Of a stretch of 64,000 nt of DNA, positions 1 to 64,000 are shown piece after piece. The translations under genes were made by a program, and so were the position numbers. Where the stretch lies: contig JBKDZW010000089.1 in the NCBI GenBank assembly GCA_047971685.1, positions 4,488-68,487 of the forward strand. The letters are read 5' to 3'. The notes under the pieces are model-generated. The model was not told the origin of the DNA. It saw only the letters and a program-made list of their open reading frames with translations, and ran no database searches. This DNA comes from Rhodoblastus sp. (GTDB taxonomy: Bacteria > Pseudomonadota > Alphaproteobacteria > Rhizobiales > Beijerinckiaceae). Within the stretch, counting starts at the first letter, position 1. The number at the start of each line of letters is the position of its first letter.

Positions 1-5
1 TCTGG

Positions 6-1949
6 ATGAGCGCATTCGCGGATCTGCCCGCAGGCCTGCGCGCGATCTCGACGATTTCGAGCGATTTCGTCGCCTCCATGTTCGACAATCTCACGGGCTG
101 GCGCGCGATTTTTTTCTTCGCCCTGCTTGGTCTTGTCGGCGTCGTCAATATCGCAGCCTACCGGCTTGCCCGGCGCATCCTCTCGCGCGAGCCCACGGTG
201 GCCGAGCCCGATCGCTTTCACAAGGCTCTGGGCGCCTTGTGGACGGCGTTCGTCGTGGCCGCGCCGCCGTGCCTCACGATCGTCCTGCTGTTTCTTTTGC
301 TCGACGCTTTCGACCTGATGAACGCGCGCATCGAGCCGCTCCAGCGCATTCTGCTTCAGGCGGTCGGCATGCTTGCCGCGGTGGCGGGCATAGCGCGCGG
401 CCTGTTTGCGCCGACCCGCCCCAACTGGCGGCTGACGGCGGTGGACGACGCCGTGGCCGAACGTCTGGCCAATCTGGCCATCACGCAGGCGGCGGTCGTC
501 GCCATCGTGATGACCCTGCTGGGGCTCGTCGAAATTACGGCGGCCGCCCTTCCCGTGACCGCCTACATTCAGGGTGTCGGCGCAGTCGTTTTCGCCGGAC
601 TGACGGCGGCGACGATCTATGGCGCGATCGGGCATGACGAGGATGAGGCCTGCCTGGGCCCGCGCGTCATTCCGCCGCCGCGCTGGATCGGCGTGGCGCG
701 GCTCGTCGCCTGGGTTGCGATCGTGGTCATGGGGCTTGCGGCTTTCCTCGGCTACATCCCGCTCGCCTCCTTCTTGATGGTGCAATTCGTCTGGGTGGTC
801 GGCGTCATCGGCGCGCTTGCCATTCTCGTGCCGCTCGCCACCAACGGCATTGGCGCGACGTTTCAGCCGACCACGCCCTTCGGCCGCACCTTGATGGCGA
901 ATATCGGCTTGCGCCGCGAGGGCGTCGGGCAGATCGGCATCGTCTTGTCCGGCGTGACGCAGATTTTGCTGCTGGCCATAGGTCTGGCGGCGGTCGTTGC
1001 GCCATGGGGGCTGCAATCGGACGATTTGTTCGGCGGGCTGCGCAGCGCCTTTTTCGGTTTCACGGTGGGCGGCGTCACCATTTCGCCGTCGAGCGTCATC
1101 GTCGCGCTTTTCTTGTTCGCGCTATGCTATATCGCCACGCGCGGCGTGCAGAGCTGGCTCGAAAACAGCCTCATGCCGGCGACCAATCTCGATGCGGGCC
1201 TGCGCAATTCCATCCGCACCAGCGTCGGTTATGTCGGCATTTTTCTGGCGGCCTCCGCCGCGCTGGCGCAGGTCGGTCTCGGCTTCGACAAGATCGCCAT
1301 CGTCGCCGGCGCGCTCTCGGTCGGCATCGGTTTCGGTCTGCAATCCATCGTCAACAATTTCGTGTCGGGCATCATCGTTCTCTGGGAGCGCTCCGTGCGT
1401 GTCGGCGATCTCGTGGTGATGGGGTCCGACCAGGGCTATGTGCGAAAAATCAATGTTCGCGCGACCGAAATCGAAACCTTCGACCGCTCGACCATGATCG
1501 TGCCGAACTCCAGTCTCATCACCGGCGTGGTCAAGAACTGGGTGCGCAACGACAGGGTCGCGCGTATCAAGATTCCCGTGACCTTGAACCTTGGCGTCGA
1601 TCCGGAACAGGTGCGCGAGGTGATGACCGGCGTCGCCAAAGACAACGAGAAGGTCGCAAAAATCCCCGCGCCCACGACCCTGTTCATCGAGATGGGGCCA
1701 GGCGGGCTCAAGTTCGAGCTTGTCTGCTTCGTCGACGATGTCGAGACGTCCGGCCGCGCCAAGAGCGAATTGCATTACGCCCTTTTTGCCGCCTTCAAGC
1801 AGGAGACGATCAGCATTGGCGCGCCGGCGGCCGGGCCGACCCGCGTCTCGCTCGAAGGCCCCGTCGCCGAAGCCGTGGCTGAAAATCTGCGCGACAAGGA
1901 TGCGGCGGCGCGCGACAAGGATGCGGCGGCGCGCGACAAGGACGCATGA
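6..1949 (+). CDS. Mechanosensitive ion channel family protein (MscS-type); possibly 5'-truncated by the window edge
   Basis: 647-aa ORF. The N-terminal half is long and hydrophobic with multiple helices. It is followed by an MscS-type core (…GFGLQSIVNNFVSGIIVLWERSVRVGDLVV…TEIETFDRSTMIVPNS…). The frame is open back to base 1, so the true start may lie upstream. The C-terminal tail carries an in-frame 21-bp repeat (RDKDAAA x3). Confidence 0.85.
   Translation: MSAFADLPAGLRAISTISSDFVASMFDNLTGWRAIFFFALLGLVGVVNIAAYRLARRILSREPTVAEPDRFHKALGALWTAFVVAAPPCLTIVLLFLLLDAFDLMNARIEPLQRILLQAVGMLAAVAGIARGLFAPTRPNWRLTAVDDAVAERLANLAITQAAVVAIVMTLLGLVEITAAALPVTAYIQGVGAVVFAGLTAATIYGAIGHDEDEACLGPRVIPPPRWIGVARLVAWVAIVVMGLAAFLGYIPLASFLMVQFVWVVGVIGALAILVPLATNGIGATFQPTTPFGRTLMANIGLRREGVGQIGIVLSGVTQILLLAIGLAAVVAPWGLQSDDLFGGLRSAFFGFTVGGVTISPSSVIVALFLFALCYIATRGVQSWLENSLMPATNLDAGLRNSIRTSVGYVGIFLAASAALAQVGLGFDKIAIVAGALSVGIGFGLQSIVNNFVSGIIVLWERSVRVGDLVVMGSDQGYVRKINVRATEIETFDRSTMIVPNSSLITGVVKNWVRNDRVARIKIPVTLNLGVDPEQVREVMTGVAKDNEKVAKIPAPTTLFIEMGPGGLKFELVCFVDDVETSGRAKSELHYALFAAFKQETISIGAPAAGPTRVSLEGPVAEAVAENLRDKDAAARDKDAAARDKDA
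1890..1946. repeat. In-frame 21-bp tandem repeat (2.7 copies) encoding RDKDAAA at the extreme C-terminus of the MscS-type protein
   Basis: Direct reading: cgcgacaaggatgcggcggcg occurs twice exactly (1890-1910, 1911-1931), followed by the partial copy cgcgacaaggacgca and the stop codon. Confidence 0.9.
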
Positions 1950-2038
1950 ATGCAGGCCAAAACACAATCCGTTCACGAGCTTTTAGACGTGTATGGCTAT
2001 GGGTTGTCCAAGATTACCGCTCGCAAGACGCCCCTCAC

Positions 2039-2596
2039 ATGACATCGGTTCGCATGACATCCGCCCGCACTTCACGCCCGTCGGCGCTTCATCCAGCGCT
2101 TGCTTTCGTTCTTGCCCTGCCGCTCGCCCTTGCGGGCTGCGCCGATGCGCCTGCGCCCATGCCGCGCGCATCGCAGGAGCCGGCCATGTACCGCTCGCTC
2201 GCAGCCTCCGGCGCGGTCGTGGATGCGGAGGCCGCCCGCGCCATGATCTCGCTATACCGCGCCAACAAGGGGCTCGGCGCCCTTACGATCGATTCCGGCT
2301 TGCAGGCGGCAGCCCAGGCCCAGGCCCGCGCCATGGCCGCAGACGGCAGGATCAGCCATGATTCGCACGGTTCGCTGACACGGCGGCTGAATGCGGCGGG
2401 CTATGGCGGAAACAATGCGGTCGAGAATGTCTCGGCGGGCTATCACACGCTCGCCGAAGCCTTCTCCGGCTGGCGCGATTCCCCGCCGCACAATGCAAAT
2501 ATGCTGGCCAGGGGCATGAAGCGCATGGGGATCGCCACCGCCTATGCGCCGGGCGCGAAATACAAGGTGTTCTGGGCGCTGGTTTTGACGGATTGA
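2039..2596 (+). CDS. CAP/SCP (PR-1-like) domain lipoprotein
   Basis: ORF 1946..2596. The internal ATG at 2039 gives a signal peptide with a lipobox (…LALPLALAGC). The C-terminus has a CAP-domain motif (…AEAFSGWRDSPPHNANMLARGMKRMGIA…). The start choice is inferred. Confidence 0.75.
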   Translation: MTSVRMTSARTSRPSALHPALAFVLALPLALAGCADAPAPMPRASQEPAMYRSLAASGAVVDAEAARAMISLYRANKGLGALTIDSGLQAAAQAQARAMAADGRISHDSHGSLTRRLNAAGYGGNNAVENVSAGYHTLAEAFSGWRDSPPHNANMLARGMKRMGIATAYAPGAKYKVFWALVLTD

Positions 2597-2612
2597 GACG
2601 GCCGGCCGGCGC

Positions 2613-3401
2613 TCACGCCGGGGCCGCCGCCATTGTCGCCGGCGCGGACGCCCAGATGTCCCGCGCACGTGGCCGGGCGATGGCGTTCGCCCCGCTGATC
2701 AGCCAGTTGCGCAGGAATGCGTCGAGCCAGAGCGCGACCGTGCGGTCGTACTGGAACCAGCCGGCCAGATGTTCGTGCTGCTGCTGGGCGTTGGGCGATT
2801 GCATGCGCTCGTGGGCGCGCGTCGTCCACCGGCACATCATGGCGTAGGTGACTTCCGGGTGGAACTGGATGGCGACCGCGCTTTGCCCGAACTGGAAGGC
2901 CTGGCACGGAAAGAGGTCGCCCTCGGCGAGCAGCGTCGCGCCGCGCGGCAGGTCGAAACCCTCGCGGTGCCATTGATAGACGGTGCGCGGCATGCGCCCG
3001 CCGAAGGAGGCGTCGCCCGCTTCGGTCGGGCGGATCGGGTAATAGCCGATTTCAGCGGAGCCGCAGTCCTTGTTGAAGACGCGGCGGTGGCTCAGATGCC
3101 GCGCCAGCATCTGCCCGCCCAGGCACACGCCGAGGAAGGGTTTGTTTTCCTTCAGCGGCACGCCGATCCAGTCGGTCTCGCGCGCCAGCCATTCGTCGGT
3201 GTCGTTGGCGCTCATCGGGCCGCCGAAAATCACGGCGCCGGCATGGTCGGCCATGGTCCTGGGCAGCGGGTCGCCGAAGCGCGGGCGTCGAATGTCCAGT
3301 TCGCAACCTTGCTCGACCAATACCCGGCCGATTCTGCCGGGCGTCGAATGCTCCTGATGCAAAACGACAAGAACGCGACGCGGGTTTGATTTCGCGGTCA
3401 T
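2613..3401 (-). CDS. Class I glutamine amidotransferase (GMP-synthase-like GATase domain protein)
   Basis: Nucleophile elbow FLGVCLGGQMLA and a His-Glu motif (AIQFHPEV). Length of 262 aa is typical of stand-alone GATase1 proteins. Confidence 0.8.
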   Translation of the reverse strand: MTAKSNPRRVLVVLHQEHSTPGRIGRVLVEQGCELDIRRPRFGDPLPRTMADHAGAVIFGGPMSANDTDEWLARETDWIGVPLKENKPFLGVCLGGQMLARHLSHRRVFNKDCGSAEIGYYPIRPTEAGDASFGGRMPRTVYQWHREGFDLPRGATLLAEGDLFPCQAFQFGQSAVAIQFHPEVTYAMMCRWTTRAHERMQSPNAQQQHEHLAGWFQYDRTVALWLDAFLRNWLISGANAIARPRARDIWASAPATMAAAPA

Positions 3402-3447
3402 TGGCTCGATTTTCCATAATTAGGCGTTGTTTTGCAAGCGAATATGG

Positions 3448-4251
3448 TCATTTTTCAGGCCCGCCCATACGCCGTGCCTGCCGTTCGGCCAGTTGCGGCA
3501 GCAAGAAACGACGCGGCGTCCAGGCAAGAGCCGCCGCCAGCCCCCGGTTGACAATGCCGGGCGTCACGACGCGCCGGCCCGCCATCAACCCCGCATAGCC
3601 GGCCTCAACCGTCTCGCGCGCGCTGGCGACGCCGGACTGCTGGACGAGCGCCTTGCCGCTCATGCCCGCCCGCGCCTGGAATCCGGTGGCGACGGGGCCG
3701 GGGCAGAGAGCGCTCACCCGCACGCGCGCGCCCTTCAGCTCCTCCGCGAGCGCCTGCGAAAACGACAGGACATAAGCCTTGGTGGCGTAATAGACCGCCA
3801 TGCCCGGCCCCGGCGCGAAAGCGGCGATGGAGGCGACATTGAGCATGCCGCCATGCGTTTCGCGCAGGTCGGGCAGGAAAGCATGCGCCATCGCGGTCAG
3901 GGAGCGCACGTTGAGGTCGATCATGGCGAGCTGATCGTCGATCGGCAGGTCGGCGAAGGGGCCGTTGAGGCCGTAGCCCGCATTGTTGACGAGATATTCC
4001 ACGCGCCCGCCCGCCTGGCGCAGAGCCTCGGCAAGCCTTGCCGGCGCATCCGGCGCGCCAAGGTCGAGCGCAATGGCAAGGGGGCGCGGACGCCCGCCGG
4101 CGGCAATTTCGTCGGCGAGCGCATCCAGGCGATCGAGGCGGCGGGCGACCAGCGCCAGATTGTGGCCGCGTTCGGCGAACAGGCGGGCGAATTCCGCGCC
4201 AAGCCCCTCCGAGGCGCCGGTAATGAGCGCAGTTTTGCGCACATCGCTCAT
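3448..4251 (-). CDS. Short-chain dehydrogenase/reductase (SDR) family oxidoreductase
   Basis: Start placed at MSDVRKTALITGASEGLGAEF (TGxxxGxG Rossmann motif). A YxxxK catalytic motif is present (YYATK). The ATG at 4251 overlaps the upstream TerB stop by 4 nt (ATGA). The longer ORF in the track (to 4428) has an R/P-rich leader that looks non-coding. Confidence 0.85.
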   Translation of the reverse strand: MSDVRKTALITGASEGLGAEFARLFAERGHNLALVARRLDRLDALADEIAAGGRPRPLAIALDLGAPDAPARLAEALRQAGGRVEYLVNNAGYGLNGPFADLPIDDQLAMIDLNVRSLTAMAHAFLPDLRETHGGMLNVASIAAFAPGPGMAVYYATKAYVLSFSQALAEELKGARVRVSALCPGPVATGFQARAGMSGKALVQQSGVASARETVEAGYAGLMAGRRVVTPGIVNRGLAAALAWTPRRFLLPQLAERQARRMGGPEK

Positions 4252-4748
4252 GCGTCGCTCCCGTCCTGTCGCCAGGGATCTGCGGGCAGGGCTTCGGGGC
4301 CGGCTTTTTCGGCCTTGCGCTTGGCCAGAATGCGGTCGCGCGTGGCGACGCCCAAAAGTTCGGCTATGCGCCAGACGGTGTTTTCCTCGATTTCGTCGGC
4401 GTGGTTGTCGGCATAGGCCATGTCCCACAGCAGTTCCACAACGGCCAGCCGGCCCGGCTCGTCGAGCGCGCGCTTGAGAACGCTGGTGAATTGATAGAGG
4501 CCGACCGCCTCGCGCTCGCTTTTTTCGGCGCGTTGCAATAATTCGCGCGCATTTTCCGGGGTGAGTTCAAAGCGGTCGGCGAGGATTTTTTGCAGGCGGC
4601 GCTGTTCTTCCGGCGCGACATGGCCGTCGGCGTTGGCCATGTTGACCAGCAAGGCGGCGGCGGCGACGCGATAATCGTCGGGCGCGAAAACGCTTTTGCG
4701 CTCGCTGCCGGCCAATTTGTCGAAAAGGTTGAAGATCTTGTCGAGCAT
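4248..4748 (-). CDS. TerB-family (tellurite-resistance-like) protein
   Basis: Start at MLDKIFNLFDK…. Shows the TerB-type helical pattern (…AAAALLVNMANADGHVAPEEQRRL…VELLWDMAYADNHADEIEENTVWRIAELLG…). Confidence 0.8.
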   Translation of the reverse strand: MLDKIFNLFDKLAGSERKSVFAPDDYRVAAAALLVNMANADGHVAPEEQRRLQKILADRFELTPENARELLQRAEKSEREAVGLYQFTSVLKRALDEPGRLAVVELLWDMAYADNHADEIEENTVWRIAELLGVATRDRILAKRKAEKAGPEALPADPWRQDGSDA

Positions 4749-4847
4749 GGTCGCCCCAATTTCTCGCGTAATGGTTAATAACTGCCTGACGGCCGCGTCA
4801 AAATGAAACGGGCGACCGTCGCGTCTCAAAATCGGTTTTTCCCGGGA

Positions 4848-5324
4848 TCAGATTTTATCCCAGGGTTTCAGGTCGAGCAGCGGCGTGCCGTCGACGCAAT
4901 CGAGCCCGCGCACGACGAGCGCGCCGGGCTCCACGCCCTCCAGCCGGAGGATCGAGGAGGCGATCGGGTTCGGCCGCACGGGCGAACGCAGGGCAAAGGT
5001 TCCAAAGGTCGCCTGGCGGCCCTTCGGCGCCTGCACAAGCAGGTCGCGCCGGGCAAGATGCATGAAATAGAGCGCCTGCACGAATTGCCGGCCCGCAAGT
5101 CCCGCAAGCGCCGCGCGCCAGGGCGCGTCGACCTCGATGCGGCAGGGCGGCCCCTCGAAATCGCCCCTGTGCGGACAATCGCCGCGCTCCCGCCAGGGCG
5201 TGCGCATGCGGCCGATGAAATAAAGACCGGCGTCGAATTTGTCAGGCAGCGGGCCGGCGATTTCGCCGGGCCTGATGGATTGATCCATGATGGATTGATC
5301 CATGGGCGCATCCGTCGGAACCAA
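4848..5324 (-). CDS. trmO: tRNA (t6A37-N6)-methyltransferase TrmO/TsaA family protein
   Basis: YaeB/TsaA-type beta-barrel motifs (…FALRSPVRPNPIASSILRLEGVE…VRGLDCVDGTPLLDLKPW). The exact start is ambiguous because a 15-bp duplication creates three in-frame ATGs (5324, 5303, 5288). Confidence 0.78.
   Translation of the reverse strand: MVPTDAPMDQSIMDQSIRPGEIAGPLPDKFDAGLYFIGRMRTPWRERGDCPHRGDFEGPPCRIEVDAPWRAALAGLAGRQFVQALYFMHLARRDLLVQAPKGRQATFGTFALRSPVRPNPIASSILRLEGVEPGALVVRGLDCVDGTPLLDLKPWDKI
5274..5303. repeat. 15-bp perfect tandem duplication at the 5' end of trmO (encodes MDQSI MDQSI)
   Basis: gatggattgatccat is repeated exactly at 5274-5288 and 5289-5303. Confidence 0.9.
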
Positions 5325-5428
5325 ATCTACGTTCCGATCATAGCCGCTTTAACCGCCGAAGGCGTCTGGAGAACTCGACTGCCGAAAGCGTCCCGAGCGC
5401 GGGATGCGCAAACGACGTTTCCGGGAAA

Positions 5429-5650
5429 TCAGGCGCCGGCGAAGACGATCTGCGCGTCCGAGCCAAGATCCTGCACGGCCGCGCGCAGCGCGGTCTCGAC
5501 TTCTCGCGAATTTTCGTGCGCGGGCGTGAGCTGAATCGTCACGCAGGCTGTTTTCGAGCCATCTACCGGGGAAATCGAAGGCGTTTCGATCTTGCCTTCG
5601 ACGACGAACGGCGCAAGACGCCGGCGAATCTTGTCTTCAATAATATCCAT
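5429..5650 (-). CDS. Small hypothetical protein (73 aa)
   Basis: ORF with plausible composition (MDIIEDKIRRRLAPFVVEGKIETPSISPVDGSKTACVTIQLTP…). I could not assign a family. A faint resemblance to DUF59/MIP18 was not convincing. Confidence 0.45.
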   Translation of the reverse strand: MDIIEDKIRRRLAPFVVEGKIETPSISPVDGSKTACVTIQLTPAHENSREVETALRAAVQDLGSDAQIVFAGA

Positions 5651-5670
5651 GAGGCGCTCAATCCGTCATA

Positions 5671-5738
5671 TGGCGCGCAAGGTCAAGTGGCGCGCAAGGT
5701 CTAGTGGCGCGCAAGGTCTAGTGGCGCGCAAGGTCAAG
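5671..5738. repeat. Intergenic 17-bp tandem repeat, 4 copies (TGGCGCGCAAGGTC[A/T]AG)
   Basis: Units at 5671-5687, 5688-5704, 5705-5721 and 5722-5738. The outer copies end AAG and the inner copies end TAG. Confidence 0.95.
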
Positions 5739-5813
5739 CCGCATTTGCGCCGGTTTAGTCATGACCTGGCTGCATGACAGGCTTGTGACTGGGGTTTGGC
5801 GCATATTAAGCGG

Positions 5814-6479
5814 TCAGTCCGAAATCTGCAAAAACCGCCAGACCTGCGTTTTCTTGATCTCGCTGTCTTCGAGCGCGCGCGTGACCGGCACGCGATAGCA
5901 GGCGACGGCCTCCAGTTTTTCGCGTGCGAGATAGGAGCGGCCGGGATCGCCGATCAAGACCGCCGCCCCGCGCGAACCGAGGCGCTCCAGCCAGTCGGTG
6001 ACGCTACCCGCCATGTCGCGTTCGTAGGAGACATCGCCCGCCAGAACCACGTCCCAGCCTTCGTCCGCGCCGATCATGTCGGCGTGGCGGGCTTCGATCG
6101 AAACCGAATTTTCGGCGGCGTTGATTGCAATCGCCATCGCTGCGAAAGCGTCGATCTCGCTTGCCTCCACCCGGGCAGCGCCGGCCTTTGCCGCAGCGAT
6201 GGCGACAAGGCCGGAGCCCGAGGCGAAGTCCAGAACGTGCTTGCCCGCGACAATCTCGGGATGGTCGAGAACATAGCGCGCAAGCGCCTGCCCGCCGGCC
6301 CAGGCGAAGGCCCAGAACGGCGGCGGCAGGCCGATCTCGCCGAGTTCTTCCTCCGTCTTTTCCCAGAGCGCCGTGGCCTCGTCCGCAAGGCGCAGCGAAA
6401 TCTCCGGCGCATGCGGGACGGCAAGCAGGCGCGTGTTGGCGCGAATGAAGGCGGCGCGGTCGCCAATGGCCGAATTCAT
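5814..6479 (-). CDS. Class I SAM-dependent methyltransferase (PrmA-like small MTase)
   Basis: Start set at MNSAIGDRAAF… (ATG 6479). SAM-binding motif VLDFASGSGLVAIAAAKAGA followed by EIDAFA. The 347-aa ORF in the track has a G/R-rich leader that is unlikely to be coding. Confidence 0.75.
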   Translation of the reverse strand: MNSAIGDRAAFIRANTRLLAVPHAPEISLRLADEATALWEKTEEELGEIGLPPPFWAFAWAGGQALARYVLDHPEIVAGKHVLDFASGSGLVAIAAAKAGAARVEASEIDAFAAMAIAINAAENSVSIEARHADMIGADEGWDVVLAGDVSYERDMAGSVTDWLERLGSRGAAVLIGDPGRSYLAREKLEAVACYRVPVTRALEDSEIKKTQVWRFLQISD

Positions 6480-6625
6480 GCGGGCCGCGCTTGCAAAGGA
6501 ACCGCCTGTGTCTTCACCGGATGCGCGCGCCCTGACGGCGATGGCTTCGGTTGTATGAATGAGCGATCTTGCGCATAGTGCGCAGCCATCCGCAACCGCC
6601 CGCCCGCAACGGCGAGCATCGCCGG

Positions 6626-6670
6626 GCAAGGCTTGGCGCTCATGCAAGGCTTGGCGCTTATGCAAGGCTG
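6626..6670. repeat. 18-bp tandem repeat, ~2.5 copies, upstream of the TRAP binding-protein gene
   Basis: gcaaggcttggcgctcat / gcaaggcttggcgcttat / gcaaggctg, read directly. Confidence 0.85.
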
Positions 6671-6722
6671 CGCAAACATAAAGACAAAACAAGTCCAAAA
6701 GACAGAACAAGCCGAGGATCCC

Positions 6723-7739
6723 ATGCCCTTCGATCGCCGCACCTTTCTGACGACCTCCGCCGTCGTCGCCATTTCCGCGCCCGCCATCCTGCGCGTCACG
6801 CGCGCGGGCGCTGCCGAATATCCGCTGAAGCTCGCCAACAATCTGCCCGAAACCCATCCGCTCACCCTGCGCATGCGCGAAGCCGCCGCCGCGATCGGCA
6901 AGGACACCGGCGGCAAGGTCGAGATGCAGGTCTTCCCGAACAATCAGCTTGGCTCCGACACCGACATGCTGAGCCAGCTACGCTCCGGCGCGCTCGAATT
7001 CTTCTCGCTCTCGGGCCTCATCCTATCGACGCTGGTGCCGGCCGCCTCCATCAACGGCGTCGGTTTTGCGTGGTCGGGCTATGACAAGGTCTGGCCGGCG
7101 ATGGACGGGGAACTGGGCGCCTATGTGCGCGGACAGATCGCCAAGTCCGGCCTCTACGCCTTCGAGAAAATGTGGGACAACGGCTTCCGCCAGATCACCA
7201 CATCGACCAAGCAGATCAAGACGCCGGAAGATCTCGTCGGCCTCAAGATCCGTGTGCCGGCGAGCCCGCTGTGGACCTCGATGTTCAAGGCTTTCGATTC
7301 CGCGCCGCTGGCGATCAATTTTTCGGAAGTCTATTCGGCCCTGCAAACCAAGGTCGCCGAAGGGCAGGAAAATCCGCTGGCGATCATCTCCACGGCGAAA
7401 CTTTATGAAGTGCAGAAATATCTCGCGCGCACCAACCACATGTGGGACGGCTTCTGGCAATTGGCCAATGGCAAGGTCTGGAAGGGTCTGCCGCCCGACG
7501 TGCAGGCGGCGATCTCCAAGCGCTTTGCGGAAGCAGCCCTTGCCCAGCGCGAAGACGTGGCCAAGCTCAACGCGACGCTCGAAAAGCAATTGAAGGAAAA
7601 CGGCCTCGAATTCAACGAGGTCGATCCGGCCCTTTTCCGCGCCAAGCTGGCCAAGGCGGGCTTCTTTACGGAATGGAAGGGCAAATACGGCGACGACGCC
7701 TGGGCGGTGCTCGAAAAATACACCGGCAAGATTTCCTGA
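6723..7739 (+). CDS. TRAP transporter substrate-binding protein (DctP family)
   Basis: Start at MPFDRRTFLTTSAVVAISAP (Tat-like signal). DctP-family motifs (…NQLGSDTDMLSQLRSGALEF…, …FRQITTSTKQIKTPEDLVGLKIRVP…). Confidence 0.9.
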   Translation: MPFDRRTFLTTSAVVAISAPAILRVTRAGAAEYPLKLANNLPETHPLTLRMREAAAAIGKDTGGKVEMQVFPNNQLGSDTDMLSQLRSGALEFFSLSGLILSTLVPAASINGVGFAWSGYDKVWPAMDGELGAYVRGQIAKSGLYAFEKMWDNGFRQITTSTKQIKTPEDLVGLKIRVPASPLWTSMFKAFDSAPLAINFSEVYSALQTKVAEGQENPLAIISTAKLYEVQKYLARTNHMWDGFWQLANGKVWKGLPPDVQAAISKRFAEAALAQREDVAKLNATLEKQLKENGLEFNEVDPALFRAKLAKAGFFTEWKGKYGDDAWAVLEKYTGKIS

Positions 7740-7750
7740 AGAACCAGGGC

Positions 7751-7785
7751 GCCGCCGGTTGATCATGGATTGATTCACCGGCGGC
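7751..7785 (+). other. Intercistronic hairpin between dctP-like and dctQM-like genes
   Basis: GCCGCCGGT (7751-7759) and ACCGGCGGC (7777-7785) form a perfect 9-bp stem with a 17-nt loop. No T-tract follows, so it is not a canonical terminator. Confidence 0.4.
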
Positions 7786-7908
7786 CCGCTGCGGTTCCCG
7801 GCCCGAAATCTCTGAAGGCCAACATGCCCGCCCCTTCAAAACCGCGCAGGCCAAAGCCGGTTTTCCCGTATTTCGTGCGCAAAAAGGCCGGGTGACGCCG
7901 GATCGACC

Positions 7909-9804
7909 GTGAGCTCCAATCATCCAACGCCCGCAGCCTCGTTTCGCGAGGACAATCCCGCCCTGCCCGTCCGCCTCTGCCAGGGCGCGGAGAAGATAAT
8001 CGGCGTGACGGTCGAGACCGCCGCCGGTCTGCTTGTTCTGGTCGAGACGGGCATTCTGTTTGCCGGCGTCTATTCGCGCTATGTGCTGCACCGACCCTTC
8101 GTCTGGTCGGACGAACTCGCATCCATCCTGTTTCTCTGGCTTGCCATGCTCGGCGCCGTCATCGCCTACCGGCGCACGGAGCACATGCGCATGTCGGCGT
8201 TCGTGTCGCGCGCGGGCGCGCGCAAGCGGGCGCTGTTCGAGGCGCTGGCGCTGGTCGTCGGTCTGGTTTTCCTCGCCTTCGTCATTCATCCCGCCTTCGA
8301 CTATGCGATCGACGAGATCGTCATCACCACGCCCGCGCTCGAAATCTCGGGCGCCTGGCGCGCTGCGGCCTTGCCGACCGGCCTGACCCTCATGCTGGCG
8401 ATCGGCCTCATGCGCATCGGCAGGCTCTACAGCCTGGGCGATGTCGCAGCCGCCGCCGTTCTGGTGGCCGCCATCGGGGTTGGGCTCTGGTTCGGCAAGC
8501 CCGCGCTGATGGCGATGGGCAATTACAAGCTGCTCGTCTTTTTCGTGGCGATCGTCGGCGGCGCGGTTCTGGCCGGCGTTCCCATCGTCTTCGCCTTCGG
8601 CATCGGCTCCTTCGCCTTCATCGCGATCACCACACGCACGCCCTGGTCGGTCGTCGTCTCGCGCATGGACGAGGGCATGAGCCACATCATCCTTCTGTCG
8701 GTGCCGCTGTTCGTCTTTCTCGGGCTGTTGATCGAGGTGACGGGTCTTGCGCGCGCGATGGTGGCGTTTCTGGCGGCGCTGATCGGCCATTTGCGCGGCG
8801 GCCTGTCCTATGTGCTGCTGGGCGCCATGTATCTGGTCTCGGGCATTTCCGGCTCGAAGGCCGCCGACATGGCTGCGGTCGCGCCTGTTCTCTTTCCGGA
8901 GATGAAAGCGCGCGGCGAAAAGGGCGGCGATCTCGTCGCCCTCCTGTCTGCAACCGGCGCCATGACCGAGACCATCCCGCCCTCGCTGGTGCTCATCACC
9001 ATCGGTTCGGTGACGGGCGTGTCGATTTCGGCGCTGTTTACAGGCGGCATTCTGCCAGGCGCGGTGCTGATGCTCGTGCTGGGGCTGGTGGTGCGCTGGC
9101 AGGCGCACCGCGAACAACGCCCGACCACGCCGCGCGCGCCCGGCCACGAGATCAGGCGGCTGTTCGTTCTGGCGTTGCCGGGCCTCGCCCTGCCCTTTCT
9201 CATCCGCGCCGCCGTGGTGGAAGGCGTGGCGACGGCGACCGAGGTCTCGACCATCGGCATCGTCTACGCCGCCTTCGTCGGCCTGGTCGGCGTCGTCTTC
9301 TTCAAGCAGAGAATCGAATGGGGCAGGCTCTGGCCGATGCTGGTCGACACCGCGGCCCTGTCCGGCGCCATCCTCATCATCATCGGCGCGGCCACCGCCA
9401 TGGCCTGGGCGCTCACGCAATCCGGCTTTTCGCGCCAGCTCGCCCAATCCATGGCCGGCATGCCGGGCGGCGCCTTCGGCTTCATGGCGGTGTCGCTCGT
9501 CGCCTTCGTCGTCCTCGGCTCGATTCTGGAAGGCATCCCGGCCATCGTCCTGTTCGGTCCGTTGCTCTTTCCCATCGCCAAACAATTGGGAATTCACGAG
9601 GTTCATTACGCCATGGTCGTCATCCTGGCGATGGGCATCGGCCTGTTCGCACCGCCCTTCGGGGTAGGCTATTACGCAGCCTGCGCGATTGGCCGCGTCG
9701 ACCCGGCCGAGGGAATCAGACCGATCTGGCCTTATCTGATCGCGCTCTTTGCCGGTCTTATCCTGGTCGCCGCCATCCCCTGGATTTCGATCGGCTTCCT
9801 CTGA
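7909..9804 (+). CDS. TRAP transporter fused small/large permease (DctQ-DctM fusion)
   Basis: GTG start. The N-terminal ~170 aa are DctQ-like (…YSRYVLHRPFVWSDELASILFLWLAMLG…). These are followed by a DctM-like polytopic domain (…GVPIVFAFGIGSF…MSHIILLSVPLFVFLG…). Confidence 0.9.
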   Translation: MSSNHPTPAASFREDNPALPVRLCQGAEKIIGVTVETAAGLLVLVETGILFAGVYSRYVLHRPFVWSDELASILFLWLAMLGAVIAYRRTEHMRMSAFVSRAGARKRALFEALALVVGLVFLAFVIHPAFDYAIDEIVITTPALEISGAWRAAALPTGLTLMLAIGLMRIGRLYSLGDVAAAAVLVAAIGVGLWFGKPALMAMGNYKLLVFFVAIVGGAVLAGVPIVFAFGIGSFAFIAITTRTPWSVVVSRMDEGMSHIILLSVPLFVFLGLLIEVTGLARAMVAFLAALIGHLRGGLSYVLLGAMYLVSGISGSKAADMAAVAPVLFPEMKARGEKGGDLVALLSATGAMTETIPPSLVLITIGSVTGVSISALFTGGILPGAVLMLVLGLVVRWQAHREQRPTTPRAPGHEIRRLFVLALPGLALPFLIRAAVVEGVATATEVSTIGIVYAAFVGLVGVVFFKQRIEWGRLWPMLVDTAALSGAILIIIGAATAMAWALTQSGFSRQLAQSMAGMPGGAFGFMAVSLVAFVVLGSILEGIPAIVLFGPLLFPIAKQLGIHEVHYAMVVILAMGIGLFAPPFGVGYYAACAIGRVDPAEGIRPIWPYLIALFAGLILVAAIPWISIGFL

Positions 9805-9969
9805 GCGGTTGCCGGGAGATTGCGCAACACGTCCGAATTCGAGGCGCCTGCGGTTACGGAAAGATCAGGATGACGCGCGAGACGAATGGCGCGCCGGGCG
9901 GTTCGCGTTGCGCCTGCACGTCAAAAAAGCTAGGCAGACGCTTCATTTGAGAAGCCGGAGCGCCTGATA

Positions 9970-11271
9970 ATGCGCATTGCGATGATCGGTTCGGGTTATG
10001 TCGGCCTTGTGTCGGGCGTCTGCTTCGCCGATTTCGGCCACGAGATCGTGTGCATCGACAAGGACGCGGACAAGATCGCCCGGCTCGAGGCGGGCGTCAT
10101 GCCGATTTACGAACCCGGCCTCAAGGAAATCGTCGACAAGAACGTGCGCGAGGGGCGGCTCGCTTTCACGACCGATCTCGCGCAGGGCGTCAAAGGCGCC
10201 AAGGCGATCTTCATCGCGGTCGGCACGCCCTCGCGGCGCGGCGACGGCTATGCCGATCTCACCTATGTCTACGCCGCTGCGCGCGAAATCGCCGCGCATG
10301 CCGACGACGACGCCGTCATCGTCACCAAATCGACCGTGCCGGTCGGCACCGGAGACGAGGTCGAGCGCATCGTCGGCGAAGTGCGCGCGGGTTCGCGCAT
10401 CGCGGTCGTCTCCAATCCGGAATTCTTGCGCGAAGGCGCAGCCATCGCCGATTTCAAGCATCCCGACCGCATCGTCATCGGCACGGACGATTCTCGCGCC
10501 CGCGAGGTGATGCAGGAGGCTTATCGGCCGCTCTACATCAACAACCAGCCGCTGCTGTTCATGGCGCGCCGCACGGCGGAACTCACCAAATACGCCGCCA
10601 ACGCCTTTCTGGCGACCAAGATCACCTTCATCAACGAGATCGCCGATCTCTGCGAGGCGACCGGCGCCAATGTGCAGGATGTCGCGCGCGGCATCGGCCT
10701 CGACAATCGCATCGGCCGCAAGTTTCTGCACGCCGGCCCCGGCTATGGCGGCTCGTGTTTCCCGAAGGACACCCTGGCGCTGGTCAAGACCGGGCACGAT
10801 GCGGGCGCGCCGCTGCGGATCGTCGAAACCGTGGTCGCCATCAACGATCAGCGCAAGCGCGCCATGGCCAGAAAAGTGATCGCCGCCTGTGGCGGTTCGG
10901 TGCGCGGCAAGACGATCGCGCTGCTCGGCCTCACCTTCAAACCCAACACCGACGACATGCGCGATGCGCCCTCGCTCATGATTATCCCGGCCTTGCAGGA
11001 CAATGGCGCAAAAATCCGCGCCTACGATCCCGAAGGGATGGATCAGGCGAAAACCGTCCTCGACAATGTCGAATTTGCGCAGAGCGCCTATGCGGCTATC
11101 GAGGGGGCCGACGCGCTGGCGATCCTCACGGAATGGGATGCTTTCCGCGCGCTCGATCTCGTGAAAGTCAAGGCGTTGCTGGCGCATCCGGTCGTAATCG
11201 ACCTGCGCAACGTCTATCGTCCCGACGAAATGGAGCGTCACGGCTTCCATTATGTGAGCATCGGACGCTGA
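9970..11271 (+). CDS. ugd: UDP-glucose 6-dehydrogenase
   Basis: MRIAMIGSGYVGLVSGVCFADFGHEV-type N-terminus. Catalytic region …GPGYGGSCFPKDT…. 433 aa. Confidence 0.93.
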   Translation: MRIAMIGSGYVGLVSGVCFADFGHEIVCIDKDADKIARLEAGVMPIYEPGLKEIVDKNVREGRLAFTTDLAQGVKGAKAIFIAVGTPSRRGDGYADLTYVYAAAREIAAHADDDAVIVTKSTVPVGTGDEVERIVGEVRAGSRIAVVSNPEFLREGAAIADFKHPDRIVIGTDDSRAREVMQEAYRPLYINNQPLLFMARRTAELTKYAANAFLATKITFINEIADLCEATGANVQDVARGIGLDNRIGRKFLHAGPGYGGSCFPKDTLALVKTGHDAGAPLRIVETVVAINDQRKRAMARKVIAACGGSVRGKTIALLGLTFKPNTDDMRDAPSLMIIPALQDNGAKIRAYDPEGMDQAKTVLDNVEFAQSAYAAIEGADALAILTEWDAFRALDLVKVKALLAHPVVIDLRNVYRPDEMERHGFHYVSIGR

Positions 11272-11398
11272 ACGACCGGCCCGATTTCGATAGCCGAAAT
11301 CCTCAATCGCTTGCCGAACCGCCCTGTGAATTGCATGCTCTGTAACGAAGCGACGCGCATTCACGCCGCGCCGCCATGGAAACACCAGGGCAAGACAC

Positions 11399-12922
11399 AT
11401 GACAGCGACAGCCACACGCGAACGGCCGACCGCCAAATCTTCAGCCAGATCGCCCGCCAAAGTCGAACATTTCGACGTGCTCATCGTCGGCGCCGGCATA
11501 TCGGGCGTGGGTTCGGCCTATCATCTCATCCATCAGAACCCCGGCACGAGCTTCGTCATTCTGGAGACGCAAGGCACATTCGGCGGCACCTGGACCACCC
11601 ATAAATATCCAGGCATCCGCTCCGACAGCGATCTCCACACGTTCGGCTACAGGTTCAAGCCATGGGTCGGCAAGCCGATCGCGACTGCGGAAGAAATTCT
11701 GAAGTACATGGGCGAGGTGATCGAGGAAAACGATCTTGGCCGCCACATTCGCTATGGCCACAAGATTCATACCGCATCCTGGTCGAGCAAGGACAATCTC
11801 TGGACGCTCGAGGCCGAGCGTCTCGACACCGGAGAAAGACTGACCTTCACATGCAATTTCCTGTGGATGTGCCAGGGCTATTACCGTCATTCGGAGGGCT
11901 ATACGCCGCAATGGAGGGATATGGACGCCTATCGGGGCCGCATCGTCCATCCGCAGACCTGGCCGGAAGACCTCGACTACAAGGGCAAGAACGTGCTCGT
12001 CATCGGCTCCGGCGCGACGGCGGCCACCGTCATCCCGGCCATGGCTGCGGACGCTGCCCATGTGACCATGTTGCAGCGCTCGCCGACCTATTTCATTCCC
12101 GGCCGCAACGCCATCGAGATCGCCGAGCAATTGCGCAAATTGCAGGTGGACGAGGCCTGGATTCACGAGATCGTGCGCCGGCAGATTCTGGTCACGCAAT
12201 CCGAATTCACGCAGCGCTGCCTGGACGAACCGGAAGCGGTGAGCAAGGAATTGCTCGGCGCGGTGCGCGCCTATCTCGGACCGGACTACGACATCGCCAA
12301 GCACTTCACGCCGTCCTACCGGCCCTGGCGCCAGCGCATCGCCTTCATTCCCGACGGCGATCTCTTCAAGGGCATCGCATCGGGCAAGGCGAGCGTCGTC
12401 ACCGACGAGATCGACCGCTTTACGAAGAAGGGCGTTCTGCTCAAGTCGGGACAGGAGCTTGAGGCCGACATCATCGTGACGGCGACCGGCTTCAATCTCT
12501 GCGTGATGGGCGACGTTCAATTCGAGGTCGACGGCAAGCCGTTCGACTTCGCCGACACCATCACCTATCGCGGCCTCATGTTCACCGGCGCGCCGAATCT
12601 GGCCTGGGTGTTCGGCTATTTCCGCGCAAGCTGGACGCTGCGCACCGACATGGTCGCCGATTTCGTCTGCACGCTCCTCAAGCACATGAAGGACAAGGGC
12701 GCAAAGAAGGTGGAAGTGGCGCTGCGTCCCGAAGACAAGGGAATGCCCGTTCTGCCGTGGATCGACGAGCAGAACTTCAATCCCGGCTACATGATGCGCG
12801 GCATGGACCTCCTGCCCAAGCGCCTCGACAAGCCGGAATGGCAGCACAGCCAGGATTACTGGACGGAGAAGGACGAGATTCCGAAGACGAATTTCGACGA
12901 CGCAGCGTTCGTCTATTCGTGA
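11399..12922 (+). CDS. Flavin-dependent Baeyer-Villiger-type monooxygenase (EthA-like)
   Basis: FAD motif VLIVGAGISGVG. BVMO fingerprints GGTWTTHKYPGIRSD and Y-R-G-R-I-V-H-P-Q-T-W-P. Second Rossmann motif VLVIGSGATA. Confidence 0.85.
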   Translation: MTATATRERPTAKSSARSPAKVEHFDVLIVGAGISGVGSAYHLIHQNPGTSFVILETQGTFGGTWTTHKYPGIRSDSDLHTFGYRFKPWVGKPIATAEEILKYMGEVIEENDLGRHIRYGHKIHTASWSSKDNLWTLEAERLDTGERLTFTCNFLWMCQGYYRHSEGYTPQWRDMDAYRGRIVHPQTWPEDLDYKGKNVLVIGSGATAATVIPAMAADAAHVTMLQRSPTYFIPGRNAIEIAEQLRKLQVDEAWIHEIVRRQILVTQSEFTQRCLDEPEAVSKELLGAVRAYLGPDYDIAKHFTPSYRPWRQRIAFIPDGDLFKGIASGKASVVTDEIDRFTKKGVLLKSGQELEADIIVTATGFNLCVMGDVQFEVDGKPFDFADTITYRGLMFTGAPNLAWVFGYFRASWTLRTDMVADFVCTLLKHMKDKGAKKVEVALRPEDKGMPVLPWIDEQNFNPGYMMRGMDLLPKRLDKPEWQHSQDYWTEKDEIPKTNFDDAAFVYS

Positions 12923-12934
12923 GCGGCCAATAGA

Positions 12935-12973
12935 GCATATCCCGCAAAAATTACAGACTTTTGCGGGATATGC
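12935..12973. terminator. Perfect 15-bp-stem palindrome between convergent genes (possible bidirectional terminator or protein site)
   Basis: GCATATCCCGCAAAA (12935-12949), a 9-nt loop, then TTTTGCGGGATATGC (12959-12973). The A/T runs lie inside the stem rather than trailing it, so the terminator call is tentative. Confidence 0.45.
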
Positions 12974-13075
12974 GGTGAAAACCGCAAGATAGAGCACATC
13001 GCGCGATTTTCGTGGAAATGCGATGCGCTCTAACGGGCAGCCGATGACAGGCGGGGAAGGGGAGCTGCTTGCTCC

Positions 13076-13909
13076 TCACTTCTTCTCCCAGCCGACATTC
13101 CACGCGGGCTTGCGTTTTTCCACGAACGCCCGCGTGCCTTCCGCCCCTTCCGGGCTGCGCACGGCTGAAACGAAATCCTCCGCTGCACGGTCGAGCAGCT
13201 TGTCCATGGGCTCGCCGCCTTTGGCCACGCGATGCATCAGCGCCTTGGTGACGGCGACCGCTTCCGGCGCGCATTTCAGAACTTGTGCGATCGTCGCATC
13301 GATCAGTTTTTCGAGCGCACCCGAATCTTCGGCGACCTCATGCGCAATGCCGATGTCGCGTGCCTGATGTCCATTCAATTTGGCGCCCGACACGCCGAAA
13401 CGGCGCGCAGCGGTGAGCCCGATGCGCCGCACCACGAAGGGCGAAATTTGCGCGGGCACGATGCCGAGCATGGTCTCGCTCATCGCAAATTGCGCATCCG
13501 CCTTTGCAATGGTGATGTCGCCAAGGCAGGCCATGCCGAAACCGCCGCCCATGGCGAAACCCTCGACCACGACAATGACCGCCTGCCGCGCCTCGTCGAT
13601 CATCTGGAACAGCGCGCCGCCCTGGCGATTGGCTTCTTTCAGCGCATCGTGCTCGCCGGGCGCGAGCGGCTTCGAGGCAGCGCTGAATCCCTTGATGTCG
13701 CCGCCGGCGCAAAACGTGCCGCCGGCGCCGCGCAGCACCACGACGCGCACGTCGGGCATTGCGGCGAGAGCGTCGAACGTCTGGCGCAATTCGGCGCCCA
13801 TGCCGCCGACCAGGGCATTGCGCGTCTCCGGCCTGTTGAGCCAGACATAAAGCACAGGCCCCTTGCGCCCGATCTTGATGAATTCAGGCGTCTCCGGCAG
13901 TCCGGCCAT
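13076..13909 (-). CDS. Enoyl-CoA hydratase/isomerase (crotonase) family protein
   Basis: Crotonase signatures …VWLNRPETRNAL…VVVLRGAGGTFCAGGDIKGF… and …VEGFAMGGGFGMA…. Confidence 0.88.
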   Translation of the reverse strand: MAGLPETPEFIKIGRKGPVLYVWLNRPETRNALVGGMGAELRQTFDALAAMPDVRVVVLRGAGGTFCAGGDIKGFSAASKPLAPGEHDALKEANRQGGALFQMIDEARQAVIVVVEGFAMGGGFGMACLGDITIAKADAQFAMSETMLGIVPAQISPFVVRRIGLTAARRFGVSGAKLNGHQARDIGIAHEVAEDSGALEKLIDATIAQVLKCAPEAVAVTKALMHRVAKGGEPMDKLLDRAAEDFVSAVRSPEGAEGTRAFVEKRKPAWNVGWEKK

Positions 13910-14039
13910 TGATTTTTCTCCCGTTTCCCGACCGCGCGGGGTCGTTTCCCAGTTCAGTCTACAAAATTCTGAGGATGGTTCAATTTTTTTCGGGACAGGG
14001 TATTATGAGATCAATCTGAGAAATCGCGGAGAAAACGCT

Positions 14040-15854
14040 ATGGCTAACGAGCCCGGAAAATCGATCCGCATCGGCGGCGCGTCAGGCTATTGGGGCGACA
14101 GCAACGCCGCTCCCGCGCAACTCGTCGATCACGGCAATATCGACTATCTCGTTTTCGATTATCTCGCCGAAGTGACGATGGCGATCCTCGCCAAGCTGAA
14201 AAGCCGCAAGGAAGATCAGGGCTACGCGCACGATTTCGTTTTCGGCGTGATGAAGCCGCTGATCGCCAAGATCGCGGACAAGAAGATCAAGGTCATCGCC
14301 AACGCAGGCGGCGTCAATCTCGAGGCGTGCCGCAAGGCTCTGGAGCAGGTTGCGCGCGAGGCCGGCGTCACGCTGAAGATCGGCACGGTCGAGGGCGACG
14401 ATCTGCTCGGGCGCGAAGAGGAATTACGCAAGCTCGACATCAAGGAAATGCAAAAGGGTTTGCCGCTTCCGCCCAAACTCATGAGCGTCAACGCCTATCT
14501 CGGCGCCTTCCCGATCGCCGCCGCGCTCGAGGCCGGCGCGGACATCGTGCTGACGGGGCGCTGTGTGGATTCGGCCGTTTCGCTTGCGCCACTGATCCAC
14601 GAATTCAAATGGAAGGAAACCGATTTCGATCTGCTCGCGCAAGGTGCGCTGTGCGGCCATCTGCTGGAATGCGGCGCGCAGGTCACCGGCGGCAATTTCA
14701 CGGACTGGCGCGATGTCGAGGCCGGCTGGGAAAATGTCGGCTGGCCGGTCGCCGAATGTTTCGCCGATGGCTCCTTCATCGTGACAAAGCCCGAGAACAC
14801 CGGCGGCGCGGTCAGCCCGCTCACGGTCGCAGAGCAGATGCTTTACGAGATCGGCGATCCCGCAGCCTATATTCTGCCCGATGTCGTCTGCGATTTCACC
14901 GGCGTGACGATGGTTCAGGACGGCAAGGATCGCGTGAAGGTTGCAGGCGCGCGCGGCCGCAGCCCCACGCGCACCTACAAGGTGTCGGCCACTTATCCCG
15001 GCGGCTTCCGTCTCGTCTCGTCTTCCGTCATCGCCGGCTTCGATGCGCCGGCCAAGGCGCGCCGGGTGGCCGAGGCCGTGCTCAATCGCGTCGGCAAGAT
15101 GCTGGAGGATGCGGGGCTGCCGCCGTTCGGCGACGTGGCCGTCGATGTGATCGGCGACGAGACGCTCTATGGCGCGAGCAACGATTCCCGGCGCACGGCG
15201 CCGCGCGAAGTCGTGTTACGCGTCTGCGTGCAGCACGCGCGGCCCGAGGCCTGCGAATTGCTGGCGAAGGAAAGCGTCGGCACGGCGCTGGCGATGACGA
15301 CGGGGCGCTGCGGCATAGACGCCGGCCGCCCCTCGGCTTCGCCCATGGTGCGCCTCTATTCGTTCCTCATCGACAAGGAATTCGTCGACATCAGCGTGAA
15401 GATCGACGGCGCGAAGGTCGCGTTTGCGCCCTTCCTGCCGCCGAAAACCCATATCGACAAGCCGCTTCATCCGGATGTGAAAGATGCTGCATTGCCGCCG
15501 GGCCGCCGTATCGAGGTGCCGCTGATCGCGCTTGCCGTTGCGCGCTCCGGCGACAAGGGCGACGGCGCCAATGTCGGCGTTATCGCGCGAAAACCGGAAT
15601 ATTGGCCTGTCATCCGCGCCGGTCTCACGGCGGAAGCAGTGAAGGCCTATTTCGCGCATTACGTGAAAGGCGAGGTCGAACGCTTCGATCTGCCGGGTCT
15701 GCATGCGCTCAATTTTCTCATGCACGACGCGCTCGCCGGCGGCGGCACGTCTTCCGTGCGGCTCGATACGCAGGCCAAGACCTTCGGCCAGCTTCTTCTG
15801 TCGATAAAAGTGTCGGCGCCGGAAGCCTGGAGCAACGAACTCGCCGGGCATTGA
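14040..15854 (+). CDS. Acyclic-terpene-utilisation AtuA-like protein (DUF1446) fused to a DUF4387-like C-terminal domain
   Basis: Start at MANEPGKSIRIGGASGYWGDS (typical AtuA N-terminus). The C-terminal ~100 aa (…ARSGDKGDGANVGVIARKPEYW…LNFLMHDALAGGGTSS…) resemble the small protein that usually follows atuA-like genes as a separate ORF. Confidence 0.82.
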   Translation: MANEPGKSIRIGGASGYWGDSNAAPAQLVDHGNIDYLVFDYLAEVTMAILAKLKSRKEDQGYAHDFVFGVMKPLIAKIADKKIKVIANAGGVNLEACRKALEQVAREAGVTLKIGTVEGDDLLGREEELRKLDIKEMQKGLPLPPKLMSVNAYLGAFPIAAALEAGADIVLTGRCVDSAVSLAPLIHEFKWKETDFDLLAQGALCGHLLECGAQVTGGNFTDWRDVEAGWENVGWPVAECFADGSFIVTKPENTGGAVSPLTVAEQMLYEIGDPAAYILPDVVCDFTGVTMVQDGKDRVKVAGARGRSPTRTYKVSATYPGGFRLVSSSVIAGFDAPAKARRVAEAVLNRVGKMLEDAGLPPFGDVAVDVIGDETLYGASNDSRRTAPREVVLRVCVQHARPEACELLAKESVGTALAMTTGRCGIDAGRPSASPMVRLYSFLIDKEFVDISVKIDGAKVAFAPFLPPKTHIDKPLHPDVKDAALPPGRRIEVPLIALAVARSGDKGDGANVGVIARKPEYWPVIRAGLTAEAVKAYFAHYVKGEVERFDLPGLHALNFLMHDALAGGGTSSVRLDTQAKTFGQLLLSIKVSAPEAWSNELAGH

Positions 15855-15964
15855 TCGCGTGAACGCAATTGATCGCACAAAACGTAATTGACGCCGCGCA
15901 AGGGAACCGCCTTGTCGCGGCGTTATTTCAGGCGCCTGACGAAACCGGGAAGGCCCTGCATCCC

Positions 15965-16402
15965 ATGAGCGAAACATCTGGCGCGCCCATATTCGGCGTC
16001 ACGCGGAAAATCCGCTTCGGCCACACCGATTCTGCGGGCATCGTCTACTACCCGCATTATTTCGACATGTTCAACGGCGTGGTCGAGGACTTCTTCGACG
16101 AATGCGTCGGCGCCTCGTTTCAGACAATGCGCACGGAATTCGGCGTCGTCACGCCGCTGCGCAATATCGAGGCCGATTTCATCGCGCCCTGCCGCATCGG
16201 CGACATGCTCAATCTGCGATTGAGTCTGGTTTCCATCGGCAGAACATCGCTGCGCCTCGTCATCGACGGCGACGTGAACGGCGACAAGCGTCTGCGCGCG
16301 AAACTCGCCATCGTCTTCGTTCTTGCCGACAAGGGACTGGCGGTCGCGCCCCCGCCGCCGATTCTCGCGCGCTTGCGGGATTTGATCGTAAAGCCGGCGT
16401 AA
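15965..16402 (+). CDS. Hotdog-fold acyl-CoA thioesterase (4HBT/YbgC-like)
   Basis: Start at MSETSGAPIFGV…. Motif RFGHTDSAGIVYYPHYFDMF is typical of 4HBT-class thioesterases. Confidence 0.8.
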   Translation: MSETSGAPIFGVTRKIRFGHTDSAGIVYYPHYFDMFNGVVEDFFDECVGASFQTMRTEFGVVTPLRNIEADFIAPCRIGDMLNLRLSLVSIGRTSLRLVIDGDVNGDKRLRAKLAIVFVLADKGLAVAPPPPILARLRDLIVKPA

Positions 16403-16497
16403 CCGACCGCACGGATGCGCGTTCCCCGATATCGTTCTCACGACATCGCCGCTCGATTTCCAGTCGCGCAATGAAGCGCGCGATCTTGGCAGGCTGC

Positions 16498-16556
16498 GCG
16501 CGCTTTTGGGCGACCACGCGCGTTTTGGGCGACCATGCGCGCTTTTGGGCGATGAC
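16498..16556. repeat. ~20-bp tandem repeat, 3 copies (GCGCG(C)TTTTGGGCGACCA-)
   Basis: Units at 16498-16517, 16518-16536 and 16537-16556, read directly. Confidence 0.85.
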
Positions 16557-16764
16557 GACAACAGAAGCGCTGAAGCGCAAGCGTGCCCAGATGAGGCCTT
16601 TGCCGGGGCCCAAATCGTTCTCGATTTTATCGATGATTGCAACGAGAACATCTGGAATCAGAACTGCGGCATGCTCATCGCGCGAACTATCCGGAATTCA
16701 TACCTAACTATCTTGATTTTCAAATAAAATTTACAATATCGGTTCTATCTCGTTTCTACAAAAT

Positions 16765-16791
16765 AATAATCATTAATAGATGATGATTATT
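16765..16791. promoter_or_regulatory. Perfect 9-bp inverted repeat in the AT-rich pflB upstream region
   Basis: AATAATCAT (16765-16773), a 9-nt spacer, then ATGATTATT (16783-16791). It lies within a strikingly AT-rich stretch (~16680-16877) in otherwise GC-rich DNA. Confidence 0.5.
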
Positions 16792-16802
16792 TTACTTAGT
16801 AT

Positions 16803-16816
16803 TTGATGCGCGTCAA
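16803..16816. promoter_or_regulatory. FNR/FixK-type box TTGAT-GCGC-GTCAA upstream of pflB
   Basis: Matches TTGA-N6-TCAA perfectly and TTGAT-N4-ATCAA at 9/10 positions. It is centred ~68 nt upstream of the pflB ATG, compatible with a class II anaerobic activator site. Confidence 0.65.
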
Positions 16817-16877
16817 TGTTTCGATAATCATATTAAATATGGTTTCATAAATATATTTCGTAGTGTGGGAGGACATT

Positions 16878-19139
16878 ATGAACGCTCCGATTTTGAAACC
16901 GCCGATGCAGGCCGCGTGGCGCGATTTCAATCCTGGGGAATGGATGCGCCGCATTGATGTCCGCGATTTCATCTTGCGCAACGCGACGCCTTATGAGGGC
17001 GACGGCGGCTTTCTGGTCGGGCCGACTGCGCGCACGAAGGCTGTGTGGGACAAATTGCAGCCCTATTTCGCCGAGGAGCGCAAGAAGGGCGTACTCGACG
17101 CCGACGCCGACCGGCCTTCGACCATGCTCGCGCACGAACCCGGCTATATCGATCGCGACAATGAAGTGATCGTGGGATTGCAGACCGACAAGCCGTTCCG
17201 GCGCGCGATCTTTCCGTTCGGCGGCCTGCGCATGGTCGAAAACGGCCTGGAGGCTGCGGGCCTTAAACCAAACCCCGAAGTGCACGACGTCTTCACCAAA
17301 TATCGCAAGACGCATAATGACGGCGTGTTCGACGTCTATACGCCCGAGATCAAGAAATGCCGGGCCTCGGCGATCATCACGGGCCTGCCGGACGCCTATG
17401 GGCGCGGGCGCATCATCGGCGACTACCGGCGCGTGGCGCTTTATGGCGTGGACCGTCTGCTCGAGGAGAAAGAGGTCGAGCGCGCGCAGCTCGACGACAT
17501 GTGGCCCAGCGACGAAGTGATCCGCGAGCGCGAGGAGATGGCCGAACAGGTGCGCGCGTTGCACGACCTCGTCGCCATGGGCAAGCTTTACGGCGCCGAT
17601 CTTTCACGTCCCGCCCAGGACGCGCGCGAGGCTGTGCAATGGGTCTATCTGGCCTATCTCGGCGCGATCAAGGAGGCTAATGGCGCGGCCATGTCGATCG
17701 GCCGCATCTCCACCTTCCTCGACATCTACGTCGTGCGCGACATGGCCGCCGGAAAACTCGACGAGACCGGCGCGCAGGAATTGTTCGACCAGCTCATTCA
17801 GAAACTGCGGATCGTGCGCTTCCTGCGCACACCCGAATATGACGCGCTGTTCAGCGGCGACCCCTATTGGGCGACGGAATGCGTTGGCGGCATGGACATG
17901 AACGGGCGCCCGCTCGTCACCCGCTCGAGCTTCCGCATTCTGCACACGCTCACCAATCTGGGGCCTGCGCCCGAGCCCAATCTCACCGTGCTCTGGTCGA
18001 AGGAGCTGCCGCATTCCTTCAAGAAATTCTGCATCAAGGTCAGTCAGGACACATCCTCGCTGCAATATGAGAACGACGATCTCATGCGTCCGTTCTGGGG
18101 CGACGATTACGGCATCGCCTGCTGCGTCTCGGCCATGCGGCTCGGTAAGCAGATGCAGTTTTTCGGCGCGCGCGTGAATCTCGCCAAGGCCCTGCTCTAC
18201 GCCATCAATGGCGGGCGCGACGAGATGAGCGGCGATCAGATTGCCCCGGCGACCGCCCCGGTCGAAGGCGATTATCTCGATTACGCCGACGTCATGGACA
18301 AATACGATTCCACGCTCGAATGGCTGGCCAAGACCTATGTCCATGCAATGAACTGCATCCATTACATGCACGATAAATATTTCTACGAACGGCTTGAAAT
18401 GGCGCTGCACGACCGCGCCATCCTGCGCACCATGGCGTTCGGCATAGCCGGACTTTCGGTGGCCGCAGACAGTCTCGCCGCGATCAAGTTCGGCAAGGTG
18501 CGCGTGACGCGCGACGACACCGGCCTGATCGTCGATTACAAGAACGAGAGCGGCAAACCGGTCCCGCAGTTCGGAAACAACGAGGACGAAGTTGACCTGA
18601 TCGCGCGCGATCTCGTCACGCGCTTCATGCAGAAACTGCGCAAGCACCCGACCTATCGCGGCGCGACGCATACGCAAAGCGTGCTCACGATCACCTCAAA
18701 CGTCGTCTACGGCAAGGCGACGGGCAATACGCCGGACGGGCGACGCAAGGGCCAGCCCTTTGCGCCCGGCGCCAATCCCATGCACGGACGCGACAGCCAC
18801 GGCTGGCTCGCCTCGTGCCTGTCGATCGCCAAGATACCCTATGCGGATGCGCAGGACGGCGTGAGCTATACGCTCTCGGTGACGCCGCAAAAGGCCAATC
18901 TGACGGACGAGGAGATGGCCGAGACGGTCATCAAGGCCTTCGACACCTATTTCGGCAGCGGCGGGTTCCACGTCAATCTGAACGTCATCGATCGTTCCAT
19001 GCTCGAAGACGCGATGAAGAACCCCGACAAATATCCGCAACTGACAATCCGCGTGTCCGGCTACGCCGTCAATTTCGTCCGCCTGACCCGCGAGCAGCAA
19101 CTCGAGGTGATCAGCCGGACATTCCACGACCGCGTGTAA
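16878..19139 (+). CDS. pflB: Pyruvate formate-lyase (formate C-acetyltransferase)
   Basis: 753 aa from the ATG at 16878, preceded by GGGAGGA. Glycyl-radical motif RVSGYAVNF near the C-terminus. Active-site region …GIACCVSAM…. PFL-like along its whole length. Confidence 0.95.
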
Positions 19140-19151
19140 ACGGGGGTCGCA

Positions 19152-19979
19152 ATGGGCGACGGTTCCTTTGTGATCGCCAGCCGGCACGATCTGCGGCTTG
19201 CCGCCAGGTCGGCCGGCGAGCCTGAGCGCTCGACCGAAGATCTGGCGGAGGGCTCCTATGGCTATGTCCATTCCTACGAAGCCTCGTCCCTGTTCGACGG
19301 GCCGGGGGTGCGCGCCGTCATGTTCGTGACGGGATGTCCGCTGCGCTGCGCCTATTGCCACAATCCCGACACCTGGCATCTCAAGGACGGCTCGCGCGTG
19401 CCGGTCGAAGTCGTCCTCGACCGGCTGGGCGGGCTTGCGCCGGCCTTGCGCGCGATGGACGGCGGCCTGACGATTTCCGGCGGCGAGCCGCTGGCCCAGC
19501 CCGCCTTCACGCGCTGCGTCCTGCAAGGCGCCAAAAAACTCGGCCTGCATACGGCGATCGAAACGTCCGGCTTTCTCGGCGAACATGCGGATCAGGCCTA
19601 TCTGGACGCGCTCGATCTCGTCCTGCTCGACATCAAATCCTTCGATCCCGACATCTATCGCCATACGACCGGGCGGGAGGTCGCCCCGACGCTGCGCTTT
19701 GCCGAACGGCTCGCCGAAATCGGCAAGCCGGTCTGGGTCCGGTTCACGCTGGTGGCGGGCCTCACCGACGACCCGGCCAATGTCGATGCGCTCGCGCGTT
19801 TCGTTGCGCCGCTCAAGAACGTGCAACGGGTCGAAATCCAGCCCTTCCATCAGCTCGGCGCGTTCAAATGGAAGTCTATGGGAATTGATTATTCGCTTGT
19901 CAAAACGGAGCCGCCCACGCCCGAACTCGTGCAGCGCGTGCGCGATCAGTTTGCAAGCGCGGGCTGCAAGGTGCGTTAG
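19152..19979 (+). CDS. pflA: Pyruvate formate-lyase activating enzyme (radical SAM)
   Basis: CxxxCxxC cluster motif GCPLRCAYCHNPDTW. Located 12 nt downstream of pflB. Confidence 0.93.
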   Translation: MGDGSFVIASRHDLRLAARSAGEPERSTEDLAEGSYGYVHSYEASSLFDGPGVRAVMFVTGCPLRCAYCHNPDTWHLKDGSRVPVEVVLDRLGGLAPALRAMDGGLTISGGEPLAQPAFTRCVLQGAKKLGLHTAIETSGFLGEHADQAYLDALDLVLLDIKSFDPDIYRHTTGREVAPTLRFAERLAEIGKPVWVRFTLVAGLTDDPANVDALARFVAPLKNVQRVEIQPFHQLGAFKWKSMGIDYSLVKTEPPTPELVQRVRDQFASAGCKVR

Positions 19980-20004
19980 GCGCCAATAAAGGGGAAGAAG
20001 CGTC

Positions 20005-21603
20005 ATGATCGGTATGGCAAGCAATATACTGGGGTCTCAGCCGATCCTGTCGCTATTCCTGGCGATCGGCCTTGGCTATCTGGTCGGCCAGATCAAGTTC
20101 GGCACTTTTTCGCTCGGCGTCGGCGCCGTCCTGTTCGTGGGGTTGGCCATCGGCGCCTTCGCGCCCAAGGCGCAGATCGTCGGGCCGATCGGGCTCGTCG
20201 GCCTCATCATGTTTCTTTACGGCATCGGCATTCTGTACGGCCGCGAATTTTTCGAGGGCATGTCGGGCTCGGCCGGCCGCAAATACAATATTCTCGCCTT
20301 CATCGCCTGCGTGGCGGGTCTGTTTGTCGCGCTGGGCCTGGGCAAGATGTTCGGCGTCGAAATCGGTCAGACGCTCGGCATGTACGCGGGCTCCATGACC
20401 AGCACAGCCACCTTGCAGGCCGCTCTCGACACCATGCACAGCAAGGAACCGTCGGTCGGTTATTCGATCGCCTATCCGTTCGGCGTTATCGGCCCCATCC
20501 TGTGCATCTATTTCATGTCGCGCCGGGTGAAGCCGACGTTCCCGCCCAAGGAGCAGCCGTTCCACATCGCCGAAGTGACGCTGCGCGACGATTTTGCATC
20601 CTGCACGCTGGAAGATCTGACGCGAACCCTGCCTGACGGGGTCGGGATCAAGCTGGTGCGGCGCGACCGGCACACTCATGCGCCGACGCCGGGAATGCCG
20701 ATCGGAGCCGGCGATTGCGTGGTCATCGTGACGGAGGACGCCCACACGCTCGACGAGGCGACGCGCAGGCTCGGTCATCTGGAGACCGGGCGCATCGCCA
20801 AGGACAGATCCGATCTCGATTATGTTCGCGTATTCGTCGGCAAAGCCGATCTGGTCGGCGTGCCCCTGTCGGAACTGCCCATGCCGGCGGGCTTTCCCAC
20901 CCACCTCCTGCATGTGCGCCGCCACGATGCGGACCTCGTGCCGAAAGACGATCTGCGGCTGGAGTTCGGCGACCAATTGGGCGTCCTCTATCCGGCCGGC
21001 CATATGGAGGATGTGCGCAAGCATTTCGGCGACACGGTCAAATCGTCGGCCGAGTTCAGCTATGTCTCGCTTGGCGTGGGCATGGCGCTCGGGCTGATCC
21101 TCGGCATCATCCCGATCCCGATTCCAGGCGTTGGAACCGTCACGCTCGGCGCCGGCGGCGGCCCGCTGATCGTCGCGCTTATCCTCGGCAAGCTGCGCCA
21201 GAGCGGCTCCATGGTCTGGACCATGCCGCTGCCCGCCAATATCGTGCTGCGCAATTACGGCCTGTCCATTTTTCTGGCCGCTGTCGGCATCAACGCCGGT
21301 CAGCCGTTCCTGAAAACGGTGACGGAAAGCGGCCCGACCGTTCTTCTGATCGGCGTGGCCGTGCTTCTGACGACGGTCGGGATCGTCCTTCTGATCGGGC
21401 ATTACATCATGAAAATCCCCTTCGACGATCTCGTCGGCATCACGTCGGGGGCGACCGGAAATCCTGCGATCCTCGCCTATTCCAACCGCATGGCGCCGAC
21501 CGACCGGCCCGACATCTGCTACGCGATGATCTTTCCGTCCATGACGATCGTGAAAGTCATCGCCATCCAGATCGTCGGCCTGATCGCGACAGGAACCTTA
21601 TGA
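20005..21603 (+). CDS. YidE/YbjL/AspT-family duplicated-domain transporter with central TrkA-C-like domains
   Basis: 532 aa. Hydrophobic N- and C-terminal halves (…ILSLFLAIGLGYLVGQIKFG… and …SYVSLGVGMALGLILG…) flank a soluble region. Located 25 nt after pflA. Confidence 0.82.
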   Translation: MIGMASNILGSQPILSLFLAIGLGYLVGQIKFGTFSLGVGAVLFVGLAIGAFAPKAQIVGPIGLVGLIMFLYGIGILYGREFFEGMSGSAGRKYNILAFIACVAGLFVALGLGKMFGVEIGQTLGMYAGSMTSTATLQAALDTMHSKEPSVGYSIAYPFGVIGPILCIYFMSRRVKPTFPPKEQPFHIAEVTLRDDFASCTLEDLTRTLPDGVGIKLVRRDRHTHAPTPGMPIGAGDCVVIVTEDAHTLDEATRRLGHLETGRIAKDRSDLDYVRVFVGKADLVGVPLSELPMPAGFPTHLLHVRRHDADLVPKDDLRLEFGDQLGVLYPAGHMEDVRKHFGDTVKSSAEFSYVSLGVGMALGLILGIIPIPIPGVGTVTLGAGGGPLIVALILGKLRQSGSMVWTMPLPANIVLRNYGLSIFLAAVGINAGQPFLKTVTESGPTVLLIGVAVLLTTVGIVLLIGHYIMKIPFDDLVGITSGATGNPAILAYSNRMAPTDRPDICYAMIFPSMTIVKVIAIQIVGLIATGTL

Positions 21604-21684
21604 AGGAGAGAGCCGGATATCTCTCGCATCGATGGAGGATTTAACGATGGGCGACCATAAAAACCTCCCGAGATTTCTCTCGAT

Positions 21685-21721
21685 CCCGCCGGCAGGCCGG
21701 GTGCGGGCGGCCGCTTTTTTT
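21685..21721 (+). terminator. Candidate rho-independent terminator after the transporter gene
   Basis: A short GC stem (CCGCC…GGCGG) is followed by a T7 run (ccgcttttttt), which is rare in this GC-rich DNA. Confidence 0.45.
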
Positions 21722-21764
21722 GAGACTCTTGTCTCGAAACATTTAAATTGATACAAGGGTCTCA
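21721..21764. promoter_or_regulatory. 12-bp inverted repeat (11/12) upstream of the TetR gene; candidate operator
   Basis: TGAGACTCTTGT (21721-21732) pairs with ACAAGGGTCTCA (21753-21764). The nested palindrome is GAGAC-tctt-GTCTC. The repeat ends 23 nt upstream of the TetR ATG. Confidence 0.5.
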
Positions 21765-21786
21765 AATTATCCGGAAGCGCCGCCCG

Positions 21787-22407
21787 ATGGATATGGAGAC
21801 TCTCGAAACTGTTGACGGACGGACGCGCAGGCGGGTCGAAAACGGCGCGCGCATTTTCGACGCCGCCGTGGAATTGCTGGCCGAGCGCAGCTACGACGAA
21901 ATCTCGATCGAGGACATCTGCGCCGTCGCCAATGTCGGGCGCGCCACCTTCTTCCGCATCTTCCAGTCCAAGGCCGACCTGCTTTTGGAGTTCAACAGGC
22001 GGCTGGCCGAGCGCGTTCAGCGGCGGCTAGATGCGCGCAAACCGCGCACCGCCGCACGGGCGCTGCGCATCATGGGCGAAGAGATCGCCGACGCCTGGCT
22101 CGCCACCTCGCCCGGCGCCTCGGCCATCGCCATGGACTTCACGCAGGTGGCCGCCGGGCGCGGTCTGCACGCCGCCCATCCCGAGCTTCTGCATGTTGCG
22201 GTAGGGATCGTCGAGCGCGGCCTTGCGCGCGGCGAATTGCGATCGGCGCTGCCGGCCGGTCTGATCGGATCGCTGGCGCTCGTTCAGATCACGGCGCCGG
22301 TTTCCTACTGGTTCAGGCATCCCGGGCGCGATCTGCGTCAGCTCATCGAAGAAGCGGTCGATCACTGGCTGCATGGCGCTGCGGCGAAAAGAGGAAAGAA
22401 AAAATGA
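21787..22407 (+). CDS. TetR/AcrR family transcriptional regulator
   Basis: HTH region …ERSYDEISIEDICAVANVGRATFFRIFQSK…. The stop overlaps the next gene's ATG by 4 nt. Confidence 0.85.
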   Translation: MDMETLETVDGRTRRRVENGARIFDAAVELLAERSYDEISIEDICAVANVGRATFFRIFQSKADLLLEFNRRLAERVQRRLDARKPRTAARALRIMGEEIADAWLATSPGASAIAMDFTQVAAGRGLHAAHPELLHVAVGIVERGLARGELRSALPAGLIGSLALVQITAPVSYWFRHPGRDLRQLIEEAVDHWLHGAAAKRGKKK

Positions 22408-24140
22408 CAGACAAAAAAACAGGTGGCGCGCTCATCGCCCAGACGCTCGCCCGGCTCGGCGTGCGCGACGTGTTCGCGCTTCACGGCGGACATCTCGACG
22501 CCTTTCTCGTCGCCTGCCCGGACGAGGGAATCCGCCTGACCGATTTCCGTCACGAAGCGTCCGCCGGCCATGCGGCCGACGCCTATGCGCGCTCGGGCGA
22601 GGGGGCGCTTGGCGTATGCGTGGTGACGGCGGGGCCGGGGTTCACCAACGCCCTGACGCCGATGACCAGCGCCTATGTCGACGCGGTTCCCGTCCTGTTC
22701 ATCGTCGGCTCGCCGCCGTTGCGCGAGGTGGAGACCAATCCGCTGCAAGGCGGCATAGATCAGGTGGCGATGGCTGCGCCCGTGACCAAATGGGCGCATC
22801 GCGTGACCAATATCGAACGCCTGCCCGATCTGATCGAAAAAGCGATCCGCATCGCGACGACCGGCAGGCCCGGCCCGGTCCTCATCGACGTGCCGATCGA
22901 CGTGATGTTCATGCCCTCGCGCGGGATCATGTTCCCGGTGGACAAAAAGCCCGTGGCGCCGGACCGGCCAGCGCCGTCGCGCGGCGCCGTCGAACGGGCG
23001 CTCGACATGCTGGCGAACGCAAAGCGGCCTGTCGTCATCGCCGGCGGCGGGACGGTTTTCTCGCGCTGTTCGGATTCCCTGCGGCGCTTTTCCGAAACGG
23101 CCGGCATCCCGGTCTGCGCCAGCAATATGGCGCGCGGCATCCTGCCCGAAAACCATCCGCATTATGTCGGCGGCGTCGCTTCCGTTCGCGGCGCGGTCCA
23201 GAAAGGCGCGCCGCCCGATGTCGTGGTCATGGCGGGCGCGCGCGCCGGCCTTTATCTCGGCGGGCGGTCGGGGCTCGCCATTCCCAATGACGCCAAGATC
23301 ATCCAGATCGACGTGAACGGCGGCGAGATCGGGCGCATGAGGCCGGTCGATCAGGCGATCGTCGCCGATTGCGACGAAACCTTTCTCGCTTTCGCGGCGG
23401 CGGCGACGGGCCGCAAATGGCCGGAGCGCAAAGACTGGATCAAAACATTGCAGGCCGGGCGGCTTCCATTCGACCCGCTGTTCAAGGACGCGCCGAAGGA
23501 GACGCGGCCGGGCGTCCTGCATCCCTATCACGCCGTGAAAACGGCGATGGATGCGCTCGAAAAAGACACGATCGTCGTCATCGACGGCGGCGAGGCCGGG
23601 GGCTGGGCCACTTCCGTCGTGCGCTCGGCCGGCCCCGGCCTGTGCATGCAGAACGGCTATCTCGGCTGCCTCGGCATCGCGCAGGGCTTTGCGATCGGCG
23701 CGGCAATCGCCAATCCCGGCAAGCCGGTGGCGATCTTTGCGGGCGATGGCGCAGTCGGCTTCAACATTCAGGAATTCGACACGATGGTCCGGCACAATCT
23801 GCCGATCGTCACCATTGTCATGAACAATTCCTGCTGGGCGATCTCCCGGCGCGGCCAGGACATCGTGTTCGGCGAGAACCGGCGCAGCATCGTCTCGCTT
23901 GCAAACACGCGCTACGATCAGGTGGCGGTCGCCTTCGGCGGCGCGGGCGAAATGGTCGATTCCCACGAGCGTATCGCGAGCGCCATCCGCGAGGCGCAGG
24001 CAACCCGCCGCCCGGTCTGCGTCAATCTCATCGTCGATCCGGAAGTGGTCAATCCCGCCATCCCGCCGATGGTCGGCGACCCGAGCACGCCCAACCAGAT
24101 CATGATCCCCTATTACGAAAACATCCCGACGGATGCGTGA
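22404..24140 (+). CDS. Thiamine-diphosphate-dependent enzyme (acetolactate synthase / oxalyl-CoA decarboxylase-like)
   Basis: N-terminal Pyr domain (…GALIAQTLARLGVRDVFALHGG…TAGPGFTN…). C-terminal ThDP motif GDGAVGFNIQEFDTMVRHNLPIVTIVMNN. Confidence 0.88.
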   Translation: MTDKKTGGALIAQTLARLGVRDVFALHGGHLDAFLVACPDEGIRLTDFRHEASAGHAADAYARSGEGALGVCVVTAGPGFTNALTPMTSAYVDAVPVLFIVGSPPLREVETNPLQGGIDQVAMAAPVTKWAHRVTNIERLPDLIEKAIRIATTGRPGPVLIDVPIDVMFMPSRGIMFPVDKKPVAPDRPAPSRGAVERALDMLANAKRPVVIAGGGTVFSRCSDSLRRFSETAGIPVCASNMARGILPENHPHYVGGVASVRGAVQKGAPPDVVVMAGARAGLYLGGRSGLAIPNDAKIIQIDVNGGEIGRMRPVDQAIVADCDETFLAFAAAATGRKWPERKDWIKTLQAGRLPFDPLFKDAPKETRPGVLHPYHAVKTAMDALEKDTIVVIDGGEAGGWATSVVRSAGPGLCMQNGYLGCLGIAQGFAIGAAIANPGKPVAIFAGDGAVGFNIQEFDTMVRHNLPIVTIVMNNSCWAISRRGQDIVFGENRRSIVSLANTRYDQVAVAFGGAGEMVDSHERIASAIREAQATRRPVCVNLIVDPEVVNPAIPPMVGDPSTPNQIMIPYYENIPTDA

Positions 24141-24189
24141 ACCAAACAGGCGTGAGCCGAGAGAGCGTAAGCCTAAGGAGGCGTGAACG

Positions 24190-25248
24190 ATGAGAGCAGC
24201 CGCCCTCAGAGACGGACGCATAGAAATCCTCGACCTGCCGGATCCGGTTCCCGGCGCCGGCAAGGCGCTGCTGGCGCCGCTGTTTGCCGGCATATGCGGC
24301 AGCGACCTTCACCTGCAATCGGGACTGAAGGCCGCCGCCGAACCCTTGAGCGCGCCCGAGCGCGCCAATCTGCCGATCTTCGTTCCCGGCCATGAATTCA
24401 GCGCGCGCGTCATCGCGTTCGGGCCCGATACGGATACGGCCCTGAAACCCGGCCAGAGGGTTGTCCCGCTGCCGTTCACGCCCAATGGGCACGGGTTCCA
24501 GATCGTCGGCCTGTCGCCGGATCATTCCGGCGGCATCGCCACGCTGAGCGTGGTGGACGCATCGCGCTGCATCCTTGTTCCCGATGCGATCGGCGACGAT
24601 CTCGCCGCCCTGACCGAGCCGCTCTCGGTCGGTCTCCATGCGGCAAATCTCGCCTGCAAGCGCGCCGGCCCGAACGTCATCGTCGGCTGCGGTCCGGTCG
24701 GCCTGGCCGTTCTGCTCGCCCTGAAATCGCAGGGGCGCGGGCCTGTTCTGGCGGCCGACTTCTCAGCCGAACGGCGCGCGGCGGCAGAAAGGCTGGGCGC
24801 CGATATCGTCATCGACCCGGCCAGGGATTCGCCCTTCAGCCATTGGGACGATCTTGCTTTCGCCGAAAGCCAGATCTCTGCGCTGCTGACGCCCGACCAG
24901 ATCGGAACCGCGCTCGGTCCCAATATTTTCGACTGCGTTGGCGCGCCGGGCATATTGAACAATATTTTCAAGAACGCGCCGCGCCATACGCATCTGATCG
25001 TGGTGGGGGCCTGCCCGCACGAGGACAAGCACGTTCCGCAGGATGGAATCGTGCGCGAAATTTCCGTCGATTACAGTTTCGCCTATACGCCGGAGGAATT
25101 TTCCCGGGCGCTGCGCATGATCGGCGATCACGGCGAAACCGTATCGCAACTCGTCACCAGCCGCCTGCCGCTCGAACGAACGGCGGAAGCCTTCGACCGG
25201 CTGGCCGCCAGACCGAGCGAAATCAAGGTTCTGATCCAGCCACAATGA
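24190..25248 (+). CDS. Zinc-dependent medium-chain alcohol dehydrogenase family protein
   Basis: GICGSDLHL zinc-ligand motif, GHEFS, and Rossmann motif VIVGCGPVGL. Confidence 0.88.
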   Translation: MRAAALRDGRIEILDLPDPVPGAGKALLAPLFAGICGSDLHLQSGLKAAAEPLSAPERANLPIFVPGHEFSARVIAFGPDTDTALKPGQRVVPLPFTPNGHGFQIVGLSPDHSGGIATLSVVDASRCILVPDAIGDDLAALTEPLSVGLHAANLACKRAGPNVIVGCGPVGLAVLLALKSQGRGPVLAADFSAERRAAAERLGADIVIDPARDSPFSHWDDLAFAESQISALLTPDQIGTALGPNIFDCVGAPGILNNIFKNAPRHTHLIVVGACPHEDKHVPQDGIVREISVDYSFAYTPEEFSRALRMIGDHGETVSQLVTSRLPLERTAEAFDRLAARPSEIKVLIQPQ

Positions 25249-25327
25249 AAGGCGGCGAAGGAGCCGCGATACAGCGCGCCACGCAAAGACCGCACGACGA
25301 TCGGCCACAAACAATCATATGCAGCCG

Positions 25328-26578
25328 TCATCGGGCGACCGGGGCGGGACCGGCGGGATTGAGCGGCGGCAGCGCCGGCGGCGGGGCGTGCGCATGACCG
25401 CAACGGCGAAGCGCATCGAGATCCCCCAGCAGCCGGCGGGAATCGCTCGCAGTCCAGGCCGCCGGACCGGCGGCGAACAGAGCGGATCGCAGCGCCGTCG
25501 CCTTGCGGTTCGCCGCCTGGCGTTTTTGCGGCGGCAGATGGTTTACCCAATCGGTAAAGCTGCGATAGACCGCGCCGACCTCGGCGCCGGCGCAGGCGCG
25601 GCGCAGCACGGCGAACGCCTTGCTTTCGGGATCGGCGCGGCGCGCCTGACGCCGCCGTAACATCGGCCTTGCCAGCAAAACAAGCCCGATCAGCCCCGCA
25701 AGACCAAGCCCCGTCCAGGCAAATCCCGTCCAGAGCCGGGCGCCGCCGTCGGCGATGGGCGCCGGGCCGGCCTCGACCTCGACCGTTGCCGCCGGTCCTG
25801 TTGCGTGCTTCAGCGCGCCGCTTCCAATATCCCACCAGGCCTGCGTCGCCGCCGGAAGCTCGAAACGACCGCTGCGCTCGAATACATAAGTGACGCGATC
25901 GACGCGCCGGCCTGTGATCGCGCCGCGATCCATGCGGTCCTGCACGTCCGGCGCAGCGACATAGACGCGCACGCCGGCGGGCGCGCCCTGCGGCGGGCCG
26001 CCCAGCACGAAGCCGGGCACGTCTTCGGCCGTCTGCACGATGGTGCGCACGATGGCGTCGCCCGCCTTGAAGACGCCATCGGGCGCCGGAGACCATTGCT
26101 CGTCGAGGTTAAAGCTTCTGGTCGCGACCAAAGGCGCTGACGGGTCGACGCCGGGTGGCGCGATCACCTCCAGATTAACGGGATCGCCTTTCGCTTTTCC
26201 CGTGACGTCGCCCTTGCGGTCCAGCAATACGACGACCGGCGAGGGGATGACAAAATCGCCGCCACGCCGCGCATAGAGCGCGAATTCAAAGCGCTGGCCG
26301 ACATAAGCCACGCCGGCGATTTCATCGCTCAGAGTGGCGCCTTGCGTCTCGAAGCGGAATGTCTGAATGCCGGGCGTCCCGGGCCGCGCCACGCGCGGCG
26401 GCCTTGGCATTTCGCCGCGGAACATCACGTCGACATAATATGCGACATGCTGGCCGATCATGGCGCCTTTCGCCGGCGCGACAGCGGTGCGCACCACTAC
26501 GGGCGGCGAAGTCTCCTGCGCGGCGGCGGGGGCGGCGACATACAATACAGCGAGCAGAATGCGCGCGAGCCTCCTCAC
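25328..26578 (-). CDS. batD: BatD-like (oxygen-tolerance domain) protein
   Basis: Signal peptide, long beta-rich extracytoplasmic part, one C-terminal TM segment, and terminal position in the Bat operon. The 4-nt overlap with the upstream TPR gene supports co-translation. Confidence 0.72.
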   Translation of the reverse strand: MRRLARILLAVLYVAAPAAAQETSPPVVVRTAVAPAKGAMIGQHVAYYVDVMFRGEMPRPPRVARPGTPGIQTFRFETQGATLSDEIAGVAYVGQRFEFALYARRGGDFVIPSPVVVLLDRKGDVTGKAKGDPVNLEVIAPPGVDPSAPLVATRSFNLDEQWSPAPDGVFKAGDAIVRTIVQTAEDVPGFVLGGPPQGAPAGVRVYVAAPDVQDRMDRGAITGRRVDRVTYVFERSGRFELPAATQAWWDIGSGALKHATGPAATVEVEAGPAPIADGGARLWTGFAWTGLGLAGLIGLVLLARPMLRRRQARRADPESKAFAVLRRACAGAEVGAVYRSFTDWVNHLPPQKRQAANRKATALRSALFAAGPAAWTASDSRRLLGDLDALRRCGHAHAPPPALPPLNPAGPAPVAR

Positions 26579-27201
26579 CGCCGCCGCTCCTGCTGCGCCT
26601 GAAGCTGGTAGCTAAAACGGGCCCGCAGGAAATCCGCCGGCCGTGTCTGCACCCGCTTCAGCCAGAGCGCGCGCACCGCCTCATCGCTCATCGGCGCTCC
26701 CTCGGTCGCTGTGTCCTGGCCCTTGGAGTTTCTGGCGTCCTTGTCATAGACGATTTCGTCGGCGCCCAGGCGCTGATCGCCGGCATCGCCCCCCGGCGCC
26801 TTCATCCGTTCGGCCCGCAATTGCGCAATCCTCCGGTTCGCCGCAGCGTCGGCGTAATCGGGCCTGAGCGCCAGCGCGCGGTCGTACCGTGCGGTCGCAT
26901 CGCTATATTTGCCGAGCATCGTCAGGGCATTGCCATGGTCGTAGGCGCCTTCCGCCGTGTCTATGCCGGCGAGCGCCGTGGCCGCGTCCTTGAAATTGCC
27001 GGCGCGCATCAGCGCCACGCCGCGCCACATCGGATCGAGAAAGGCGTCCGCCGCCGCCTGGTAGCGGCCCTGCTCGAACAGACGGCGCCCATGCTGATCG
27101 GGACTGGCCCACAGCGCGCTCCAGCCGACCAGCCGCCATGCAACGCCAAGCGCAAGACAAAGCGCAACGACAAGCCCGGCCATGGCTTTGCCCGTGCTCA
27201 T
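26575..27201 (-). CDS. TPR-repeat protein (BatC-like)
   Basis: The start at ATG 27201 overlaps the BatB stop (ATGA). One TM segment, then TPR units (…YDHGNALTMLGKYSDATARYDRALALRPDYADAAANR…). Confidence 0.75.
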   Translation of the reverse strand: MSTGKAMAGLVVALCLALGVAWRLVGWSALWASPDQHGRRLFEQGRYQAAADAFLDPMWRGVALMRAGNFKDAATALAGIDTAEGAYDHGNALTMLGKYSDATARYDRALALRPDYADAAANRRIAQLRAERMKAPGGDAGDQRLGADEIVYDKDARNSKGQDTATEGAPMSDEAVRALWLKRVQTRPADFLRARFSYQLQAQQERRR

Positions 27202-28121
27202 GCCAGAACCCATCCCCTGCGGAACCAGCCGAGCGCCAGCAATACGATGAATGGCGTCAGCCAATAACCCGCCTCCTCCCATTGCGGGGCGTCTCCTGCA
27301 ACCGGAGGCGCGGCCCCGCGCCGGGCAAGCGTGCGTGCAAGCTTCCCGACATCGCTGGCGTCTGGCGTCGGCGCCACGAGATCGGCGCCGAGGGCGGAGA
27401 CCGCTGCTTTAATGCCGGGATCGGCGGCCGCTCTGTCGGCCGGCTGCATGGCGAACAGCGTCACCGGCGCACCGCGCGCGCGCGCGAGCGCGGCGATTTC
27501 CGCGGGCGAGACCGTGTCGGCAAAAACCACGATCGAGCCGCCCTCGCCCCCGTCTTTCAACACCTGCGCGGCAAGCTCTATGGCGCCGGAGAGATCGTCG
27601 CCCTCGCGCGGCATCACGTCCGGCGCAAGCGCAGCGGCCATGGTCTCGACCGCAGCCGCGTCGGGCGTTGGCGGCAGCGCCAGATGGGCGGAGCCGGCAT
27701 AGGCGACGAGGCCAGTCGGGGCGCCTTCGCGCAAGGCGAGCAGATCGCTCATCTTCTGCCGGGCGCGGTCGAGCCGGGTCGGCTGAAGGTCGTCGCCCAG
27801 CATGGATGGCGCGACCTTCAGGACGAACATCGCCGGTCTGGCGTTCTGCGCAAAGGGCGAGGGCGCCTGCCGCCAGACCGGTCCGGCGACCGCCAGCACG
27901 CAGAGGATCCAGCCGGCAAGCAGCAGGTCGCCCGGGGCGATCCGGCGACCGGACGCGCCGCCCACAATGAGATGGCCGAGCAGCACGGGATCTATCGCTG
28001 CGCGCCAGCGCGTCGTGGTGTCGGATGCGTATCGCTCCAGCCGCCACAGGGCCAGGGCCGGCAGGATCAGAAGCAACCACCAGGGCCGCAGGAAATGAAA
28101 AGCAGCGAAGGCGTCCATCAT
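27198..28121 (-). CDS. batB: VWA-domain membrane protein (BatB-like)
   Basis: The start at 28121 overlaps the BatA stop (ATGA). N-terminal FHFLRPWWLLLILP TM motif. VWA/MIDAS region. Confidence 0.83.
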   Translation of the reverse strand: MMDAFAAFHFLRPWWLLLILPALALWRLERYASDTTTRWRAAIDPVLLGHLIVGGASGRRIAPGDLLLAGWILCVLAVAGPVWRQAPSPFAQNARPAMFVLKVAPSMLGDDLQPTRLDRARQKMSDLLALREGAPTGLVAYAGSAHLALPPTPDAAAVETMAAALAPDVMPREGDDLSGAIELAAQVLKDGGEGGSIVVFADTVSPAEIAALARARGAPVTLFAMQPADRAAADPGIKAAVSALGADLVAPTPDASDVGKLARTLARRGAAPPVAGDAPQWEEAGYWLTPFIVLLALGWFRRGWVLA

Positions 28122-29113
28122 TGCGGCGCCTCCGCCATTCGCGGGCGCGGCCATCGCACGAGCCGCAACGCCTGCGCCAGCATGGAGAGCGCAATGAGCG
28201 CCGCAAGCGGCAGCCAGTACAATTCGACCCTGGACTGGAACGCGACGGTCTCGACCATGCGCGTCTCGATGGCGTCGAGGCGGCGATAGGCGCCGGCCAG
28301 TTGCTCGCGGTCGAGCGCGCGATAATAGCCGCCTCCGGTGACGGTCGCGACCTCGCGCAGGGCATTCTCATCCAGCTTGTCTTCGCCTGCCGCAGCCGGA
28401 TCGCCCACGGCGACGGTGTGAATGACAATGCCCCTGTCCCTGGCGACACGCGCCGCCTCCGCCGGCGGGACGCTGCTTGCGGTATCGTTGCCATCGGTCA
28501 GCGCGATCATGGTTTTGGCGGGCGCATCCGATTTTGCAAAGAGATTGACGCCGAGGCCGATGGCGTCGCCGAACACGGTGCGCGGGCCGGCCATGCCGAC
28601 CTGCATCTCGCCCAGCAACTGGCGGACGAGCTTGAGGTCGGTGGTGAAGGGCGCCAGCATGAAAGGCGCATTGCCGAACACGACGACGCCAACGCGATCG
28701 CCCTCGCGCCGGGCGAGAAAGTCGTCCAGCACCTGCTTCACGGCCGTCAGTCTGTTGACTTTAGCGCCTGTGGCGTCGGTGAAGTCTCTGGTGTCCATCG
28801 AACCCGAAAGATCGACCAGCAACAGCAGATCGCGGGCCGGCAGGTCGCGATGGATCGGCGGCAAAGTCCATTGCGGGCGCATCAACGCGCCAAGCGCCAG
28901 GCACCAGCAGACGATCAGCATGAGCATGCGCCAGGGCCCGCGCCGGCTCACCCCCGCGCCGTCCTGCGTCCGGCCGCCGGAAAGCCTGACGATTTCGGCG
29001 AAGAACGGCGCCCGCACCGCTGCGCGGACCGTCGTATAGGGCGGCGGCAGCCAATAGGCGAGCGCCGGCAAGGGGGCCAGCAGCGCAATCCAGGGATAGG
29101 CGAAACCGAGCAT
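28118..29113 (-). CDS. batA: VWA-domain membrane protein (BatA-like)
   Basis: MLGFAYPWIALLAPLP… N-terminus. MIDAS motif LLLVDLSGSMD. C-terminal TM segment. Confidence 0.87.
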   Translation of the reverse strand: MLGFAYPWIALLAPLPALAYWLPPPYTTVRAAVRAPFFAEIVRLSGGRTQDGAGVSRRGPWRMLMLIVCWCLALGALMRPQWTLPPIHRDLPARDLLLLVDLSGSMDTRDFTDATGAKVNRLTAVKQVLDDFLARREGDRVGVVVFGNAPFMLAPFTTDLKLVRQLLGEMQVGMAGPRTVFGDAIGLGVNLFAKSDAPAKTMIALTDGNDTASSVPPAEAARVARDRGIVIHTVAVGDPAAAGEDKLDENALREVATVTGGGYYRALDREQLAGAYRRLDAIETRMVETVAFQSRVELYWLPLAALIALSMLAQALRLVRWPRPRMAEAPQ

Positions 29114-29117
29114 TGCG

Positions 29118-29585
29118 CTATCCCGCCGCCCGGTGGCGCTTCACCCAGCGGCGCGCCGCCGTCAGGATCGCCGCGAAGTCGCCGGAGCCGGCGCCATAGG
29201 CCGCGCTCTCGAGCGAGGCGCCCGGTCTGCGGGTGAAACTGTCGGCGCCCGCCGTGCGATCGAGGAAGGCAAGCCATCCGGAGCCGGTGAGGCTCGCGGT
29301 TTCGGCTCTCGGATAGGCAACCAGCGCAGCGCGCTTGAGAATGGCGGAGACGGCCCGGATACGCGCTGCGGGATCGTCTGTCGCCGCGAGAGCGGCCAGT
29401 TCGACGAGCGCGGCGCGACGATAGGCGTTGCGGCGATAGCGCCGGACCGCAGCAACGATGAAGATCGCCAGCGCGCCAAGCGCCGATGCGGCGAGAATCC
29501 ACCAGCCGGGCGCGGGCGGCCACCACGGAACTGGCGGCGGCGCAAAAATGTCGCGCAGATTGGAGAGGCTGGCGGGATCGCTCAC
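29118..29585 (-). CDS. DUF4381-domain protein
   Basis: Characteristic …PPPVPWWPPAPGWWILA… TM start followed by …YRRAALVELAAL…. Confidence 0.75.
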   Translation of the reverse strand: MSDPASLSNLRDIFAPPPVPWWPPAPGWWILAASALGALAIFIVAAVRRYRRNAYRRAALVELAALAATDDPAARIRAVSAILKRAALVAYPRAETASLTGSGWLAFLDRTAGADSFTRRPGASLESAAYGAGSGDFAAILTAARRWVKRHRAAG

Positions 29586-30583
29586 TGCGCCGGCTCCCCC
29601 GGTTGCGGCGCCGCCTTTCGGGCGAGGCGGCGGCCAAGGAGTTCGCGCAACTGGTCGGCGGTGTCGCGCGCGGTCGTCAATTGCAGAACGGGAATGGCGC
29701 GCCGGCGCGAGAAACCATGGATGGCGTTGCGCCGCTCGACGAAGCGCGTGGCGAATTCATCGCGAAGGCCGCGTATGCCGGTGTCGATCTCGACCTGCCG
29801 GGCGCCTTCGGCCAGAGCAGCCCGGCCGATATCGGGCAGTTCGCTTTCGAGCGGATCGGACACGAAGATCGCCAGCACGTCGTTATGCGCGCTGATCTGC
29901 GTCACGAGCCGCACGGTTTGCGCATCGGCGCCGCCGGCGTCCGTGATCAGGCTCAAAAGCCCGTCATGGGGCAGAAGCTGGCGCGCCTTGGCAAGCGCGG
30001 CGTTCAGCAAGCCGGGGTCGCTGGGGCGCGTATCGTCGGCCCTGAGGGCGCGATTGTGCCGGACGATCGCTTCAAACAGCGGCCCAATGGCGGCGCGGCG
30101 CGCGCGCGGCCGGATCTCGTCGATGCCGTTCTCGGAAAAAACAACGCCGCCAACGCGGTCGCCAAGCGATACGACGCGCCACGCCGACAGCGCCGCCGCC
30201 TCCGCCGCGATGACCGACTTCATCGCATGGCGACTGCCAAAAAACATGCCGAGCCGCTGATCGACCAGCAGCAGAACGGGGCGGTCGCGCTCCTCGGTGT
30301 AAACGCGCATTTGCGGCGCGCCGAGCCGCGCAGTGGCGCGCCAATCGATGGCGCGCACATCGTCGCCCTCGTAATAATGACGCAATTCCTCGAATTCGAG
30401 GCCGCGCCCGCGCAGCCGCGAGGCGTGACGGCCGGCCAGCAGCGAATGAACCGGCTGTTTCGGCAGAAAGCCGAAACCTCTGGCCTGATGGTTCAGACGC
30501 AACAGATCGTCGAGAGTTATATAAGCGCGGGCCTTTCCCGGATCGCTCCTTGCCGCTGCGCTATCTCGCCACCGCCACATCAC
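29582..30583 (-). CDS. DUF58-domain protein
   Basis: Motif …RGRGLEFEELRHYYEGDDVRAIDWRATAR…. 4-nt overlap with the downstream DUF4381 gene. Confidence 0.87.
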   Translation of the reverse strand: MMWRWRDSAAARSDPGKARAYITLDDLLRLNHQARGFGFLPKQPVHSLLAGRHASRLRGRGLEFEELRHYYEGDDVRAIDWRATARLGAPQMRVYTEERDRPVLLLVDQRLGMFFGSRHAMKSVIAAEAAALSAWRVVSLGDRVGGVVFSENGIDEIRPRARRAAIGPLFEAIVRHNRALRADDTRPSDPGLLNAALAKARQLLPHDGLLSLITDAGGADAQTVRLVTQISAHNDVLAIFVSDPLESELPDIGRAALAEGARQVEIDTGIRGLRDEFATRFVERRNAIHGFSRRRAIPVLQLTTARDTADQLRELLGRRLARKAAPQPGEPAQ

Positions 30584-30598
30584 ACCGCTACCGCTACA

Positions 30599-31567
30599 TT
30601 ATACGGCTACCGCTACTTGGCGGATCAATTCGCAGACCACATCGTCGGCGTTCCGGCCGTCCGCACTCGCCTCGTAGGTGAGCGAAATGCGATGGCGCAG
30701 GCAGTCCGCAGCGACATTCTGAACATCCTCGGGCGTCACGTAATCGCGTCCCTGCAACCACGCAAAAGCGCGCGAAGTCCGGTCGAGCGCCAACGTGCCG
30801 CGCGGACTGGCGCCTATGCTGATCCAGTCCTTCAACCGGTCGCCGAACTGCGCGGGGCGGCGCGTGGCGGCGACCAGCGTCACGATGTAGCTCTCGACCG
30901 CCTCGACCATTTTCACGGCGTCGATTTCCCTGCGGGCGTCGAAAATCACGCTCTGGGGCAATTTCGGCGCCGGCGGCGGCGCTACAGCCTGTTCCGCGCG
31001 CACGAGGCGCATCACGTTTATCTCGTCCGAATCGCTGGGATAGCCGATAGAGACATGCATGAGGAAGCGGTCCATCTGCGCCTCCGGCAGAGGATACGTG
31101 CCTTCCTGCTCGATCGGATTTTGCGTCGCCAGCACCATGAACAGGTCGGGCAACGGATAACGCACGCCGGAGACGGTGACCTGCCTTTCTTCCATCGCCT
31201 CGAGAAGCGCCGATTGCACCTTTGCCGGCGCACGGTTGATTTCGTCGGCAAGCACGAGATTGCCGAAAATCGGGCCCTTGCGAAACTCGAACGAGCCGCC
31301 GCCATCGCCCTGTGTCCGGTAGATCTCGCCGCCGGTGACGTCGGAGGGCAAAAGATCCGGCGTGAACTGGATGCGGCTGAACTCGCTTTCCAGCGCCTGC
31401 GACAGGCTCTTGATGGCTCGCGTCTTGGCGAGGCCGGGCAATCCTTCGAGAATGACATTGCCATTGGACAGGAGCGCGATCACGAGGCGCTCGACCACAC
31501 GCTCCTGACCAATGATGGATGCGTTCATCCTGGATTGAATTTCACGAATGGAATCGAGCGCCGTCAT
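30599..31567 (-). CDS. moxR: MoxR-family AAA+ ATPase
   Basis: Start at MTALDSIREIQ…. Walker A GLPGLAKT. Walker B LVLADEINRA. Also …ATQNPIEQEGTYPLPEAQMDRF…. Confidence 0.92.
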   Translation of the reverse strand: MTALDSIREIQSRMNASIIGQERVVERLVIALLSNGNVILEGLPGLAKTRAIKSLSQALESEFSRIQFTPDLLPSDVTGGEIYRTQGDGGGSFEFRKGPIFGNLVLADEINRAPAKVQSALLEAMEERQVTVSGVRYPLPDLFMVLATQNPIEQEGTYPLPEAQMDRFLMHVSIGYPSDSDEINVMRLVRAEQAVAPPPAPKLPQSVIFDARREIDAVKMVEAVESYIVTLVAATRRPAQFGDRLKDWISIGASPRGTLALDRTSRAFAWLQGRDYVTPEDVQNVAADCLRHRISLTYEASADGRNADDVVCELIRQVAVAV

Positions 31568-31684
31568 TATTTCCCGCCTCGAAGGCCATCCCTGAATTTC
31601 CCGCTCCGAACGCCATCCTGAGGCCAGGCCGGAAGCAAACCTTGCAGCCACGGGCTGCAAGGTTCAAGAACTCATCCGGTTCCG

Positions 31685-33268
31685 TTACTGGCCGCTCCTC
31701 ATTTTATCGAACTGCTGTCGAACGCCCTCCTGAATCTGGTCGATCGAGAAGCTCGGCGGGCGTTGCGCAGGCGGGTATTCCTTGAACGTACCAAAGAATT
31801 TCGCCACGATCGCCTGTGCGGGAACCGCCAGATAGCTGTGGTCGATCAGCCAGTCGTAATAGGTGTTCGAGGTGATGTCGGCGCGTTCATAGGGGTCTGC
31901 GCGCAGATCGAACATCTTCGGTATGCGCAGCTTGACGAAGGGCTCGGCCCAGACAGCGAACGTGCCTTTCATGCGCTGCTCCTCGAAGACGAGCTTCCAG
32001 TTTTCGTAACGAACCCCCACGAGATCGCCGTCATCGTTGAAGTAGAAGAATTCCTTGCGGGCGCTCTCGGGGCTCTTGCCCGTCAGATAGTCGAGCTGGT
32101 TGTAGCCGTCGAGATGGTTCTTGTACCGCTTGCCGTCGATCGTCGCGCCCTTGAGCAGGCGATCCTTGATGGTCGTGTCGCCAGCCGCCGCCAGCAAAGT
32201 CGGAAACCAGTCGAGACCGGAAAAGATGCCGTTGGCGACGGAGCCCGGTTTGATGTGCCCCGGCCAGCGGATCAGCGCCGGCACGCGGTAGGCGCCTTCC
32301 CAATTGGTGTTTTTCTCGCTGCGGAAGGGTGTGGTGGCCGCGTCCGGCCAGGCGTTCTGATGCGGACCGTTATCCGTCGTATAAATGACGATCGTGTTGT
32401 CGGCGAGTTTGAGCTGATCGAGCTTGTCGAGAATCGTGCCGATGACCTTGTCGGTTTCGATCATGCCATCGGCATATTCCGTGAGCGCGGCCAGGCCGGG
32501 TTTGCTGCGGTGCTCGGGGCGCACATGGGTGCGGAAGTGCATCCGCGTGGTGTTCATCCAGACGAAGAACTGCTTGCCGGCCTTCGCCTGACGTTCGATG
32601 AAGTCGATGGCGGCGCCGGACGTTTCGTCATCGATCGTCTCCATGCGCTTGCGCGTCAGCGGACCTGTGTCCTCGATCTTGCCGTCGGCGGACGATTTCA
32701 GCACGCCGCGCGGGCCAAATTTCTTGCGGAATTCAGGATCGCGCGGATAGTTGAAATTCTCCGGCTCCTCCTCTGCATTCAGATGGTAGAGATTGCCGAA
32801 AAATTCATCGAACCCGTGCGCAGTCGGCAGATATTCGTCCAGATCGCCCAGATGATTTTTGCCGAATTGCGCGGTCGCATAGCCAAGGTCTTTGAGCGCC
32901 GAAGCCATGGTCACGTCAATTGCCTGAAGCCCGAGCTTGGCGCCCGGCACGCCGACCTTGGACAGGCCCGTTCGCAACGTCGACTGGCCGGTAATGAACG
33001 TCGAGCGTCCCGCCGTGCAGCTCTGCTCGGCGTAATAATCGGTGAATTTCAGCCCTTCATTCGCAATACGGTCAATGTTGGGCGTGCGATAACCCATCAA
33101 CCCGAAACTATAGGTCGACAGGTTCGTCTGGCCGATATCATCGCCGAATATCACAAGAATGTTCGGCTTGGCGGGCGCCTGCTGCGGCTGTGCCTGGACC
33201 GACCACCCGACCGTCAGCACCGTCGTGGCGGACAATAGGACTGTCGCCAGCATTCGTCGCAGTTTCAT
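31685..33268 (-). CDS. Arylsulfatase (Cys-type, formylglycine-dependent), secreted
   Basis: Signal peptide. Sulfatase signature SCTAGRSTFITGQ (C-x-A-x-R). Also …NILVIFGDDIG… and …GKNHLGD…. Confidence 0.92.
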   Translation of the reverse strand: MKLRRMLATVLLSATTVLTVGWSVQAQPQQAPAKPNILVIFGDDIGQTNLSTYSFGLMGYRTPNIDRIANEGLKFTDYYAEQSCTAGRSTFITGQSTLRTGLSKVGVPGAKLGLQAIDVTMASALKDLGYATAQFGKNHLGDLDEYLPTAHGFDEFFGNLYHLNAEEEPENFNYPRDPEFRKKFGPRGVLKSSADGKIEDTGPLTRKRMETIDDETSGAAIDFIERQAKAGKQFFVWMNTTRMHFRTHVRPEHRSKPGLAALTEYADGMIETDKVIGTILDKLDQLKLADNTIVIYTTDNGPHQNAWPDAATTPFRSEKNTNWEGAYRVPALIRWPGHIKPGSVANGIFSGLDWFPTLLAAAGDTTIKDRLLKGATIDGKRYKNHLDGYNQLDYLTGKSPESARKEFFYFNDDGDLVGVRYENWKLVFEEQRMKGTFAVWAEPFVKLRIPKMFDLRADPYERADITSNTYYDWLIDHSYLAVPAQAIVAKFFGTFKEYPPAQRPPSFSIDQIQEGVRQQFDKMRSGQ

Positions 33269-33280
33269 CGCGGGTTCCTT

Positions 33281-33375
33281 TTATTGTCCAAGTGGCGGTT
33301 TATTGTCCAAGTGACGGCTTATTGTCCAAGTAGCGGCTTATTGTCCAAGTGGCGGCTTATTGTCCAAATGACATT
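33281..33375. repeat. 19-bp tandem repeat, 5 copies, immediately upstream of the arylsulfatase start
   Basis: TTATTGTCCAAGTGGCGG(T/C) units at 33281, 33300, 33319, 33338 and 33357, with 1-4 substitutions each. The first unit begins 13 nt from the ATG at 33268. Confidence 0.95.
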
Positions 33376-33614
33376 GATGCCGCCGGAGACAACATGCCCT
33401 CAATTCGGAGAAAGAGTAAAGGGCCTGGAGCGCAGACTCAAATATTGAATTTTGAACCCTATTTCAATCTATTAAACCCTGAGCTTTGGCAATAGGCTGG
33501 GGGTGGTGGCGGCTGTACAATATCGTCGCCGTCAAACCGCAGCTTAGGAAAGTATGGGCGTAACTTCATTGCGGATTACAGCCGGGGGAAACGTAACGCC
33601 GCTTCCGGCGTCAA

Positions 33615-33640
33615 AGATCGACATATAGAGATCGACATAT
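33615..33640. repeat. 14-bp direct repeat x2 (AGATCGACATAT-AG)
   Basis: agatcgacatat at 33615-33626 and again at 33629-33640. Confidence 0.8.
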
Positions 33641-33646
33641 GGCCTC

Positions 33647-33691
33647 TTTCACTGGATTGATTTTCACTGGATTGATTTTCACTGGATTGAC
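33647..33691. repeat. 15-bp tandem repeat, 3 copies (TTTCACTGGATTGAT), 34 nt upstream of the cytochrome gene
   Basis: Units at 33647-33661, 33662-33676 and 33677-33691. Only the last base of unit 3 differs. Confidence 0.95.
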
Positions 33692-33724
33692 GGTCCGGCG
33701 CCGTCGTGCATCAGGGCGCTCGTG

Positions 33725-35746
33725 ATGCGCCTGGCGAAATTCGCCGCGGCGATTGTTTTCGTTCTCATCGCCTGCCCTGCCGCATTCGGGCAGGCGGCGC
33801 CCGAGGCGCGACAGGACTATGTTGGCAGCCAGGCCTGCGCGCAATGCCACGAAAAACCCTATTCCGCCTGGCGAAGATCGCATCACGCCAACGCCTGGAA
33901 TGCGCCGGATGAAAAAACAGTGCTCGGCGATTTTTCCGGCGCGATCTTCACGCATAATGGCGTTGAAACGCGCTTCACCAGAAAGGGGGGCGATTTTTTC
34001 ATCGCTACGCAAGGAGCCGACGGCAAGACGCACGAATACAAGGTCAGGTATACGGCAGGCGTCACGCCTCTCCAGCAATATCTCATCGAGACCGATCCCG
34101 GGCGCCTCCAGGCGTTCGACGTCGCCTGGGACACGATCGACAAGCGCTGGTACCCCCTCTTTCCCGAGCAGAAAATCTCCGCCGCCGACGGCCTTCACTG
34201 GACCGGACCGTACAAGAACTGGAATGGCCGCTGCGCCGAATGCCACGCAACCGATTACAGGAAGAATTACGATCCCCGGACACGCCGGTATCACAGCGTC
34301 CAGTCGGAGACCGGCGTCGGCTGCGAGGCCTGTCACGGCGCCGGCGCAAGGCATGTCGACTGGGCGCGCTCGCGCGGCGCCGGCAAGAAGCTGGACGACA
34401 AGGGGCAAGACGACAAGGGGCAAGACGACAAAGGGCAAGACGACAAAGGGCAAGACGACAGGGGGCAAGGCGACAAGGGGCTCGACATCGCTTTCGCGGG
34501 CCGTCCGGCTGCGGTCGAAACGCAGCAATGCGCCGGATGCCATTCCCGGCGCGAGACGCTTACCGATTCAACGCCCCCGGCGGGAACGAAATTTGCCGAC
34601 GCCTACAGCATCGCCTTGTTGCGGCCTGGTCTCTATTACCCCGACGGCGCGATCAAGGACGAAGTCTATGTCTACGGTTCGTTCCTGCAATCGAAGATGA
34701 GCCGGAAGGGCGTTCGCTGCTCGAACTGCCACGAGCCGCATTCAGGGCAGCTTCGCGCCGAAGGAAACGCGCTTTGCACGCAATGTCACTCACCCGCCGG
34801 CAATCCGAATTTTTCCTCACTTGCAAAGAAGAACTACGATACGCCGGAACATCATTTTCACGCGACAGGCTCGAAGGGCGCCGAATGCAAAAGCTGCCAT
34901 ATGATGGCGCGCGTCTACATGGGCGTCGACAAACGGCGCGACCATAGTTTCAGGGTTCCCCGGCCGGATCTGTCGGCAGCCATCGGCGTTCCCGACACCT
35001 GCAACGACTGCCATAAGGACAAGACCGCCGCCTGGGCGCAGGACGAGTTGAAAAAGCGCTTTCCGCACTCGCTTCATCGGGGCGGCCATTTTGCGACTGT
35101 TTTTGCGCAAGCCAACGTAAATCCGCTGCACCAGGCGGACGCCCTGCTGGCCATCGCCGCGGATGCGGGGCAAGCCGGCATCGTGCGCGCAACCGCGCTC
35201 GACCTGTTGCGCCCGGCAGCCGATCCAAAGATCGCTGCGCGTGCGCAGCCTCTGCTCCGGGATGGCGATCCGATCGTGCGCGCCGCAGCCGCAATGCTCC
35301 AGCGCGGCATTCCAGCGCCGGAGCGCGTCCTCGTTCTGGCGCCGGTTTTATCCGATACGGTCAAATCCGTGCGAATTGCCGCCGCCAAGGAATTGATCGG
35401 CGCCGTCGGCCCCGGCGTAGAGGCCGGCGTCGTCGCTGAATACCGCAAGGCGAACGCCGAATTCATGGCCGCGTTCCAGGCCCGGTCGGATTTCCCGGAA
35501 ACCCATATGGCGCTGGGCGGGATCGCGCTTGGGGTGAGAAACATGCGTGCCGCATATGCCGCGTTCAGCGAAGCGGTCGAGGAAGATCCCCAACTCGTGC
35601 AAGGCTGGACGATGCTCGTGCAGATCAATCTGGCTCGTGGCCAGAAGAGCGCGGCGCAGCGCGTCCTGCAACAGGCCCAAGCCGCCAACCCCGACGACCA
35701 GACCCTGAAGGAGATGGAGACGGTCGTGAAAGACCTCCCGCAATGA
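33725..35746 (+). CDS. Secreted octaheme c-type cytochrome fused to HEAT/TPR-like repeats
   Basis: Signal peptide. Eight CxxCH motifs (CAQCH, CAECH, CEACH, CAGCH, CSNCH, CTQCH, CKSCH, CNDCH). The C-terminal ~230 aa are helical repeats (…LLRDGDPIVRAAAA…, …AYAAFSEAVEEDPQLVQGW…). Confidence 0.85.
   Translation: MRLAKFAAAIVFVLIACPAAFGQAAPEARQDYVGSQACAQCHEKPYSAWRRSHHANAWNAPDEKTVLGDFSGAIFTHNGVETRFTRKGGDFFIATQGADGKTHEYKVRYTAGVTPLQQYLIETDPGRLQAFDVAWDTIDKRWYPLFPEQKISAADGLHWTGPYKNWNGRCAECHATDYRKNYDPRTRRYHSVQSETGVGCEACHGAGARHVDWARSRGAGKKLDDKGQDDKGQDDKGQDDKGQDDRGQGDKGLDIAFAGRPAAVETQQCAGCHSRRETLTDSTPPAGTKFADAYSIALLRPGLYYPDGAIKDEVYVYGSFLQSKMSRKGVRCSNCHEPHSGQLRAEGNALCTQCHSPAGNPNFSSLAKKNYDTPEHHFHATGSKGAECKSCHMMARVYMGVDKRRDHSFRVPRPDLSAAIGVPDTCNDCHKDKTAAWAQDELKKRFPHSLHRGGHFATVFAQANVNPLHQADALLAIAADAGQAGIVRATALDLLRPAADPKIAARAQPLLRDGDPIVRAAAAMLQRGIPAPERVLVLAPVLSDTVKSVRIAAAKELIGAVGPGVEAGVVAEYRKANAEFMAAFQARSDFPETHMALGGIALGVRNMRAAYAAFSEAVEEDPQLVQGWTMLVQINLARGQKSAAQRVLQQAQAANPDDQTLKEMETVVKDLPQ
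34394..34483. repeat. In-frame 15-bp tandem repeat, 6 copies, encoding (DDKGQ)n inside the cytochrome gene
   Basis: gacgacaaggggcaa-type units from 34394 to 34483. Translation is DDKGQ DDKGQ DDKGQ DDKGQ DDRGQ GDKGL, located between heme motifs 3 and 4. Confidence 0.95.
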
Positions 35747-35776
35747 TCGAAGGCGCCCTGGCCGGAGATACCGCCA

Positions 35777-36814
35777 ATGGTTGAACGAAACGATGCACGA
35801 CGAATGAAGGCCGGAACCACGAAAGACTTCAGAGCGGCATGCGCCGCCGTCCTCGCTATCATATCCTCAGGCGCCTGGGCGCAGGATCGCCTGCCTTCAT
35901 GGAACGACGGCGCGCCCAAAAAGGCGATCCTGTCTTTCGTCGCCGCCATCACGAAAAGCGGGACAGCCGATTACGTCGCGCCCGCCGACCGTATCGCGGT
36001 GTTCGACAATGACGGAACCCTATGGTCGGAACAGCCCTATTACAATCAGCTCGCCTTCGCGCTCGACAGGGTCAAGGCGCTCGCCCCCGCGCATCCAGAA
36101 TGGAAGACCAGGGAGCCCTTCGCCTCAATCCTGCGCAACGATTTGAAGACGCTTCTGTCAGGCGACGAGAAGGAAATCACCGGCAAATTGCTACAAGTCG
36201 TCAATGCGACCCATACCGGCATGACGGAAACCGCATTCAGACAAATCGTCAACGACTGGATCGAGAAGGCGCGTCATCCGGAGACGGGAAGGCTCTATAC
36301 GAAGATGGTCTATCAGCCGATGATGGAACTACTCGCCTATCTGCGCAAGAACGAGTTCAAAATTTATATCGTCTCGGGCGGCGGGGTGGATTTCATGCGC
36401 GCATGGACGGAAAGAATCTATGGCGTCCCGCCCCAGCAGGTTATCGGCTCCAGAACCAAGCTGAAGTTCGAGATGCGCGATGGAGACCCGACGATTGTCC
36501 GGCTGCCGGAGATCGATTTCATCGATGACAAGGCAGGCAAGCCTGTCGGCATCATGCAGCGCGTCGGGCGCCGGCCGATCGCGGCGTTCGGCAATTCCGA
36601 CGGCGATCTGGAAATGATGCAGTGGACCTGTCTGGGCCGGATACAGCCGACGCTGTGCATGTATGTCCATCATACCGATGAAGTGCGCGAATGGGCTTAC
36701 GACCGGCGCTCGGCGGTTGGAAAGCTCGACCAAGGGCTCGACCAGGCTGCGGCGAACGGCTGGCCGGTGATTGACATGAAAACCCAGTGGAACCAGATTT
36801 TCCCGCCGCAATGA
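35777..36814 (+). CDS. Secreted HAD-superfamily hydrolase (HAD-IB-like)
   Basis: Signal peptide (…AIISSGAWAQD). HAD motif I VFDNDGTLW. Motif IV-like FGNSDGDLEM. Located 30 nt downstream of the cytochrome gene. Confidence 0.8.
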   Translation: MVERNDARRMKAGTTKDFRAACAAVLAIISSGAWAQDRLPSWNDGAPKKAILSFVAAITKSGTADYVAPADRIAVFDNDGTLWSEQPYYNQLAFALDRVKALAPAHPEWKTREPFASILRNDLKTLLSGDEKEITGKLLQVVNATHTGMTETAFRQIVNDWIEKARHPETGRLYTKMVYQPMMELLAYLRKNEFKIYIVSGGGVDFMRAWTERIYGVPPQQVIGSRTKLKFEMRDGDPTIVRLPEIDFIDDKAGKPVGIMQRVGRRPIAAFGNSDGDLEMMQWTCLGRIQPTLCMYVHHTDEVREWAYDRRSAVGKLDQGLDQAAANGWPVIDMKTQWNQIFPPQ

Positions 36815-36899
36815 CCCTCTGGGCCGTGTCGCTTGTGTCGATTTCGGCGCCAGACGGATACTCCGCAACCGTCCCTGGCGCGTTGCCGAAAACAGAGAG

Positions 36900-37039
36900 T
36901 TAGAGGGAAGAACTCCACGGCGGGACGAACCGCCGATTCCAGAATGTCGCGCATTTCGGCCTCGGCGCCGCCGCCATGTTGGGTCGCGCCTTGAGGGCGC
37001 GCAGCACGCCGCTCTCGGCGCCTGGCGGATCGACAAATT
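36900..37039 (-). pseudogene. Frameshifted remnant of a ribbon-helix-helix (FitA/VapB/Arc-type) antitoxin gene
   Basis: Minus-strand translation across three frames gives NLSIRQ… / …VLRALKAR… / …QHGGGAEAEMRDILESAVRPA…. Together these recapitulate the common antitoxin pattern NLSIR-L-…-RALK-RAA-HGRS-EAE-R-IL…. At least two frameshifts are needed, and no toxin gene follows. Confidence 0.4.
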
Positions 37040-37051
37040 GCGCGATCGAAA

Positions 37052-37061
37052 TTATCTATAA
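37052..37061. promoter_or_regulatory. BioR box (TTATCTATAA) directly upstream of the GntR gene
   Basis: Exact match to the alphaproteobacterial BioR signal TTATMKATAA. It ends 3 nt before the ATG at 37065. Confidence 0.7.
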
Positions 37062-37064
37062 AAC

Positions 37065-37733
37065 ATGGTCGCAAAATCCGAAGAGACACTCGCCGCCCGC
37101 ATCAGCCGCACGCTTGCCGACCGCATCATCGCCGGCGAGATCGAGCCCGGCTCCCGGTTGCGGCAGGATCATATCGCCGAGGAATTCGGCGCGAGCCACG
37201 TTCCCGTCCGCGAAGCCTTCCGCCGGCTCGAGGCGCAGGGGCTTGCCGTAAGCGAACCGCGCCGGGGCGTGCGTGTCGCCGCCTTCGACTTGTCGGAGGT
37301 CAGGGAAGTGGCCGAAATGCGCGCCGCGCTCGAAGTGCTGGCGCTGCGCCACGCCGTCCCGCATCTGACCGCCGCGATCCTCGATGCAGCCGAAGACGCC
37401 ACCAAGGCCGGCGACAATTCCCGCGACGTCCGCTCCTGGGAAGAGGCGAACCGCCGTTTTCACCGGCTGATTATCGCGCCGTGCAGGATGCCCCGCCTGC
37501 TCGCCGCGATCGACGATCTGCATGCCGCAAGCGCCCGCTTCCTCTTTTCGGCCTGGCGGTCGGACTGGGAGATCCGAACCGACCACGATCATCGCGCCAT
37601 ACTGGCCGGCTTGCGGAAAGGCGACGTGGAGACGGTCTGCTCGACCCTTGCGCGCCATGTGCAATGGATCGGACATCGCCCGGTTCCGGCGGCGGGCGGG
37701 CGGAAGCGGGATGCTTTCGTGATAGTCGGATAA
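37065..37733 (+). CDS. bioR: GntR/FadR-family transcriptional regulator, predicted biotin regulator BioR
   Basis: wHTH …RLRQDHIAEEFGASHVPVREAFRRLEAQGL… plus an FCD-type C-terminal domain. It is flanked by BioR boxes and followed by bioY-bioB. Confidence 0.75.
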   Translation: MVAKSEETLAARISRTLADRIIAGEIEPGSRLRQDHIAEEFGASHVPVREAFRRLEAQGLAVSEPRRGVRVAAFDLSEVREVAEMRAALEVLALRHAVPHLTAAILDAAEDATKAGDNSRDVRSWEEANRRFHRLIIAPCRMPRLLAAIDDLHAASARFLFSAWRSDWEIRTDHDHRAILAGLRKGDVETVCSTLARHVQWIGHRPVPAAGGRKRDAFVIVG

Positions 37734-37735
37734 AA

Positions 37736-37748
37736 TTATCTATTATAA
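37736..37748. promoter_or_regulatory. Degenerate BioR-like box (TTATCTATTATAA)
   Basis: 9/10 match to TTATMKATAA, directly after the bioR stop. Confidence 0.4.
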
Positions 37749-37798
37749 GGGTTGCGAGTCAGTCTCGAATATGGATTCTATATAGATAGTTCCAAATA

Positions 37799-37808
37799 TT
37801 ATCTATAA
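37799..37808. promoter_or_regulatory. BioR box (TTATCTATAA) upstream of bioY
   Basis: Exact TTATMKATAA match 14 nt upstream of the bioY ATG, inside an AT-rich stretch. A partial inverted copy (TATAGATAG) lies at ~37781-37789. Confidence 0.7.
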
Positions 37809-37821
37809 TTCAGGATCCAGC

Positions 37822-38388
37822 ATGACCCAGGCAGCAACCATCGCCAGACCGGAACACCGGACAGCCGCGAGGACGATCGCAACCATCATTCTCGGCGCAG
37901 CCCTTATCACCCTGTGCGCAAAACTGAGGACGCCTTCCTGGCCGGTTCCGATGACCTTGCACACACTGGCGGTCATGGCCATCGCCGTCACGGTCGGCCC
38001 CCGGCTCGCCACCGCGACGTTTTTTGCCTATCTCGCCGCAGGCGCCGCTGGCCTGCCGGTGTTTTCGGGAACGCCCGAGCGCGGAATCGGCCTTGCCTAC
38101 ATGGCGGGCCCGACCGGCGGCTACCTGCTCGGCTTTCTGGCTGCAAGCTGGGTGACGGGTTCGCTCGCCCAAAACCGCGGCCCGGTCGGCAAGGCCCTGG
38201 CGATGATCGCCGGCCTCGGCGTGATCTATGCCGTCGGGCTGCCGTGGCTCGGCCTCTACGTCCCCGCAGGCCAGATCATTCCGCTCGGTTTCATGCCCTT
38301 CATCCTCGGCGATCTCATCAATATCGCGCTGGTGGCCTTTGGCGCCGCCCTGATCCCGGCCCGCCTTCTCCGGAAAGCCGGCCAATGA
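37822..38388 (+). CDS. bioY: Biotin transporter BioY
   Basis: BioY pattern …[11 protein letters not shown]…GLPVFSG…[16 protein letters not shown]…. 188 aa. Confidence 0.92.
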
Positions 38389-39398
38389 GCGCGACGGCGC
38401 ATTTCTCCGGCCTGCCCGCGCAGCAGGCCGGAACGCCCCGCCCCGAATTGCGTCACGACTGGACCGAGGCCGAAGCGCGGTCGCTCTATGACCTGCCTTT
38501 CCCCGAGCTGCTGTTTCGCGCTCAGGAGGTTCATCGCCGATATTTCGATCCCGCCGAGATCGAGACGGCGACGCTGCTGTCGATCAAGACCGGCGGCTGC
38601 CCCGAGGATTGCGGTTATTGCTCGCAAAGCGCCCAATGGGAGACCGGCGTGCAGGCAAGCAAGCTCATGCAGGTCGAGCGCGTGCTGGCCGAGGCGCGGC
38701 GCGCCAAGGCGGGCGGCGCCTCGCGGTTCTGCATGGGCGCGGCATGGCGCAGCCCGAAGGACCGCGACATGGACGCCGTCTGCGCCATGATCGAGGGGGT
38801 CAAGGCGATGGGGCTGGAAACCTGCGTAACCCTCGGGATGCTGACGCCGGCGCAGGTCGACCGGCTCGCGGACGCCGGTCTCGACTATTACAACCACAAC
38901 ATCGACACCTCGCGGGCCTTCTATCCCGAGATCGTCACGACCCGGACGATGGACGACCGCCTGGACACGCTTGCCCATGTCAGGGCGGGCGGCGTCAAGG
39001 TCTGCTGCGGCGGCATCGTCGGCATGGGCGAAACCGTCGACGATCGCATCTCGATGCTGGTCACGCTGGCCACGCTGGAGCGCCATCCCGAGAGCGTTCC
39101 GCTCAACATGTGGCAGAAGATCGAAGGGACGCCGGTGCTGGACAAGGCGGAACCCGCAGGCCCGCTCGCCTTCGTCCGGCTGACGGCGCTCGCCCGGATC
39201 CTGATGCCGCAAAGCGTGGTGCGGCTTTCGGCGGGACGCAACGCCATGAGCGACGAAGCCCAGGCTCTTTGCTTCCTGGCCGGCGCCAATTCCATGTTCA
39301 CCGGCGATGTCTTGCTGACCACCGGCAACCCCGGCCGCGACAAGGATGCAACGCTCCTGAAAGAACTCGGGATGCGAACCGCAAAACCGTCGTCGTAG
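38385..39398 (+). CDS. bioB: Biotin synthase
   Basis: The start ATG at 38385 overlaps the bioY stop (ATGA). Radical-SAM motif [13 protein letters not shown]. Also …YNHNIDTS… and …[10 protein letters not shown]…. Confidence 0.95.
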
Positions 39399-39491
39399 GC
39401 CAATGCTCACGACCCGACGGCGGGGCGGGCGTTTGACCGAAGCGGGCGGCGTATCGAAACGTTGCGCGGGCCCGCCGGTCCCGCCGCCCGA

Positions 39492-40322
39492 TTACCCGGC
39501 TATGGGCGCAGCCAGCAGCGGCAGGCCGGCTTCGCGCAGAACGCGCTCCGTCGTCGAGCCGCGCAGGGCGTCGAACAGGCCATGACGGCCCGCAGTCGGC
39601 ATGGCGACGATGCGCGCGCCGCATTCGCGTGCGGCCGCAACGATGGTCTCCACGACATCGCCCTGGCGCAACACGACAGGAAGTTCGAATGACGCGCCGG
39701 TTTCGTCGGTCAGCCGCGGCGCCTGGGCGCCGACATGCAGGAACGTCAGGCGCGCGCGCGGCGCGATCACGCGGAATGTCGCCTCGATCCGGCGCAGCGC
39801 AAATGTCGAATTGAATTCGTCGCCGACAGGAACGAGCGCCGAATCAATGTCCATGCGGCCGCTCGCCATGTCGACGAAGCCGGGCGCATCGCCGGGCAGG
39901 AACAATGTCTGGGCGCGGGACTTGCGGGCGACATCCTCGGCCATGCTTGCGCCGAGCCAGCCGCGCAGCCCGTGGCGATCGTGCGTCCAGAGAACGAGCA
40001 GGTCGCACTCGTGCTTGACCGCAAAATCGACGATCGCCGTGCGGGCGTCGGCGGCGCGAAAACTGACTTTGGCGACATGCAGCCCCAGCTCGGTTTCGAT
40101 GGCGGAAGGCGGCTTTTTCGGATCGAGCAGCCCCCATCTGCCGAGCATTTCGCGCACATGCGGAAATTGCGCCCAATGGGCGCCTTCGTCCGGCCCGCCG
40201 ACATGCAGAAGGTATAGTTTCGCCCTGGCGTCGAGTGCGATGCGCAGGGCGTGCGCGAAAGCCGGCGCGCTCTGGGGGCCGAAATCGGTCGCATGCAAAA
40301 CTCGTTTCAAAATTGGTTTCAT
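39492..40322 (-). CDS. Tandem-domain universal stress protein (UspA family)
   Basis: Start at MKPILKRVLHATDF…. Two Usp-like halves, each ending in a …G-x-H/R-G…-G-S-(T/M) type motif (WTHDRHGLRGWLGASMAEDV; MPTAGRHGLFDALRGSTTERV). Confidence 0.83.
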   Translation of the reverse strand: MKPILKRVLHATDFGPQSAPAFAHALRIALDARAKLYLLHVGGPDEGAHWAQFPHVREMLGRWGLLDPKKPPSAIETELGLHVAKVSFRAADARTAIVDFAVKHECDLLVLWTHDRHGLRGWLGASMAEDVARKSRAQTLFLPGDAPGFVDMASGRMDIDSALVPVGDEFNSTFALRRIEATFRVIAPRARLTFLHVGAQAPRLTDETGASFELPVVLRQGDVVETIVAAARECGARIVAMPTAGRHGLFDALRGSTTERVLREAGLPLLAAPIAG

Positions 40323-40485
40323 GTCGGTCTCGCGATTGATAAGCCCGAACGCCCCGTTTACTGCGGCGCGCAGGTTCTCGTCCATGTTCGATAGCAAGTC
40401 CGCCACAGGCGTCAACCGCGCCTCGCGTTGACGCGATTGCTGCAAGTTTCTACTTTCCGCAGCCTCGAAATCGCCAGGAAACATT

Positions 40486-42231
40486 ATGCCCGCCGCCCCC
40501 GCCATTGCGCCCCAGACCCTCCTCGAAGCCGCCCGCGTCTCACAGGCATGGCCGTTCGAGGAGGCGCGCAAACTGGTCGCGCGGCTGGAAAAGAAGCCGA
40601 AGGACGAGGTTTTGTTCGAGACGGGCTATGGCCCCTCGGGCCTTCCGCATATCGGCACGTTCGGCGAAGTGGCGCGCACGACCATGGTGCGCCGGGCCTT
40701 CGAGGTTCTGACCGGGGGCCGGGTGAAGACGCGCCTCCTCGCCTTTTCCGACGATATGGACGGCCTGCGCAAAGTGCCCGACAACGTGCCCAACAAGGAC
40801 ATGCTGGCGCAGGATCTGCACAAGCCGCTGACGCAGGTGCGCGACCCCTTCGGCACGCACGAGAGTTTTGGCGCGCACAACAATGCGCGGCTGCGCGCCT
40901 TTCTCGACGCCTTCGGCTTTGAATACGAATTCGCGTCATCGACGGAATATTACAAAAGTGGTCGGTTCGACGCCGCGCTGCTGCACATGCTGGCGCGCTA
41001 CGACGCGGTCATGAAGATCATGCTGCCTACATTCCGGCAGGAGCGCGCGGGCACCTATTCGCCCTTCCTGCCGATCCATCCCGTGACGGGGCATGTCATG
41101 CAGACGCCGCTCGAAGGGCATGACGCCGCCAAAGGCACGATTTCGTGGAAGGATCCTGCGACCGGCGACCTCTACGAGACGCCCGTGACGGGCGGCCATT
41201 GCAAGCTGCAATGGAAGCCGGACTGGGCGATGCGCTGGTATGCGCTCAATGTCGATTACGAAATGGCCGGCAAGGATCTGATCGATTCCGTGAAGCTGTC
41301 GGGCGCCATCGTGCGTGCGCTCGGCGGAACGCCGCCCGAAGGCTTCAACTACGAGCTCGTCCTCGACGAGAAGGGCCAGAAGATATCCAAATCAAAGGGC
41401 AATGGCCTGACCATCGAGGAATGGCTGACTTACGCCAGTCCCGAAAGCCTCGCGCAATTCATGTTCCAGAAGCCTGGCGCCGCCAAGCGTCTCTACTTCG
41501 ACGTCATCCCGCGCACGGTCGACGAATATCTGGGTTTTCTGGACCGCTATCCGAACCAGGCGTGGAAGGAACGGCTCGGCAATCCCGTCTGGCACATCCA
41601 CAATGGCGAACCGCCGCCAGCCGAGGTTCTGCGCCATCAAGGCAAGGACGATGCGCATGGAACGAGCGTTTCCTTCGGCATGCTGCTGAACCTTGCGGCC
41701 GTGGCCAACAGCGAGGACGCTTCCGTGCTCTGGGGATTCCTGCGCCGCTATGCGCCGGGCGCCTTGCCGGAGAACCATCCAAAGCTCGACAGGCTCGTCG
41801 GCTACGCGGTCGCCTATTTCCGCGACTTCGTGCGGCTGGAAAAAAAGTACCGTCTGCCCGACGATGTCGAGCGCGACGCTTTGACGCAAATCGAAGCGAT
41901 GCTGGGCGATGCGAAAACGGCCGCATATCCGCCCGATGGCGATCTTGCGGCAAACATCCAGACCAGGCTCTACGACATCGCGCGAAAAATACCGCGTTAT
42001 CAGGACTTCAAGGCCAAGACCGCGACGCCCGAACGGCCCGGCGTATCCAACGATTTTTTCAACATGCTCTATCAGGTGCTGCTCGGCGAAGACCGCGGCC
42101 CGCGTTTCGGCTCCTTCGTCGCGCTCTACGGCGTACCGGAAACGAGGAAGCTGATCGCCGACGCGCTCGCCGGAAACCTCAAGGCGCGCCATGACGCCTT
42201 TCTGAAGGAGCGCGCGGGCAAGCCCGCGTAA
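40486..42231 (+). CDS. lysK: Lysine--tRNA ligase, class I
   Basis: Class I motifs: HIGH-like [12 protein letters not shown] and KMSKS-like KISKSKGNG. The N-terminal [10 protein letters not shown] pattern is typical of class I LysRS. 581 aa. Confidence 0.93.
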
Positions 42232-42287
42232 ACGGGCGCAACCGGCGCCGATTGACTTGCCTGCGCGGTTGATCTGAATTTCGCCAC

Positions 42288-43934
42288 ATGCGTTACGATC
42301 TGATCGCAGGGCTTTCGGTCGCCGGTCTTCTGCTGCCGGAATCCGTCGCCTACGCCTCCATTGCGGGATTGTCGCCGCAGCATGGCGTCGTCGCTGCGAT
42401 CATCGGCCTCATCGCCTATGCGGCGATCGGGCGTTCGCGCTACGCCATGGTTACGCCGACCTCGTCGTCGGCCGCCATTATCGCGGCTGCAATAGCAACA
42501 TTCGCCCAGCGCGCGCCGGCTATCGACCGCGAGGCGATCGCCGCCGGCGCCGTATGCCTTGCCGGCCTGTTCTTTCTCGTCGCCGGCGTGTTGCAACTGG
42601 GGCGCCTGTCCAGCTTCATCTCGCGGCCGGTGCTGCGCGGCTTTGCCTTCGGCCTTTCGGTGACGATCGTGGCGCGACAATTTGCGACCATGCTCGCGCT
42701 CGAAGGCGTCTCGGGCAATCCGTTTCACGTCGCCGCCGAACTCGCGCGCAACTGGCGCTCATGGAACATGGCGAGCCTTGCAATCGGCCTTGCAGCGCTT
42801 GCCGGATTGATCGCATTGCGGCGTTACCGCGCGCTGCCAGGCCCCTTCATCGTGCTGGTTGCGGGCATTGCGCTCTCTCATGCGCTCGACCTTTCCGCGT
42901 ATGGCGTGCGACTTGCCGGCGTCATCGAACTCTTTCCGGTTCAGGCCGGCGTTCCCAACCTTTCCTGGCGCGAATGGACGCAGCTTGCGGAGGTCGCAGC
43001 GCCTCTCTTTCTCATCATATTCGCGGAATCCTGGGGCTCCATGCGCAGCCTTGCCCTGCGCCACGGCGACGACATCGGCTCCAACCGCGAACTGCTGGCG
43101 CTGGGCGTGGCGAACCTGCTTGCGGGCCTTGCCCGCGGCATGCCCGTAGGCGCGGGCTTTTCGGCAAGCGTTGCGGCGGAGGCCGCCGGCGCGCGCACGC
43201 GCCTGAGCGGGCCTGTCGCGGGCTTGGCGGTGCTGGCGCTGGTCGTTGCGGCCGCGCCCCTGATCGCCCGCCTGCCGCAGCCGGTGCTGGCGGCAATCGT
43301 CGTGGCGGCGCTGCTCGACGCGCTCAATCCCGCGCCGCTCCTGCATCTGTGGCGGATCAACCGCGATCAATATGTCGCGTTGATCGCGGCGCTCGGCGTC
43401 ATGCTGTCCGGCGTGGTGGACGGCATTCTGCTGGCGGTCGCGCTGTCCATCGTCGCCATATTGCAGCGTATGGCGAACCCGAGGATCGTCGAACTCGGCC
43501 GCCTCAAGGATGGGCACGATTTCATCGAGGCAAGCCAGCCCGACGCCTGCGTCGATCCGCGGATCGTGGTGCTGCGGCCGACGGAGCCGCTGTTCTTCGC
43601 CAATGCGGAATTCGTCTTCACGGAGCTTGCTGCGCGCCTGAAGGCCGATGGCGCCGCGCGCGCGGTCATTCTCAGCCTTGAAGAAACCTCGGACATCGAT
43701 TCGACCGCGCTCGAAGGATTGATCGAATGCGACAGGCAGATCGCCGCATCCGGCCGTCGTCTCTATCTCGCGCGCGTAAAACAATCCGTGGCCGATGTTC
43801 TGATGGCCGCAGACGCGCAGGATCTCGCGCAACGCGCGGCGCTGCATTTCAGCGTCGCGGACGCTTGGGCGACTGCCGACGCTTGGATTGCGGAAGAAGC
43901 CGCGCACGATCGGAAAACCGGACGTGAAGAATAA
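42288..43934 (+). CDS. SulP-family anion transporter with C-terminal STAS domain
   Basis: …DLIAGLSVAGLLLPESVAYASIAGL…. Polytopic core. The C-terminal STAS-like region is …VVLRPTEPLFFANAEFV…DSTALEGL…. Confidence 0.9.
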   Translation: MRYDLIAGLSVAGLLLPESVAYASIAGLSPQHGVVAAIIGLIAYAAIGRSRYAMVTPTSSSAAIIAAAIATFAQRAPAIDREAIAAGAVCLAGLFFLVAGVLQLGRLSSFISRPVLRGFAFGLSVTIVARQFATMLALEGVSGNPFHVAAELARNWRSWNMASLAIGLAALAGLIALRRYRALPGPFIVLVAGIALSHALDLSAYGVRLAGVIELFPVQAGVPNLSWREWTQLAEVAAPLFLIIFAESWGSMRSLALRHGDDIGSNRELLALGVANLLAGLARGMPVGAGFSASVAAEAAGARTRLSGPVAGLAVLALVVAAAPLIARLPQPVLAAIVVAALLDALNPAPLLHLWRINRDQYVALIAALGVMLSGVVDGILLAVALSIVAILQRMANPRIVELGRLKDGHDFIEASQPDACVDPRIVVLRPTEPLFFANAEFVFTELAARLKADGAARAVILSLEETSDIDSTALEGLIECDRQIAASGRRLYLARVKQSVADVLMAADAQDLAQRAALHFSVADAWATADAWIAEEAAHDRKTGREE

Positions 43935-43996
43935 TCGACGCCAGCAGCCTCAACGTCAGCAGCGCTTAACGCCAAAAAGCTCACCGCCAAAAATGC

Positions 43997-44641
43997 TCAC
44001 CGCCAAGCGAAAACCGGCTGTTCGAGATTGGCGACGCGCGTCACCCTGCCGGCCACGAGTTCGCGGAACTGGTAGAGGAAGGCGGCTGTCGGCGCATGTA
44101 TCGTGCTGTCCCAGATTCGCAGGCGAATGACGGGACGGTCGCTTTCGGGAATCGACAGGAATTCCACGCGGGAATCATCGGATAATTGCGTCATCGGAAT
44201 ACGATGCACGGATTGCACTTCGTCGGGGTTGGGCGAAAATTCCTTGATGCGCCCGCCCCAGACGACGACCGGCGTCACGACATAGCCGGAGCGCGTGGGA
44301 TAATCGTCGAGCACTGCGAGCGTGTCGGAAGGCGCGATCCGCAAGCCGACTTCCTCGTCGAGTTCGCGCAGGGCGGCCTCGACGATCGTTTCGCCCTTGT
44401 CGCAGCGCCCGCCCGGCAGCGCCCATTGCGCGGCGTGCTTGCGCAGCCTGGCGGAACGGCGCGTCAACAGCAGGCTGGGATCGTTCTTGTTGACGCCATC
44501 GACCACCACCAGCGCGACCGCGGCGTGTTTGAGCCCCTGCGCCTCGGCAGGCGGGGGCAGGCGCGTGAAGGCGGCGCACAGCTCCGTCAGCCGGGCGCGG
44601 CCGGCCTCGTCAATGGAAAAGCTCATGTCCTTTGGTCGCAT
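43997..44641 (-). CDS. NUDIX hydrolase (CoA-pyrophosphatase-like)
   Basis: Nudix box GGRCDKGETIVEAALRELDEEVGL. The preceding …LLLTRRSARLRKHAAQWALPGG… is typical of the CoA pyrophosphatase subgroup. Confidence 0.83.
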   Translation of the reverse strand: MRPKDMSFSIDEAGRARLTELCAAFTRLPPPAEAQGLKHAAVALVVVDGVNKNDPSLLLTRRSARLRKHAAQWALPGGRCDKGETIVEAALRELDEEVGLRIAPSDTLAVLDDYPTRSGYVVTPVVVWGGRIKEFSPNPDEVQSVHRIPMTQLSDDSRVEFLSIPESDRPVIRLRIWDSTIHAPTAAFLYQFRELVAGRVTRVANLEQPVFAWR

Positions 44642-44673
44642 AACGCGCCGCCGCCGACAAATGCGCGACGCGC

Positions 44674-45909
44674 CTATCTGATGACCGATCCGGCTATGGC
44701 GGCCAGCCGGCCGCTATAGGCGGCCTCGCTGAAATGCGCGTCATAGGCGGCGCGCGAGTCGCTTTTTTCACGCTCGGCCGGCGCCGGCGCGGGCCTTGCC
44801 GCCGCCTTGCGCAAGGCCGCCGCAAACCCCTCGGCCTCATCGGCGACGACGACATTGGAAAGCGCTGCGGGATCGAGATTCATGCCGCGGAAAGCGTGTG
44901 TCGTGGCGATCAGCGGCAGGCCGCTGGCCATGGCCTCCACGCTCTTGATCGACAGGCCGGTGCCGCTGGTCGTCGGCAGCAACGCCAGCCGCGCGCCGGC
45001 GTAGATGTCGCCGATATGGTCGACGCGGCCGGCGAACCAGTCCCTGTATTTCTCATACAGCGCGGCGTCCGCCGATTTCACGCCATCGGCCACGGATCCG
45101 TAGATGCGCACGAAAACGCCCGGCGCGCGCGGCGCGACCTCGCGCAGGAACCACAGCGCGCTTTCGACATTGGCGCGGTTCCAGCTCGACACCAGCACGA
45201 TCTCGCCGCCGCCCGGCCCCGTGGGCGCAGGCGGCACGGCAGGATAGATCAATTCGTGTCGCTTTTCGGGAAGCAGCTTGCGGAAGACCTCGTCCTCCTC
45301 GGCATTGAGATGCAGGAGCGCATCGGCCTTGCGCATGGCGTCGAGTTCGCGGGCAAGCATCTGCTCGTAGCTTGCCAGCGGGCGCAGCCAGGGCAGACCC
45401 TCGTTCATCAGGACGAACTGGCGCGCCTGCACATCGTGCGTGTCCATCAAGACCGGCGCGCGCGAACCGGATGCGCCGTTGCGCGCCAGCCGCAACGCCA
45501 CGGGCATGCAGAAGAAATGGTTGCAATGAACGATGTCGAATTTATTGCCCAACAGATCGGTTGGCAGCTTTGCGCGCGAAATCATGCCGGTGCGGATGAC
45601 GGCCTGATCGCCGTGGATATAAGGCCAGAGCACGTCATGCAGGAATTTCGGCGCAAACACCGACGCCAGCGGCGCACCGACGCAATGGCGCTCCTGCGCA
45701 TCGAGTTCGGGCGTGGCTTTGGCAAATTTCTTCCAGATCCAGCCGCGATCCGGCACGAAACCCGGCTGATCGGAACAGGCGACGGCGACGACGCGCGCGC
45801 CAAGCTGCGTCCAGGCCTCGATCTGGCCGAGCACCACCTGATAGGTGCCGCAGGAATGCCAGGCCGGATGAACGATGGCGACGCTGCGCCCCGCAAACGG
45901 CGCTCTCAC
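44674..45909 (-). CDS. GT-B-fold glycosyltransferase, paralog B of a tandem pair
   Basis: A GTG start at 45909 overlaps the upstream gene's stop (GTGA). The protein begins VRAPFAGRSVAIVHPAWHSCGTYQV…. The C-terminal …TSGTGLSIKSVEAMASGLPLIAT… is a GT1/GT4-like E-x7-E-type region. It is collinear with paralog A over its whole length. The 841-aa ORF in the track is a read-through artefact. Confidence 0.8.
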   Translation of the reverse strand: MRAPFAGRSVAIVHPAWHSCGTYQVVLGQIEAWTQLGARVVAVACSDQPGFVPDRGWIWKKFAKATPELDAQERHCVGAPLASVFAPKFLHDVLWPYIHGDQAVIRTGMISRAKLPTDLLGNKFDIVHCNHFFCMPVALRLARNGASGSRAPVLMDTHDVQARQFVLMNEGLPWLRPLASYEQMLARELDAMRKADALLHLNAEEDEVFRKLLPEKRHELIYPAVPPAPTGPGGGEIVLVSSWNRANVESALWFLREVAPRAPGVFVRIYGSVADGVKSADAALYEKYRDWFAGRVDHIGDIYAGARLALLPTTSGTGLSIKSVEAMASGLPLIATTHAFRGMNLDPAALSNVVVADEAEGFAAALRKAAARPAPAPAEREKSDSRAAYDAHFSEAAYSGRLAAIAGSVIR

Positions 45910-47177
45910 AGGCGCACCAGCGGCAGAACGATGTCGCGGATTTTTCGCGCATAGGCGTCGTTGGAGAAATTCTCCTCGTAGAATTTCCGCGTGTCGCTGT
46001 TTTCGCGTGCTTTGCCCGATGCGGCGGGGTTGTTTTGCGGGCCGGCAAGCGCTGCTGCTTCGAGCGCGGCCGCAAACTCCGCCGCGCTTTCGCAGACCGA
46101 GACATTGGCGAGGCTGGCGGGGTCGACATTCATGCCGCGAAAGGCCTGCGGCGTGGCGATCAGCGGCGCGCCCGAAGACAGCGCCTCGACCGCCTTGATC
46201 GAAAGCCCGTGCCCTTCCGTGGTCGGCAGCAGGACAAGGCCGGCATTGGCGTAGACGGCGCCAATGTTGTCGACGCGGCCGAGAAAGGCATGGCGCCATT
46301 TCTCGTAAAGCGCGGGATTGCGCGCTTTCAGGGCGCCGTCGACATTGCCGGCGATCTCGACTTTCGCGCTGCGCGCGCACGGCGCGACATGTTCGAGAAA
46401 CCATTCGACGCTGAGCGTATTGGGATAATTTCCGCTCGCCACGATGGCGATATTGGCCCCGCCCGGCCCGGTCGGCGCTTCCTCGACTGCGGGGTAGACG
46501 AGTTCGTTGCGCATATCCGGCAGGAGTTGCGCGAATGTCGCCCATTCCTGCGCATTGAGGTGGACCAGCATGTCGGCCTTGCGCAAAAACTCCAGTTCGC
46601 GCGCCAGCAATTGATCGTAGGTCGCGCGCGGCGGCACGACGAAATGACCCTCGTTGCGCAGGTCGTATTGCAGGGCCTGCACGTCCTGCGTCTCGATCAC
46701 GAGCGGCGCCGTGGCCGAGAGATTGCGCGCGGCGGGAATGCAGAAAAAATGATTGCAATGGATGAGATCGATGGGGCGCAGCGCCAGTTCGTCCGGCAGG
46801 CGGGCAAATTGCGTCATCGCCGCCGTGGCGCGGGCGTGATCGCCGTGGATCAGCGGCCAGTAGAGCTGCGTCCAGAAGGCGGGTCTGGCGAAAACCGATC
46901 CCGGCATATTGGCGAAATAGCGCTCGTCGGCCGGCATGTCCCGGGTATTTTCGACATAATCGCGCCAGCGCGGGCTTTCCAGACTCGACTGGCCGGGCGG
47001 CCATTCGCGCACGGCCAGCGAGACGACATGGGCGCCGAGCCGCTTGTAGACAGCGGCCTGACTGACGTTGACCTGATAGGAGCCGCAGGAATGCCAGGCC
47101 GCATGCACGATCGCGACCGTCTTGCCTGCGAGTGGAAGCTCCTGATCTTCTTCCGTTTTTGGAATAGGCAGCGTCAA
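45906..47177 (-). CDS. GT-B-fold glycosyltransferase, paralog A of a tandem pair
   Basis: TTG start. Motifs …KTVAIVHAAWHSCGSYQV…IHCNHFFC…TEGHGLSIKAVEALSSGAPLIAT…. Confidence 0.8.
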   Translation of the reverse strand: MTLPIPKTEEDQELPLAGKTVAIVHAAWHSCGSYQVNVSQAAVYKRLGAHVVSLAVREWPPGQSSLESPRWRDYVENTRDMPADERYFANMPGSVFARPAFWTQLYWPLIHGDHARATAAMTQFARLPDELALRPIDLIHCNHFFCIPAARNLSATAPLVIETQDVQALQYDLRNEGHFVVPPRATYDQLLARELEFLRKADMLVHLNAQEWATFAQLLPDMRNELVYPAVEEAPTGPGGANIAIVASGNYPNTLSVEWFLEHVAPCARSAKVEIAGNVDGALKARNPALYEKWRHAFLGRVDNIGAVYANAGLVLLPTTEGHGLSIKAVEALSSGAPLIATPQAFRGMNVDPASLANVSVCESAAEFAAALEAAALAGPQNNPAASGKARENSDTRKFYEENFSNDAYARKIRDIVLPLVRL

Positions 47178-47275
47178 ATGGTCGTTCCTGCCGGGGCATC
47201 CCGCCTATTGTCCGGGCAGCTATTGTCTTGGCGGCCCCGGATATGGGACAAGGCGCGCGCGGACCCGGGAAGCCA

Positions 47276-48160
47276 ATGGGATCGGCGGGTCTTCATAAGG
47301 ATTATTTCGTGTCGAATCCAGAGCAAACGGCCAACGCCCCCAAACGCGGCATGGCCATTGTCGCAAACGACAGGATCGCGGAATGGCTCCTGCCCTTTCT
47401 GGAGAGCTGGAAGCGCGCCAATGCGCATATTCCGCTCTATCTCATCCCCTATGACGACAATCTGACCGTCACCCGCCGCGCCGCAAAGACCTATGGCGTG
47501 ACCATGGTGGAAGAGGTCGACAAGCGCATCGACCGGCTGGCGGCCGATCTCTATCCGCTTTTTCCCGGCCATCGCCGCCGCCTGCGCAAGCTGCAATCGC
47601 TGGCGCTGCCGCTCGACGAGGTGATCTATATCGACGTCGATATCGTGCTGTTCCGCGATTTCGCGCCGATGTTCGGCCTTCTGAAGAAGGACGAGACGGA
47701 ATTCATCGTGGCCTCGCCGTCCTTTGAATATGTCTACAACAAGAAGAAGGACGATTATCCAGACCTCAAGGACGCGCTGTTGTTCAACGACGGCTATTTC
47801 GTCACGTCCAGCAAGTTTCTCAATCTCGACATGTTCGTCGAGACCATGGCGCGCGATGCGAAACTGTTCCACAAGGTGCGCAAGCGCGGCATGCTGTTTG
47901 CCCAGCCCGTGGTGAATTTCACCTGCCACCGCAACGCCGTGAACATCCGCCTGATGTCCGACCTCATCGAAAACGCCTCGCACGAGACCTTCTACAAGGC
48001 GCAAGGCGTCACGTTCAAAGATGGCGCGCCGCTGGATTTCCAGGGCAAGGAAATCTACTTCTGTCACTGGGCGGGCCTGCAAAGCACACCCGGCAAACTC
48101 GCCTTCGACGACGCCTGGCGGGAGTTTTCGGATGCAGCCTGGGCGAAGGTCGGGCGGTAG
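47276..48160 (+). CDS. Hypothetical protein, possibly a GT-A/GT8-like nucleotide-sugar transferase
   Basis: ORF 47228..48160. I prefer the ATG at 47276, which is preceded by GGGAAG. DxD-like motif VIYIDVDIVLF, then …LFNDGYFV…. The family assignment is weak. Confidence 0.5.
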   Translation: MGSAGLHKDYFVSNPEQTANAPKRGMAIVANDRIAEWLLPFLESWKRANAHIPLYLIPYDDNLTVTRRAAKTYGVTMVEEVDKRIDRLAADLYPLFPGHRRRLRKLQSLALPLDEVIYIDVDIVLFRDFAPMFGLLKKDETEFIVASPSFEYVYNKKKDDYPDLKDALLFNDGYFVTSSKFLNLDMFVETMARDAKLFHKVRKRGMLFAQPVVNFTCHRNAVNIRLMSDLIENASHETFYKAQGVTFKDGAPLDFQGKEIYFCHWAGLQSTPGKLAFDDAWREFSDAAWAKVGR

Positions 48161-48172
48161 CAAACGGCGGAC

Positions 48173-49324
48173 ATGAACCAGACGCCGAAAATCCTTTCGA
48201 TCTATCTCGGCAAGCGCGTGCTGCTGGCAACGCTCGTCGTGCAGGTCGCGCTGACCATTCCGGTCGTGCTGTCGGCTCTGTTCCATCAATTGCCGCCGGC
48301 GGCGCTGCGTGGCGGCCTACTCGGCCCCGCGCTCGTCGGCACCTTGCCGACCGTCACCTATATCGCGCTGCCGATTTCGGTCGGCGTCGCCGCAGCGCTT
48401 GAATTTTCGCGCATGTCGTCCGAAGGCATGGTGGCGGTGCTCTATTCGCTGCGCCTGTCGGCCTGGTCGATTGCGCGTCCCGCCATCGTCTGCGCGCTCG
48501 GGGCGACCGCCGTCGGCTATCTGTGCTCTTGCTGGCTGGCGCCGCGCTATGTCGGCTCCATGCACGACGTGCTGAACGTCATCCGCCACTCGCTCAACCA
48601 TCGCATGCTCGAGGCCGGCCAGTTCTATTCCTTCGACGAGGGCCGGCGCATCGTCTTTTTCGAGCGCTGGGAGACCCCCGACATAGCCGCCAAGGTGTTC
48701 ATCCGGCAGCGCTCGCCGGAAAAGAAGGTCGAGGAGACGATCACGGCCGATCGCGCGGAATTCCGCCGCAACGATTTCAATGTCGTGATGATCCTGACCC
48801 ACGGGCAGATCCAGAGCCGCCCCGACGACGGGCGGCGCGTACGCGTGTCCGATTTCGACGAATACGCGATTTCGCTGCCCATGCAGGGCGCCAAGGCGCT
48901 GCCCTCGCGCTCCTGGAAGGGCGTGTTCGAGCTGAGCATGCCGGATTTCTTCGCCTATATGAAATACGCCATGGTCGACCGCCGCAATTTTGCGGAATGG
49001 GCGTCGGAGGCCGTCAAAAGGCTGGTGATTCCGGCGCTGGCGCTCGCCCATACGCTGCTGGGCGTCGGGCTGGTGCTCAATGTCGCCAGCGCAACCGGGC
49101 GGCGCTCGGCCGCCGGCGGGGCAGCGGTCGCCGCGCTGCCGGTCGTCCATATCGCCATTCTGGTGGCCGCCGAAACGCTGATCCGCGCCAATCCGGCGCT
49201 GGCGATCCTCGTCATCGGCCTGGCGCTTGCCGAAATCGCTTGCGGCATATGGCTCATCCAGCGCCAGCAGGTCGGCGATGCGCGCCGGGCGCCGCAAATT
49301 GCGCCGGTGCTTGCGGGGGCGTGA
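48173..49324 (+). CDS. LptF/LptG (YjgP/YjgQ) family permease, orphan copy
   Basis: N-terminal pattern …ILSIYLGKRVLLATLVVQVAL…. Also …EGMVAVLYSLRLSAWSIARPAIVCAL…. A periplasmic-sized middle region is followed by three C-terminal TM segments. It begins 12 nt after the preceding gene. Confidence 0.72.
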   Translation: MNQTPKILSIYLGKRVLLATLVVQVALTIPVVLSALFHQLPPAALRGGLLGPALVGTLPTVTYIALPISVGVAAALEFSRMSSEGMVAVLYSLRLSAWSIARPAIVCALGATAVGYLCSCWLAPRYVGSMHDVLNVIRHSLNHRMLEAGQFYSFDEGRRIVFFERWETPDIAAKVFIRQRSPEKKVEETITADRAEFRRNDFNVVMILTHGQIQSRPDDGRRVRVSDFDEYAISLPMQGAKALPSRSWKGVFELSMPDFFAYMKYAMVDRRNFAEWASEAVKRLVIPALALAHTLLGVGLVLNVASATGRRSAAGGAAVAALPVVHIAILVAAETLIRANPALAILVIGLALAEIACGIWLIQRQQVGDARRAPQIAPVLAGA

Positions 49325-49399
49325 ACCTGACCCCGGACCTTCAGGCTTTGCGGCCCGTTCGCGCGGCCTGTTCCGCCCAGGCCAGCGGCTTTTGCGGGA

Positions 49400-50200
49400 T
49401 CAGGCCGCCTGCCCGCCACCGACGACGCCAGCGGCCTCGTCTTCCTCGTCCTTGCGGACTGCGGCCTTGTAGGCGGGGATGATGTCGTCGGGATGGCCCA
49501 CTTCGCGCACCACGCCGGCGTCGATCCAGATCACGCGGTCGCAAAGCGTGCGCAGATAGTCGAGCCCGTGCGAAACGACCAGAATCGTGCCGCGCTTGGA
49601 AAATTCGGCGATGAAATTCTCGCATTTCTGCGCGAAAGCCTCGTCGCCGACCGAAAGCGCCTCGTCGACGATCAGAATGTCGGCGTCGACATGGGCGCAG
49701 ATGGCGAAGGCAAGCCGCGCGATCATGCCGCTCGAATAGAGCTTCATCGGCTGATCGAAAAACATGCCGATCTCGGCGAAATCGGCGATCTGATCGAGCT
49801 TGGCGACGATCTCGCGACGCGAGAGCCCCAGGACCGCGCCGCCGATGATCGCATTTTCGCGGCCGGACAATGTGGCGTCGAAGCCCGAGCCAAGCGCCAG
49901 GATAGGCGCAATGCGGCCGCGGATTTCGACCGTGCCGGTGGTCGGGCGCGTGATGCCGCACAGGATCTGGAGAAGCGTCGTCTTGCCCGCGCCGTTGCGG
50001 CCGATGATGCCGACGCATTCGCCCTTCCTGATATCGAAGGTGATATCGCGCAGCACCCAATGCTTTCTGTAATAGGTCTTGGCCCAGCCAAACAGCGCCT
50101 GCATCAACTGGTCGTTGCGGCGCAGGTAGAGCTGGAAGGCCTTGCCTGCGTTGCGGCAGGAAATCGCCAGTTCGGAAGACATCGGGCGATCAGAGGACAT
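49400..50200 (-). CDS. ABC transporter ATP-binding protein (Wzt/KpsT/TagH-like polysaccharide/lipid export type)
   Basis: Walker A GRNGAGKTT. Signature YSSGMIARL. Walker B ILIVDEAL. The N-terminus …LFGWAKTYYRKHWVLRDITFDI… is typical of ABC-2 exporters. An alternative start lies at 50182. Confidence 0.9.
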   Translation of the reverse strand: MSSDRPMSSELAISCRNAGKAFQLYLRRNDQLMQALFGWAKTYYRKHWVLRDITFDIRKGECVGIIGRNGAGKTTLLQILCGITRPTTGTVEIRGRIAPILALGSGFDATLSGRENAIIGGAVLGLSRREIVAKLDQIADFAEIGMFFDQPMKLYSSGMIARLAFAICAHVDADILIVDEALSVGDEAFAQKCENFIAEFSKRGTILVVSHGLDYLRTLCDRVIWIDAGVVREVGHPDDIIPAYKAAVRKDEEDEAAGVVGGGQAA

Positions 50201-51023
50201 CGACGATCACCGATTTGTATTCCTTGAAGAAACCGTAGCCGAACAGAAAGACAGCGTAAGAGGCCACGAAGCACGCCAGATACATCCACGGATCGGGAAA
50301 GCGCTCGTAGATCACAAGATCGCGCAGCATGGCGATGTAATCGCCTACCAGGTTGAGCTTGATCCAGGGTTGCAGATTGGCCGGCAATTGTTCGATCTGG
50401 AAGAAAACCGGCGTGGCGAACATCATCAGCGGCACGATCGAAACCATGAGATGGGCGACGTCGCGGGTAAAAGCGCCCAGCGCCATCAGGAACCAGACGG
50501 TGCCGAGCATCAAAAGCATGAACGGCAGGATGATGAGGGGTACGAAAATCACCTTCCACGAAATGAAGTGGACGGTGGCCAGCCGCACGGCGAGCAGCGT
50601 GGCGAAGCTGATCGCGCCATAGACGAGCGCGCGGATGGTGGAGGTCCAGGCGATCGTCTCGGACGGAAAGATCGACTTCTTGATGAAATGGACGTGCTCG
50701 TGCAGCAGCGTGGGCGAGCGCGCCGCCAGTTCCGCGAACACGTTGAACAGGATGAGGCCGCAAAAACTTGCCGCTGCATAATCGTAGATCGGCACGCCGG
50801 CTGCGACCGTCGGCGTCGCAATGGTGAAGATCGCAGTATAGACCAGCAGCATGGCGAGCGGCGCGAAGATCGCCCAGATCCAGCCCAGGAAGGAATCGCG
50901 GAACCGCGAGGTCAGTTCGCGCCGCACGACCGCGCGGATCAGCTCCCGGTGGTGCCAGGCCCGCTCGAACGGCTCAGTCAGGAATATCGGCAAGTCCTGG
51001 ATTTTCAACGCTGTGATTTCCAA
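50190..51023 (-). CDS. ABC-2-type transporter permease (Wzm/KpsM-like)
   Basis: TTG start. …HRELIRAVVRRELTSRFRDSFLGWIWAIFAPL… matches the ABC-2 N-terminal signature. Six predicted TM segments. Confidence 0.87.
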   Translation of the reverse strand: MEITALKIQDLPIFLTEPFERAWHHRELIRAVVRRELTSRFRDSFLGWIWAIFAPLAMLLVYTAIFTIATPTVAAGVPIYDYAAASFCGLILFNVFAELAARSPTLLHEHVHFIKKSIFPSETIAWTSTIRALVYGAISFATLLAVRLATVHFISWKVIFVPLIILPFMLLMLGTVWFLMALGAFTRDVAHLMVSIVPLMMFATPVFFQIEQLPANLQPWIKLNLVGDYIAMLRDLVIYERFPDPWMYLACFVASYAVFLFGYGFFKEYKSVIVDVL

Positions 51024-51080
51024 ATATCAGAAAGCTCGGATCGTGCGGCCGGGAACGCGGGGATTTGCAGAAACGTCCGC

Positions 51081-51143
51081 AGACGCCGTCCTTGCGGCAT
51101 GGAGCGCCGTCCTTGCGGCAAGAAGCGCCGTCCTTGCGGCATC
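51081..51143. repeat. 21-bp tandem repeat, 3 copies, in the divergent promoter region between the ABC-2 exporter and the ACP operon
   Basis: (a/g)(g/a)(a/g)CGCCGTCCTTGCGGCA-- units at 51081-51101, 51102-51122 and 51123-51143. Confidence 0.9.
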
Positions 51144-51504
51144 GCCTTGACGGCGCGGTCTTTTCGGATCGACCAAAATATCCGCCTCAGGCCCGAATTC
51201 ACCTTTTCCCCGGCGTCCGTCGCACATGCGCGACAACGCCGCGGCCCCCGACCCCGCGCTGTAGACCAGTTCCGGCGGGCTTCGTCAACGTCCGGCGGGC
51301 CGGGCTGCGGGCCGGACTGCCGGCGTTGAGAGGCGAGTTTGCCGTCAGGGGCTTTATTTCCGGGCGCGACTGCCTTAACGAAGGCCAGCGCGAACCGCCC
51401 GGTTGCGGTCGCCGAGCGTTCGGGCGGGCCCGGCCGCTGATATTCACGTCCGACCCGGCGCCAGGCGGCCGGGCGGTCCGAAACCCGAGAAATGGGGACG
51501 CCCC

Positions 51505-51774
51505 GTGGACTCTGTTGCGCAAGGCGATGAATTCTACGCCCAGATCATTGAAGTGATTTCGAAAGAGGGCATGGTCGAGGCCGACAAGGTCAAGCCCGAA
51601 GCCACAATCGAAAGTCTCGATCTCAAGTCTATCGACATCGTCATGATTCTGACGGCGATCGAGGAAAAATTCGACGTCTACATTCCCATGGACGGGGCCT
51701 TTCAGGAGGCCAAGACCGTTCAGGATCTGATCGACGCGCTGGCGACCCATATCAACAAAGAGAAGAAAAACTGA
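51505..51774 (+). CDS. Acyl carrier protein (dedicated, non-housekeeping type)
   Basis: PP-binding pattern …IESLDLKSIDIVMILTAIEEKFDVYIP…, with Ser in the LKS position of the usual D-S-L motif. GTG start chosen at 51505 because there is no in-frame ATG. The stop is directly followed by the KAS ATG (TGAATG). Confidence 0.72.
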   Translation: MDSVAQGDEFYAQIIEVISKEGMVEADKVKPEATIESLDLKSIDIVMILTAIEEKFDVYIPMDGAFQEAKTVQDLIDALATHINKEKKN

Positions 51775-52992
51775 ATGACGCAGGGCCGTCGGGTCGTCAT
51801 CACCGGCATGGGCGCCGTCTCCGGCGCCGGCGTCGGATGGAAGCCGCTGTGGAACGCCGCCCGCGAGGGCGCGAGCGTGGTCCGCGCGCTTGAATTTGCG
51901 CGCGATTATCCCGGCCGCATTCGCATCGGCGCGCAGGTTCCCGATTTCGATGCGGCCAAGCTGATCGAGCGCTCCACGCTGATGTATTGCGATCCCTTCA
52001 CGCAATACGCGATTGTGGCCGCCGATCAGGCGGTGGCCGAAGCCGGTTTCGACAACAAAAATGTCGGCGGCGCCGATTGCGCGGTCATTCTGGGGTCGGG
52101 CATTGGCGGCATCCGCACCGTCGACGACGGTCTCTTCGCGCTCTACGCAAAGGGCGTGAAGCCGGAACCGCTGAGCATTCCCAAGCTGATCGCCAGCGCC
52201 GGCCCCTCGATGCTGTCCATCCGCTACGACGCGCACGGGCCGGTGTTTGCGGTGGCCAGCGCGTGTTCCTCCGCAAATCAGGCGATCGGCATGGGCATGC
52301 ACATGGTGCGCTCCGGCATGGCCGAGCGCGCCATTGTCGGCGGCGCCGAGGCGAGCCTTTCGGTCGGCACCCAGATGACCTGGGAAATGCTGCGTGTGCT
52401 GACGCCGGACAAATGCCGCCCCTTCTCCAAGGGCCGCAACGGCATGAGCATCGGCGACGGCGCGGCCATGTTCGTTCTGGAAACCGAGGAGGCGGCGATG
52501 GCGCGCGGCGCGCCGATCCTGTGCCGCCTCGTGGGCTACGGCACTTCGGCGGACGCGCGCGACCCGATCCGCCCCGACGCGGACGGCGCCTCGCTCGCCA
52601 TGCGCCGCGCCATCGCGGACGCCGATATTCCCGCCGACACGATCCAGTACGTCAATGCGCACGGCACGGCGACCGCGCTCAACGATCCCACGGAAGCCGA
52701 GGCCATGGGCCGCATTTTCGGCGACAGGCTGGCCGAGGTCGCGGTCTCCTCGACCAAGCCGGTGCACGGCCATGCGCTGGGAGCTGCCGGCGCGCTGGAG
52801 CTGGTCTGCACCATCATGGCGATGCGCGAAAACATTGCGCCGCCGACGATCAATTTCCTCGAACCCGACCCCAAATGCCCTGTGGATTGCGTGCCCAACC
52901 AGGCGCGCGCCATGACGATCCGCACGGCCATGACCAATTCCTTCGCCTTTGGCGGCGTGAACGCCTCGCTCGTCCTCCAGGCGGCGGACTGA
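51775..52992 (+). CDS. Beta-ketoacyl-ACP synthase (KAS I/II, FabF-like)
   Basis: …RRVVITGMGAVSG…. Active-site Cys context AVASACSSANQAIG. His motifs NAHGTAT and …KPVHGHALGAAG…. 405 aa. Confidence 0.92.
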   Translation: MTQGRRVVITGMGAVSGAGVGWKPLWNAAREGASVVRALEFARDYPGRIRIGAQVPDFDAAKLIERSTLMYCDPFTQYAIVAADQAVAEAGFDNKNVGGADCAVILGSGIGGIRTVDDGLFALYAKGVKPEPLSIPKLIASAGPSMLSIRYDAHGPVFAVASACSSANQAIGMGMHMVRSGMAERAIVGGAEASLSVGTQMTWEMLRVLTPDKCRPFSKGRNGMSIGDGAAMFVLETEEAAMARGAPILCRLVGYGTSADARDPIRPDADGASLAMRRAIADADIPADTIQYVNAHGTATALNDPTEAEAMGRIFGDRLAEVAVSSTKPVHGHALGAAGALELVCTIMAMRENIAPPTINFLEPDPKCPVDCVPNQARAMTIRTAMTNSFAFGGVNASLVLQAAD

Positions 52993-52999
52993 GGGCGTC

Positions 53000-53422
53000 A
53001 TGGGCGTGGAGAGGCCGCTCGGGCCGCAGGAAACGGCCCTCGGTCCGTTCGAGGCTCTGGCCGATCCCGCCGCCATCGCCGCATTCAAGGCGGCGCTTGA
53101 CGCCCCGGGCGCGGTTCTTGACGCATCCGGCGCCGAAATTCCGGCGACTTTCCCGATTGTCTGGCTCTCTCTCCCCGCGCTCAAGACGGCGCTGCGCGAA
53201 GCCGCCGGCGCCGGCCACCTGCCGGTCCACGAATCCCAGTCCTTCGATTATGCGCAGCCGCTCGTTTCCGGCGCCGCCTATCGTATGAGCGTTGCGGCGC
53301 AACGCGAGAACGCCCCCCCGCGCCTCGTGGTCGAGGCTAAGGTCGCAGACGCCTCCGGCGCGAAAATCGTGACCATGCGCGCTGCGCTGCGGCTCGTTCC
53401 GCTGGCGGAGGGCGGCGCATGA
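53000..53422 (+). CDS. Hotdog-fold protein, MaoC_dehydrat_N / HadA-like (non-catalytic dehydratase subunit candidate)
   Basis: 140 aa, with pattern …PATFPIVW…ESQSFDYAQPLVSGAAY…RLVVEAKVADASG…. 4-nt overlap with the following MaoC gene. The assignment is by fold-like pattern and context. Confidence 0.6.
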   Translation: MGVERPLGPQETALGPFEALADPAAIAAFKAALDAPGAVLDASGAEIPATFPIVWLSLPALKTALREAAGAGHLPVHESQSFDYAQPLVSGAAYRMSVAAQRENAPPRLVVEAKVADASGAKIVTMRAALRLVPLAEGGA

Positions 53423-53823
53423 AACTTCCGGTTTCGCGCGGCGACACGATGCCGGAAACCATTGTCGGCCCGTTCGACGCGGCTGCGGTCGCAGCCTATG
53501 CGGCCGCCTCCGGCGACGACAATCCCTTGCATCTCGACGCTGCGCTTGCCGCCCGCGCAGGATTTGCCGCTCCGCCAGTCCATGGCATGCGGCTGATGGC
53601 CGAAATCGCGCCTGCGCTTGCCGCCTGGCGGCCGGACATGGCGCTCAAGCGCCTGTCGGCCACTTTCGTCGAGCCGTTGCTGGTCGGCGAGGAGGCGCGT
53701 CTTACGGCCCGCGTTCTTCGCGCGGAAGGCGACGTTCTGATGCGCATCGCCATCCAGGGGCCGCGTCGCGGTCCAAGCGTTCTGGCGGAAGCCGTTCTGG
53801 TTGCAAGGGCGGGCGCGTCATGA
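53419..53823 (+). CDS. MaoC-like (R)-specific hydratase/dehydratase (HadB-like catalytic subunit candidate)
   Basis: Hydratase-2 type motif …ASGDDNPLHLDAALAARAGFAAPPVHGM…. 134 aa. ATGA overlaps on both sides. Confidence 0.8.
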   Translation: MKLPVSRGDTMPETIVGPFDAAAVAAYAAASGDDNPLHLDAALAARAGFAAPPVHGMRLMAEIAPALAAWRPDMALKRLSATFVEPLLVGEEARLTARVLRAEGDVLMRIAIQGPRRGPSVLAEAVLVARAGAS

Positions 53824-54617
53824 GTCCTGCGCCGCGCTCCATCCTGATTACCGGCGCCTCCAGCGGCATTGGCCGGGCGCTTGCCCGCGAATATGCCGCG
53901 CCCGGCGTACGGCTGACGCTGGTTGGCCGCGACGGCGCGCGGCTTTCGGCCGCCGCCTCGGAATGCCGCGTCAAGGGCGCGGAAGTCGAAATCGGCCAGG
54001 TGGATGTGCGCGACCGGCAGGGCATGCACGATTTCTTGCGCGCTGCGGATGCAAAAGCGCCGCTCGATCTGGTGGTCGCCAACGCCGGCGTCAACACCGG
54101 CCTGCCGGCAGGCGCGCTCGCCGAAGATCCGGAAGCTGTGCGCGGCATTTTCGCGATCAACCTCCTCGGCGTTTTCAACACGGTGGAACCCATGATCGAG
54201 CCGATGGCCGCGCGTGGAAAAGGCGTGATCGCGATGACCGGCTCGATCGCCGCCGTGCGCGGCCTGCCCTATTCGCCGTCCTATTGCGCGACCAAGGCGG
54301 CGGTCCATCTTTACGCGGAATCCTTGCGCGGAACGCTCGCCCGCAAGGGCGTGACGGTCAGCCTGATCGTGCCGGGCTTCGTCCATACCGCGCTCAACGA
54401 GAAGCTGACCTCGCCGAAGCCGCTCGCCATGACCGACGAGCGCGCCGCGCGCATCGTCCGGCGCGGGCTCGACCGGCGCAAGGCCAACATCGTCTTCCCG
54501 CGCCTGCTGTATTGGGGGGCGCGGCTGCTGACGGTCCTGCCGGCGCGGCTCGTCGATTTCTTCATGGTGCGCCAGTATGTCGACGTGCCGGTCACGCGCG
54601 AGAGGATGACGCCTTGA
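53820..54617 (+). CDS. Classical SDR oxidoreductase (ketoacyl-ACP reductase or 3-ketosphinganine/oxo-ceramide reductase candidate)
   Basis: TGASSGIGRALA Rossmann motif, NAG motif, and catalytic S…YCATK. Confidence 0.88.
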   Translation: MSPAPRSILITGASSGIGRALAREYAAPGVRLTLVGRDGARLSAAASECRVKGAEVEIGQVDVRDRQGMHDFLRAADAKAPLDLVVANAGVNTGLPAGALAEDPEAVRGIFAINLLGVFNTVEPMIEPMAARGKGVIAMTGSIAAVRGLPYSPSYCATKAAVHLYAESLRGTLARKGVTVSLIVPGFVHTALNEKLTSPKPLAMTDERAARIVRRGLDRRKANIVFPRLLYWGARLLTVLPARLVDFFMVRQYVDVPVTRERMTP

Positions 54618-55786
54618 ACGTCGCTCTCGACATCCTGCGTTGGGCCACGCTCGTTTTCTGCGCGATCTCGCTCGCCGGCCTCGTGCTGACCGTAGCGCTC
54701 GGACTGATCTCGCCGCTGATCCATGCGCGCCGCGCGCGCAGGTCCGATCTGCCGCCGATCAGCTTTATCCTGCCTATCAAGGACTGGGCGACAAGCTTCG
54801 GTCCTTCGCAATCCTCGGTCTTTGCGCTCGACTATCCCGAATATGACGTGACCGCGACGGCGGCGGAGGCCGAATCGCAGGCCGTAACGGCGATGCGCGA
54901 CATTATTGCCGCCCATCCCGACCGCCCGGCCAAACTGGTGCAATCGACGGCCAGCTTTGCCGTCAGCCCCAAGGTCAACAATATTTACAGCGCGATCGAG
55001 GAGGCCAGATACGATCTCATCGCCACCAAGGATTGCAACATCGTGTTGCCGCCGCGCACCGCGCGCATGGCGGTCGCCGCCATGACCGAGAACGTGGGGC
55101 TTGTGACCGCCATAACCGAGGCGCGCGGCGCGACCTCGCTGGCGGCGCGGATCGAGGCCTCGATCATGAACCAGTCGCATGCGCGCTATCTTCACGCAGC
55201 GGCCGCGCTGGGGCTCGGTTTCGGGCTCGGCAAGCTGATGATCTTCAAGCGCTCGGATCTGCACCGGGCCGGCGGTTTTGAAGCCATCGCCCATACCGTG
55301 GGCGAGGATTCGGCGACCGCCCATGCGCTTGCAGGCATCGGCCTGCGCACGGTCATCATCGGCGCGCCGATCTATCAGGTGCTGGGCGCGCGCAAATTCG
55401 GCGATATGCACAACCGTCAGATGCGCTGGGCCGTCATAAGGCGCCAGAACGAACTGGCCGGTTTTCTGGCCGAACCTTTCGGCCTGTCGGTCTTTGTGGC
55501 GCTGGCGGCGGCTTTTGCGGCGCCGCTTCTTGGCTGGAGCGCGCCGGGCGCCTTTCTGGCGACGCTCGTCTTCTGGTTTGCCTGCGAAACCGCGCTTGCC
55601 TTGGCGCGGGGCTGGGATGTATCGGTGAGCGCGCCCTTCGTCATGGTCGCCCGCGATGCGATGATGGCTTCGGTCTGGCTGCGCGCCTGGTTCACCAGGC
55701 GGGTCGTCTGGGCGGCCGAAGTTTACGAGGCGCAGCAGGAGCGTGGCTCGATGCCTGCCCCCGCCCAGAAAAGGAATGATGCGTGA
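54614..55786 (+). CDS. GT21-family glycosyltransferase (ceramide glucosyltransferase / UGCG-like)
   Basis: A TTG start overlaps the SDR stop (TTGA). Regions align by eye to human UGCG: LPPISFILPIK…FALDYPEYDV, SPKVNNIYSAIEEARYDLIATKDCNIVLPP, MTENVGLVTAI, GEDSATAHAL, and Q-x-RW (NRQMRWAVIRR). The 661-aa ORF in the track includes an out-of-frame leader. Confidence 0.8.
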   Translation: MNVALDILRWATLVFCAISLAGLVLTVALGLISPLIHARRARRSDLPPISFILPIKDWATSFGPSQSSVFALDYPEYDVTATAAEAESQAVTAMRDIIAAHPDRPAKLVQSTASFAVSPKVNNIYSAIEEARYDLIATKDCNIVLPPRTARMAVAAMTENVGLVTAITEARGATSLAARIEASIMNQSHARYLHAAAALGLGFGLGKLMIFKRSDLHRAGGFEAIAHTVGEDSATAHALAGIGLRTVIIGAPIYQVLGARKFGDMHNRQMRWAVIRRQNELAGFLAEPFGLSVFVALAAAFAAPLLGWSAPGAFLATLVFWFACETALALARGWDVSVSAPFVMVARDAMMASVWLRAWFTRRVVWAAEVYEAQQERGSMPAPAQKRNDA

Positions 55787-57060
55787 CGGCGCAAGGATTG
55801 CTCGTCGGATTGATCGACATTGCGCTCACGCTATGCGTTCTCGGCATGGCGGCGATTGGCGCGAGCCTGCTCGTTCTGGTGGTTCGCTTTCTCTACGACC
55901 AGGCGCGCGGCGCAGGCGACGGTTCACGCGACGTCGCGCCGCTGGCGGAAGCCGACCTGCCGCATGTCGTCCTGCAAATTCCCGTTTTCAACGAGCCGCG
56001 CGTGGTGATCGGCGCCCTGCGCGCCGCCGCCGCGCTCGATTGGCCGCGCGAAAAACTGCACCTTCAATTGCTCGACGATTCCACCGACGAGACCACCGAG
56101 CGCGCCGCCGAACTGATCGCGGAATTGCGCGCCGAGGGCCACGACGTGCGCCATGTGCGCCGCGAGGACCGCACGGGCTTCAAGGCCGGCGCGTGCGCCG
56201 CCGGTCTGGCGCTCGACGATTCGCCGTTCGTGGCGATGCTCGATGTCGATTTCCGCCCGCCGGCCGACTGGCTGCGCAAGGCCATTCCCGTCATCGTCGG
56301 CGATCCCAAGGCCGGCTTCGTGCAGGCGCGCTGCGAATTCGCCAATTACCGCAAAAACTGGCTGACGCGCGTACAGGGCCTGATCCTCGACGGCCATTTC
56401 ATGATCGAGCAGCGCACCCGCGCCAATCTCGGCTGGCTGTTCCAGTTCAACGGCACGGGCGGCATATGGCGGCGCGCAGCCATCGATTCGGTCGGCGGCT
56501 GGCAGGATTATTCGCTGACCGAAGACCTCGACCTCACCATCCGCACCGCGCTTGCCGGCTGGCACGGCCGGTTCATTTCCGAGCCCGCCAGTCCCGGCCA
56601 GATGCCCGAGGGCATGCGCGACTGGCGCCGCCAGCAGCGCCGCTGGTCCAACGGCTTCATTCAGGTCGCCCAGCGGACGCTCGGACCGATCTGGACCGCG
56701 CCATGGAGCCTGGCCGAACGCCTGTCCTCGATCATGCTCGTGCTGCATCAGGTGTTCTTTCCGTTGTGCGCGGGCGCAATCATCCTCATCATTCTCGGCA
56801 TTCTGGCGCGAGGAATCTCGATTGCAGCCTATCTGCCGCTGTTCGGCCTGATCTTCCTGATGGTCTGCGCGGTCGTGATCGGCATGACCCTGCCGCCCTC
56901 TCTCGCGCTCAAGCGTGGGTCGTTCTGGCGCTATCTCGCCACCATGGCCATGCTGCCGCCGCTGTTCATCTATCTGGCCGTCGCCAATGCGCCGAAAATC
57001 ATCCAGACCGCGCGCGGGCGGCAGGAGCATTTCAAGCGCACGCCCAAGAAAGAGCATTAA
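55783..57060 (+). CDS. Family 2 glycosyltransferase, processive type (CslA / MGlcDG-synthase-like), membrane-embedded
   Basis: A GTG start overlaps the GT21 stop (GTGA). Motifs: …VVLQIPVFNE…, LLDDSTD, MLDVDF, TEDLDL and QQRRW (QxxRW). N-terminal and multiple C-terminal TM segments. Confidence 0.87.
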   Translation: MTAQGLLVGLIDIALTLCVLGMAAIGASLLVLVVRFLYDQARGAGDGSRDVAPLAEADLPHVVLQIPVFNEPRVVIGALRAAAALDWPREKLHLQLLDDSTDETTERAAELIAELRAEGHDVRHVRREDRTGFKAGACAAGLALDDSPFVAMLDVDFRPPADWLRKAIPVIVGDPKAGFVQARCEFANYRKNWLTRVQGLILDGHFMIEQRTRANLGWLFQFNGTGGIWRRAAIDSVGGWQDYSLTEDLDLTIRTALAGWHGRFISEPASPGQMPEGMRDWRRQQRRWSNGFIQVAQRTLGPIWTAPWSLAERLSSIMLVLHQVFFPLCAGAIILIILGILARGISIAAYLPLFGLIFLMVCAVVIGMTLPPSLALKRGSFWRYLATMAMLPPLFIYLAVANAPKIIQTARGRQEHFKRTPKKEH

Positions 57061-57259
57061 CGCAACCTGCCCACGGCAATTTCACGGGGCGCGGTCGGAG
57101 ACGGCCGAAGACGGGCAGGCGCAGCCCTTGCCGCTTCGGCATCGTTTGCAGCAGACCTGCCTCGCGCCGTTTGCGGACCGTCTGCGCTTGGCGCGGCAGG
57201 AAGGCGCTTGCTAGTCTTGCCTCGATAATCTGCCTGGAACCAGAACCTTCATGTCGCAG

Positions 57260-57334
57260 GAACGCCTGAAAGGCGCCTTTTAAAGAACGCCTGAAGGGCG
57301 CGTTTTAAAGAACGCCTGAAAGGCGCGTCGCGAA
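57260..57334. repeat. 25-bp tandem repeat, 3 copies, each unit containing a small hairpin plus T-run
   Basis: GAACGCCTGAAAGGCGCCTTTTAAA-type units at 57260-57284, 57285-57309 and 57310-57334. Each has the stem CGCCT-GAA-AGGCG. Confidence 0.92.
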
Positions 57335-57455
57335 GGATGGCCAAAGGCCCGGAAACCCGGCTTGTGTTTCGGGACGGGCGCCTTGCGGCCCTCCGGCATG
57401 AAGGGCCGGGGCGGCCGGAGTTTCCCTCCAGGCTCCGATAAACGGGAGGATCGGC

Positions 57456-58907
57456 ATGGACGACAAACTTGCATTCGCCTCGGCGGCCACGCTCGCAAAA
57501 CTGGTGCGCGAAAAAAAGGTCGGGGCGGTCGAACTTCTGGAATTCTTTCTTGCGCGCGTCGAACGCCACAATCCCACTCTCAACGCCATCATCGTCCAGC
57601 GCGCGGACGCCGCCAGAAAAGAGGCTGCGGCCTGCGACGCCATGACCGCGAAAGGCCAGTCGATGGGGGCGCTGCACGGCGTGCCCATGACGGTCAAGGA
57701 ATCCTTCGATGTCGCGGGCACGCCGTCCACCTGGGGATTGACGGCGTTCCGCGACAATATCGCGGCCAGGGACGCGCTTTCCGTCGAGCGGTTGAAGGGC
57801 GCTGGCGCGGTCGTTTTCGGCAAGACCAATGTGCCGGCCTGGCTTGCCGACTGGCAATCGTTCAACCCGATCTACGGCACGACCAACAATCCCTGGAATG
57901 TCGGGCGCACGCCGGGCGGTTCTTCAGGCGGCAGCGCGGCGGCGCTGGCGGCGGGACTCACGGGGCTGGAGATAGGCAGCGACATCGGCGCCTCCATCCG
58001 CGATCCCGCCCATTATTGCGGGGTTTACGGCCACAAGCCGACCTTCGACATCTGCCCGCGCGACGGCCATCTCCTGCCCGGCGCCTATGCCCACGGCGAT
58101 ATTTCCGTGATCGGCCCGCTGGCGCGCTCGGCCTACGATCTGGAGACCGCGCTCGACATTATCGCAGGGCCCAATGCGCTCGAGGCCACGGGGCTGCGCC
58201 TGGAATTGCCGCGCTCGAAAAAGACGAAACTGTCGGAGTTTCGCGTCGCCGTCATGCCTTCGGCCGACACCGCGCCGGTCGATGGCGCCGTGCGTGAAAA
58301 AATCGAGGAGCTTGCCGGTTTTCTGGAAGGCCAGGGCGCCCATGTCGATCGCGCCGCGCGCCCCGTCGATCCAGCCGCCGCGCACGAGACCTACATCATG
58401 CTCCTGCGCTCGGCGACCAGCGGCGCGCTCGATGACGCGGTTTACGAAAAATTGCTGGCTGCGCGAAAAGAGGTTGCAGGGCGCAACGATTATTTCGCCT
58501 GGCATGCGCGCGCAAACACGATGGGCCATCGCGAATGGCTGCGCTGGAACAATGCCCGCGCGAAAATGCGGCTCGACTGGCAGGCGTTTTTTACCCGCTT
58601 CGATCTCCTGCTCTGCCCGACCGCCACGACAACCGCGTTTCCGCACATGCAGACCGGCGAGCGCTGGGAACGCATGATTTCGGTCGACGGCAAGGACCAG
58701 CCGACGACGACGCAGCTTTTCTGGGCGGGCTATTCCGGCATGGTCGATCTGCCATCGACCATCGCGCCGCTCGGGCTGGCGAAAGACGGCCTGCCGGTCG
58801 GCGTGCAGATCGTGGCGCCGGCCTATCGGGATCACAGCGCCATCCGCTTCGCGCAATTGCTGGAAGACCGGTATCGCGCGTTCGAGCCGCCGCCGGGGTT
58901 TGCATAA
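57456..58907 (+). CDS. Amidase-signature (AS) family amidase
   Basis: AS motif GGSSGGSAAALAAG, catalytic Lys context VPMTVKESF, and …GSDIGASIRDPA…. RBS GGGAGGA. Confidence 0.9.
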   Translation: MDDKLAFASAATLAKLVREKKVGAVELLEFFLARVERHNPTLNAIIVQRADAARKEAAACDAMTAKGQSMGALHGVPMTVKESFDVAGTPSTWGLTAFRDNIAARDALSVERLKGAGAVVFGKTNVPAWLADWQSFNPIYGTTNNPWNVGRTPGGSSGGSAAALAAGLTGLEIGSDIGASIRDPAHYCGVYGHKPTFDICPRDGHLLPGAYAHGDISVIGPLARSAYDLETALDIIAGPNALEATGLRLELPRSKKTKLSEFRVAVMPSADTAPVDGAVREKIEELAGFLEGQGAHVDRAARPVDPAAAHETYIMLLRSATSGALDDAVYEKLLAARKEVAGRNDYFAWHARANTMGHREWLRWNNARAKMRLDWQAFFTRFDLLLCPTATTTAFPHMQTGERWERMISVDGKDQPTTTQLFWAGYSGMVDLPSTIAPLGLAKDGLPVGVQIVAPAYRDHSAIRFAQLLEDRYRAFEPPPGFA

Positions 58908-58939
58908 GACCGGCCAGTCGGCCAGCCATGGCGGCGGGA

Positions 58940-59626
58940 TCAGAGCGGCTTGTCGCCGGGCTTGTCGTCCTTGGCATAGCCGGTGCCGAACACATCGTCC
59001 CAATAAGGGCAGCTCACGCCATAGCCGCGGTCGGGATCGCGGAAATGATGCAGGAGGTGCGCACGGCGCAGGATCTGCTCGACCCTGGTGTGCGGCGGGC
59101 GGTGATGAATGTGGTAGTGGATCTCGTCGTAGAGCACGTAGCCGACGAGGAAGCCGGCCGTGATCGAATAGGACAGAGGCTCCGGAAACAGCAGGGTGAT
59201 CACGACATAAGCGAGCGCCATCAGCGGCACGCTCATCAGCAGGGGCATGACGAGGCGCAGGGGATCGCTCGGATGCACGTGATGCACGCCGTGCAGCAGG
59301 AAGTGGATGCGCTCGCCGATCCTGCCGGGAAATTCCGTGTGAAAGACCCAGCGATGGAAGACATATTCGCAGAGCGTCCAGGCGATATAGCCGAAGATCA
59401 GGCAGGCGATGGTGATGAACGCCGGTTGCCCCCTGGCGCCGAGCCAGCCGAGCCAGGCGGCGAAGGGAAGATAGAACAGCGGCGCCCACCAGGGTACGCG
59501 CGAAAGCAGGTCCAGCACACGATTGTCGAAAATGCGCGGCGAGGCCGCCAGAAGCTCGGCCTTGCTCATGCCCTGCGTCGACATATGCGCGTATGGGTCG
59601 CGCGCGGTTTGCGTCGTGTCGCTCAT
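58940..59626 (-). CDS. Fatty acid 2-hydroxylase (FA2H/Scs7-like, fatty-acid hydroxylase superfamily) lacking a cytochrome b5 domain
   Basis: His boxes and flanks align by eye with human FA2H: WTLCEYVFHRWVFH, HFLLHGVHHVHPSDPLRLVMP, GYVLYDEIHYHIHH and LRRAHLLHHF…GYGVS…WDDVFGT. Confidence 0.85.
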   Translation of the reverse strand: MSDTTQTARDPYAHMSTQGMSKAELLAASPRIFDNRVLDLLSRVPWWAPLFYLPFAAWLGWLGARGQPAFITIACLIFGYIAWTLCEYVFHRWVFHTEFPGRIGERIHFLLHGVHHVHPSDPLRLVMPLLMSVPLMALAYVVITLLFPEPLSYSITAGFLVGYVLYDEIHYHIHHRPPHTRVEQILRRAHLLHHFRDPDRGYGVSCPYWDDVFGTGYAKDDKPGDKPL

Positions 59627-59636
59627 GCCAGTCTCC

Positions 59637-60647
59637 TCACGCCGCCGCAGTCGGCGCGCTTGTCGCCGGCGCCGGCGTACTTGCCGCCGGCGCCGCGCCG
59701 AGATTCTCGGTGCGCGACATCAGCGAATATCGCGGGTTGAAGATGAAATCGAAGAACAGTTTCACCCAGGATTTGTGGGCGTGCAGGTTATTGTAGAATT
59801 CCGGCGCCGTGGCCTTCAACCTGGGCAGCAGGGCCCAGGGGATTTCCTGAAAATCGTGATGTTCGTTGTGATAGCCGATGTTGAGCGCGAAGAAGTTCAG
59901 GGGGCCGTAGTAATCGAACGTGCCCTGCCCCGGCCAGGCCGCGTAATGCTCCTGAATCCAGCGCGCGCCCAGCGGATGCAGGCCGACCGAGAACCAGAAG
60001 GAAGCAAACAGGTAAAACAGCGCATTGCCGCCGAGGAAATACCAGACCGCGATGTCGAAGACCGCGATGACGGCGAAATTGACGTAGGTCCACAGGCCCC
60101 AGATCGGCACCGTGCCCTTGAGGCGGTAGATGCGGGTGAGCTGCATCACGGGGAAGAAGAACAGCCACAGGGCTTTGCGCCACCAGACATTGCCGACGAG
60201 TTTTGCCTCCCAGCCGGAGGGCACGTCGGCGTCGTAATCGTAGCTGGACAGATGCGAATGGTGCTTCACATGGTAGCAGCGAAAGCCCATGGCGGTCGGA
60301 AAGGCGTTGGGCAGATCGGCCAGAATCGCATTCCATTTGTTGAGCGTGGGGCTCTGGAACACGGCGTTGTGGATGGAATCGTGAATGATCACGAACATGG
60401 CGTGATTGGCGAATGCGCCGATTCCATAGGCGAGCAGCAGGGTCGCCCACCAATAGGACATGCCGAGATAGCCCATCCAGGCGGCGATCGCGACTTGCAG
60501 GACGAATACGCCGGCGGTGATCCAGAAGGTTCTGATGTCGCGCACCATGAGCTGGGCCACTTCCGGATGGGCGGCCAGGATCGCCTTGCGGCGATCGACA
60601 TGGCTTCGGTCGACGCCGAGAGCGGTAACGGGAACGCTCATGTTCAT
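59637..60647 (-). CDS. Sphingolipid Delta4-desaturase (DEGS1/Des1-like; Lipid_DES N-terminal region plus FA desaturase domain)
   Basis: Collinear by eye with human DEGS1: HVDRRKAILAAHPEVAQLM, NHAMFVIIHDSIHNAVF, FRCYHVKHHSHL, GLHPLGARWIQEHY, YYGPLNFFALNIGYHNEHHDFQEIP and SWVKLFFDFIFNPRYSLMSR. It carries an extra Ala/Pro/Thr-rich C-terminal tail. Confidence 0.9.
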   Translation of the reverse strand: MNMSVPVTALGVDRSHVDRRKAILAAHPEVAQLMVRDIRTFWITAGVFVLQVAIAAWMGYLGMSYWWATLLLAYGIGAFANHAMFVIIHDSIHNAVFQSPTLNKWNAILADLPNAFPTAMGFRCYHVKHHSHLSSYDYDADVPSGWEAKLVGNVWWRKALWLFFFPVMQLTRIYRLKGTVPIWGLWTYVNFAVIAVFDIAVWYFLGGNALFYLFASFWFSVGLHPLGARWIQEHYAAWPGQGTFDYYGPLNFFALNIGYHNEHHDFQEIPWALLPRLKATAPEFYNNLHAHKSWVKLFFDFIFNPRYSLMSRTENLGAAPAASTPAPATSAPTAAA

Positions 60648-60663
60648 GTCTGTCTTTCCCGCC

Positions 60664-61863
60664 TCACCCGGCCTGCGCCGCGCCCGTCAGGGCTGCTTGC
60701 GGCGCGCCGTCGAGGCGCTTCTCGTAGATACGATGGATTTTGTCGATTTTAGCGCCACTCATCTCAATGGGTCTGCGCATGCCGGCGTTATCTTCCAGAA
60801 CCCAGCCGAATTCCACTTGATCTAACGCAACTTTGCGGCTCCGCAGGCGTAATTCTTCTATCATGGTCATGATGACGATGCCGCCGCGTGCGCTCTTATG
60901 TAGCGCCTTCGTCATGCCGAACAGGGCGAGGCGGCCGGATTTATAGTCGCGTTTGCGAATGCGGGCGACCACCTTCGGCAGGCCGAACGGAAAAAGCCTG
61001 CCGTCGAGATCGGCCACGATCTCGTGCAGATTGGGCACGACAATTCCGAAGGCGACGGGCTCGCCGTCGATTTCGGTCACAAAGCCCCAATCCTCGGTCA
61101 TCAGGAATTTCAGGCTGTCGGCCATCGACTTGAATTCTTCGCGCGTGATCGGGACAAAGCCCCAGTTTCCGGCCCAGGCGTCGTTGAAAAGGCGCGTCAT
61201 CAGATCGACCTCGCTGTCGAGGTCGTTCATGCGCAGGGCCCGGAATTTCAGGCGTTCGCGCCATTCCGGGCGGTTGAGCAGCAAAGGCTCGGCGTTGCGG
61301 TCCGTCGCGGAGACATCGTAGCGGTAGGAAATGAGGTCGCGCGCCTTGGCGTAGCCCAGCGCCTCGACATGGGCGCTCAGATAGGGCGGATGCCAGGGAA
61401 TGAAGACCATGGGCGTGGCCTCGAAACCCTGGACCAGAAGGCCGCATTCGGCGTTGACCGAGGGCGAGAACGGCCCGTGGACAACCTCTGCGCCCTCGCG
61501 CTTCAGCCAGGCTTCCGCAGCCGCCAGCAGCGCCGCCACGACCTCGCGGTCGTCGACCGCATCGAGCGAGCCGAACTGATAGCGGGAAGCTAGATTGGGG
61601 CGGACCTCGTTATAGACCTGCGCCTCGATGCGGCCAACGGTCGCGCCGTCTCGTTTGGCCAGAAAGGCCTGCGAGCGCACGAGCCTGTAATGCGGATTGA
61701 GCTTGTGGGCGTACATGGCCCAGCGCTCGGCGTCGAGCGAGGGCGAAAAGCCCGGCCAGCCGCGATAGAGCCGGCGCGGCGCGCGGCAAAACTCCATGAA
61801 GGCGCGAAGGCCCGAGACGGGCGATATCTCGACGGCGTTCCGATGAACTGATGCTGCGGACAT
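60664..61863 (-). CDS. Large GNAT-like N-acyltransferase (bacterial ceramide synthase bCerS-like candidate)
   Basis: ~400 aa, with …AWLKREGAEVVHGPFSPSVNAECGLLVQGFE…PPYLSAHVEALGYAKARDL… and a C-terminal GNAT-like half. The start at ATG 61863 is inferred (alternatives at 61875 and 61899). The functional call rests on family resemblance recalled from the literature plus adjacency to the Spt-like gene. Confidence 0.68.
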   Translation of the reverse strand: MSAASVHRNAVEISPVSGLRAFMEFCRAPRRLYRGWPGFSPSLDAERWAMYAHKLNPHYRLVRSQAFLAKRDGATVGRIEAQVYNEVRPNLASRYQFGSLDAVDDREVVAALLAAAEAWLKREGAEVVHGPFSPSVNAECGLLVQGFEATPMVFIPWHPPYLSAHVEALGYAKARDLISYRYDVSATDRNAEPLLLNRPEWRERLKFRALRMNDLDSEVDLMTRLFNDAWAGNWGFVPITREEFKSMADSLKFLMTEDWGFVTEIDGEPVAFGIVVPNLHEIVADLDGRLFPFGLPKVVARIRKRDYKSGRLALFGMTKALHKSARGGIVIMTMIEELRLRSRKVALDQVEFGWVLEDNAGMRRPIEMSGAKIDKIHRIYEKRLDGAPQAALTGAAQAG

Positions 61864-61935
61864 GGCGCCGCCCATAGCACGGACGCAGGCCGGAACCAAC
61901 GCCGGCCTGCGCGAATTGGAGCGGTTCCAGACGGG

Positions 61936-63273
61936 TTAGAAAGCCGCCGCCGGCTGATCGCCCGGCAGGACGAGACCGCGCGGCGGCTCGACGACCGGCC
62001 GGTCGACGATCAATTGCACGACCTGGCGGATATCGTCCTCGGTGTGGCTGGCCGAGATGAAGAAGCGCAGGCGCGGCTTGTCCTTGGGCACGCCTACCTG
62101 CACGACGGGCGGCACATAGACGCCGTGCGCCAGCAGGTGCTGGGAGACGGCCATGGTCTCCCACACCGAATTGAACAGGATCGGCACGACGGCGCGCCCG
62201 ATCGCGGGGCCGGTGTCGAGGCCGGCGGCCTGCGCCGTGTTGCGCAGGAATTCGGCGTTATGCGCGAGTTTGGCGATGCGCCAGGATTCCGACTGCATCA
62301 GGTCCAGCGCCTTGGAGGCGGCAGCCGTGATGACCGGCGACAGGCCGACCGAATAGACGAAGCCCGGCAGGGTGAATTTCATCCAGTCGATGAGCAATTG
62401 CTTGCCGGCGACGAAACCGCCGCAGGAGGCGAAACTCTTCGACAAGGTGCCGACGATGAGATCGACGCGGGCGGGGTCGACGCCGCAATATTCGCACAGG
62501 CCCGCGCCGCGCTTGCCGAGAACGCCGATGGAATGGGCCTCGTCGACCAGAAGCCACACGCCGTGCTTTTCCTTGATGTCGCAGATGCGCGCCAGATCGA
62601 CCGTGTCGCCGTCCATCGAATAGAGGCTTTCGACGACGATCAGGCAATTGCGGTATTTCTCGCGGTGCTCGGTGAGCAATTGGTCGAGATGGTCGAAATC
62701 GTTGTGGCGGAATACGATCTGGGCCGCATCCGCATTGCGCGCGCCGGTCGCCACGCTGTTGTGCGACAATTCGTCGAGGAAGATCGCGTCGCGCTTGGCC
62801 ATCAGATGGGTGATGACGGTCAGATTGGTCAGATAGCCCGAGACCAGCGACAGCGTCGCTTCGGTTCCCAGAAACTTCGCGAGATTTTCCTCGAATTTCT
62901 GGTGGGTCGAACGCTCGCCGCCGACAAGGCGGGACGCGAGCGCGCCCACGCCCAGCGTGTCGATGGCCCGGTGGGCGGCCGCCTTCACTTCCGGATGCTC
63001 GGCAAGCCCCAGATAATCGTAATTGGCGAAAGAGACGTAATGCCCGCCGTTCCGGCCCTCGATCTCCGCCTTGAGCGTGTCGGTCGGCGCGAAGAACGGA
63101 TTGCCGTGCTCGTCGAGGATGGCTTTGCCGGCGAGCCTGTAGCGCCGGAACGCATAATCGGAGAGGCTTTGGTGTTTTTTCGCCACGCAGAAAGGTTCCG
63201 GTTGCGGGACGGTCCGCCCCTGATTGCGTCGCGCAGCGCGCTGGGCCGCCTGCCGACGCTGCCCCTTTACCAT
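61936..63273 (-). CDS. PLP-dependent alpha-oxoamine synthase, serine palmitoyltransferase (Spt)-like
   Basis: AOS family motifs …FANYDYLGL…, …SHNS…, …VDEAHSIG… and PLP-lysine GTLSKSF. BioF/KBL/ALAS alternatives are considered. The operon context with DEGS-, FA2H- and bCerS-like genes favours Spt. Confidence 0.8.
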   Translation of the reverse strand: MVKGQRRQAAQRAARRNQGRTVPQPEPFCVAKKHQSLSDYAFRRYRLAGKAILDEHGNPFFAPTDTLKAEIEGRNGGHYVSFANYDYLGLAEHPEVKAAAHRAIDTLGVGALASRLVGGERSTHQKFEENLAKFLGTEATLSLVSGYLTNLTVITHLMAKRDAIFLDELSHNSVATGARNADAAQIVFRHNDFDHLDQLLTEHREKYRNCLIVVESLYSMDGDTVDLARICDIKEKHGVWLLVDEAHSIGVLGKRGAGLCEYCGVDPARVDLIVGTLSKSFASCGGFVAGKQLLIDWMKFTLPGFVYSVGLSPVITAAASKALDLMQSESWRIAKLAHNAEFLRNTAQAAGLDTGPAIGRAVVPILFNSVWETMAVSQHLLAHGVYVPPVVQVGVPKDKPRLRFFISASHTEDDIRQVVQLIVDRPVVEPPRGLVLPGDQPAAAF

Positions 63274-63393
63274 TAACCCGCAGGTCTGCGCCAGTAGCAG
63301 GCAGACCGCCGAAGCTCCGCCAGCTAAACCATTGTCGCCGAAACAGTCAATTCAGGGCCGGGGCGGGGGCCCCGCCAGGGCTTGAACGGGCGT

Positions 63394-63461
63394 CCCCTCC
63401 CCCCATATTGTCATTGTGTGGCGCGCCGCAACGGGCGCTGCAAGACGAGGCGCCTGAGGGG
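63394..63461 (+). promoter_or_regulatory. Candidate 5'-UTR RNA thermometer (anti-SD CCCCUCCCC … SD GAGGGG) upstream of hsp20
   Basis: A C-rich run at 63394-63404 can pair with the putative SD GAGGGG (63456-63461). GC-rich self-complementary sequence lies between them. This is analogous in logic to ROSE elements, but I could not match the ROSE consensus. Confidence 0.3.
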
Positions 63462-63468
63462 CTTCCAC

Positions 63469-63897
63469 ATGTCGCGTACGCCTACCCTGAATTCTCCGTT
63501 CCTGCTGGGATTCGAGACCATCGAGCGTGCGCTTGATCGCGTGACGCGGGCCGCAAGCGACGGCTATCCGCCCTATAATATCGAGCGCCTGTCGCGTACC
63601 GAGAACGAGCCGGAGCGCCTGCGCATCACGCTGGCGGTCGCCGGTTTCAACCGCGAACAACTCGATATTACCGTGGAGGAGAACCAATTGGTCATTCGCG
63701 GACGCCAGCAGGAGGAGCGGGAGCGCAATTTTTTGCACCGCGGCATAGCCGCGCGGCAGTTCCAGCGCGCTTTTCTGCTTGCCGAGGGCATGCAGGTCCA
63801 AAGCGCCGATCTGTCCAACGGACTTCTTTCGGTCGACCTCGTCCGGCCCGAGCCGGAGCGGGTCATCCGCAAGATAGATATTTCCTCGCGCGACTGA
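63469..63897 (+). CDS. Small heat-shock protein (Hsp20/alpha-crystallin, IbpA-like)
   Basis: Start at MSRTPTLNSPFLLGF…. Alpha-crystallin domain …YPPYNIERLSENE…ITLAVAGF…LDITVEENQLVIRG…F…L…V…A.L.NGLL.V.L. Confidence 0.9.
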   Translation: MSRTPTLNSPFLLGFETIERALDRVTRAASDGYPPYNIERLSRTENEPERLRITLAVAGFNREQLDITVEENQLVIRGRQQEERERNFLHRGIAARQFQRAFLLAEGMQVQSADLSNGLLSVDLVRPEPERVIRKIDISSRD

Positions 63898-63969
63898 CGG
63901 GCCGGCGCGCCGGGCGAACCAGACGGCGAGGAAACGAGCGGGCCTATGAAAGGCCGCAAGGAGAGTAAA

Positions 63970-64000
63970 ATGACGCATAGCCCCTTTACCCCCGAACAAT
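63970..64000 (+). CDS. 5' end of an unidentified CDS truncated by the window edge
   Basis: The ATG at 63970 is preceded by AAGGAGAG at optimal spacing (MTHSPFTPEQ…). Only 10 codons are visible. Confidence 0.3.
   Translation, partial: MTHSPFTPEQ

Follow-up and report, generated by a model that had tools for sequence, protein, structure and literature searches.

The protein encoded at 59637..60647 on the minus strand of the window (the whole 64,000-nucleotide stretch that was analysed, from Rhodoblastus, an alphaproteobacterium of soil and fresh water) is, judged by its sequence, a genuine full-length bacterial member of the DEGS family of sphingolipid Delta4-desaturases and C4-hydroxylases. 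Its gene is the third in an operon of four, and C4/C5 of a ceramide-like lipid of the sphingolipid class is the probable site of action of the enzyme. Within this assignment, a pure Delta4-desaturase may be given a little less than an even chance, and a hydroxylase or bifunctional enzyme is a more tentative candidate. According to reviews, bacteria make dihydroceramide rather than ceramide (PMC10191378), a view that a previous reading of this DNA from its letters alone (the sequence-only reading) had correctly reported. No paper characterising a bacterial DEGS homologue was found in the literature, nor were sphingolipid data found there for Rhodoblastus, Methylocapsa, Methylocella or Chthoniobacter. 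The protein represents a bacterial branch, real but so far uncharacterised, of a family that is already known.

The open reading frame (ORF) runs from ATG to TGA, encodes 336 aa and was recovered exactly where the sequence-only reading had placed it. It carries the Pfam domains FA_desaturase (PF00487; 82.5 bits, cut-off 29.7) and Lipid_DES (PF08557; 30.9 bits, cut-off 23), the latter covering residues 15-38 (60534..60605, minus strand; SHVDRRKAILAAHPEVAQLMVRDI) and being found also in nearly all close homologues. BLASTP against human DEGS1, for which the reference sequence matches NP_003667.1 exactly, gave 35% identity over 306 residues with 8 gapped positions and an E-value of 5e-61, a likeness that far exceeds chance. 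The collinear homology to DEGS1 that had been proposed by eye is therefore borne out by the alignment and by both Pfam domains, the Lipid_DES region by an HMM score above its cut-off. All the motifs that had been quoted were also present in the order given. Residues 16-34 read HVDRRKAILAAHPEVAQLM, and H16, R19 and P28 in the Lipid_DES region are invariant from bacteria to vertebrates. Further downstream follow histidine box 1, HDSIH(N), at residues 89-94 (HDSIH at 60369..60383), box 2, HVKHH, at residues 126-130 (60258..60272) and box 3, HNEHH(DF), at residues 260-266 (HNEHH at 59856..59870), all on the minus strand and corresponding in order to the HX3H, HX2HH and HX2HH boxes of the FA_desaturase domain. 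The box histidines H89, H93, H126, H129, H130, H260, H263 and H264 are invariant, and 11 histidines are so in the alignment of 22 bacterial and 11 vertebrate sequences. The motif SWVKLFFDF occupies residues 293-301, and the protein ends in an Ala/Pro/Thr-rich tail of 21 aa, LGAAPAASTPAPATSAPTAAA (residues 316-336; 59640..59702, minus strand), which is absent or different in homologues and has a pLDDT below 50.

With regard to the fold, the AF2 model of the protein is all-helical (pLDDT 83.8), and its hydrophobic helices form two pairs. A sequence search of the PDB gave no match at E<=1; since the PDB holds no solved DEGS structure, only fold-level matches were possible. The best of these was a chain of the Chlamydomonas Orf2971-FtsHi complex (1.2e-4), followed by AlkB and then, weakly, by SCD1. 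Hydrophobicity, the AF2 model and the fold matches together indicate the membrane di-iron desaturase fold with four transmembrane helices.

The operon consists of four co-directional genes, encoding an alpha-oxoamine synthase (AOS), a tandem-GNAT protein, the DEGS homologue and an FA2H-like hydroxylase, separated by gaps of 72, 16 and 10 nt. The first gene (61936..63273, minus strand) specifies a Spt-like AOS of 445 aa (Aminotran_1_2, 182 bits). Its best match in the PDB was the Sphingobacterium serine palmitoyltransferase (3a2b/8guh) at 209.6 bits, followed by E. coli KBL at 206.7 bits, so the margin of Spt above KBL is small; cysteate acyltransferase scored lower than both (159 bits). The PLP-lysine loop of the AOS, GTLSKSFASCGGFVAG, aligns without gaps to that of Spt, GTFSKSLASLGGFVAG, whereas a gap is needed for KBL. 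Against the three NCBIfam Spt models the AOS scored 294, 286 and 206 bits (cut-offs 500, 640 and 670), and its highest score, 350 bits, was obtained with the BioF model (cut-off 426). As the AOS falls under every NCBIfam Spt cut-off, the designation spt is drawn from gene context and the active-site loop. The sequence-only reading had spoken of a DEGS-like gene inside an spt operon; this stands insofar as a Spt-like AOS heads the operon, but it goes too far if measured by the NCBIfam cut-offs.

The second gene (60664..61863, minus strand) encodes the tandem-GNAT N-acyltransferase, here called X411, which is 399 aa long when read from ATG; the ORF extends to a TTG at 61899. The NCBI entry 'hypothetical protein ACK5JM_08090 [Rhodoblastus sp.]' has the same sequence (100% identity). 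X411 has no above-threshold match in Pfam or NCBIfam, while a verrucomicrobial homologue matches Acetyltransf_1 (1.7e-11). Its AF2 model (pLDDT 85, pTM 0.84) retrieved tandem GNATs, mycothiol synthase, N-myristoyltransferase and FemX in Foldseek, with E-values down to 2e-11. The predicted structure thus has the GNAT-type acyl-CoA N-acyltransferase fold expected of bCerS, and X411 may be considered a candidate ceramide synthase. The last gene (58940..59626, minus strand), which is preceded by an AGGAG ribosome-binding site in the 10-nt gap downstream of DEGS, encodes a protein of 228 aa resembling the catalytic domain of Scs7/FA2H fatty-acid 2-hydroxylases (FA_hydroxylase PF04116, 64.5 bits). 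Its residues 32-223 align with residues 185-377 of yeast Scs7 (4zr1; E 5.5e-30), and Pfam detected no cytochrome b5 domain in the 228 aa.

A divergent operon with a GT21 gene lies beside the DEGS operon. The plus strand of this region carries genes for an ACP (51505..51774), a KAS II (51775..52992) and a MaoC dehydratase (53419..53823), all assigned by Pfam/NCBIfam, together with an ORF for an unannotated 140-aa protein (53000..53422). This set, located upstream of an SDR gene and two glycosyltransferase genes, looks like an acyl-chain elongation module, and we infer from adjacency that it is tied to the sphingolipid pathway. The classical SDR (53820..54617; adh_short, 147.7 bits) could be a 3-ketosphinganine (or 3-ketoacyl) reductase; this role is a guess because its PDB relatives are generic SDRs only. 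A GT21 glycosyltransferase follows (54614..55786; Glyco_transf_21, 144.7 bits), whose TTG start overlaps the SDR stop codon and which is homologous to ceramide glucosyltransferase UGCG, as seen from its match to the PDB entry 26qf (E 6e-30). It was also compared with HpnI, an identity that was rejected, the score (143.9 bits) being under half of the cut-off of 310. The gene for the second glycosyltransferase, a cellulose-synthase-like GT2 (55783..57060; Glyco_trans_2_3, 95.3 bits; BcsA-type PDB matches at 2e-17), overlaps the GT21 stop by 4 nt. A promoter and terminator scan of 51-64 kb revealed nothing exceeding shuffled expectation.

The DEGS-type gene family is not rare in bacteria: relatives were found in at least 586 species genomes, and 753 clusters at 50% identity match with E<=1e-30. 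Tblastn against the PLSDB plasmids gave no match. In the 80 related genomes or loci in which genes within 10 kb of DEGS were counted, an AOS was present in 68, X411 in 66 and an FA_hydroxylase in 39; an SDR homologue was near in 32 and a GT2 stood beside the operon in 20. The trio AOS-X411-DEGS recurs in Beijerinckiaceae, Methylocystis, Verrucomicrobiota, Acidobacteria and Saprospiraceae, and the gene order differs between the Alphaproteobacteria and the latter three groups. About 15-18 loci of Beijerinckiaceae retain the elongation module next to the DEGS operon. Of the 80 loci, only those of Rhodoblastus and Methylocapsa acidiphila have a GT21 gene adjoining DEGS, and in M. acidiphila B2 the genes AOS-X411-DEGS-GT21 are consecutive, GT21 coming directly after DEGS. 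The verrucomicrobial cluster also includes head-group enzymes (two CDP-alcohol phosphatidyltransferases, a GT2 and a sulfotransferase), and in Chitinophagales the DEGS gene stands alone amid unrelated genes. Moreover, two fusion proteins were found, one of 737 aa from a Deltaproteobacteria MAG joining GT21, Lipid_DES and FA_desaturase, and one of 515 aa (P0423) joining FA_hydroxylase, Lipid_DES and FA_desaturase; both argue for a common ceramide-like substrate. The operon occurs in the cultured strains M. acidiphila B2, M. aurea KYG, M. palsarum NE2, M. polymorpha RX1 and Methylocystis rosea SV97, and complete genomes of cultured carriers include those of M. polymorpha RX1 and Methylocystis spp.

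What has been observed is that the protein belongs to the family, how the operon is built, that the genes are linked across phyla and that fusions exist; on this basis we infer the identity of the substrate, the regiochemistry, the order of steps and the electron donor as follows. The four operon genes would be co-transcribed. The AOS would condense a long acyl thioester with an amino acid (serine being the most likely one) to a 3-keto long-chain base, the keto group of which would be reduced by a reductase, possibly the neighbouring SDR. The base would be N-acylated by the tandem-GNAT protein, before or after this reduction, to yield dihydroceramide. The DEGS homologue is predicted to be an O2-dependent di-iron enzyme that is integrated into the membrane by four helices and whose metal centre would be held on the cytoplasmic side by the three histidine boxes and conserved extra histidines. 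It would take a hydrogen from C4 of the long-chain base, after which either the C5 hydrogen would be removed to give the 4E double bond (ceramide) or OH rebound would give a 4-hydroxy base (phytoceramide). Because cytochrome b5 is neither fused nor adjacent, a soluble ferredoxin or flavodoxin is assumed as the electron donor. The Scs7-like enzyme would 2-hydroxylate the amide-linked acyl chain, and the GT21 homologue and the GT2 would attach sugars, with a cerebroside-like glycosphingolipid as the putative end product.

The alternative that survives best concerns the outcome at C4. Both activities occur within the DEGS family, and the ORF could be mainly a sphingolipid C4-hydroxylase, or bifunctional like DES2, producing a phytoceramide-type trihydroxy base rather than the 4E base. 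We regard this as possible but on the doubtful side. The automatic JGI label on the bacterial proteins is sphingolipid delta-4 desaturase, but for many of them it reads '4-desaturase/C4-monooxygenase'. Of the seven alignment positions that separate vertebrate DES1 and DES2, three are occupied in the bacterial clade by the DES2 residue and none by the DES1 residue; one of the three lies in box 1, where bacteria share H-D with vertebrate DES2 whereas DES1 has H-E. The sequence therefore does not favour desaturase-only activity. Moreover, the cluster is without a Sur2-type C4-hydroxylase, and the sole FA_hydroxylase protein that it encodes most resembles Scs7, an acyl 2-hydroxylase. On the other hand, box 3 of the ORF is HNEHH as in DES1, DES2 having H[MV]EHH, and it should be underlined that seven positions with a mixed result are not decisive and may mirror the history of the vertebrate lineage rather than chemistry.

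The regiochemistry of membrane desaturases is easily shifted by a few substitutions, as in the FAD2/FAH12 families, and the ORF might accordingly modify the sphingolipid elsewhere, by hydroxylating or desaturating the amide-linked acyl chain or by desaturating the long-chain base distally. A precedent is the DesA family desaturase/hydroxylase CC_0202 of Caulobacter, for which hydroxylation of the amide-linked acyl chain in sphingolipids has been reported (PMC11324152). The long-chain base is therefore not the necessary target when an enzyme of desaturase fold takes part in a bacterial sphingolipid pathway. We nevertheless consider such a role unlikely for the ORF, as its collinearity with DEGS extends over the full length and includes the family-specific N-terminal Lipid_DES domain. 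In addition, an Scs7-like acyl 2-hydroxylase is encoded directly downstream and is fused to DEGS in another protein, and acyl hydroxylation therefore already has a candidate.

It is less probable still that the cluster does not serve sphingolipid synthesis at all, its AOS using another amino acid or acyl donor in the manner of BioF or KBL, for a cysteate-type sulfonolipid or for another aminolipid. The scores below all NCBIfam Spt cut-offs, the top score with BioF and the near equality of KBL and Spt among solved structures fit this explanation. Against it are the ungapped Spt-like active-site loop, the lower score of cysteate acyltransferase and the common ceramide-like substrate to which the fusion proteins point. 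Moreover, three eukaryotic enzymes that are specific to ceramide (DEGS, Scs7/FA2H and ceramide glucosyltransferase) have their homologues in the cluster, and a study in Sci Adv 2023 counted the Methylocystaceae among the SPT carriers (PMC10411912).

Finally, recent acquisition from a eukaryote or assembly contamination, leaving the gene without a bacterial role, might be suspected as it was in eukaryotes that the family was originally defined and as the window stems from a metagenome-assembled genome, but this is hardly credible and was rejected on codon usage, on the embedding of the gene in a bacterial operon with gaps of 10-16 nt and on the breadth of the bacterial distribution, which includes complete genomes of cultured strains, the identity to animal DEGS being just 35%. 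The GC3 of the DEGS gene (0.816) equals that of housekeeping genes (LysRS in the window, 0.796), and the gene therefore looks native. A neighbour-joining tree of 222 sequences, in which the 50%-identity representatives were mostly metagenomic proteins, placed the 80 genome-scan bacterial sequences and the ORF apart from the clade containing vertebrate DES1/DES2, and the bacterial sequences were also separated from a group made up of vertebrate, choanoflagellate and yeast sequences. The sequence-only reading had pointed to a phylogeny for evidence of horizontal transfer and its direction; the split from the vertebrate enzymes did emerge, with a bootstrap of only 63/100 in an unrooted tree that gives no direction.

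A DEGS relative in an operon with other ceramide-building enzymes suggests that some bacteria probably make eukaryote-style ceramides, and from the linkage one would expect bacteria, too, to carry out the final, 'eukaryote-defining' steps in the making of ceramide. Should this hold, bacterial lipid biochemistry would gain an enzyme class that it had lacked and a candidate new family of ceramide synthases, and unsaturated or trihydroxy ceramides in soils and peat might be of bacterial origin. For evolutionary biologists, one locus would hold the bacterial counterparts of three eukaryotic sphingolipid enzymes. What the sequence-only reading had proposed holds in part: the DEGS homology and the operon are supported, and the linkage proved to be conserved across phyla, but the gene family is no rarity. 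A broader and rather speculative proposal, which we consider doubtful as a whole, is that true ceramides with a 4-unsaturated (or 4-hydroxy) base and a 2-hydroxyacyl chain, as well as glycosphingolipids of the cerebroside kind, are made by free-living Beijerinckiaceae and their relatives and by Verrucomicrobiota and Acidobacteria. The enzymes would be the DEGS, FA2H and ceramide glucosyltransferase counterparts of these bacteria and a tandem-GNAT ceramide synthase not recognised before. On this proposal the broad bacterial DEGS clade would be old instead of recently borrowed from eukaryotes, and it would bear on the origin of the eukaryotic ceramide-modifying enzymes.

Compared with human DEGS1, the ORF has the same two-domain architecture, a similar length (336 versus 323 aa) and collinear histidine boxes. 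However, it is without the N-terminal Gly2 myristoylation site (MNMS... in the ORF, MGSR... in DEGS1), carries the additional non-conserved tail, combines a DES2-like box 1 with a DES1-like box 3, and is encoded in a bacterial operon where a cytochrome b5 partner is not seen. The neighbouring hydroxylase shares the FA_hydroxylase catalytic domain with Scs7/FA2H, matching Scs7 over nearly the whole of its own length, but, with only 228 aa, is without their N-terminal cytochrome b5 domain. Likewise, the GT21 protein has the Glyco_transf_21 domain in common with UGCG; it also resembles the hopanoid glycosyltransferase HpnI, below the cut-off for HpnI, and its acceptor lipid is putative. The ceramide pathway of the Caulobacter/Sphingomonas type (Spt, AcpR, AasR, bCerS/CC_1154 and CerR/CC_1164) has been described with the four-gene operon aasR-cerR-acpR-spt (PMC10411912, PMC11324152), a layout different from the AOS-GNAT-DEGS-FA2H order of Rhodoblastus. 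The poorest NCBIfam Spt match of the Rhodoblastus AOS was to the alphaproteobacterial Spt model (206 bits), its cluster is without an epimerase-type CerR, and it contains a DEGS gene, none being reported for the Caulobacter/Sphingomonas type (PMC10411912, PMC11324152). Nevertheless, an alpha-oxoamine synthase comes first in both pathways, a dedicated ACP gene is located nearby in both, and the N-acyltransferase, which in the Caulobacter/Sphingomonas type is a soluble GNAT-type protein and not of the eukaryotic Lag1 type, is putatively of the same kind in Rhodoblastus.

The DEGS homologue is encoded on the minus strand by an ATG-to-TGA open reading frame of 336 codons (59637..60647), exactly where the sequence-only reading had placed it. 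All the motifs cited there in support of homology to eukaryotic DEGS were found in the translation in the order claimed, namely the N-terminal HVDRRKAILAAHPEVAQLM, the histidine boxes HDSIH(N) (residue 89), HVKHH (residue 126) and HNEHH(DF) (residue 260), and SWVKLFFDF (residue 293). The Pfam searches gave an FA_desaturase match of 82.5 bits and a significant match to Lipid_DES (PF08557), on which the assignment had been made to depend, of 30.9 bits against a curated cut-off of 23. BLASTP with human DEGS1 (the query matched NP_003667.1 / DEGS1_HUMAN exactly) showed 35% identity over 306 residues with 8 gapped positions (E 5e-61); the protein is thus collinear with human DEGS1, contains both Pfam domains and belongs to the DEGS family. 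When 22 bacterial sequences were aligned with DES1/DES2 from vertebrates (11 sequences), 11–12 histidines proved invariant (H16, H82, H89, H93, H126, H129, H130, H224, H234 and H260/263/264). The C-terminal tail of 21 residues, rich in Ala, Pro and Thr, is not kept in homologues and is disordered in the AlphaFold2 model.

The hydropathy profile contains two hydrophobic helix pairs, one around histidine box 1 and one before the LHP motif, and the AlphaFold2 model is all-helical (pLDDT 83.8, 33-sequence input). A sequence search of the PDB with the DEGS homologue found no DEGS structure. The best fold match of the model was a chain of the Chlamydomonas Orf2971-FtsHi complex (1.2e-4), followed by the alkane monooxygenase AlkB and, weakly, stearoyl-CoA desaturase, and the predicted fold is of the membrane di-iron oxygenase/desaturase type.

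The gene is a member of an operon of four same-strand genes separated by intergenic gaps of 72, 16 and 10 nt. An Spt-like alpha-oxoamine synthase (AOS; 61936..63273, minus strand) has Sphingobacterium serine palmitoyltransferase as its nearest solved relative (209.6 bits), with E. coli KBL barely behind (206.7 bits). Its PLP-lysine loop GTLSKSFASCGGFVAG aligns ungapped to the Spt loop GTFSKSLASLGGFVAG, whereas KBL requires a gap; its score lies under all NCBIfam Spt cut-offs. A basic N-terminal extension of ~45–60 residues (MVKGQRRQAAQRAARRNQGR...) precedes the part that aligns to solved Spt/KBL structures. The second protein, X411 (399 aa; 60664..61863, minus strand), matched no Pfam or NCBIfam family; NCBI has the same sequence (100% identity) from a Rhodoblastus sp. 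MAG under the label 'hypothetical protein'. It was modelled as a tandem GNAT (pLDDT 85, pTM 0.84), with fold matches to tandem-GNAT acetyltransferases, mycothiol synthase, N-myristoyltransferase and FemX (E down to 2e-11). X411 is a candidate member of a ceramide-synthase family not yet described, and may be more novel than the DEGS homologue itself. The FA_hydroxylase protein (58940..59626, minus strand) is Scs7-like, matching the catalytic domain of yeast Scs7 at E 5.5e-30. An Hsp20/alpha-crystallin gene (63382..63897, plus strand) lies divergent from the AOS gene at the window end.

DEGS relatives proved to be encoded in at least 586 genomes (pattern scan, one genome per GTDB species); the gene is widespread, not rare. 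Of the earlier proposal, the homology and the operon context hold. Among the matches listed, the alphaproteobacterial carriers were Beijerinckiaceae (Rhodoblastus, Methylocapsa, Methylocella, Methylovirgula and Beijerinckia) and Methylocystis; the others were Verrucomicrobiota (Chthoniobacterales, Ca. Udaeobacter), Acidobacteria group 1, Chitinophagales, Saprospiraceae and one Actinomycetes MAG. When the window proteins were searched in the best 80 of these at least 586 loci, 68 had AOS less than 10 kb from DEGS, 66 had X411 there, across phyla, and 39 had FA_hydroxylase; the 12 loci without AOS were mostly truncated contigs or Chitinophagales. Alphaproteobacteria carry the genes as AOS-X411-DEGS-(hydroxylase), and Verrucomicrobiota, Acidobacteria and Saprospiraceae carry them as DEGS-hydroxylase-AOS-X411. 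Since gene order varies between groups, the linkage of DEGS to the Spt-like synthase, the GNAT acyltransferase and the Scs7-like hydroxylase has been retained through rearrangement; the operon type, not described until now, is a conserved one. Methylocapsa acidiphila B2, a type strain in culture, has AOS-X411-DEGS-GT21 side by side on one strand (L033:7190..12998) and the hydroxylase convergent. One Chitinophagales genome has the DEGS gene alone, without pathway neighbours, and may be a genome with unclustered pathway genes.

An uncultured Verrucomicrobiae MAG (L049:7037..19182) combines the DEGS-hydroxylase-AOS-GNAT core, in which the X411 homologue matches Pfam GNAT at 1.7e-11, with two CDP-alcohol phosphatidyltransferases, a GT2, a sulfotransferase, a methyltransferase, a radical-SAM protein and an SDR. 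These genes point to soil Verrucomicrobiota whose sphingolipids bear phospho-, sulfo- or glyco-type head groups.

On the opposite strand lies a translationally coupled operon of seven genes (51505..57060, plus strand; four 4-nt start/stop overlaps) encoding an ACP, a KAS II, an unannotated 140-aa protein, a MaoC dehydratase, an SDR, a ceramide-glucosyltransferase-like GT21 (E 6e-30 to the solved ceramide glucosyltransferase) and a cellulose-synthase-like GT2. The operon resembles a FAS-II-type elongation module that lacks an enoyl reductase, plus two glycosyltransferases, and without GT21 it recurs next to the DEGS operon in ~15–20 Beijerinckiaceae loci (Methylovirgula, Methylocella and others) among the best 80 of at least 586. 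HpnI was rejected as an identity for GT21, which is similar but scores less than half of the HpnI model cut-off.

A full-library profile search with DEGS yielded 753 clusters (50% identity) at E<=1e-30, and two fusions stood among the longer hits. MCC6812083.1 (P0455/P0530; 737 aa), from a Deltaproteobacteria MAG, joins GT21, Lipid_DES and FA_desaturase, and the metagenomic P0423 (515 aa) joins FA_hydroxylase, Lipid_DES and FA_desaturase; the further DEGS relatives P0462, P0471, P0412, P0502, P0450 and P0459 carry N-terminal extensions of 130–260 aa without a Pfam domain. The fused families are the same three that are adjacent in the window, and because natural fusions join them, there is strong independent evidence that the GT21, DEGS and FA_hydroxylase enzymes share one lipid substrate.

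Two flanking features were kept only in Rhodoblastus among the loci compared. Directly upstream of the lipid operons, 44674..51023 (minus strand; kept in locus L001) holds an ABC-2 type exporter pair (permease 50190..51023, ATPase 49400..50200), two unannotated ORFs and an 841-aa GT4 glycosyltransferase, and may serve to export a polysaccharide or a glycolipid. The DEGS operon converges with the gene of an amidase-signature enzyme (57456..58907, plus strand; 612 bits to NCBIfam PRK06170), the stop codons lying only ~32 nt apart; a ceramidase-like role for it would be pure speculation.

Nothing suggests contamination or recent arrival. GC3 is 0.816 for the DEGS homologue and 0.796 for LysRS, other window genes being alike, and the closest genome loci among the matches listed are Rhodoblastus MAGs (91–95% identity). 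Rhodoblastus belongs to the Beijerinckiaceae, Hyphomicrobiales. In an unrooted NJ tree of 222 sequences, the window protein and 80 bacterial proteins from the genome scan split from the clade with vertebrate DES1/DES2 (bootstrap 63/100). One choanoflagellate and one yeast sequence share the vertebrates' 40%-identity cluster, and at least one sequence from a deltaproteobacterium falls in the further, more divergent groups. The bacterial proteins are thus diverse and not nested within any sampled eukaryotic group.

JGI auto-labels on bacterial members read 'sphingolipid delta-4 desaturase' or '4-desaturase/C4-monooxygenase', the NCBI label merely 'fatty acid desaturase'. Our literature search found neither a characterisation of a bacterial DEGS member nor reports of 4-unsaturated or DEGS-dependent sphingolipids for these taxa. 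A 2023 review gives the bacterial product as dihydroceramide, distinct from ceramide (PMC10191378), and a 2023 Science Advances paper noted SPT in Methylocystaceae with the desaturase unmentioned (PMC10411912). The DEGS homologue is thus regarded as a new and uncharacterised bacterial member of a known family; it goes against the common generalisation on bacterial sphingolipids, and cultured strains carry the gene.

By homology it is a putative Delta4-desaturase, or alternatively a C4-hydroxylase. At the 7 alignment positions separating 21 vertebrate DES1 from 24 DES2 sequences, bacterial residues agree with DES2 at 3 (one being H-D, not H-E, in histidine box 1) and with DES1 at 0, and differ from both at 4; the HNEHH of histidine box 3 is the DES1 form. 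A cautionary precedent is Caulobacter CC_0202, a 'DesA family desaturase/hydroxylase' for which hydroxylation of sphingolipids on their amide-linked acyl chain is reported (PMC11324152), and by analogy the DEGS homologue might do the same. A separate Scs7-like gene beside DEGS, or fused with it, would already cover acyl hydroxylation, which argues against this role. In the proposed pathway, AOS would form a 3-keto long-chain base, which would become a dihydroceramide once it is reduced (perhaps by the SDR) and N-acylated (by X411). The DEGS homologue would then use O2 and two electrons at a di-iron centre to attack C4-H, giving either a 4E-ene or a 4-hydroxy product, while the Scs7-like enzyme would 2-hydroxylate the acyl chain and GT21 and GT2 would glycosylate the lipid.

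By sequence comparison, four sphingolipid enzymes of eukaryotes have homologues in the locus: SPT, DEGS, FA2H/Scs7 and UGCG. Scs7 is a ceramide fatty-acid 2-hydroxylase, and the window hydroxylase differs in having no cytochrome b5 domain. Moreover, whereas eukaryotes use a Lag1-type ceramide synthase, the window locus has a GNAT in that place, a substitution already known in Caulobacter (PMC11087976, PMC11324152).
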